Shown: positions 1 to 32,000, counted from the stretch's first letter. The stretch is DNA of 32,000 nucleotides from an uncultured Planctomycetia bacterium (GCA_964536865.1 CAZHYN010000010.1:22358-54357), one strand, 5' to 3'. The notes: generated by a model not told the origin, from the sequence alone. Made by a program: numbers and translations.

Positions 1-374
1 TTTCTTTGGAAAAGGAAGTTTTATTTTCTTTTGGTATATATGCCAAAGGCTTTTTTTACTTTCTAAAATTGAAAAATGAGAAAATTTTAGATAAAATATT
101 TAGAAATAAAGAAGAAAGGAACTATCAGAAGTTAGATGTTTATATTCTCCATAAACTCGTATTGGGAAAGTTCAAAGTGAAAAATATTCTTTATGTCCAC
201 TACCTGAAGGAATTAAAAAGGATGGTAGGCTCCTCAAAAATAGGATTCATTTTAAGGCCCACCTCTCTGAAAATACTCTTCTCCCTTGCCAGTAAAGGCT
301 ATCTTCTTCCTCAAAAATCCACTTACTTTTACCCTAAACTTCCTAGCGGGTTAGTGATAAGGAGGATTAGCTAA
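1..374 (+). CDS. 3' end of a CDS that probably starts upstream of the window; product not recognised
   Basis: The frame is open from the window edge to TAA 372-374 (track ORF 6..374 begins at a TTG). The stop abuts the accD start. I could not assign a family to the C-terminal sequence (..GFILRPTSLKILFSLASKGYLLPQKSTYFYPKLPSGLVIRRIS). Confidence 0.3.
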   Translation, partial: SLEKEVLFSFGIYAKGFFYFLKLKNEKILDKIFRNKEERNYQKLDVYILHKLVLGKFKVKNILYVHYLKELKRMVGSSKIGFILRPTSLKILFSLASKGYLLPQKSTYFYPKLPSGLVIRRIS

Positions 375-1217
375 GTGAGAATATTTAGAAAACGATTACG
401 TTACACCACGGTAAAACCAAGGAAGAAGGAAATTCCTGATGGGCTATGGAGTAAGTGTCCTCGATGTAACCAATTTATATTTAAGAAGATTTTAGAGGAG
501 AGCTTAAAAGTATGTCCTAAATGTAATTATCATTTTCCTTTAACTTGTTGGGAAAGAATAAATCTTATTACTGATGAGGCCAGCTTTAAAGAGTTCCATT
601 CAAATCTACAGTCTCTTGACCCTTTAGAATTTAGTGGTCCTAAATCTTATAAAGAAAAATTGAAAGAAGAGATAGAGCGGACTTCTTTAAAGGAAGCCGC
701 GGTGGTAGGGGAGGCGAAGATTAAAAAAGTCAAAGTGGCTTTAGGTGTTACCGATTCTCATTTTATTATGGGTTCTATGGGATCGGTGGTAGGAGAGAAA
801 ATTACTCGTATTATTGAATATGCTTTAGAGAAGAAAGTTCCTTTAGTAATTATCTCTGGCTCTGGAGGAGGAGCTAGGATGTATGAAGGTATGTTATCTC
901 TAATGCAAATGGCAAAAACTAGTGGAGCCTTAGCTAAGTTAAGAAGGGAAAGTATCCCTTACATTTCTGTTCTTACTCACCCTACTATGGCAGGAGTAAT
1001 GGCTTCCTTTGCTGGCTTGGGAGATATAATAATTGCGGAACCCGGTGCTTTAATTGGATTTACTGGACCGAGAGTAATAAGCCAAACAATAAAGCAGGAA
1101 TTACCTCCTGGCTTCCAGACTGCCGAGTTTAGCTTAGCCCATGGTTTGATAGATATGATTGTCCCTCGTAAAGAATTGAAAGAAACAATATCTAAGTTAC
1201 TGTTTTATCTAGCTTGA
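375..1217 (+). CDS. accD: acetyl-CoA carboxylase carboxyltransferase beta subunit
   Basis: GTG start 9 nt after AAGGAGG (359-365). N-terminal Zn ribbon CPRCNQ..CPKCNYH followed by a carboxyltransferase domain (GSMGSVVGEK, ISGSGGARMYEG), collinear with AccD. Confidence 0.92.
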   Translation: MRIFRKRLRYTTVKPRKKEIPDGLWSKCPRCNQFIFKKILEESLKVCPKCNYHFPLTCWERINLITDEASFKEFHSNLQSLDPLEFSGPKSYKEKLKEEIERTSLKEAAVVGEAKIKKVKVALGVTDSHFIMGSMGSVVGEKITRIIEYALEKKVPLVIISGSGGGARMYEGMLSLMQMAKTSGALAKLRRESIPYISVLTHPTMAGVMASFAGLGDIIIAEPGALIGFTGPRVISQTIKQELPPGFQTAEFSLAHGLIDMIVPRKELKETISKLLFYLA

Positions 1218-1249
1218 CTTATTAATTTTAGAAGTTAAAATTTAAATCT

Positions 1250-2356
1250 ATGGCGCAGGTAAGCTTACGTAATGTTACTAAAATCTACTCCAAAAAAATC
1301 GTAGCTATAGATCAGATTAATTTAGGGATAGAGAGTAAAGAATTTGTAGTTTTGGTTGGACCTTCTGGGTGTGGAAAATCTACTACTTTAAGGATAATTG
1401 CTGGTTTAGAGGAGCCTACCTACGGGGAGATCTATATTGGAGATAAACTAGTTAATAACGTTCCTGCTAAAGATAGAAATATTGCTATGGTTTTTCAGAA
1501 TTATGCTCTTTATCCTCATATGACCACTTATGAAAACTTAGCTTTTGCTTTAAGATTAAGAGGATACTCTAAACAAGAGATTGATAAGAGAGTAAAAGAA
1601 GCAGCACAGATATTAGGAATTACTCATCTTTTAGATAGAAAGCCTCGCCAGCTCTCTGGAGGAGAACGCCAGCGGGTAGCTGTAGGCAGGGCAATTGTAA
1701 GAAAGCCTTTAGTATTTTTATTCGATGAGCCTTTAAGTAATTTAGATGCTAAGATGCGCGTTCAGATGCGTACCGAACTGCACAGGCTTCACCAAAAGAT
1801 TCAAACTACAATGATTTATGTAACCCATGATCAAGTGGAGGCTATGACTTTAGGTGATAGAATAGCAGTAATGAGGAATGGAAAGGTTCAACAATTTGAT
1901 ACTCCTTTGAATGTTTACGAAAAACCAGTGAATAAGTTCGTAGCAGGGTTCATTGGTTCTCCCTCTATGAATTTTATAGAGGGAAGGATTATTAAAAAAG
2001 ATGGCTACCTCTATTTTGATGAAGGAGAGTTTCGGGTGAAGATTCCTCCTGAAAAGTACCCTCCCTTAGAGAAGGAGTATATAGATAGGAAGATAATTTT
2101 TGGAATAAGACCAGAAAATATTTATGATAAGCTATTTGCTTCTATGGCTACTCCTGATAATACGGTGAGAGCTCATTGTGAAGTGTTAGAGACTATGGGC
2201 TCAGAGAATCATGTTTACTTATCTGTAGGTAGGCATACTATTGTTGCTGTATTGGAAGCAGATAATAAACCTCCTGTGGGGGGTATCTTAGAGGTAGTAT
2301 TTGATATGCAGAGGTCTTTATTTTTTGACCCTTCTACAGAAGAGTCCATTGTTTAA
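1250..2356 (+). CDS. sugar-type ABC transporter ATP-binding protein (MalK/UgpC/MsmX family)
   Basis: Walker A GPSGCGKST, signature LSGGERQRV, Walker B FLFDEPLS and H-loop THDQ, plus a C-terminal MalK-type regulatory domain. No permease or binding-protein gene is adjacent. Confidence 0.9.
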   Translation: MAQVSLRNVTKIYSKKIVAIDQINLGIESKEFVVLVGPSGCGKSTTLRIIAGLEEPTYGEIYIGDKLVNNVPAKDRNIAMVFQNYALYPHMTTYENLAFALRLRGYSKQEIDKRVKEAAQILGITHLLDRKPRQLSGGERQRVAVGRAIVRKPLVFLFDEPLSNLDAKMRVQMRTELHRLHQKIQTTMIYVTHDQVEAMTLGDRIAVMRNGKVQQFDTPLNVYEKPVNKFVAGFIGSPSMNFIEGRIIKKDGYLYFDEGEFRVKIPPEKYPPLEKEYIDRKIIFGIRPENIYDKLFASMATPDNTVRAHCEVLETMGSENHVYLSVGRHTIVAVLEADNKPPVGGILEVVFDMQRSLFFDPSTEESIV

Positions 2357-3608
2357 TTTTTTTTCCTATATTTTTATTATCCTGATAGTGAGTGTATCCT
2401 TTATCTTTTTTTCTTTTGGATTTTTATCTTTAGGGAACCTATTATGGATTTTGACAGTAGTTGTAATAGTAGAGTTTTTCTTTGCCAAAGCCAAAAAAGA
2501 AATTATTAAAAGATATATTCCTCCTATGGAGGAGGTAGAGGAGAAGATAAATTTATTAGAAGAGGAATTGAAAGAGAAGAATGAATTATTTTTAATCTTA
2601 CCTAGGAGAGCGAGAAAAATTCTTTCTCTTTCCAAGGTTATAGATAAATTTGTATCTTATATAGATAAAGAAAAAGTATACAATTTTCTTGGAGAGAAAC
2701 TGGTAGATTTTTTCCCCCAAGCAGACAATATTTTGATATTTCACTTTGATAGAGAGGATAATTTCTTGGAGCTCACCTATTCTTTCAAGAAACATGATGT
2801 GATCATAAGAGAGAAGAGAGGAGACATTATGGATTTCTGGGTGTTAAAACATAATCAGTCTCTTATTGTAGATGACCTTTCTCAAGATTTTCGTTTTGAT
2901 TGTTCTCAGAGCATAGCTTTCCAAGAGAGAAATATTCACTCTTTTATATCCAGTCCCCTTTCTTTAGGAGAATATATCTTAGGGATAGTGAGAATAGAAA
3001 GCAGGAAGAAGAATGCTTTCTCTATGGATGAACTCCGCCTCCTGCGAATATTTACTGATGTAGGAGCAGCGGTTTTAGAAAGAGCGATTTTGTTTCAGAA
3101 AACCAAAATCTTAGCAATGAATGATGCACTTACTGGGATACTCTTGAGAGAGCCCTTTTTAGAGAGATTAAAAGAAGAATTAATGAGGGCAAGAATTACT
3201 GAGAGTAAATTAGCCTTAGGATTGTTAGATGTTGATGATTTTAAGAAGATAAATGATACTTATGGGCATAGTGTAGGAGATTTAGTTTTGAAAAAGTTAG
3301 CTAAGATTTTAGAGGAAGAGGTGGGTGATTCTGGTAATGCTGTGGCTCGTTTTGGAGGCGAAGAATTTATTTTCTTTCTCGTATACACTAGCCGGGACGA
3401 AGCAAAGAGGTTCGCTAAAGGAATTAAAGAAAGATTATCCTCTACCCGTTTAAGATTTAGAAGGAAGAGTATTGGTTTTTCCATATCTTTAGGAGTGGCG
3501 GTCTTTCCTGAAGATGCTCGGGATTTCCTGTCTCTTATAGAGGTAGCTGATTCCTTACTTTATAGAGCAAAGAGAGAGGGCAAAAACAGAGTATGCTTTA
3601 CCTATTAA
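2301..3608 (+). CDS. membrane-anchored GAF-GGDEF diguanylate cyclase
   Basis: Two hydrophobic N-terminal helices, a central GAF-like region and a C-terminal GGDEF domain (LDVDDFKKINDTYGH .. RFGGEEF). No RxxD I-site upstream of GGEEF. The first ATG overlaps the upstream gene by 56 nt; in-frame TTG 2349 is an alternative start. Confidence 0.85.
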   Translation: MICRGLYFLTLLQKSPLFNFFSYIFIILIVSVSFIFFSFGFLSLGNLLWILTVVVIVEFFFAKAKKEIIKRYIPPMEEVEEKINLLEEELKEKNELFLILPRRARKILSLSKVIDKFVSYIDKEKVYNFLGEKLVDFFPQADNILIFHFDREDNFLELTYSFKKHDVIIREKRGDIMDFWVLKHNQSLIVDDLSQDFRFDCSQSIAFQERNIHSFISSPLSLGEYILGIVRIESRKKNAFSMDELRLLRIFTDVGAAVLERAILFQKTKILAMNDALTGILLREPFLERLKEELMRARITESKLALGLLDVDDFKKINDTYGHSVGDLVLKKLAKILEEEVGDSGNAVARFGGEEFIFFLVYTSRDEAKRFAKGIKERLSSTRLRFRRKSIGFSISLGVAVFPEDARDFLSLIEVADSLLYRAKREGKNRVCFTY

Positions 3609-4558
3609 TAGTAATCTTTCTGCTTTTGGGAATAATCTCTTTAAAAATTCGCAGTATCTCTTCATTAAGAAAGTACTACAAAAAAAAGTTAGCTTCTTTG
3701 AAGGAGAGAGCAACTAATTTGGAGGAAACAGTAGATGCGTTTCGTAGACAATTTCGAAAAATAGAAGAGGCGGTTTCAGAGACCTTCTTTATTTATGAAT
3801 TGGCAGGTAAACTTTCTTCTCTTTTAGATAGAGAGAAAGTTGTTTCTACTTTTGAAGAAGAATTAAACTTCCTTTCCTCTATAGATGAGATAGTTCTTTC
3901 TACTCGGCCAAAGGACAGTTATCTCATTTTTAGGTTAGCTACCCAACCCCCTAAATTTTTAAATATAAAAACGAATTATCCTCAGATAAAAGAGAATTTG
4001 AAAGCTATCGTAAAGATGGTTAACCTTTGTTTAGAACGAATCTCTCTATACGAAAAGCTTCATAATCTATCTATACATGATACCCTTACAAATATTTATA
4101 ATCGTCGTTATTTCTCCTCTAGATTCGATGAGGAGTTTGAGAGAGCAAAAAAATACAAACTGACCTTTTCTCTTCTAATGATAGATATTGACCATTTCAA
4201 AAAAATAAATGATAATTATGGCCACCTGGTAGGTGATGTAGTTCTTAAGGAAACTGTAAAACTTATAAAGGAGAGCATAAGAGAGGTTGATTTCCTTGCT
4301 CGCTATGGAGGAGAAGAGTTTGTGGTTATTCTTCCTCAAACTGATAGAGAAAGAGCACTTCTTGTAGGAGAGAGAATTAGAAAGAGTATAGCTTCCGCAT
4401 CGATAAAAGCTTTTGACGAAGTGTTAAATGTTACAGTAAGCATTGGCGTGGCTAATTATCCCGTGAATTCAGTTTACCCCAATCTTCTCACTGAGGTAGC
4501 AGATAAAGCTTTATATAAAGCCAAACAAAAGGGGAGAAACAGAGTAGAGTATTTCTGA
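3593..4558 (+). CDS. GGDEF diguanylate cyclase with N-terminal TM helix
   Basis: N-terminal TM helix (LYLLIVIFLLLGIISL) and a coiled region, then a GGDEF domain (IDIDHFKKINDNYGH .. RYGGEEF) with an RxxD I-site (REVD) five residues upstream. The start overlaps the previous GGDEF gene by 16 nt. Confidence 0.88.
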   Translation: MLYLLIVIFLLLGIISLKIRSISSLRKYYKKKLASLKERATNLEETVDAFRRQFRKIEEAVSETFFIYELAGKLSSLLDREKVVSTFEEELNFLSSIDEIVLSTRPKDSYLIFRLATQPPKFLNIKTNYPQIKENLKAIVKMVNLCLERISLYEKLHNLSIHDTLTNIYNRRYFSSRFDEEFERAKKYKLTFSLLMIDIDHFKKINDNYGHLVGDVVLKETVKLIKESIREVDFLARYGGEEFVVILPQTDRERALLVGERIRKSIASASIKAFDEVLNVTVSIGVANYPVNSVYPNLLTEVADKALYKAKQKGRNRVEYF

Positions 4559-4563
4559 GTATC

Positions 4564-5979
4564 ATGGATAAGAAAGTAATTAGATTTCTCTTAGATTGTG
4601 CTGGGAAAAATAAGGTAAAAGTTGCTTTAGATAATCCTTTTCGTAGAATTGCTTTTGATGGAGACCAGCCTCGTTTAGGTTGGGTAAGTCCTCCTATTTG
4701 GGAGGAATTAAGAGCTTCTTTAAAGCGAATAGAAAAACTTATAGAAGGGAAGGAAGAGTTTATTTTCTTAGGGATGGGAGGATCTATAAATGGGATAAAA
4801 GTATTGAATTCACTTTCTTCTCAGGTTCCTTTATATTTTTTAGATAGCTTAGATCCTTCTGCCTTGGAAACTGTTTTGGATAAAATAAAGAAGTTAGAGA
4901 AAGTTATGGTTATTCCTATCTCCAAATCGGGTTCTACTTTGGAGACACAACTTTTAGCTACCACTCTTAAGGAATTGTTCCCTGGCAAGTGCAAGAGCCA
5001 TTTTCTTTGGTTAAGTGATAAGGAGTCTTTTTCTAAATTAGATAACTTAGGATGGAATAGTTACCCTAAAGTCACTATCCAGGTTAATGAGAATTCCGAT
5101 ATCGGAGGTAGATTCTCTTGCCCGCACACTCTTATTTTTCTCTTGCCTTTATTTTTACTTCTGGATAGAGATATTAAAAAAATACAGAAATTATTTTTTC
5201 AATATCTTTCTTTAAGAGAAAAGGTTCTAAAAGAAGCATATGAGGTTGCTCATTCTTATCAGAGTATAGAGAGTGGATTTTTTTCTATCATAGATAAAGA
5301 GGTTCCTCTCCCAGGATTTACTATTTGGGCTACTCAGCTTTTTCAGGAAAGCTTGGGTTCGAAAAAAGACAACTTTTTCGTTAAGACTGCTGTGGGAAGA
5401 AGCATTGAGGGATTTTATCCAATTAAGCTTTCTCTCTCTTGCGAAGACAAATTTCTCTATCTTATGACTCTTATGTATTACTTGGAAATGTTTGTAGCCT
5501 TCTTTGCCTACTTTAAAGAAATAAATTTTGTGAATCAACCTTATGTAGAAAGATATAAACAGATGATGCCCCAGCTAAAACAAGAGGATACCTCCTTCCC
5601 TTCTACTAACTTAGAAAGGATAGTTAAAGATCTCAAAAGTGGACTAGATTCGCAAATAAAATTCATTGAAGTTGTCCTTTACTTCTATCCTTCACTGTCT
5701 TTTATAGAAAAGTTGGAGTCTATTTTGAAAGAAAACTTTCCTCAGTATCCTTCTTTTGTGTTTTTGGGAAGTGATTGGAATCACCATTCTTATCAAGCTG
5801 CTTATCTAGATAAGAAGACCCTTTATCTGATTCTCACCTTAAATAGTTATAAGATTACTGACCTTCCTATAAAGGAGGAGTTACTTCAGAAAAATGTTAA
5901 TACTCTTAGACTGATAAGTGCAGCTACATATAATACTTTAAAGGCTAAGAAGTTGCATTTTAGTGTTCCTAAATCTTAA
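4564..5979 (+). CDS. pgi: glucose-6-phosphate isomerase (divergent)
   Basis: PGI/SIS motifs GMGGSINGI, ISKSGSTLETQ, the signature DIGGRFS, and NQPYVERYKQ. Confidence 0.75.
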   Translation: MDKKVIRFLLDCAGKNKVKVALDNPFRRIAFDGDQPRLGWVSPPIWEELRASLKRIEKLIEGKEEFIFLGMGGSINGIKVLNSLSSQVPLYFLDSLDPSALETVLDKIKKLEKVMVIPISKSGSTLETQLLATTLKELFPGKCKSHFLWLSDKESFSKLDNLGWNSYPKVTIQVNENSDIGGRFSCPHTLIFLLPLFLLLDRDIKKIQKLFFQYLSLREKVLKEAYEVAHSYQSIESGFFSIIDKEVPLPGFTIWATQLFQESLGSKKDNFFVKTAVGRSIEGFYPIKLSLSCEDKFLYLMTLMYYLEMFVAFFAYFKEINFVNQPYVERYKQMMPQLKQEDTSFPSTNLERIVKDLKSGLDSQIKFIEVVLYFYPSLSFIEKLESILKENFPQYPSFVFLGSDWNHHSYQAAYLDKKTLYLILTLNSYKITDLPIKEELLQKNVNTLRLISAATYNTLKAKKLHFSVPKS

Positions 5980-5993
5980 GGAGGTGGATTTAT

Positions 5994-6491
5994 ATGGAGG
6001 TAAAGTTAGAAGTAGTAAGAATAGATAAGCCTCCTGAGGCAAACATTATTATTGGCCAGGCTCACTTTATAAAGACTGTAGAAGATTTATATGAAACGTT
6101 AATTGAAGCTAGCCCCAACATAAAATTTGGAATAGCTTTCTGTGAGTCCTCAGGAAAAACTCTGGTAAGGATAGAGGGTAACGATGAAGAGTTAAAGAGT
6201 ATTGCTGGAAAGAATGCTTTAAATATTCGCTGTGGTCATCTTTTCCTTATTCTTCTAAAGGACAGTTACCCTATAAATGTACTCAATCGAATTAAGGGAG
6301 TTTCAGAAGTATGCACTATTTTCTGTGCTACTGCCAATCCTGTAGAGTTAATCGTTGGTATAACTTCTCAAGGAAGAGGAGTTTTAGGGGTTGTTGATGG
6401 TATTCCTTCCAAGAGTATAGAGAAGGATGAAGATATTCAGTGGAGGAAACAGTTTCTGAGAAAGATTGGATATAAGTTGAGTAACCCTTAG
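5994..6491 (+). CDS. adenosine-specific kinase family protein (PF04008-like)
   Basis: About 165 aa, with IIGQAHFIKTVEDLYE, KFGIAFCESSG, FPINVLN, FCATANPVE, GVLGVVDG and a GYK tail. This matches my recollection of the family. SD GGAGG lies upstream of the ATG. Confidence 0.55.
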   Translation: MEVKLEVVRIDKPPEANIIIGQAHFIKTVEDLYETLIEASPNIKFGIAFCESSGKTLVRIEGNDEELKSIAGKNALNIRCGHLFLILLKDSYPINVLNRIKGVSEVCTIFCATANPVELIVGITSQGRGVLGVVDGIPSKSIEKDEDIQWRKQFLRKIGYKLSNP

Positions 6492-6516
6492 AAAAGAGCA
6501 AGATAAGGATTTCCTT

Positions 6517-7455
6517 ATGGAGAAAGAAAAAAGAAAATTCTTAAGGAGGAATTTAGGTTGGATTTTTCTAAAGACTTTTGCTCTCACTATAGGGATTTTC
6601 CCATTAAAGTTTATTTATTTTTTAGGAAGTTTCTTAGGGAGGTTGGGATTTTTATTTGCTTTTACCCATCGCAGAATTGTCTTAGAGAATCTAAGTATTG
6701 CTTTTCCCTATCTTTCTCTTAAGAAGAGAAAAGAGATCGCTCAAGATTCTTTTAAGTTCATGATTCAGGCTTCTTTGGAACTTCTTTATTTTCTAAAACA
6801 TCCTTCTCTTTTAGAGAGAGTTAGAATAGAAGGATTAGAGTACTTAGTTCAGGCTTTAGAAAAAAAGAGAGGAGTTATCGCTCTTACCGCTCATTTTGGC
6901 AATTTCCCTCTTATTTCTTTAAAGTTTGCCTCTCAAGGATATAAGATTAATGTGGTTGCTCGTCCTATGCGAGATAGGAAAACAGGAGACTACATCCATC
7001 AGCTCAGGACTAAGGTAGGGGTTAAGACTATATTTTCTTACCCTCGAAAGGAGTGCGTAACTGGAATTATTAGGGCTTTGCGCAATAACGAAATTGTGAT
7101 GATTCAGATGGATCAAAATTTTGGCACAGGAGGAGTTTGGGTAAAATTTTTTGATAAGTTAGCTGCTACCCCTACCGGTCCGGTGGTGTTAGCCATGCGT
7201 ACCAAAGCGGAGATAGTTCCAATGTACATAGTAAGAGAGTTTTTAGGAAAACATCTTATCAAGATTTTCCCTTCTGTGGCACTTGATTATACCAAAGATA
7301 AAGATGAGACAATCCTTATCAACACTGCTAAGTTTACGAAGTTAACAGAAGATTGGATTAAAAAATATCCTCCTCTTTGGGGATGGATACATCGGAGATG
7401 GAAATCTCAACCATCAGACGAGGTTCTAAAGAGAAGATACAGAATCCAGAATTAA
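6517..7455 (+). CDS. lipid A biosynthesis (Kdo2-lipid IVA) acyltransferase, LpxL/HtrB family
   Basis: N-terminal membrane anchor, HFGNFPL (H-x4-acidic region equivalent), ATPTGPVVLA and a WGWIHRRWK tail, all typical of LpxL/LpxM-type lysophospholipid acyltransferases. Confidence 0.75.
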   Translation: MEKEKRKFLRRNLGWIFLKTFALTIGIFPLKFIYFLGSFLGRLGFLFAFTHRRIVLENLSIAFPYLSLKKRKEIAQDSFKFMIQASLELLYFLKHPSLLERVRIEGLEYLVQALEKKRGVIALTAHFGNFPLISLKFASQGYKINVVARPMRDRKTGDYIHQLRTKVGVKTIFSYPRKECVTGIIRALRNNEIVMIQMDQNFGTGGVWVKFFDKLAATPTGPVVLAMRTKAEIVPMYIVREFLGKHLIKIFPSVALDYTKDKDETILINTAKFTKLTEDWIKKYPPLWGWIHRRWKSQPSDEVLKRRYRIQN

Positions 7456-7456
7456 A

Positions 7457-8335
7457 ATGAGGAAACTATTGACACCAATACAATTATATGCTATTTTTAA
7501 AAAAATGAAGAAATTTGCTGTTTTGTTCCTTTTGTTGATTCCTCTTTGTGTTTACTCTCAAGTTTCCCAACAACTAAAAGAACAAGCATATTCTTATCGT
7601 AAGGAAGGGTATCGTCTCCAAAATATGGGAGATCTAGAGGAAGCACTTACTTACTATCAGAAGGCAATTCAAATTTACCCTTATTATTATCAAGCGTATA
7701 ATGATTTAGGTATTGTGCTTGAGGAAATGGGTAATGATGAGGAGGCAAAGAAGATGTATGAACAAGCTTTAGTTATCAATCCTCATTATTTGCCTCCCTA
7801 CACTAATCTTGCTCTTCTTTATGAAAAGTTGAATAATAAAAAGAAAGCAATCTTTTATTGGACAAAAAGGCTCCTTTTAGGGAAGGATAAAAGGGACCAA
7901 TGGTGGTATGAGGGGCGAGAACACCTTCTCAGATTAGGTATGCCTTTCAAGCTTAAAAAGGAACTTTTTAGTGGAGAGATTTCTTCTCTCTCCCAGAAGT
8001 TGATTTATAAACGAGAACAGGAGAGGTTAAAACTTTTAGAAGAAGTACAGCTTCATTTTAATTTAGGAAAGAAAGCTTTTGATAATCAAGACTATTCTAA
8101 AGCAGAGGAAGAATTTAAAATAGCTCTTTCTTTGAATCCTCCGGATAAGAACCTTCAGATGGAGATTAACTCTTATTACCAGAAAGCCAAAAAAGAAAGA
8201 TTTAATGCAGAAGTTAAAGCTAAGTTACGTTCTCATATTCAGGAAGCATTGCTCTACATTGAGAACAACGAATTTTCTCTATGTGCGAAGAAACTTAGAG
8301 ATGCTCTATCTGTAATTTTCAGTATTCAAGAATAG
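7457..8335 (+). CDS. secreted TPR-repeat protein
   Basis: Several TPR units (..AYNDLGIVLEEMGNDEEAKKMYEQALVINP.. and similar). A classic signal peptide, MKKFAVLFLLLIPLCVYSQ, begins at the internal ATG 7505, which may be the true start. Confidence 0.75.
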   Translation: MRKLLTPIQLYAIFKKMKKFAVLFLLLIPLCVYSQVSQQLKEQAYSYRKEGYRLQNMGDLEEALTYYQKAIQIYPYYYQAYNDLGIVLEEMGNDEEAKKMYEQALVINPHYLPPYTNLALLYEKLNNKKKAIFYWTKRLLLGKDKRDQWWYEGREHLLRLGMPFKLKKELFSGEISSLSQKLIYKREQERLKLLEEVQLHFNLGKKAFDNQDYSKAEEEFKIALSLNPPDKNLQMEINSYYQKAKKERFNAEVKAKLRSHIQEALLYIENNEFSLCAKKLRDALSVIFSIQE

Positions 8336-8376
8336 CCATCCTTTACTTTTGAGTAGATATTCTACTGACTTAAATA

Positions 8377-10893
8377 ATGGATAAAATTTTGTATCTTGTA
8401 GATGGTACTTCTATATGCTATCGCTCTTTTTTTGCTATAAGACTTTCTACATCTAAAGGAGTTCCTACAGGAGCAATTTATGGATTTGTTAATACCTTAA
8501 AAAAAATTATTAAAAAATATCAACCTCACTATTTGGCTGTTTGCTTTGATGTTTCTCGCAAGACTTTTCGTCAAGAGATGTTTAGAGATTATAAAATCCA
8601 AAGACCGCCTCCTCCCAGCCCTCTTAAGAAGCAGATTCCTGTGATTAAGGAGTTAACTAAAGCTTTAGGTGTAGAAATTATGGAGAAGGAAGGTTGGGAG
8701 GCAGATGATCTTATAGCTTCTCTGGCAAGGAAAGCGAAAAAGGGAAATTTTAAAGTAGTAGTTATAAGTTCAGATAAAGATGTTTTTCAACTTATTGAAG
8801 ATAAGAAAATATGTGTTTACGACCCTGTGAAAGATATTTTCTATGATGAGGAGGTTTTCTTGAGAGAATTTGGTTTCCATCCTTCCCAGATGGTGGATTA
8901 TCTCTCTCTGGTAGGAGATCCTACTGATAATGTTCCTGGAGCTAAAGGTATAGGAAAAGTAGGTGCTACCAAGTTAATAAGGAAGTTTAAGTCTATAGAG
9001 AACCTTTTTGATAACTTAGATAAAGTTTCCCCTTCAGTAAGGGAGATTTTAGTTTCCAATAAAGAAAATATTTTTCTCAGTAAGGATTTAGTAAAATTAG
9101 CTTACATTGACTTAGATTTTTCTTGGGATGACTTAGTAGTAAAGGAACCCGATTATTCCCAAGTTTATAAGTTCTTTAGAGAGTTAGAATTTAAATCTCT
9201 TCTCAAAGAGATACCGCCCCCTTCTTTGAACATTAAAGTAGAGGTAACCAAAGAGTTTCCTTCTCAACTTATAGAGAAAATTAAAAGCGAGCAAGAGTTA
9301 ATCTTCTATCCCTTTCAAGATAAGATATATATTACCTTCAAAAATAATTCTTTCGTTTATGAGTCTTCTATAGAGAAGGTAAGAGAGCTCCTTCAGGATT
9401 CTAATGTAAGAAAAGTATCTTATGATTTTAAGAATATTCTTCATGGATTAGAGAGAAAGGTTAGGTTAGAAGGTATTTGGTTTGATACTAAAATTGCTGC
9501 CTATACTCTAAATCCTACTCTGGGAGATTTTTCTCTTAAGAATCTGATAGCTCATTTCTTAAATGAGTTTACTCAAGATTTCTCCCCTTTCGTAGCCTGT
9601 TACTTCATACGCAAATTATACAAAACTCTCTATAATCAAATAAAAGTTCAATCCTTAGATAGATTATTCTTTGATGTAGAGATGCCTTTAATAGAAGTTC
9701 TCTGGGATATGGAAGCTTGGGGGATTAAGGTAGATGAAAAATTTCTTAGGGATTTTTCTAGAGAGGTAAAGGATAAAATAACTAATTTAAAAGAAGATAT
9801 TTATAAAGCTGCTGGGGAAAAGTTTAATATTAATTCTCCTCAACAGTTAAGTAGAATTCTTTTTCAGAAGCTAAAGCTTCCTTCTTCAAAGCGGACTAAA
9901 ACAGGTTTTTCTACTAATGAAGAAGTTCTAACAAAGCTTGCTCAAGAATATCCTATAGCAAAACTTCTCTTAGAGTATCGACAACTGAATAAGTTAAGTT
10001 CCACTTACTTGGAACCTTTTTTGAAGGAAGTAGAGTTAAAAAGTGGTAGAGTATTTGCTAAGTTTCATCAGACCACAACAGCTACAGGAAGATTAAGTTC
10101 GTCTTCTCCTAATATCCAGAATCTTCCCATAAAAAGTGAAATTTCTAAAGGCTTTAGAAGAGCAATCATTTCTTCTTTTGATGAAGGGTTAGTCCTTTGT
10201 TGCGATTACTCTCAGATCGAACTAAGAATCTTAGCTCATTTTTCTGAGGATGAAAAATTAATAAGAGCCTTTAAAGAAAATTTAGATATTCACAAACATA
10301 CCGCTTCCCTTCTTTTCGGGATTCCTCCTCACCAGGTGAGTTGGCACCAGAGAGAATTGGCTAAGAGAGTAAACTTTGGAATAATCTATGGGATGAGTTC
10401 CTTTGGATTAGCTCAGGAATTGAATATCTCAGTAGAGCAAGCTTTTTCTTTTATAGAAAGTTATTTCCTCCGTTATCCTAAAGTTAAAGAGTATATAGAG
10501 AGAGTTTATCGAGAAGCAAAAAAGAAGGGGTTTGTAGAGACAATATTAGGGAGGAGGCGTCCTTTACCTCTAGATTCTTCACATCAGGAAGTAAAGGAAT
10601 TTGCTAGAAGGGTAGCTATAAACGCTCCTATCCAGGGATCTGCTGCTGATATTATTAAGATGGCAATGATAGAAATTTATAGAGAATTTAAGAAAGAGAA
10701 GCTAAGCTCTAAGATGATAATTCAGATTCACGATGAGCTTGTATTTGATGTTGAGAAGAGTGAGCTTCAGAAAGTTGTAGAGATTTCTAAAGAAAAAATG
10801 GAAAAAATTGTAGAGTTAAAAGTGCCTCTTAAAGTAAATGTAAAAGTAGGAAGAAACTGGTTAGATACTCGGCAGGTAGATGAAGTTTTCTAA
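8377..10893 (+). CDS. polA: DNA polymerase I
   Basis: 5' nuclease domain (GWEADDLIASL, GIGKVGATKL) and polymerase motifs A (DYSQIELRILAH), B (RRVAINAPIQGSAADI) and C (QIHDELVF). At 838 aa it is Taq-like in length, and the central domain lacks an obvious DxE ExoI motif. Confidence 0.95.
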   Translation: MDKILYLVDGTSICYRSFFAIRLSTSKGVPTGAIYGFVNTLKKIIKKYQPHYLAVCFDVSRKTFRQEMFRDYKIQRPPPPSPLKKQIPVIKELTKALGVEIMEKEGWEADDLIASLARKAKKGNFKVVVISSDKDVFQLIEDKKICVYDPVKDIFYDEEVFLREFGFHPSQMVDYLSLVGDPTDNVPGAKGIGKVGATKLIRKFKSIENLFDNLDKVSPSVREILVSNKENIFLSKDLVKLAYIDLDFSWDDLVVKEPDYSQVYKFFRELEFKSLLKEIPPPSLNIKVEVTKEFPSQLIEKIKSEQELIFYPFQDKIYITFKNNSFVYESSIEKVRELLQDSNVRKVSYDFKNILHGLERKVRLEGIWFDTKIAAYTLNPTLGDFSLKNLIAHFLNEFTQDFSPFVACYFIRKLYKTLYNQIKVQSLDRLFFDVEMPLIEVLWDMEAWGIKVDEKFLRDFSREVKDKITNLKEDIYKAAGEKFNINSPQQLSRILFQKLKLPSSKRTKTGFSTNEEVLTKLAQEYPIAKLLLEYRQLNKLSSTYLEPFLKEVELKSGRVFAKFHQTTTATGRLSSSSPNIQNLPIKSEISKGFRRAIISSFDEGLVLCCDYSQIELRILAHFSEDEKLIRAFKENLDIHKHTASLLFGIPPHQVSWHQRELAKRVNFGIIYGMSSFGLAQELNISVEQAFSFIESYFLRYPKVKEYIERVYREAKKKGFVETILGRRRPLPLDSSHQEVKEFARRVAINAPIQGSAADIIKMAMIEIYREFKKEKLSSKMIIQIHDELVFDVEKSELQKVVEISKEKMEKIVELKVPLKVNVKVGRNWLDTRQVDEVF

Positions 10894-10901
10894 AAGGAGG
10901 G

Positions 10902-12287
10902 ATGATGAAGGTAGCTTTTTTCTCTTCCGAGGTTTTTCCCTTTGCTAAAACAGGTGGGCTGGCAGACGTAAGCGGAGCTTTGCCTCTATCTTTAGCTGAG
11001 CAGGGATGCGAAGTCAAAGTTTTTATGCCTTTATATAAGAATATTAAACCAGAAGAACTCCACGATGATTACGCCACTTCTCGATTAGGTAGGAATATAG
11101 AAATAATTTTTATAAAGCATGATAATTACTTCCTCCGTGATTACCTTTATACTACCCCTGATGGTGACTATCCTGATAATTTAGAGAGATTCTCTTTTTT
11201 CTGTAAAAAATGTTTTGATATCCTTAAAAAGATAGACTTCTCTCCTCATATTTTTCATGCCAATGACTGGCAGACTGCTTTAGTAAATATTTACTTGAAA
11301 ATTCTTTATAAAAATGATAAATTTTTTAACGGGAGTAAGTCTATTCTTACCATCCATAATCTTGCTTATCAAGGTATATTTGATAAGGAAAAATTCTCTT
11401 ATCTGGGAATAAATTGGGATTACTTCTCTCTAAACTACCTGGAATTCTACGGGAAGATTAATCTTCTTAAAGGTGGTATTGTTTTTTCAGACATGGTAAA
11501 TACCGTGAGTCCTACTTATGCCAAACAGATTCAGACACCTGATTACGGGTGTGGATTAGATGGAGTTTTAAGAGAGAAGAGAGAGAGATTAGTGGGAATT
11601 CTTAATGGTATAGATTATAAAATATGGAACCCTTCTAGAGATGAATTTATTTATAAGAAATACTCCTGGCGTAGTCTAGAAGGGAAATGGGAAAATAAGA
11701 GAAAATTCCAGAGAGAATTAGGATTAAGTGTGGGCAAAACCAAGTTTCTCTTAGGTATGGTTTCTCGTTTGGCAGAACAGAAGGGAATAGATATTCTTTC
11801 TCAAGCTCTGGATAAGATTTTAGAGAAGCACCAAATAGTAATCTTAGGGCTGGGAGATAAGAAATACCATAATATCCTTACTGCTAAGGCAGATAAGTAT
11901 AAGAATTTCTCCCTCCACCTTAAATTTGATGAGGTTTTAGCACACCGTATCTATGCTTGTTGCGATGCTTTCATTATGCCATCACGATTTGAACCATGTG
12001 GGCTTTCTCAGTTGGTAAGTTATAAGTATGCCACTGTTCCTATAGTCCATCATACGGGAGGTCTTGTAGATACAGTGGTTGATTACCAGGACGGAGGAGG
12101 AGGGTTTCTGTTTCTCCATTATAGTGCCAGAGAGCTGATCGAAGCTATCCAGAGAGCTTACCGTGTTTTTTCTAAAAAGGAGGAATGGCTTCAGCTTATT
12201 AAAAAAATTGCTCGATTTGATTACTCTTGGGATAGAGCAGCTAAAGATTATTTAAAAGTATACCAGAGATGCCTACAGTTGCCCTAA
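10902..12287 (+). CDS. glgA: glycogen synthase (ADP-glucose type)
   Basis: N-terminal FSSEVFPFAKTGGLADV motif, a GT5 fold and a C-terminal PSRFEPCGLSQL motif. Confidence 0.92.
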   Translation: MMKVAFFSSEVFPFAKTGGLADVSGALPLSLAEQGCEVKVFMPLYKNIKPEELHDDYATSRLGRNIEIIFIKHDNYFLRDYLYTTPDGDYPDNLERFSFFCKKCFDILKKIDFSPHIFHANDWQTALVNIYLKILYKNDKFFNGSKSILTIHNLAYQGIFDKEKFSYLGINWDYFSLNYLEFYGKINLLKGGIVFSDMVNTVSPTYAKQIQTPDYGCGLDGVLREKRERLVGILNGIDYKIWNPSRDEFIYKKYSWRSLEGKWENKRKFQRELGLSVGKTKFLLGMVSRLAEQKGIDILSQALDKILEKHQIVILGLGDKKYHNILTAKADKYKNFSLHLKFDEVLAHRIYACCDAFIMPSRFEPCGLSQLVSYKYATVPIVHHTGGLVDTVVDYQDGGGGFLFLHYSARELIEAIQRAYRVFSKKEEWLQLIKKIARFDYSWDRAAKDYLKVYQRCLQLP

Positions 12288-12877
12288 CCGGACCACTTGG
12301 AGGAGGCAAAACTACTGTATTAAATCTTTTAAAGAAAAAAGGTGCTTCTGTTTATGATGTGGATAAGGTCATTCACTCCTACTATAGGGATAAGAAATCT
12401 TCTGTGTATAGGGAGATTAAAAGGATGTTTCCTCAAGTCATAACTTCTATGGGTAATATTTCACGCAAAAGATTAAGAGAAGTTGTCTTTAACAATAAAA
12501 GAGAACTGAAAAAACTGGAGGGAATAGTTCATCCTGTGATCATAGAAGATTTAAAGAGGTGGGTAAGAGATAGTAAAAACAAAAGGAAGATATATATAGC
12601 AGAAGTTCCTCTACTTTTTGAGAAACGGCTCCATACTCTTTTTAATAAAGTCGTCTTTGTATACGCTCCTAAACGAACTATCTTAAGAAGAGTGAAAGAG
12701 AAGTTTGGTCTTTCTACACGTCAGGCACTTTTGTTTCTTTCTCTTAACCAGAAAGCCAAAGAGAAAATAAAGAGGAGTGATTTTGTAATTAGGAACGCAG
12801 GCTCTTTAGAGGATCTTAAAGCAAAAGTAGATTATTTATGGGAGAATTTACTCTCCCCTGAAAAGAGAGGTGGTTGA
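12269..12877 (+). CDS. coaE: dephospho-CoA kinase
   Basis: P-loop [11 protein letters not shown], about 200 aa, with a CoaE-like layout (VHPVI.., EVPLLFE). Confidence 0.88.
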
Positions 12878-14193
12878 TGCCTTCAAACAGAAAAGAAAAT
12901 AAATCGATATCAAAAAAGGGAGGGGTTATGGGTAGCAGTATGGATATAGGTACGTTAAAAGAGATGAAGATATCTGATCTTAATAAGATAGCTAAGGAGT
13001 TAGAGATCAATGGAATAAGTGGTTTAAAAAAGCAAGACCTTATTTTTAAAATTCTTCAAGCAAAGGCAGAAAAAGAAGGACTGATGTTTGGAGGAGGGGT
13101 TTTGGAAGTTCTTCCTGAAGGATTCGGATTTTTACGTTCACCCAACTATAATTATCTACCTTCTCCCGATGATATTTATGTTTCCCCCTCTCAAATAAGA
13201 AAATTTTCTTTAAGAACGGGAGATACAGTGAGTGGCCAGATAAGACCACCCAAGGAGAATGAGAAGTATTTTGCTCTTCTTAAGGTAGAAGCAGTAAACT
13301 TTGAAGATCCGGAGCAGGCACGTAACCGTGTCCTTTTTGATAATTTAACTCCTATTTATCCCAAAGAAAGGTTTATTTTAGAGACCCATCCTGAAGAACT
13401 ATCCACGAGAATTCTTGATCTTCTCTGCCCCATTGGCAAGGGCCAGCGTGGTTTAATTGTTGCTGCTCCCTACAGTGGTAAGACTGTGCTTTTACAGAAG
13501 ATAGCTAACGCTATAATGACTAATTATCATGAGGTAATTCTTATTGTTCTTCTCATCGATGAAAGACCGGAAGAGGTAACCGAGATGAAGGCTCAAGTTG
13601 TTGGAGAGATAATAAGTTCTACTTTCGATGAACCTGCTCAACGTCATGTACAGGTAGCAGAGATGGTTTTAGAAAAGGCTAAGAGGCTAGTGGAGCACAA
13701 AAAAGATGTAGTAATCCTTCTGGATAGTATTACTCGATTAGCAAGAGCTTACAACCTGGTAGAACCTCACTCTGGGAGGATTCTCTCTGGAGGTATAGAT
13801 TCTAATGCTCTTCATAAACCTAAAAGGTTCTTTGGGACTGCTAGAGCTTTAGAGGAGGGAGGTTCTTTAACTATTATTGCTACTGCTTTAGTAGATACCG
13901 GTTCCAGGATGGATGATGTGATTTTTGAAGAGTTTAAAGGGACAGGAAATATGGAGATAACTTTGGATAGAAATATATTTCAGAGAAGAATATACCCTTC
14001 CATAGATATAAAAAGGTCCAATACACGAAGAGAGGAACTTCTCCTCCATCCCGACGAACTTCAAAGAATATGGATTTTGAGAAAAGCATTGAACGATTTA
14101 AATTCTGTAGAAGCCCTGGAGCTATTGATTGAAAAGCTTTCCAAGACTAAGAATAACGTAGAATTTTTACTCACCCTCAATAAACAAATGTGA
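12877..14193 (+). CDS. rho: transcription termination factor Rho
   Basis: N-terminal Rho_N ([24 protein letters not shown]), an RNA-binding OB fold (GFGFLRS), Walker A APYSGKT and the C-terminal ATPase. Start is ambiguous. ATG 12877 overlaps the coaE stop. ATG 12928 follows GGGAGGGG and gives an N-terminus collinear with E. coli Rho. Confidence 0.93.
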
Positions 14194-14268
14194 TACAATA
14201 TTACCTTAAAATTTTATAGCCTTTTGAGGAAGGTTATGGGTACTTACGGATCAGAAGGGAGGTAGATT

Positions 14269-14472
14269 ATGAAAAAAGGTATCCATCCTAAATATGATTA
14301 TGCTATAATTTCCTGTGCTTGCGGTAATGTGATTCATACCCGTTCCACAAAAAAAACTATCAATGTAGAGATTTGCTCTAAATGTCACCCTTTCTTTACA
14401 GGGAAACAGAAATTTGTTGATTCTGAAGGAAGGGTGGAGAAATTTTTAAGAAAGTATAAGAAAGAGAAGTAA
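14269..14472 (+). CDS. rpmE: 50S ribosomal protein L31, Zn-binding (C+) form, copy 1
   Basis: MKKGIHPKY.., SCACGN and [12 protein letters not shown] motifs. SD GGGAGG upstream. Identical in sequence to 18728-18931. Confidence 0.95.
14269..14472 (+). repeat. left copy of a 204-bp perfect direct repeat (whole rpmE CDS)
   Basis: Base-by-base comparison with 18728-18931 shows 204/204 identity from the ATG to the TAA. The one following base (A) also matches. Flanks on both sides differ. Confidence 0.95.
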
Positions 14473-14552
14473 AATAAAAATGATGTTATCGCAATATAAT
14501 AATGTTATCTTTTTGTAAAATAGATTTGTCGGGGTAGATTAGATAAAATATC

Positions 14553-14578
14553 ACCTCTTTCTTAAAGAAGGAAGAGGT
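14553..14578 (+). other. stem-loop in the ORF-free leader upstream of the ALDH gene
   Basis: ACCTCTTTCTT / AAAG loop / AAGGAAGAGGT: an 11-bp stem with one G.U pair. No U-tract follows. Its 3' arm contains the GAGG that would serve as SD for a 21-codon sORF at 14584-14649. Confidence 0.35.
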
Positions 14579-14766
14579 AGTAAATGGAAGAATCGATTAT
14601 CTCGATAATAAAAGAAGAAAGATATGGGGTGATAAGAGAGATTAACTAAAATCTGAAATGAAATTTCAAACACATTTTAAAGTACACATTCTTAGTAAAA
14701 GGAGATTAAAGAAAGAAGAGTTATCAATTTGACAGGGAAAGGAAGAATCAGTGTAAGAGGAAAAAA

Positions 14767-16317
14767 ATGGAGAAGTTCACTTTATTAGTAGGAGGTAAAG
14801 ATTTAGATACAGGTATATACCACTATTTTCCATTTACAGAGAAGCTCGTCGCCGAGCCTCAGAAGACAGTAAGAATGCTTAAAAAAGTAAAACAAGGTCA
14901 AGTTTCGAGAGAAATACAAAAGTATGTTTATGCTCAATACTGTATTAACACAGAGGATACAAATAGAGCTGCTATAGAGTCAGCCTATAAAGCGCAAAAG
15001 ATCTTTTTTAAATTTTCTCTTTCTAAAAGGCGACAGATTCTTTTAGATATATATAAACTCCTTATTGAAAATAGAAAAAAGTTTATCGAGCTGTTAATTA
15101 TCGAAGGTCACCCCCGAAGATTGGCTGAATGGGAATTTGAAGGCATGCAAATTGGGAGCAGTCCTACTACTATAAATTTTTATTGTCAATTAATCCAGAA
15201 AGAGATAGGAAGGTGTGGAAGAGAAATTTTATATTGGGTTAGGAGACCAGATGGTGTGGTATGCGTAAGTTCCCCTGGCAATGCTTCTGCGAGTAGTTCT
15301 TATAATGCGATCTTAGCCTTTCTTACAGGCAATACTTTAATAATTAAACCTCCCTTAAGGGCTCCTCTTTCTACTCTCTTTTTATGGAAGGAAATTGTTA
15401 ACAAAGCGTTGGTTATTAATAATGCTCCACCAGGAGTCTTAAATATAGTGATAGGTAATTCTCAAAAAATCATGGAAGAATGGCTCGCAAGTCCTTATGT
15501 AAACGATATAGTCTATTTTGGAGAAAGTAGAAAAGGACTTGAAATTGGAACTAGAATCTTTCAGGCAGAGAAGAAGCCTGTTTTAGAGCTTTCTGGAAAT
15601 GATTTTTTTCTTGTATGGAAAGATGCCGAGAAGGAAAAATCTTCGATCTCTCTAACTGATGCTTTCTTAGGTTCCACTCAAATCTGTATGGTTCCAAAGA
15701 TTGCACTAATTCATGAGGAAGTGTACGATGATTTTGTAAAGATTTTTATAGAAAAAGTAAAAAAGTTAAAAATAGGTCCCCCTACAGACCCTGACACTAT
15801 TTTTAGCCCTGTTACAAAGATTCAAGATTTTTTTGAATTTCTAAACGATGCTTTAGCCAAAGGAGGAGAGATTCTTTATGGAGGGGAAAGGGTAGATTAT
15901 TTTGGGAGGCCTGATTCCACTGGAATGTATATACAACCCACATTGTTAAAAATAGAAGATTGTTATCTTAATAGAGGTTTAAGATGTATTGAAGAAGAGA
16001 TTTTTTTTCCTCTTCTTCCTTTAATCAGAGTATCAGGTGGAGATGAGGCTATTTTCGAAAAAATGGTAGAACTAGTAAATTCTCATGGATACGGATTAAG
16101 AGTTTCTTTATGGATTTCTTCTTTTAAGTTTCTACGCAAATTTGCAAAAGAATTATCTAATTGTGGAATGTTGAGGATTAATTCTAGACATGTAGGATTT
16201 TCTTATTATTTATCTACCCATGGGGGAACTAGAAAGACCGGGGGACCCTTTGGCGAAATGAATTATTTTTGGCAGAAGACATCTCATTTGCAAGGAGTAA
16301 GTAGGATGAGATTATAA
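14767..16317 (+). CDS. aldehyde dehydrogenase superfamily protein (divergent)
   Basis: About 516 aa with an ALDH layout. Catalytic Glu context VLELSGND, catalytic Cys context GSTQICMVP, and cofactor-loop FGESRKGLEIG. The usual PWNFP-type segment reads SSPGNASA. Confidence 0.75.
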   Translation: MEKFTLLVGGKDLDTGIYHYFPFTEKLVAEPQKTVRMLKKVKQGQVSREIQKYVYAQYCINTEDTNRAAIESAYKAQKIFFKFSLSKRRQILLDIYKLLIENRKKFIELLIIEGHPRRLAEWEFEGMQIGSSPTTINFYCQLIQKEIGRCGREILYWVRRPDGVVCVSSPGNASASSSYNAILAFLTGNTLIIKPPLRAPLSTLFLWKEIVNKALVINNAPPGVLNIVIGNSQKIMEEWLASPYVNDIVYFGESRKGLEIGTRIFQAEKKPVLELSGNDFFLVWKDAEKEKSSISLTDAFLGSTQICMVPKIALIHEEVYDDFVKIFIEKVKKLKIGPPTDPDTIFSPVTKIQDFFEFLNDALAKGGEILYGGERVDYFGRPDSTGMYIQPTLLKIEDCYLNRGLRCIEEEIFFPLLPLIRVSGGDEAIFEKMVELVNSHGYGLRVSLWISSFKFLRKFAKELSNCGMLRINSRHVGFSYYLSTHGGTRKTGGPFGEMNYFWQKTSHLQGVSRMRL

Positions 16318-16332
16318 AAGAAGGAGGTTTAG

Positions 16333-18363
16333 ATTTACTTTCAATTTCTTCCTCCTCTGTTAAGTAGTTTTATAATTATTTCTACAGGGATTTTCGTCCT
16401 TTTAAGAAATTTCCGAGCAAAACTAAATCGTCTTTTCTTTCTAGAATGCCTTACTCTTTTTGTGTGGCTGATTGGTTTTAGTGCAATGTACGCACTTCGT
16501 GATAAAAAGTTTGCTTTGATAGCTGCAAGAATTGGATTCATGGGAGTAATTTTCATTCCCATTTTTATTTATCATTTCTATATAATATTTTTAAAGCTAA
16601 CTCGGAAGATTGCACTTCCTTTAATTTACATTATTGGATTCCTCTTTTTACTCTTAACCCCTACCCCTTATATCTACCAGAAAATAGATACCTACTTTTG
16701 GGGTAATTATCCTCGTGGTGGATTAATTTACCCTTTATATGTTCTTTTCTTTATAGGAGTATTTATAAGGTGCCTCTTTTTACTTTTTAATGCTTTTAGA
16801 AAGGAAAGGTTTCCTACTATTTTTCGTGAGCAGATAAAGTATCTTTTTTTAGCTTTTTTGGTGGCCACATTTGGGATAGTAGATTACGTAGCTAAGTTTG
16901 GAATAGCTTTGTATCCTTTTGGTTATCTTGCTGCGTTAGGTTGGATATTTATAATAGCCTATACCATTGTCAAGCATCATCTCCTTGAAATCCATATTGC
17001 TTTTACTCGTGTAGCTATCTTTACACTTGTCTACTTTTTCATTGTCTTTATTCCTTTTTTCATTGCTCCTAGATTTATTTCTATTTCTTTATGGTGGTTT
17101 CCTATTCTACTAATGGGGATTTTAGCAACTCTGGCTCCCTTTATTTATAATTATCTTCGTAAACAAGCTGAGAATATCCTGCTAGCTGAGCAAAAAAGAT
17201 ATCAGAGAGCATTAAGAGAGTTTGCTCAGACTCTAATCTTTATTAAGGATACAGAGAGTTTAGCTAAAGAGGTTACCTCAAAGATAATTGCCTATCTTAA
17301 TTTAGATTTTTGTGCGTTCTATTTAAAACAGGATAAGGACTTTTATCTAATTCATTTTAGTTCAAAAAGGATGAACAAATTTCCTTTTCAGATTAAGAAT
17401 AATTGTAAATTAGTGCATCTTCTTAATAGATCAACCTCTCCTATTCTGGGAGAAAGCTTACCTTCCTTAGATGACATAAATGTTGGCTTAGCCTTTCCTC
17501 TATTTCTGAATAAGGAGTTGTTTGGTTTTATTGTGATGAGTCAGAAAACGAAAGGTACTTTTACGGATACGGATATAGATGTATTCACTACTATTTCTAC
17601 TCAAGTATCTTTAGCTTTATCTCAGATATATTATTTTGAAGAATATCAAAAATTGATGGATGAAAGATATAGATTGATAGTTGAGAGAGAAAGAATGGAA
17701 AGCGCCTTTCAGATTTCAGAAGCATATAGACATGAATTGGGAAATATTATAAATATTATTTCCTTAAGCCTAGCTAACTTGGAGTATCAAGAAAATTTTT
17801 ATCCTCAAAAAGAAGATATAGAAAAAGTTGCTCACTCTATTAAAAAGAATGTAGAAAGAGCAAGGACTATATTCGATGCTATAGCTAGGTATAATAAAAA
17901 TGCGCGGTCTAAATTTAAATTGATGGATTTAAGTAAAGTTGTAAAAGATAGGGTAAATCAATTTAGTAAAAATATCTCTAAGAGTAACATAACTATAAAA
18001 AGTGAGATCGAAGAAGAGTTAAGAGTTTGGGCTAACGATAATTTACCAGACGCTATAGGATATTTAATAGAAGGTTCAATAAAGGCAATAGAATACCATA
18101 CGCCCCAAAATAAATCTCTCTATATAAGCTTAAAGAGAGCAGATAATAAAGCTATTCTTAGAATATCAGATACAGGAGGAGATATAACTGAAAATAACCT
18201 CTATAGGGATATGGGGATTGAAAGGGGGAAAGAAGGAGGTATACTTTACTTTATTGCAAGGAGGATTATTTTTGATCACAAAGGTAGTTTTAATTTTCAA
18301 TCCTTTAACCAAGGAGAAGGTACAACTTTTAAGATAGAATTACCTATAAATGAAAGTACATAG
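16333..18363 (+). CDS. sensor histidine kinase with N-terminal multi-TM sensor, GAF-like domain and HisKA/HATPase core
   Basis: At least 6-7 hydrophobic helices, a GAF-like middle, H-box YRHELGNIIN, N-box region, G1 ISDTGGDI and G2 GEGTTFKIELP. The track ORF starts at GTG 16462, but the frame is open from 16333 and encodes a further TM helix (FLPPLLSSFIIISTGIFVLLRNF). ATT 16333 lies 5 nt after AAGGAGG. See findings. Confidence 0.85.
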   Translation: MYFQFLPPLLSSFIIISTGIFVLLRNFRAKLNRLFFLECLTLFVWLIGFSAMYALRDKKFALIAARIGFMGVIFIPIFIYHFYIIFLKLTRKIALPLIYIIGFLFLLLTPTPYIYQKIDTYFWGNYPRGGLIYPLYVLFFIGVFIRCLFLLFNAFRKERFPTIFREQIKYLFLAFLVATFGIVDYVAKFGIALYPFGYLAALGWIFIIAYTIVKHHLLEIHIAFTRVAIFTLVYFFIVFIPFFIAPRFISISLWWFPILLMGILATLAPFIYNYLRKQAENILLAEQKRYQRALREFAQTLIFIKDTESLAKEVTSKIIAYLNLDFCAFYLKQDKDFYLIHFSSKRMNKFPFQIKNNCKLVHLLNRSTSPILGESLPSLDDINVGLAFPLFLNKELFGFIVMSQKTKGTFTDTDIDVFTTISTQVSLALSQIYYFEEYQKLMDERYRLIVERERMESAFQISEAYRHELGNIINIISLSLANLEYQENFYPQKEDIEKVAHSIKKNVERARTIFDAIARYNKNARSKFKLMDLSKVVKDRVNQFSKNISKSNITIKSEIEEELRVWANDNLPDAIGYLIEGSIKAIEYHTPQNKSLYISLKRADNKAILRISDTGGDITENNLYRDMGIERGKEGGILYFIARRIIFDHKGSFNFQSFNQGEGTTFKIELPINEST

Positions 18364-18715
18364 TAATAAACTCCTATTAGTTATAGAAGATGAGGAGGAA
18401 GCCAGAGACCTAATGGTGGGAATTATTAAAAGAAAAGGGGTTAGTGTATTAGAAACTGGTAAAGGTAAGGAGGCTATAGAACTCTACAGAAACTTTAAAC
18501 CTGATGGAGTAATTTTAGATCTTCATCTTCCTGATATAAAAGGAGAAGAGGTATTGAAAGAGATCAAAAATATCAACCCTGAAGCTAAAATCTATCTTAT
18601 CACAGGGACTGCCGACAGAATAGAAATCGAAGAAGCAACAAAATTAGGAGCAATTGGATATATTTCAAAACCTATTATGGTAGAGGAGCTCTTAAAGATA
18701 GTAGATTTTTTCTAA
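18350..18715 (+). CDS. single-domain response regulator (CheY-like receiver, no output domain)
   Basis: LLVIEDEEE acidic pocket, phospho-acceptor context VILDLHLPD, conserved T (ITGT) and K (SKP). 121 aa. The start overlaps the kinase stop by 14 nt. Confidence 0.9.
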   Translation: MKVHSNKLLLVIEDEEEARDLMVGIIKRKGVSVLETGKGKEAIELYRNFKPDGVILDLHLPDIKGEEVLKEIKNINPEAKIYLITGTADRIEIEEATKLGAIGYISKPIMVEELLKIVDFF

Positions 18716-18727
18716 GAAGGAGGGGAG

Positions 18728-18931
18728 ATGAAAAAAGGTATCCATCCTAAATATGATTATGCTATAATTTCCTGTGCTTGCGGTAATGTGATTCATACCC
18801 GTTCCACAAAAAAAACTATCAATGTAGAGATTTGCTCTAAATGTCACCCTTTCTTTACAGGGAAACAGAAATTTGTTGATTCTGAAGGAAGGGTGGAGAA
18901 ATTTTTAAGAAAGTATAAGAAAGAGAAGTAA
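18728..18931 (+). CDS. rpmE: 50S ribosomal protein L31, Zn-binding (C+) form, copy 2
   Basis: Identical to copy 1. SD GAAGGAGG upstream. Its stop TAA is followed directly by the prfA ATG. Confidence 0.95.
18728..18931 (+). repeat. right copy of the 204-bp perfect direct repeat (whole rpmE CDS)
   Basis: 204/204 identity with 14269-14472. Confidence 0.95.
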
Positions 18932-20002
18932 ATGATTGATTTCAAAAAACTAAAGGAAGAATATAAGCAAATTTCCAAGAGGCTTTCTCTACCAGACATC
19001 TATAAAAATAAAGAAGAGTATCAGAAACTTAGCAAAAGATTCTCCTTTCTGGAGAAAGTAGTTTCTCTCATAAACGAAAGAGATGCGCTTCTCAAGGAGA
19101 AACAGGACCTAGAGAAGTTGCTTTCTTTGCAAGATGAAGATGAACAGATGAAGGTTTTGGCAGCACAAGAACTTTCTGAGGTTGAAGAAAAGATAAAGAA
19201 GGTAGAGGAGAAGATAGAGGAAAAGTTCTTTGAAGATACAGAAGAAGAAAGGGATATTATTGTAGAGATTAGAGCTGCTGCAGGGGGGGAGGAAGCAGCT
19301 CTGTTTGCTGGCGACCTTTTTAGAATGTACTCTCGCTATGTTGAAAAGAAAGGGTGGAAATTGGAAATCTTAAGTTCTCACCCTACTGAACTGGGAGGGT
19401 TTAAGGAGGTGATTTTTTCTGTTAAGGGTAAGAATTGTTTTTCTCATTTTAAATTTGAAAGTGGTGTACATCGTGTCCAGCGTATACCAGTAACTGAATC
19501 AGGAGGAAGAATTCATACCTCCACCGCTACCGTGGCTGTTTTAGTTGAACCTCAAGAGATAGAATTGAAAATAAATCCGGATGAATTAAAAATAGAGACT
19601 TTTAGAGCTTCCGGTCACGGCGGTCAACACGTAAATCGTACCGATTCAGCAGTAAGAATCACTCACTTACCTTCAGGGATTGTGGTAAGCTGTCAGGACG
19701 AGCGTTCCCAGATTAAAAATAGAGAGAAGGCAATGCGGGTTCTTAAGGCAAGATTGTTGGATAAGTTGGAAAGAGAACGCACTTTAAAAGTCACTCATCA
19801 ACGTAAAGTTCAAATTGGTACAGGGGAAAGGAGTGAAAAGATAAGAACTTATAACTTTCCTGAACGCCGGGTCACCGATCACAGGATAAATTTTACTATT
19901 TATCGGCTTAATGAAATTTTGGAAGGTAATTTAGATATTTTAGTTGATCCTCTGAAGAGAGAGGAGAAGAAAAAAATTTATGAAGCTAAGGGATTGGCTT
20001 AA
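18932..20002 (+). CDS. prfA: peptide chain release factor 1
   Basis: GGQHVN motif, RF1-type PVT tripeptide (RIPVTES) and a typical length of 356 aa. Confidence 0.95.
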
Positions 20003-20801
20003 GGTAAATAAAGAGTTTTTTTTAGAGGGGGACTTAAGGTATCTAATGAGGAATTTATATCCTCAAGTTCCTTCTTTTTATTTTGAATTAGATAGTTATT
20101 TAGATAGTGATAGATTGGCCTACTTAGATAGAGTGAAGACTCTCTACATCAAGGGAATACCCTTAGCTTATATTTTAGGAAAGGAAGAATTTTTTGGTTT
20201 AGAGTTTATTATTTCTCAAGATTGTTTTATTCCCAGGAAAGAGACGGAGCTGATAGTGGAGGAGGCGATAAAATTAATTAAAGAGTGCTCTTTTAGGTAC
20301 GTTTTAGACTTAGGATGTGGATGTGGCAATATCGCTATCAGCATAAAGAAGAATGTTAAGAGTGACGATGTTATAGTGTTTGCTTCAGATATAAGTTATA
20401 AAGCTCTTTGCATAGCTAAAAAGAATCTCTCCCTTCATAGGTTAGATATTCCCTTAATAAGGACCGATCTTTTAGCAGGATTTAGAAAGGCCTCCTTGGA
20501 TATGATTGTGACTAATCCTCCCTATGTAGAAGAAGGATATATCCACGGTTCTCTTTTATATGAACCTCGTATTGCTCTGCAGGCTTCTGAGGGAGGGTTG
20601 TTTTTCATAAAGAAGATACTATTGGAGGCGCATTACTATCTTAAAGAAGAGGGGTATCTTATTTTAGAGATACCTTCCTACCATAAGGACTTTTTAGAGA
20701 AGTTTGTTGTTAACCTCAAAACTTATCAATTTGTGGAATGGATAAAGGATTATTCTAACCTTTTTAGAGGTCTCATTTTGCGAGTTAGAAAATATGGATA
20801 A
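19980..20801 (+). CDS. prmC: release factor glutamine N5-methyltransferase
   Basis: SAM-binding [11 protein letters not shown] and the catalytic NPPY motif. Sits in the conserved position after prfA. Confidence 0.9.
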
Positions 20802-22050
20802 ATTTATAATCTGGAATTCCTCATTAAAGGGAGAAGTAGAAGTGAGTGGTTCAAAGAACGCTTCCTTGCCTATTATGGCTGCTACTCTTTTGACTGATGA
20901 GGAGTGTCGAATTTCAGGAGTTCCTAACTTAAGAGATGTTCATACAATGATAAAGATTTTGGAGGGATTGGGCAAGGATGTTGAGTTTCAAGATGGGACG
21001 TTAATAGTTAAGTCAAAAAAGAGTAGAAGTTATACTGCTCCTTATCCTTTGGTGAGGACAATGAGGGCTTCTTTTTGTGTTTTAGGCCCTCTTCTTGCTA
21101 AACGGAGAAAAGCAAAGGTTTCTCTTCCTGGAGGATGTGTGATTGGGCCCAGACCTGTAGATTTACATATTAAGGGGTTAAGAGAACTGGGGGCTAATAT
21201 AAAGATAGAGAGGGGTTACTGTTTAGCAGAGGCTAAATCCCTTAGTGGTCGTCACATATTTTTAGGTGGCGAGTTTGGTCCTTCGGTACTGGCTACTGCT
21301 AACATTCTAATGGCTTCTACTCTGGCTAAAGGAGAGACAGTTATAGAATCTTGTGCTTGTGAGCCAGAGATAGTAGATTTATCTTTTTTCTTAAAGAAAA
21401 TGGGAGCAGAGATTATTGGAGAAGGCACGCCTTTGATCAGGGTTAGAGGGAAGAGGAGTCTGGGAGGAGCAGAATTTACTGTGATTCCTGACCGAATTGA
21501 AGCAGGCACTTTCCTTGCTGTTAGTTTAGCTACGCATTCTCCTCTTACTATAAAAAATACCAACCCCTTACATCTTACTTCAGTAATAGAGGTAGCTAAA
21601 AAAATGGGAGCTAGCGTGAAAATAAATAGTGATTCTTTATCTATTAGTCCCCCTTCTTACATCAAGCCAGTGAGCATTACTACCTTACCTTATCCCGGTT
21701 TTCCTACTGACCTGCAAGCTCAATTTATGGTCCCTTTAAGCTTAGCAAAAGGAGTATCCTTAGTTACCGAAAAGGTTTTTCCCGATAGATTTATGCATGT
21801 GGCAGAGTTGAATCGTATGGGAGCAAAGATTTCCCGTAATGGCCCCTATGCTATAATTGAAGGGGTAAGATCTCTTTACGGAGCAGAGGTGATGGCTTCA
21901 GATTTGCGAGCCTCAGCTGCTCTGGTGATTGCTGGATTAGCTGCACAGGGCAAAACCGAAGTTTTAAGAATTTATCATCTTGACCGGGGATATTCTCACT
22001 TGGAGGAGAAACTAAAAAAGTTAGGAGCGAAAATAAAAAGAGAGAGATAA
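20794..22050 (+). CDS. murA: UDP-N-acetylglucosamine 1-carboxyvinyltransferase
   Basis: EPSP-synthase fold (SGSKNASLPIMAA), active-site Cys in LPGGCVIGPRPVDLH, and a C-terminal LDRGY motif. Confidence 0.95.
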   Translation: MDKFIIWNSSLKGEVEVSGSKNASLPIMAATLLTDEECRISGVPNLRDVHTMIKILEGLGKDVEFQDGTLIVKSKKSRSYTAPYPLVRTMRASFCVLGPLLAKRRKAKVSLPGGCVIGPRPVDLHIKGLRELGANIKIERGYCLAEAKSLSGRHIFLGGEFGPSVLATANILMASTLAKGETVIESCACEPEIVDLSFFLKKMGAEIIGEGTPLIRVRGKRSLGGAEFTVIPDRIEAGTFLAVSLATHSPLTIKNTNPLHLTSVIEVAKKMGASVKINSDSLSISPPSYIKPVSITTLPYPGFPTDLQAQFMVPLSLAKGVSLVTEKVFPDRFMHVAELNRMGAKISRNGPYAIIEGVRSLYGAEVMASDLRASAALVIAGLAAQGKTEVLRIYHLDRGYSHLEEKLKKLGAKIKRER

Positions 22051-22613
22051 TGGTCTTAGTTATAGATAATTACGACTCTTTTACCTATAATCTTGTGCAG
22101 TATCTGGAAGAATTAGGGCAAGAGGTTTTAGTATACCGTAATGATAAGATAACTCTAGATAAGATTAAGAAGCTAAATCCTGACCGCATAGTTATCTCTC
22201 CTGGTCCGGGAACGCCACTTTCGGCAGGGATAAGCTGTGAGCTTATTAAGAACTTCTATCGGCATCTTCCTATCTTAGGCGTTTGTTTAGGACATCAGTG
22301 CATTGGTTATGTGTTTGGAGCTAAGATTGTAAGAGCACCTAAGATAATGCACGGCAAAGTTTCCCTTATTTATCATGATGGGAAAAAGTTATTTAAAGGA
22401 GTAAAGAATCCTTTTTTGGCTACACGCTACCACTCTTTGATAATTGATAGAAAGACTCTTCCTTCTAATTTAATAGTGAATGCTTCTACAGAAGATGGTA
22501 TAATAATGGGAGTAAAAGAAAGACATTTCTCCTTATGGGGAGTTCAGTTTCATCCCGAATCAATATTGACTGAGGAGGGCAAAAAGATTTTAAAGAACTT
22601 CTTAAGCTTATGA
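22050..22613 (+). CDS. trpG: anthranilate synthase component II / aminodeoxychorismate synthase glutamine amidotransferase
   Basis: Class I GATase: IDNYDSFTYNL, the catalytic GVCLGHQ, and HPES. The start shares one base with the murA stop (TAATG). Confidence 0.9.
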   Translation: MVLVIDNYDSFTYNLVQYLEELGQEVLVYRNDKITLDKIKKLNPDRIVISPGPGTPLSAGISCELIKNFYRHLPILGVCLGHQCIGYVFGAKIVRAPKIMHGKVSLIYHDGKKLFKGVKNPFLATRYHSLIIDRKTLPSNLIVNASTEDGIIMGVKERHFSLWGVQFHPESILTEEGKKILKNFLSL

Positions 22614-23623
22614 TTAAAGAAGCCATTGCTAAGCTTATAGAGAATAAGGATCTGGCACCTGAAGAAACTCGGAAGGTATTTAAAGAGATTTTTGAAAAGA
22701 GAGCTACCCCTTCTCAGATTTCTGCTTTTTTAGTAGCTTTGAAAAAGAAAGGGGAGACCTATCAAGAGATTTCTTCTGCTGCTAAGGTTATAAGAGAAAA
22801 GGCTAAGAGAGTGAAAATTAATCGTAACAGGCCTCTTTTAGATACTTGTGGTACAGGAGGTTCTAAAACTAACAAGTTTAACATCTCCACTGCTGTAGCC
22901 TTTGTGGTTGCTTCTGCAGGAATTAGGGTAGCTAAACACGGCAACCGGGGAGTTTCTTCCCGCTGCGGGAGTGCTGATGTTTTGGAGGCTTTAGGGATAG
23001 ACCTAACTTTACCTTCATCTACTATGGAAGAGGCATTAAGAAAGATAGGTATAGCTTTTCTCTATGCTCCTCTATACCACTCTAGTTTTGCAGTAGTAGC
23101 TCCTATAAGAAGAGAAATAGGTATCATTACTATATTTAATATTTTAGGTCCACTCTGTAACCCTGGTTTTCCTACCCATCAGCTCTTAGGAGTCTTCTCT
23201 CCTGACTTAGTCCTCAAATTAGCTAATGCCTTAGGAGTTTTGGGAGTTAGACGTGCCTTTGTGGTTTATGGGGAGGATATAAAAGATGAGATTTCTCTTA
23301 CAGGGAAAACTTTAGTTGGTTTTTTAGATAAGAAAAGAGTTAGAAAGCTTTATCTATCTCCTTCTTCTTTTGGACTAAGAAGATGCACTTTAAAGGATTT
23401 GCAGGTAAATAATGTTGAGGAAAGTGCAAGAGTAATTTTAGATGTCTTTGCAGGAAAAGGAGGAGCTCCTCAAGATATTGTTTTGGCTAATGCTAGTGCC
23501 TGCTTTTACATTCTTAACCGGGTAAAAAACTTGAAAGAAGGAGTAGAGTTAGCTAAAAGTTTAATTATACAAGGAAAAGTTAAAGAAAAGTTTTCTGCCT
23601 TTAAGGATTTTCTAACAAGATGA
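22610..23623 (+). CDS. trpD: anthranilate phosphoribosyltransferase
   Basis: DTCGTGGS, KHGNRGVSS.CGSADVLEALG and FLYAPLYH motifs. Confidence 0.93.
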   Translation: MIKEAIAKLIENKDLAPEETRKVFKEIFEKRATPSQISAFLVALKKKGETYQEISSAAKVIREKAKRVKINRNRPLLDTCGTGGSKTNKFNISTAVAFVVASAGIRVAKHGNRGVSSRCGSADVLEALGIDLTLPSSTMEEALRKIGIAFLYAPLYHSSFAVVAPIRREIGIITIFNILGPLCNPGFPTHQLLGVFSPDLVLKLANALGVLGVRRAFVVYGEDIKDEISLTGKTLVGFLDKKRVRKLYLSPSSFGLRRCTLKDLQVNNVEESARVILDVFAGKGGAPQDIVLANASACFYILNRVKNLKEGVELAKSLIIQGKVKEKFSAFKDFLTR

Positions 23624-24402
23624 GTGAAAATATCTTATCTTTGATATTAGAGGCTAAGAAAAAGAAAGTGGCTATTCTTAAGAAGAATAGAGAAGGGATT
23701 CTTTCTCTTCTTAAGAGAGCTCCTCACATTCGTTCATTTAAAGAGGCAATAGAGCGTGAGAATAAGATTTCTATAATTGCTGAGATAAAACAAGCCTCTC
23801 CTTCTGCAGGAATAATTAGAAAAGATTTCTCTCCACAGGAGTTAGCTAAAAAATTGGAGAAAGGAGGAGCTTCGGCTTTATCGGTTCTTACCGAAGAAGA
23901 ATTCTTCTTAGGTAAGCCAACCTATATTGAAGAAGTAAAGAAAGTAGTAAATCTGCCTATCTTGAGAAAGGACTTTATTATTGATGAGATTCAGGTGTTA
24001 GAATCGAGAGCTTTAGGCGCTGATGCCATTCTTCTTATTATGCATATTATTGATGAGAATAAATTTAAGAGACTCTATGAGCTTGCTAATAATTTAGGTA
24101 TGGATGTTTTAGTGGAGGTTCATACCGAGAAAGAGTTAAAGAAGATATTAAAATTTTCTGTAGAGATTATTGGAATAAATAACCGTAATCTTCACACTAT
24201 GAAGATAGATATAGAAAGGACAATGAAATTAAGTCCTTTTATCCCTTCAGGAGTAGTTACCATAAGCGAAAGTGGGATTAGCTCCCTTAAGGATATTCTT
24301 TTCTTAAAAGGGCTGGGGATAAATGCTGCTTTAGTGGGAGAAGCACTTATGAGAGAGATGGATGTAGAAGCTAAGTTAAAAGAGTTAAATATAGATGGTT
24401 AA
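23620..24402 (+). CDS. trpC: indole-3-glycerol phosphate synthase
   Basis: IAEIKQASPSAG, LSVLTEEEFF.G, LRKDFI and INNRNL motifs. Confidence 0.93.
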   Translation: MSENILSLILEAKKKKVAILKKNREGILSLLKRAPHIRSFKEAIERENKISIIAEIKQASPSAGIIRKDFSPQELAKKLEKGGASALSVLTEEEFFLGKPTYIEEVKKVVNLPILRKDFIIDEIQVLESRALGADAILLIMHIIDENKFKRLYELANNLGMDVLVEVHTEKELKKILKFSVEIIGINNRNLHTMKIDIERTMKLSPFIPSGVVTISESGISSLKDILFLKGLGINAALVGEALMREMDVEAKLKELNIDG

Positions 24403-25033
24403 GGTTAAAATATGTGGCATTACCAATTTAGAGGACGCTTTAGCCTGTTCTCAACTGGGAGCAGATGCTTTAGGGTTCATATTTGCTAAAGTTAGCCCTC
24501 GCTACATTTCTCCTCTTAAAGCTAAGCAGATAGTAAGAAAGTTAGATCCTTTTATAACTAAAGTCGGTGTATTTGTTGATGAAGACAGAGTCCAGGTTTT
24601 AAGGATAGCCAAAGAAGTAGGTTTAAATGTTCTTCAGTTTCATGGTAGAGAATCTATCCACTTCTGTAAGTTTTTTCTATCCCATTTTAAAGTAATCAAG
24701 GCAATATTTCCCCAAGAGGCATCTTCTTTAAGTTTGGAGAATATAGTTAAGTTTGGGGTTGATGGTTACCTTTTTGATGTATCCTGGTATAAGAAATTAG
24801 AGGGGAAAAGGCAACTTAAGAAAAGTATTATTAAAAAATTGGCTAAGTTCACTTCTAAGATTTCCTTAATTCTCTCTGGGGGACTTAACCCTCATAATAT
24901 AGAGGATATCCTAAAAGTAATAAGGCCTTATGCAGTAGATGTAGCTAGTGGCGTAGAAAGTATAGTTGGGAAGAAAGATATAGATAAGGTAAGAGAGTTT
25001 ATCAGGAAGGTAAAACTCTATGAAGCTACCTGA
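24395..25033 (+). CDS. trpF: phosphoribosylanthranilate isomerase
   Basis: VKICGIT start, QFHG, and a C-terminal DVASGVE motif. Confidence 0.9.
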
Positions 25034-26192
25034 TAGGAAAGGATATTTTGGGGAATTTGGAGGCAAATTCGTTCCAGAGACTCTCTGTTGGTGTTTAAAA
25101 GAATTAGAAGATGCTTACTTCCGAGTAAAAAAAGATAGAAGATTTGTTAAAGAGCTATATTTTTATCTCCGAGAGTATGCAGGAAGGCCTACTCCTTTAT
25201 ATTTTGCTAAAAGGTTAAGCAAGTATCTGGGGATTAAGGTTTATTTAAAGAGAGAAGACCTTCTCCATACAGGGGCTCATAAGATAAACAATACTATAGG
25301 GCAGGCGCTTTTAGCGAAGTATATGGGTAAAAGGAGGATAATTGCTGAAACTGGCGCAGGTCAGCATGGAGTAGCTACCGCCACAGTGGCTACTCTCTTT
25401 GGGTTTAAATGTGATATATATATGGGAGAAGAGGATATAAAGAGACAAAAGATGAATGTGTTCAGGATGAAGATATTAGGAGCCAGGGTTTGCCCTGTAA
25501 AGAGTGGATCCAAGACTTTAAAAGACGCCTGTAATGAAGCGATAAGAGATTGGGTAACTAACGTAAAAGATACTTACTATCTCCTTGGTTCAGTAGTAGG
25601 ACCTCACCCTTATCCTCTAATAGTTAGAGACTTTCAATCAGTAATTGGTCGAGAATCTAAATCTCAGATTCTGAAAAAAGAAGGTCGTCTCCCTGATTAC
25701 TTAGTTGCCTGTGTAGGAGGAGGTTCTAATGCCATTGGGTTGTTCCATCCTTTCTTTAAGGATAAGAAAGTAAAGTTTATTGGAGTGGAGGCAGGAGGAT
25801 TGGGACTTTCCTCTCTTAATGCTGCTAGCTTAGTTAAAGGCAGTATAGGGGTTCTCCATGGGGCTAAGTCGTTTGTTCTTCAGGATAAGTTTGGGCAGAT
25901 AGAGAATACTCATTCTGTAGCTCCTGGTTTAGATTATCCTGGTGTAGGACCCGAACATGCTTTCTACAAGAAGATAGGTAGAGCTAGGTATGTGGTAGTA
26001 GATGATAATAAAGCTCTCCAAGGTTTTAAACTCTTAAGTGAACTAGAAGGAATAATTCCTGCTTTAGAGCCTGCTCACGCTCTTTACTACCTTAAAGAGA
26101 TTGCTAAGAGAAAGAAGAATAGTTTAGTAATTCTATGTCTTTCGGGAAGGGGAGATAAAGACTTAGATATTGTGAGGAAATGGGGAAGCTAG
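25020..26192 (+). CDS. trpB: tryptophan synthase beta chain
   Basis: GEFGG.FVPE, the PLP-lysine motif HTGAHKINN, and GGGSNAIG. Confidence 0.95.
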
Positions 26193-26965
26193 AAGCTTAT
26201 TTCAATAAGTTAGAGAAAGATAATAAGAAGGCATTTATTGTTTATGTACCTTTTGGTTTTCCTACTATCGAATTAAGCAAGAGAATAATTAAGCTCTTGT
26301 CTACCTTAAAAGTAGATCTAATTGAAATAGGTTTACCTTTCTCTGATCCTTTAGCTGATGGTCCTATAATTGAAAAAGCAACACAGATAGCTTTAAGAGA
26401 AGGAGCGACTCCAGAGGCTCTTTTTACTTCTCTTAAAAACTTGGTCCCTGTTCTTTCTGTTCCTGTAGTGATTCTAAGTTACTATAATCCTATTTATGTT
26501 TTTGGCGTGAGGAAATTTTTAAAAGGATGTAGAGAAATAGGAGTAGCAGGGGTTATGATTGTGGATTTGCCTGTAGAGGAAGCTACTCTCTACATAAAAG
26601 AAGCTAGAAAATTAGATTTGGATACTGTATTTTTTGTTACCCCTACTACCGAGGAGAAAAGAGCAGAGAGGATAATGGAAGTTTCCAGAGGATTTGTTTA
26701 CTATATTTCCGTCACAGGGATAACCGGACCCAAGGATTTATCTCCAACAAAGATATTAGCCAATATTAGAAAGTTGAAAAGAATAAGAAACATCCCTATA
26801 TGTGTTGGCTTTGGTATTCATAGAAAAAGTCAAGTAAAGAAAATTTTAAATGGTTGTGAGGGGATAATTGTAGGTAGTGCAATAGTAAACTATATTGCCA
26901 AATATTCCAAAGACAAAAATTTTTTTAAAAAATTACCTTCTTATATAAGAAGATTCTATGTTTAA
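26180..26965 (+). CDS. trpA: tryptophan synthase alpha chain
   Basis: [28 protein letters not shown] and GFGI motifs. Confidence 0.93.
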
Positions 26966-27011
26966 CCCAAAATTTGCGCCAGAGTTTTGAAAAGCTTCCT
27001 AACTATTCAAA

Positions 27012-28421
27012 ATGTTACAGTTATACAGTAAAGCTTTACACCAAAAAGATACAAAGGCAAATCCCAGCCCATTTTTAATGGGCTGGGTTAACCCAGCTCT
27101 TTCAGAAGAAAGGGCTGTCCTTCGGACAAATTTTTCTAATGAAAAATTTGGGTTTAAGATTCTTCATATTGATGGAGTTACTTTAATCTTTTCTCATTTG
27201 AAAGACTTTTCTACTGCAGGAATGGGGATATTTATAAGGGTAGGTGCGCGTTATGAGCCTAAACGGCTGAAAGGAATTGCCCATTTTACTGAACATATGG
27301 TTTTTAAGGGAACAAAGAGATTTTCTTATCGGGATATAAAGAGAGAAATTGAAGGGAGAGGGGGAATAATCAACGGATACACTTCCCAGGAGGTTACTGC
27401 CTACTATGCTCAGTTTCTAAAGAAGAACTTAAAAATTACCGCAGAGATTCTTCTTGATATGGTGACTTATCCTTCTTTTGAAGCCTCTCAGATAGAGAGA
27501 GAAAGAGGGGTGATTTTAGAAGAAATCAAGATGTATAATGATTTACCTAATTTTAGAGCTCTCTCTCTTTTAGATAAGATTCTCTGGGAAAATCATCCCT
27601 TGGGGGATGAAGTAATTGGGGAGGCCAGGACAGTAGAAAATATAAAGAAGAGAGATTTAGAACATTTCCAACGCAGTTACTATCTACCTTCTCGTATGGT
27701 TATTTGTTGCGTGGGAGATTTTCGTTATGAAAGCTTAATTAAGTTAATAAAAAAGAAACTATTAGTTTCCTCTAAAGGAAAAAAGAGATTAAAAATTTTC
27801 TCTCCTCCTCATTTAAAGAAGAGAAAGATCTTAATAGAAACTAAAAGTTTAGACCAAACTCATTTATGTGTAGGTTTTAGAGGAGTTTCATATAGAAGTA
27901 AATATAGGTTAGTTGTAGAACTCATTCATGTAATTATGGGAGCAAATATGAGCTCTCGACTTTTTGAAGAAGTGAGAGAGAAGAGAGGTTTATGTTACGA
28001 TATTTCTACCGAGGTAAAAAAATATCGAGATAGTGGAGCATTTATTATACATTTAGGTTTAGATAGAAATAATGTAGATATAGCTTTTAAGTGTATATTA
28101 AGAGAACTAAAAAAGATGAAGGATAAGTTGGTTTCCTCTAAAGAATTATCTCGAGCAAAAGATTTTTTGATTGGTCAAATGGCTATGAATTTAGAAAGAC
28201 CACAGGGGAGACTATTTTATTTAGCAGATTCCTATTTGGCTTTATCAAAGGTATATACTCTTGAGGAATTGAAGGATATGATTCACCGCATAGATAAAGC
28301 CACCATTCAGAGACTTTCAAAGGAAGTCTTTGATTTTCAAAGAGTTTGCGTTACATGTGTAGGTAATGTAGATAAAAATTTAAAGGAGCGTTTTCTCAAG
28401 ATAATAGAAAAGGAGGTTTAG
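27012..28421 (+). CDS. M16 family (pitrilysin/insulinase-like) zinc peptidase
   Basis: Inverted zinc motif HFTEHMVFKGT (HxxEH), a downstream ERGVILEEI glutamate, and the two-domain M16 length. Start is uncertain: ATG 27012 or ATG 27078. The first ~35 residues are non-conserved and overlap the GC-rich hairpins. Confidence 0.88.
   Translation: MLQLYSKALHQKDTKANPSPFLMGWVNPALSEERAVLRTNFSNEKFGFKILHIDGVTLIFSHLKDFSTAGMGIFIRVGARYEPKRLKGIAHFTEHMVFKGTKRFSYRDIKREIEGRGGIINGYTSQEVTAYYAQFLKKNLKITAEILLDMVTYPSFEASQIERERGVILEEIKMYNDLPNFRALSLLDKILWENHPLGDEVIGEARTVENIKKRDLEHFQRSYYLPSRMVICCVGDFRYESLIKLIKKKLLVSSKGKKRLKIFSPPHLKKRKILIETKSLDQTHLCVGFRGVSYRSKYRLVVELIHVIMGANMSSRLFEEVREKRGLCYDISTEVKKYRDSGAFIIHLGLDRNNVDIAFKCILRELKKMKDKLVSSKELSRAKDFLIGQMAMNLERPQGRLFYLADSYLALSKVYTLEELKDMIHRIDKATIQRLSKEVFDFQRVCVTCVGNVDKNLKERFLKIIEKEV
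27063..27135 (+). promoter_or_regulatory. cluster of four overlapping, mutually exclusive stem-loops (possible attenuator-like or translational switch)
   Basis: A: 27063-27087, 10 bp, CCCAGCCCAT/ATGGGCTGGG. B: 27080-27099, 8 bp, loop TTAA. C: 27094-27117, 10 bp, loop AGAA. D: 27116-27128, 5 bp, followed by AAATTTTTCT. Adjacent hairpins share bases. The in-frame ATG 27078 sits in A and B. Confidence 0.4.
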
Positions 28422-28796
28422 CTGAGACTTTCCAAGAAGGATAGGTATATAAGAGAGAAAGCTATAAAAATTTTAAAATTCACTCTAAAGAAGAAACCTA
28501 TAAGACCCTTGATTTTGGATTTAAGAAATCTTTCAGGTTTTTGTGATTACTTTATAATTTGCTCTGGAGAATCGCAGCGTCAAGTTAGAGCAATATACGA
28601 GGAAGTTTTAGAATCCTGTAAAAAAGAGAAAGTCGAAATCCACCACAAAGAAGAAGATAATGAATCTCAGTGGCTCTTAATTGATTTTTTTGATGTAGTG
28701 CTACATATTTTTCTGGAAGAGAAAAGAAAATTTTATGATATAGAGCATCTTTGGAGAGAAGCAAAAAGGATTCATCTTCCAAAAAATCTTTCCTGA
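28422..28796 (+). CDS. rsfS: ribosomal silencing factor RsfS (iojap family)
   Basis: DYFIICSGESQRQVRAI, WLLIDFFDVVLHIF and YDIEHLW motifs. The track ORF (TTG 28509) removes the conserved N-terminal helix and strand (..EKAIKILKFTLKKKPIRPLILDL). The frame is open back to TAG 28419-28421, and CTG 28422 lies 5 nt after AGGAGG. The minimal version is 28509-28796. Confidence 0.8.
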   Translation: MRLSKKDRYIREKAIKILKFTLKKKPIRPLILDLRNLSGFCDYFIICSGESQRQVRAIYEEVLESCKKEKVEIHHKEEDNESQWLLIDFFDVVLHIFLEEKRKFYDIEHLWREAKRIHLPKNLS

Positions 28797-28840
28797 TTTT
28801 TATAAAAAATAATTTTTTTTATAAAAAAATAGAAAAACTA

Positions 28841-28868
28841 TTGACAAATTTTATAAATTTGTTATAAA
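28841..28868 (+). promoter_or_regulatory. near-consensus sigma70-type promoter with extended -10 and upstream A/T tracts
   Basis: TTGACA (28841-28846), a 16-nt spacer, then TGT-TATAAA (TGn 28860-28862, -10 at 28863-28868). Preceded by the AT palindromes TTTTTATAAAAA and T8ATAA7 (28796-28830), which could act as an UP element. Confidence 0.6.
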
Positions 28869-28914
28869 TTAAATTAGGAAGTAAAAATAGTAAAAGTAAA
28901 AAAGGAGGTGGTTG

Positions 28915-28986
28915 ATGGCAGTTAAAAAGAAAAAAGCAGCAAAGAAAGCAACCAAGAAAAAGGCTGCTAAGAAGAAAAAGAAATAG
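28915..28986 (+). CDS. small Lys/Ala-rich basic peptide (23 aa: MAVKKKKAAKKATKKKAAKKKKK), absent from the ORF track
   Basis: AAGGAGG (28903-28909) lies 5 nt upstream of ATG 28915. Its own strong promoter is at 28841-28868, and a strong terminator lies downstream at 29084-29108. The long antisense track ORF 28869..29096 is the Phe-rich mirror image of this low-complexity stretch. Confidence 0.55.
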   Translation: MAVKKKKAAKKATKKKAAKKKKK

Positions 28987-29083
28987 GATGGTTGTGGAGT
29001 AAGATTAAATCCACAACAAAAAAAGATTTCTCGGAAGAAAGCAGCTAAGAAGAAATAAATAGGGGAAGCAACAAGGAAAGTAG

Positions 29084-29120
29084 AGGCCCGCTTCAAAGAA
29101 GCGGGCCTTAATAATTTAAT
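29084..29120 (+). terminator. intrinsic terminator-like GC-rich hairpin
   Basis: AGGCCCGCTTC / AAA / GAAGCGGGCCT: a perfect 11-bp stem (29084-29108) followed by TAATAATTTAAT. The tail is only moderately U-rich. Confidence 0.6.
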
Positions 29121-29161
29121 AATAATTTAATAAAAGGTATGAATATCATTTAGCCAAATCT

Positions 29162-29407
29162 GTGTTAGATAGTATACTGGAGAAGGTAAAAAACTTTCCC
29201 AATATTATAGGCATCTCTTCTGTTCGAGTAAAAATAGGTAATCTTAAGATGGTAAGCAGTCAAAGTTCTCAAGAGGCTTTCTCCCAACTTGCTCAGAGAA
29301 CTCTTTGTGAGGAAGCCTCTCTCCATATAGAAGAAGTGAAGAGAGATAATCTTACAGTAGAGGCAATAGAAGGTATATTCTCAGATAATTCTACCCTCTC
29401 ACAATAA
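29162..29407 (+). CDS. HypA-like fragment (hydrogenase nickel metallochaperone N-terminal-domain homologue lacking Ni and Zn sites)
   Basis: The ..SVLDSILEKV..VRVKIGNLKMVS..EAFSQLAQRTLCEEASLHIEEV.. pattern resembles the HypA N-terminal domain. There is no MHE N-terminus and no CxxC..CxxC Zn finger. GTG start without a clear SD. Possibly a gene remnant. Confidence 0.35.
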   Translation: MLDSILEKVKNFPNIIGISSVRVKIGNLKMVSSQSSQEAFSQLAQRTLCEEASLHIEEVKRDNLTVEAIEGIFSDNSTLSQ

Positions 29408-29486
29408 GCTCTTGGATAGTTTCTCCTATTATATGTATTCTTAAAAACCCATACTTGTATCCTTTAAATACCTTTATCTTTTTAAG

Positions 29487-29515
29487 TTGAATTTTGCTGA
29501 AGGATAGATTATACT
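29487..29515 (+). promoter_or_regulatory. sigma70-type promoter candidate for the GGDEF-PilZ gene
   Basis: TTGAAT (29487-29492), a 17-nt spacer, then TATACT (29510-29515). ATG 29529 lies only 13 nt past the -10 and has no SD, which implies a very short or absent leader. Confidence 0.45.
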
Positions 29516-29528
29516 GAAGTTAGAAAAA

Positions 29529-30728
29529 ATGAAGTTAAATTTGAAAGAAAAGGCAGTGAGAGTTTTCTCTTCCACAGAATTCCGCATTATTTTTCTAATC
29601 GTAGGATTTCTCACTTTAATAATATTAAGAAGGTCAATGGGTGTTTTTGGATTAGCTCTGGGTTACCTTTACGTGGGGTTTATTTCTTTAGCAGGATTTT
29701 GGTTTGGGATAAAGGGAGGATTGATTTCTGCTACTGTGGCTTCTTTTATATTTCTTTCTGAAGTTAATTTTTTTCATTACGCTGCTTTTAGAGATCTGGT
29801 AATAAGGGGTATGTTTTTAAGATTTCTTATTTACTATTTGGGAGGAATAGGGATGGGTTACCTCTCTAATATAGAAAAAGGGTTAAGAGAACGGCTAAAA
29901 GTTCTAGCTTATTACGATGAACTTACTGGATGTGTGAATTTTAGATGGACGATGACTATTTTAGAGAATGAAATCGCTCGTGCTAATCGTTATTCTAAAA
30001 GTTTAGCTGTAGCAATGGTAGATATTGACCATTTTAAAAAAATAAATGACACTTACGGACACTTAGCGGGTAATGACGTACTAAGATGCTTTGCTCAAAT
30101 TCTTAAAGAGAGTGTACGTAATGTAGATATAGTGGGCAGATACGGAGGAGAAGAGTTTCTTCTTATTTTTCCTGAAGCTACTTCTGAGGATGTTTTAACT
30201 GTATTAAGGAGAATTAGAGATAGGCTATCTCAGACAAGAATCGTTTCTTCTCATTTAAAAGGGGGGATATTTGTTAAATTCAGCGCTGGCGTTGCCTCTT
30301 TTCCTTACAATGGAGAAGATTTAAGTAGTATCCTCTCTTCAGCTGACTCAGCTCTCTATTATGCTAAAAAATCAGGGAGAGATCGTTTCCTGGTAGAAAG
30401 GAGGCGATGGTTGAGATTAAAACCTGCGAAAAAAGTAAAGATAGAGATAAAAGAATCTACAAGTGGTAGAAAGATAGAAGCTAAAGAAGTTTTTAACATC
30501 TCTAGGAGGGGCGTTCTTCTTCTATTCCCCCAGGATATTTCCTCTCAAGAGTTCGTATGTTGCTTCTACTTATCTGAAGGGAAAAATACTCCTGCAGAGT
30601 TTAAGTGTAAGCTTATCCATAAGGATAGATCTAAAGAAGATATTTATCGAGTAGGCGTTTACTTTGTGGATATCCCTAAAGAAGTTCAGGAAGAGATAGA
30701 ATCATTCAAAAATTCCCACCTACCTTAG
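29529..30728 (+). CDS. membrane-bound GGDEF diguanylate cyclase fused to a C-terminal PilZ domain
   Basis: About 4 N-terminal TM helices. GGDEF domain (VDIDHFKKINDTYGH .. RYGGEEF) with an RxxD I-site (RNVD). The C-terminal ~100 aa carry the PilZ signatures RRRWLR (RxxxR) and NISRRG (D/NxSxxG). Confidence 0.85.
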   Translation: MKLNLKEKAVRVFSSTEFRIIFLIVGFLTLIILRRSMGVFGLALGYLYVGFISLAGFWFGIKGGLISATVASFIFLSEVNFFHYAAFRDLVIRGMFLRFLIYYLGGIGMGYLSNIEKGLRERLKVLAYYDELTGCVNFRWTMTILENEIARANRYSKSLAVAMVDIDHFKKINDTYGHLAGNDVLRCFAQILKESVRNVDIVGRYGGEEFLLIFPEATSEDVLTVLRRIRDRLSQTRIVSSHLKGGIFVKFSAGVASFPYNGEDLSSILSSADSALYYAKKSGRDRFLVERRRWLRLKPAKKVKIEIKESTSGRKIEAKEVFNISRRGVLLLFPQDISSQEFVCCFYLSEGKNTPAEFKCKLIHKDRSKEDIYRVGVYFVDIPKEVQEEIESFKNSHLP

Positions 30729-30976
30729 AAGGAGTTTAAAATTCCTAAAGAGTTTTTTAACGAGACAAAACAATTTCAGATTTTCCTCCAGGGGGCGATT
30801 ATTTTCCACTGAAACTAAGGTATATCTCTATAAAATATTGAAGAAATATTTCATTTGAGGGCGGATCATTTTTGGGAGCGTTATATTAACTGTTGCTGAA
30901 AATATATCTAACTTTCTGTTATTCAAGCTGTTATAATAAATTATAAAAGTTCATCTTGAATAATGGGAGGTTAGAG

Positions 30977-32000
30977 ATGAAAAGAAAAAGAAGAAGATGT
31001 GTTTTTTGTGGCTCTTTAAATACAAAAAGACAAGGAAGAATAAGAAGAACAGAGATTTTTTTAAAGAAAGAATCTTAAAAAGTTTACTCAACGATTCTAT
31101 TGTAAAGACTGCGGGGCTCTTTATACTTAGGAAAAGAAAGAGAAGCAAGTATTCTTATGATTTATTTATTGAGATGATTAAACGGCATATAAAAGATAGA
31201 ACTAGTTTAAGAGTCATTGCTAAGAGATTAAGAGAGACTACCCATTCAAAGCTCTCTTCCTTTACTGTATTTAATGCTGTAAAAAGAGCCTCTTTAAATT
31301 CTAAACTTTTAATTGAGATTATAAAGGAGTTGAATCCTTCCTTAACTGGATTTCTCCATCTGGATGGTAAAGCAATAAAGATAAAAGGAGGATCTAAGCA
31401 TTTTTTAACTTTATTTATTAGTTTTGACTCAAAAGGATTCCCATACACCAGAGATTAATTGAAGGAGAGAATAAATTAGAAATTATGAAATTTATGGATG
31501 AAATAGAAAAGGAACTAAATTATCCCTTTAAAAGAATAATCTCTGATATACAGGAAAATATAATTTATTCTCTTCCCTTAAAAAAGCCCAAAATTCCTCA
31601 CCAATTCTGCAAAACTCATCTTTTAGAGGAATAGACAGAATCTTAAGAATACAGCCTATTCACAACCAATTATTTAAACCCACCAAGAAACTAAGAAGAC
31701 TAAAATCTCTGTTTATCTACCCTTACTCTCCTAAAAAAGAATCTCTTTTAAAAGAATTAAGAGCCACTCAGGATAAGATTGCTGGTTTGAAAAGAAAATA
31801 TGAAGATATTTTAACCCTACGCAGGTATTTAAGGATTTATGTGCTAAGCAATACCCCTCAAAAAGTAGAGATTCGCCTTAAAAAGATAAAAAGATTAAGA
31901 ATAAAATATAAGCATAAAAAGAAAATCTATAATCTCCTAACCAATCTTATTAAATATAAAGATAACATCTTTGCTCACTTAAAAACACCTTTCCTTCCCT
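30977..32000 (+). pseudogene. IS-like transposase interrupted by at least four frame breaks; continues past the window edge
   Basis: SD GGGAGG precedes ATG 30977. The reading frame changes four times:
- Zn-ribbon first half CVFCGS in frame 2, to TAA 31076.
- Second half QRFYCKDCGALYT in frame 0, to TAG 31128.
- HTH-like (TSLRVIAKRL) and DDE-like (LHLDGKAIKIKG..FISFDSKG) parts in frame 1, to TAA 31456.
- Continuation in frame 0 (..RIISDIQENIIY..QFCKTHLL), to TAG 31632.
- Frame 2 then stays open to position 32000.
The IS family is not assignable by eye. Confidence 0.6.

Follow-up and report, generated by a model that had tools for sequence, protein, structure and literature searches.

Identical copies of rpmE bound a modular two-component signaling cassette between rho and prfA in Candidatus Omnitrophota

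The window, a 32-kb stretch of genomic DNA (32,000 nucleotides) from a member of Candidatus Omnitrophota, contains two copies of rpmE, the gene for ribosomal protein L31, in direct orientation between rho and prfA. A non-coding leader, an aldehyde dehydrogenase (ALDH), a GAF histidine kinase (HK), and a receiver lie between the copies. Pfam searches bore out the gene assignments of a first-pass annotation made from the sequence (rho, rpmE, ALDH, kinase, receiver, prfA, prmC, and murA). The features of the locus are as follows:

12874-14193, + strand: rho, the left backbone gene (Pfam Rho_N, Rho_RNA_bind, and ATP-synt_ab); dS against lineage G is 0.59, the level of the backbone
14194-14268, + strand: native rho-rpmE intergenic region with the rpmE Shine-Dalgarno sequence ggaggtagatt, collinear with the cassette-free contig L011
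14269-14473, + strand: repeat copy 1, rpmE (L31, Zn-ribbon type; CDS 14269-14472) plus 1 nt, with a native upstream and a cassette downstream flank (Pfam Ribosomal_L31, E 8e-32)
14474-14766, + strand: non-coding leader of cassette B, with a hairpin at about 14552-14580 and a possible 21-aa ORF at 14584-14649
14767-16317, + strand: aldehyde dehydrogenase, the enzyme of variable module B (Pfam Aldedh, E 2e-64); dS against lineage G is 0.015
16333-17085, + strand: variable N-terminal (transmembrane sensor) part of histidine kinase HKb; dS against G is 0.015 (residues 1-204)
17086-18727, + strand: upstream part of the constant module, comprising the C-terminal part of HKb (GAF and kinase core; to 18363), a receiver-only response regulator (18350-18715), and a 12-nt spacer (Pfam GAF, HATPase_c, and Response_reg)
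18728-18932, + strand: repeat copy 2, rpmE (CDS 18728-18931) plus 1 nt, with a cassette upstream and a native downstream flank (TAA directly before the prfA ATG)
18932-20002, + strand: prfA, the right backbone gene (Pfam PCRF and RF-1; dS against G 0.47), followed by prmC (PrmC-like), murA, and the trp operon

A repeat search measured 100% identity over 205 nt (the 204-nt rpmE CDS and one further base) and a start-to-start distance of 4459 nt, in agreement with the earlier report of identity at all 204 positions; the runner-up direct repeats in the region are only 20-37 nt long, with 66-82% identity. A perfect repeat of 205 nt cannot be produced by chance. Both pairs of flanks differ, as had been described: the sequence ...cagaagggaggtagatt precedes the ATG of copy 1 and ...taagaaggaggggag that of copy 2, while the TAA is followed by aataaaaatgatg in copy 1 and by ATGattgat, the start of prfA, in copy 2. 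The homology around the insert is thus directly duplicated, with each rpmE copy keeping one native flank, on the rho side or at prfA. Both copies encode the same 67-aa protein, in which Cys16, Cys18, Cys36, and Cys39 are retained; both are intact and of the Zn-ribbon type, and neither is diverged or devoid of the CxxC cysteines. Pairs of L31 genes are known as rpmE/ykgM, Zur-regulated Zn-binding and Zn-independent paralogs that have diverged, one of them lacking the cysteines (PMC9825181, PMC7363858). The locus resembles these in having two L31 genes per genome but differs in that the copies are identical and keep all four cysteines; a Zn-dependent/Zn-independent pair was accordingly ruled out.

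The 294-nt leader contains no ORF of at least 25 aa, as the first-pass annotation had implied in calling it ORF-free. Its fold z-score is -2.5 and its identity across three lineages is 98.6-99%; it has no match in Rfam and no homolog at any other locus retrieved for comparison. The listed ORF of HKb (16462-18363) starts with GTG and contains GAF and HATPase_c domains, the latter at residues 542-629. The frame is, however, open and coding-like from 16333 (ATT, 6 nt past a GGAGG Shine-Dalgarno sequence), and the tblastn alignment to the window with HKa, a kinase of the related contig L003, as the query begins at 16348, upstream of the listed start. Taken from 16462, HKb has no match to HisKA_7TM, which is found in HKa (E 1e-15) and in HKc, a kinase of contig L007 (E 6e-9); homologs at 41-45% identity carry PF16927. 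The receiver is separate from the kinase (Response_reg, E 7e-26), and the 12-nt spacer that follows it carries a Shine-Dalgarno sequence ahead of rpmE copy 2.

The cassette had been proposed to be an insertion into a rho-rpmE-prfA-prmC-murA backbone and a search for relatives without it recommended; such relatives were found. In five other Omnitrophota genomes (L013, L014, a complete chromosome, L017, L018, and L019) and in L011, a contig from a sister lineage, the order is coaE-rho-rpmE-prfA-prmC-murA, with rpmE present once and the cassette absent. L011 belongs to the same species as L003, with a backbone 99.6% identical. The cassette itself is native rather than foreign DNA, judging from its composition and from its relatives: codon and tetranucleotide usage, which were to be compared with the flanks, match the host and carry no foreign signature, and no plasmid or phage similarity was found. 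ALDH-7TM kinase-receiver operons without rpmE are common elsewhere in other Omnitrophota genomes, where ALDH homologs at 60-68% identity adjoin 7TM kinases.

The sister lineage reveals the modular structure of which the window locus is a minimal case. In L003 the order is rho-[acyl-reductase-like enzyme-HKa-RR]-rpmE-[ALDH-HKb-RR]-rpmE-prfA, with RR denoting the receiver, and the central ~50 nt of the rho-rpmE intergenic region are replaced by cassette A. In this lineage two or three variable modules are present, each followed by a module of 1851 nt that comprises the C-terminal 425 aa of the kinase, the receiver, and rpmE. In L003 this module is a perfect repeat that starts at positions 8357 and 12818, corresponding to about 17086 in the window, and runs from HKa residue 264, just past the 7TM domain (residues 11-232), to 3 nt past the rpmE stop. 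Each variable module consists of a lipid-type enzyme and a 7TM sensor; the enzymes are acyl-reductase-like, ALDH, or ketoacyl synthase, which are unrelated families, and the modules are able to sit in tandem. The third variable module, a ketoacyl synthase with HKc, is joined to the same constant module in L007. The boundary between variable and constant parts falls just beyond the 7TM region (HKa residue 264, HKb residue 209): within L003, the N-terminal parts of HKb and HKa share only 40-55% nucleotide identity, and the receiver is 100% identical among cassettes A, B, and C of lineage G. Backbones that are nearly identical (99.6-100%) differ in what they hold, namely no cassette (L011), a ketoacyl-synthase cassette (L007), an ALDH cassette (L006 and L008), or two cassettes (L003 and L005), with some of these paths being assembler-dependent. 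The earlier suggestion that rpmE is the only homology available was too narrow; rpmE is the last 205 nt of a constant module of ~1.85 kb made up of the C-terminal part of the kinase, the receiver, the spacer, and rpmE.

Divergence is distributed very unevenly along the locus. Among the window lineage (W) and lineages G and S, identity of the prfA-murA backbone is 90.5% (W-G), 89.9% (W-S), and 95.5% (G-S), whereas the segment from the leader through ALDH to the N-terminal part of HKb is 98-100% identical in all three pairs. Identity is 98-100% from window position 14253 to about 17085 and 84-96% outside; between W and G it falls from 99-100% to 88-96% at the start of the constant module (~17086). 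Divergence therefore changes stepwise in two places, at rpmE and where the constant module begins; that module is itself a mosaic among W, G, and S. Between W and G, dS is 0.015 for both ALDH and the N-terminal part of HKb, as against 0.23-0.71 for eight backbone genes; it is 0.21 for the C-terminal part of the kinase and 0.29 for the receiver. For rpmE it is 0.08, a low value to which constraint on codon choice under high expression could contribute. Within each contig the two rpmE copies are identical, whereas between lineages they differ at three synonymous positions (C45/A144/G198 in both window copies, T45/G144/A198 in both copies of L003 and of L005); they evolve in concert. These patterns indicate that the ALDH cassette has apparently passed recently between species-level lineages by ordinary homologous recombination, with crossovers in the L31 gene and in the constant half of the kinase. 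The structure had been proposed to be recombinationally active, and with one of the two steps located in it, rpmE indeed acts as a homology handle.

We consider it quite probable that the two rpmE genes form a true tandem repeat in the chromosome and bound one unit of a modular array of two-component cassettes, which are gained, lost, and exchanged by homologous recombination. The array would occupy the rho-prfA interval in a small set of lineages within Candidatus Omnitrophota. Every unit combines a variable module (leader, enzyme gene of lipid or aldehyde type, and the kinase's transmembrane sensor portion) with a constant module (the GAF and catalytic part of the kinase, the receiver-only response regulator, and rpmE). 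Gain, loss, and exchange would proceed by recombination of the RecA type, presumably dependent on RecA itself, with no recombinase encoded by the element, and the crossovers would fall in the constant module and rpmE, which are nearly identical between lineages whose backbones are ~10% apart. Since the window lineage has no upstream cassette, the left copy of the constant module would there have shrunk to rpmE with its native promoter-side flank, leaving the 205-nt repeat. The copies could be kept identical by gene conversion, or both could have been templated from one copy at a single-crossover (ends-in) entry; entry may have been by Campbell-type integration of a circle. Copy 1 is of the recipient type and lies beside a leader of the donor type, so that this scheme assumes an extra step, either a crossover within the final 7 nt or a subsequent gene conversion.

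The alternative that survives best, although we regard it as improbable, is that an old tandem duplication of [kinase-receiver-rpmE] has been inherited only vertically, with gene conversion alone keeping the copies identical and no transfer between lineages. It accommodates an arrangement common to three lineages, copies that are the same within genomes and different between them, and a constant module whose divergence (dS 0.21-0.29) is near that of the backbone. It does not accommodate the contrast between a dS of 0.015 for ALDH and the kinase N-terminal part and one of 0.23-0.71 for the backbone, nor a non-coding leader that is about 99% identical, which purifying selection cannot explain; the mosaic constant module and the differing cassette content of L007, L008, and L011, on backbones 99.6-100% identical, likewise argue against it. 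To save strictly vertical descent by invoking cross-lineage assembly chimeras is opposed by the lineage-specific G alleles: five G contigs from five samples have the same 14 differences from W in the cassette. The cassette alleles are thus lineage-specific and stable, and cross-sample chimerism is therefore excluded.

Somewhat less probable again is that the chromosome reads rho-rpmE-prfA, and that the 4.46-kb segment [rpmE-leader-ALDH-HK-RR] is a separate circle (an episome) or an artifact of loop resolution. In a de Bruijn graph the repeat node has two inputs, two outputs, and a loop, and the short-read unitigs of the same strain (L001, L002, and L177) halt at the repeat: MEGAHIT contigs at k=141 break exactly 141 nt into it, L001 holding the cassette and L177 opening with 140 nt of rpmE followed by prfA. 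The L001 unitig fits a circle or a tandem arrangement alike, and the sister lineage has a cassette-free path (L011), in which an assembler could in principle have skipped the loop. The topology was judged from contigs, not reads; we infer a chromosomal tandem from contig paths and graph logic rather than from spanning reads. Against a circle or an artifact, both junctions of the repeat recur in at least eight independent contigs, with the rpmE-leader and receiver-rpmE-prfA junctions present in L001, L002, L003, L005, L006, L008, L012, and L186, from different samples and assemblers. In L006, L008, and L012 the sequence leaves the cassette, crosses rpmE, and continues into prfA and past it; both junctions are traversed by the window contig, which is probably 359 kb long, and paired reads can reach across a 205-nt repeat. 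The segment has no replication, partition, or mobilization gene, its composition is host-like, it lacks plasmid or phage similarity, and the identical arrangement is seen in three lineages and many samples. The k=141 breakpoints need shared 141-mers over repeat positions 1-141 and 65-205, which is independent support for exact identity. Misassembly, the null hypothesis of the first-pass annotation, is thus unlikely as the source of the duplicated rpmE, in view of the recurrent junctions and these breakpoints. The two-cassette contigs are a different matter, as a perfect repeat of 1851 nt is too long for short-insert libraries: L003 and L005 could reflect an assembler walking the loop in a mixed population, and their 100% repeat identity could be a bubble collapse. 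Were recombination between the copies to release a transient circle, this would belong to the modular-array reading that we favor and would not be a rival to it.

A still smaller chance attaches to a site-specific recombinase encoded elsewhere (integron-like, or of the tyrosine or serine type) that would recognize sites at the rpmE stop and close to where sensor and kinase meet. All lineages have the same sharp left boundary directly past the rpmE stop, the layout is array-like with repeated 3' ends, and the search of the host genome spanned 32 kb only. No recombinase was found among the 27 window ORFs by Pfam scan or in the 10-kb flanks of the related contigs; the 32-kb window contains no integrase, transposase, tRNA, or terminal inverted repeat, as had been stated, and no competence genes. 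There is no inverted-repeat pair at 14473 or 18727, nor are there attC-like or terminal inverted repeats, the best boundary-related pair (I16) being 21 nt long with 81% complementarity. The right boundary, moreover, is graded rather than sharp, as is typical of homologous exchange: in L003 the perfect tract is preceded by 133 nt of ~85% identity, and similarity in L007 starts 133 nt further upstream. Least probable of all is that the duplication was selected for L31 function, by dosage or rpmE-prfA translational coupling; every arrangement ends with rpmE abutting prfA (TAAATG or TAAAATG), copy 1 retains its native upstream region, and the two Zn-ribbon genes are both intact, but single-copy rpmE is the rule in relatives, and function leaves the nucleotide-perfect identity and the divergence steps unexplained. 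Such selection is compatible with homologous exchange of cassettes as a constraint on which junctions survive, not as a substitute for it.

The first-pass annotation regarded the mechanism as undescribed, which is too strong, as exchange through homologous flanks, duplication of homology by a single crossover, and concerted evolution of repeats are all known. The locus is best read as a variant of known mechanisms rather than a new one; what is unusual is the choice of handle sequences and a sensor domain that is swapped along with the neighboring enzyme gene. Campbell-type single-crossover (ends-in) integration duplicates the homology on both sides of an insert. The locus shares with it the direct repeats flanking the insert, the native upstream flank of copy 1 and native downstream flank of copy 2, and the unoccupied single-copy site in relatives. 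It departs from the pure case in that a double crossover with an array-bearing donor gives the same product, and in that the homology in sister genomes is 1.85 kb rather than just rpmE.

In the minimal mobile elements of Neisseria, closely related strains have different genes enclosed by the same conserved flanks, and homologous recombination takes place in these flanks (PMC3787668, PMC3082526). Variable content between conserved flanks, flank recombination, and the lack of an element-encoded recombinase are common to both systems (PMC3787668, PMC3082526). Here, however, rpmE, one of the two handles, is present twice within the locus, and the second crossover region is part of the kinase gene, so that a domain and the neighboring enzyme gene are swapped together; tandem stacking of units is also possible, and the host belongs to an uncultivated lineage of Omnitrophota. 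Rhs C-terminal displacement arrays, in which a conserved core recombines in a new variable end and its partner gene, are likewise similar in that the core supports recombination and its repeated segments pile up in tandem (PMC2935791). Unlike in Rhs arrays, the variable end here is the N-terminal one, located upstream, and the units, which encode signaling proteins rather than toxin/immunity pairs, are whole and apparently functional, not orphan fragments. An integron-type site-specific array fits poorly, with no recombinase gene in the window or in the flanks of related contigs and no inverted-repeat site at the cassette ends.

Duplicated translation genes such as tufA/tufB and the rRNA operons undergo concerted evolution by gene conversion, and as in these, the rpmE copies are the same within a genome and different between genomes. 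Reversible duplications between repeats depend on RecA, and the direct repeats of the locus would equally be substrates for RecA-mediated loss or amplification (PMC12124856). Unlike in both, a very short (205 nt) ribosomal protein gene brackets accessory genes, and reversibility is suggested by population polymorphism only. The genes of the cassette are co-oriented with the backbone, and no terminator-like site was found after copy 1; transcription therefore probably reads through from the cassette into rpmE copy 2 and prfA, with the rpmE copy directly before prfA keeping the native TAA-ATG junction.

The specificity groups of agr in Staphylococcus combine a hypervariable ligand-related gene and kinase sensor domain with a constant kinase core and regulator. 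In the comCD pherotypes of Streptococcus, a variable ligand/sensor segment is exchanged by recombination (PMC5629823). The Omnitrophota locus is similar in that the variable segment spans the enzyme gene and the membrane sensor while the cytoplasmic part of the kinase and the response regulator are constant, and enzyme and sensor are probably a matched input unit feeding a common receiver. It differs from agr and comCD, which have homologous alleles at one position, in that the enzymes are an ALDH, an acyl-reductase-like SDR, and a ketoacyl synthase, possibly in tandem.

A repeat search of the window identified two 205-nt copies, 100% identical and 4459 nt apart (14269-14473 and 18728-18932), each containing the whole 204-nt rpmE coding sequence plus one base. 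Upstream of copy 1 is the intergenic region on the rho side (...cagaagggaggtagatt), and downstream of it is aataaaaatgatg; copy 2 comes after a receiver gene, from which a spacer of 12 nt (taagaaggaggggag) separates it, and directly adjoins the ATG of prfA, as the first-pass annotation had described. Pfam confirms the following genes in the rho-rpmE-prfA-prmC-murA backbone and in the cassette between the copies:

Rho, a backbone gene
L31 (rpmE), two copies
14767-16317, aldehyde dehydrogenase (ALDH)
16462-18363, GAF/HATPase_c histidine kinase
18350-18715, receiver-only response regulator
RF1, PrmC-like methyltransferase and MurA, backbone genes

Two related contigs, a 33-kb JGI contig (L003/L004) and a SPAdes contig (L005), have the same two-cassette order. 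In their first unit, rho is followed by an NAD_binding_4 acyl-reductase-like enzyme, a 7TM-GAF kinase (HKa), a receiver and rpmE (cassette A); the second unit, after this first rpmE, comprises a leader, the ALDH, its kinase (HKb), a receiver and a further rpmE adjoining prfA (cassette B). The two units of L003 contain a perfect repeat of 1851 nt (8357-10207 and 12818-14668), which begins at HKa residue 264/HKb residue 209, between the HisKA_7TM domain (HKa residues 11-232) and GAF, and ends 3 bases past the rpmE stop; upstream of it, the kinases are just ~40-55% identical in DNA. A third variable module, encoding a beta-ketoacyl synthase and a kinase of 680 aa (HKc, cassette C), joins the same constant module at a nearly identical point in contig L007 (9 mismatches over 1777 nt). 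A unit thus consists of a variable module (leader, lipid/aldehyde-type enzyme and transmembrane sensor) and, after it, a constant module (GAF, kinase core, receiver, Shine-Dalgarno spacer and rpmE). Accordingly, the proposal that rpmE was the only homology does not hold, as this gene is the tail of a larger repeated module.

The window has no upstream cassette, and of the constant module only rpmE, its final 205 nt, occurs twice; the native intergenic region between rho and rpmE is kept at copy 1 and is collinear with contig L011, which has no cassette. In the L003 group (lineage G, below), the repeat extends to the native Shine-Dalgarno sequence (aggaggtagatt), whereas the window spacer before copy 2 is altered (ggaggggag), which is why identity begins exactly at the ATG. 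Cassette A (3.66 kb; acyl-reductase-like enzyme, HKa and receiver) replaces the central ~50 nt of the rho-rpmE intergenic region (L003 6320-6426 vs window 14194-14268). Because ~13 nt past the rho stop and ~14 nt of the Shine-Dalgarno region before rpmE are kept, it entered upstream of rpmE without duplicating that gene, a mode of insertion that differs from that of cassette B. The window kinase ORF is called from GTG 16462; its frame is open and hydrophobic already from 16333, an ATT codon 6 nt past a GGAGG Shine-Dalgarno sequence, and the tblastn alignment with HKa begins at 16348. The ORF is probably longer than called, and the region 16318-16461 suggests either a non-canonical start codon or a sensor N-terminally shorter than HKa (688 aa) and HKc.

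The 3.1-kb prfA-prmC-murA backbone defines three lineages: W (the window and contigs L001, L002 and L177), G (L003 and L005-L011; 99.6-100% identical internally and 90.5% identical to W), and S (L012; 95.5% identical to G and 89.9% to W). From rpmE copy 1 through the leader and ALDH to the N-terminal part of the kinase (14253 to ~17085), sequences are 98-100% identical in all three lineage pairs, as against 88-96% from ~17086 on and 84-95% in the backbone. Synonymous divergence follows the same division:

dS between lineages W and G (Nei-Gojobori estimates)
polA, 0.71
rho, 0.59
glgA, 0.52
prfA, 0.47
prmC, 0.46
trpG, 0.46
murA, 0.34
trpD, 0.34
coaE, 0.23
receiver, 0.29
HKb C-terminal part, 0.21
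rpmE, 0.081
ALDH, 0.015
HKb residues 1-204, 0.015

Selection cannot explain this contrast, because the leader, although non-coding, matches the coding part in conservation. The cassette alleles are lineage-specific and reproducible, with the same 14 differences from W in five G contigs from five samples and 26 differences of its own in S, ruling out cross-sample chimeras. Therefore, the low divergence of variable module B against that of the backbone indicates that this module spread between lineages long after they split. One end of the recombination lies at rpmE and the other at the start of the constant module, which is also the start of the repeat within L003. Repeated homologous exchange would be expected to leave a mosaic constant module, and this is what a comparison of W, G and S shows. 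Within prfA, a 200-nt stretch (19653-19853) is 98% identical between W and G (L003), with neighbors at 84-93%; it is either a small recombination tract or a case of extreme constraint near the conserved RF1 core. Elsewhere in the backbone, identity between W and L003 also fluctuates, from 83 to 98% per 200 nt.

The rpmE copies agree within a genome and differ between lineages: both window copies carry C45/A144/G198 and both copies in L003 and L005 carry T45/G144/A198, A63 is additional in the single-copy G contigs, and the set in S is a distinct one; every difference is synonymous. An ancient duplication had been expected to appear as the same arrangement with diverged copies in relatives; the arrangement does occur in diverged relatives, with copies that have not diverged from each other. 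The leader beside copy 1 is almost identical to that of the donor, yet copy 1 has the resident alleles, so that one of three events is needed: a crossover could have fallen within the last few bases of rpmE, the copies could have been homogenized later by gene conversion, or both could have been templated from the resident one in an ends-in (single-crossover, gap-repair) event.

The nearest Rho-encoding genomes are Candidatus Omnitrophota MAGs; an exact protein look-up of the window Rho itself gave no record, with a different start call the probable cause. The comparison with related genomes suggested earlier recovered the cassette-free order coaE-rho-rpmE-prfA-prmC-murA, with one rpmE and no insert, in five of them (L013, L014, L017, L018 and L019), including a complete 1.82-Mb chromosome (L014). 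The cassette is thus a lineage-specific insertion into a phylum-wide conserved backbone, and rpmE copy number and rho-rpmE-prfA synteny are unreliable single-copy markers in this group. A metagenome scan for L31 gave only distant L31 genes among the matches listed. One of the five, L013 (CAZJOV010000013.1), is titled 'uncultured Planctomycetia bacterium'; its Rho is the closest outside the species group (90% identity) and its synteny across coaE-rho-rpmE-prfA-prmC-murA is that of the Omnitrophota MAGs, and the label is probably wrong.

Independent contigs were gathered by exact look-up of the L31 and ALDH proteins in JGI, ENA and Logan assemblies. The junction of rpmE with the leader is present in the window, L001, L003, L005, L006, L008, L012 and L186, and the receiver-rpmE-prfA junction in L003-L010 and L012. 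Two MEGAHIT contigs (k=141) of the same strain, L001 and L177, are 100% identical to the window; L001 is the cassette with 141 nt of repeat at either end, and L177 starts with 140 nt of rpmE followed by prfA. As the contigs break exactly k nt into the repeat, the rpmE copies have common 141-mers, which confirms their perfect identity independently and rules out bubble collapse as its source. By graph logic, only two topologies are possible, a chromosomal tandem or an empty chromosome with a 4.46-kb circle. Judging from the contigs and the graph, we consider a misassembly or such an episome very improbable: the segment contains no replication or transfer gene (Pfam), is host-like in composition and resembles no plasmid or phage, the window is part of a 0.2-1 Mb contig (probably of 359,446 bp), and read pairs can bridge a 205-nt repeat. 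Identical short core-gene repeats in metagenome-assembled genomes should not be dismissed automatically as misassemblies.

For the two-cassette contigs L003 and L005, the 1851-nt perfect repeat is too long for short inserts, and the contigs with the acyl-reductase cassette (L178-L181) end on entry into the constant module. L003 and L005 may represent a true two-cassette genome or a loop walk through mixed strains with only A or only B, and in L011 the assembler could in principle have skipped the loop. L009 and L010 were dropped as examples of cassette A only, as these contigs begin at or inside the constant module and are uninformative on upstream content. All single adjacencies are real, and the divergence analysis is independent of these paths.

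Neither the 32-kb window nor the flanking sequence of related contigs yielded an integrase, transposase or tRNA, and inverted repeats were not found at the cassette boundaries, in agreement with the first-pass annotation; together with a right cassette boundary that is graded and not sharp, this makes site-specific recombination unlikely. A 21-nt inverted pair with 81% complementarity (17050-17070 and 18721-18741) has one arm close to the point where the kinase passes from variable to constant and the other across the spacer and the first bases of rpmE copy 2; it was not seen to be conserved and is probably due to chance in AT-rich DNA. The simplest account of the sequences is RecA-type homologous recombination, for which we envisage three routes. 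In the first, donor DNA with rpmE, module B, the constant module, rpmE and prfA would enter a cassette-free recipient by double crossover, with rpmE as the left arm and prfA or rpmE as the right. In the second, of Campbell type, a circle of leader, ALDH, HKb, receiver and rpmE would be freed from an array by recombination between constant modules; integration into an empty genome via rpmE alone would give the window state, and integration into a cassette-bearing genome via the 1.85-kb module would give the L003 state with two resident-type constant modules. In the third, rho-rpmE DNA without a cassette would replace an upstream cassette, the right-hand crossover falling in rpmE copy 1. The flanks seen here are predicted by each of the three, and the sequence favors none of them. 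Thus, the initial observation is confirmed and its interpretation partly supported, Campbell-type integration being a viable special case that fits the flanks no better than double crossover or upstream loss.

We tentatively suggest, as a possibility of rather low probability, that the locus is an integrase-free cassette platform from which recombination frees a circle of enzyme, complete sensor kinase, receiver and rpmE that re-enters related genomes. The circle would arise between repeated constant modules or between rpmE copies, and it or equivalent linear DNA would enter even a ~10% diverged genome at a single rpmE or an existing constant module. If so, an ultra-conserved ribosomal protein gene would be a universal docking site, and matched enzyme-plus-sensor inputs would be shuffled across species boundaries onto a common signaling output. 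The locus is a clear case, from nature, of gene flow in which accessory genes pass between species-level lineages without mobile-element machinery; the crossover points are short, very conserved islands, here rpmE, which encodes a ribosomal protein, and the cytoplasmic kinase half.

Comparable behavior is known from the minimal mobile elements of Neisseria, in which conserved flanks likewise mediate exchange of gene content (PMC3787668, PMC3082526), and from the Rhs C-terminal displacement arrays (PMC2935791). The locus also works like Campbell-type duplication-insertion and the concerted evolution of duplicated translation genes. It is neither an integron-like system nor a Zn/non-Zn L31 paralogue pair, the defining features of both having been looked for and not found. 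What distinguishes the locus is an array of tandem, stackable units without a recombinase, whose handles are a kinase core and a ribosomal protein gene and whose cargo, an enzyme-plus-sensor input module, moves across lineages at ~90% nucleotide identity. In the literature we found neither this Omnitrophota locus nor tandem rpmE copies of identical sequence described.

ALDH homologs (60-68% identity) occur widely in Omnitrophota; those whose gene neighborhood was read belong to [receiver]-ALDH-7TM-GAF kinase-[receiver] operons of unrelated loci (beside gatCAB, for instance), and none adjoins rpmE. At other loci, kinase homologs with 41-45% identity are also found downstream of unannotated genes or genes for other enzymes, and no ancient association with rpmE was found among the distant ones. 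The cassette is therefore a native operon type that was relocated. Fitting this origin, the cassette falls inside the spread of the window itself in the compositional comparison proposed earlier, which took in tetranucleotide distance, codon usage and GC3 (rank 10 of 56 chunks); a foreign origin is rejected on these grounds and for want of plasmid or phage similarity.

The enzymes of the three cassettes (ALDH, acyl-reductase-like SDR and ketoacyl synthase) act on acyl/aldehyde substrates and each co-varies with a 7TM sensor, and cassettes A, B and C of lineage G have receivers that are 100% identical. By analogy with the agr specificity modules, we hypothesize that each enzyme is matched to its sensor, the two acting as one input unit on a shared receiver. 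The comCD specificity modules provide a similar analogy (PMC5629823). The pairings suggest the hypothesis that the 7TM kinases sense lipid/aldehyde metabolites, and illustrate a form of two-component evolution in which the membrane sensor is swapped along with its neighboring enzyme gene and transmitter and receiver stay constant. The genes are co-oriented and no terminator-like site was found after rpmE copy 1, making read-through into the cassette, rpmE copy 2 and prfA likely. With an rpmE copy immediately ahead of prfA, the native TAA-ATG junction is kept, which may be the reason why only such junctions are seen.

The 294-nt leader contains no ORF of more than 24 aa on the coding strand, consistent with its earlier description as ORF-free. 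Rfam gave no match on the whole window (gathering thresholds) or on 14100-14900 (E<=1), and folding of the leader exceeds that of shuffled sequence only slightly (z = -2.5); a riboswitch or known leader RNA is rejected for want of evidence. Promoter-like matches are no commoner than in shuffled sequence, and the leader resembles none of the loci compared, so that a remnant of prfA or other local sequence is rejected. Inside it, an 11-bp hairpin in the 14552-14649 region (cacCTCTTTCTTaaaGAAGgAAGAGgt) carries in its 3' arm the Shine-Dalgarno sequence of a possible 21-aa ORF (MEESIISIIKEERYGVIREIN, 14584-14649), whose sole substitution among lineages is a synonymous C>T at 14601 in L012. On this thin evidence, hairpin and ORF could form a translational leader device.

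In contig L186 (JGI 3300028891, Ga0309840_115487), the ALDH-cassette kinase is called as two ORFs of 347 and 275 aa (2131-4001), suggesting a frameshift or stop and possibly a decaying cassette copy in one population. Homologs of the cassette ALDH are fused to PilZ in several Omnitrophota (proteins P0123, P0137, P0144, P0145, P0159 and P0167), and PilZ genes neighbor the ALDH-kinase operon in the related contigs L189 and L190. The window encodes three GGDEF proteins (regions 2301-4558 and 29529-30728), one with GAF and one fused to PilZ, which, with the PilZ fusions, hints at a link between the enzyme-sensor modules and c-di-GMP signaling.
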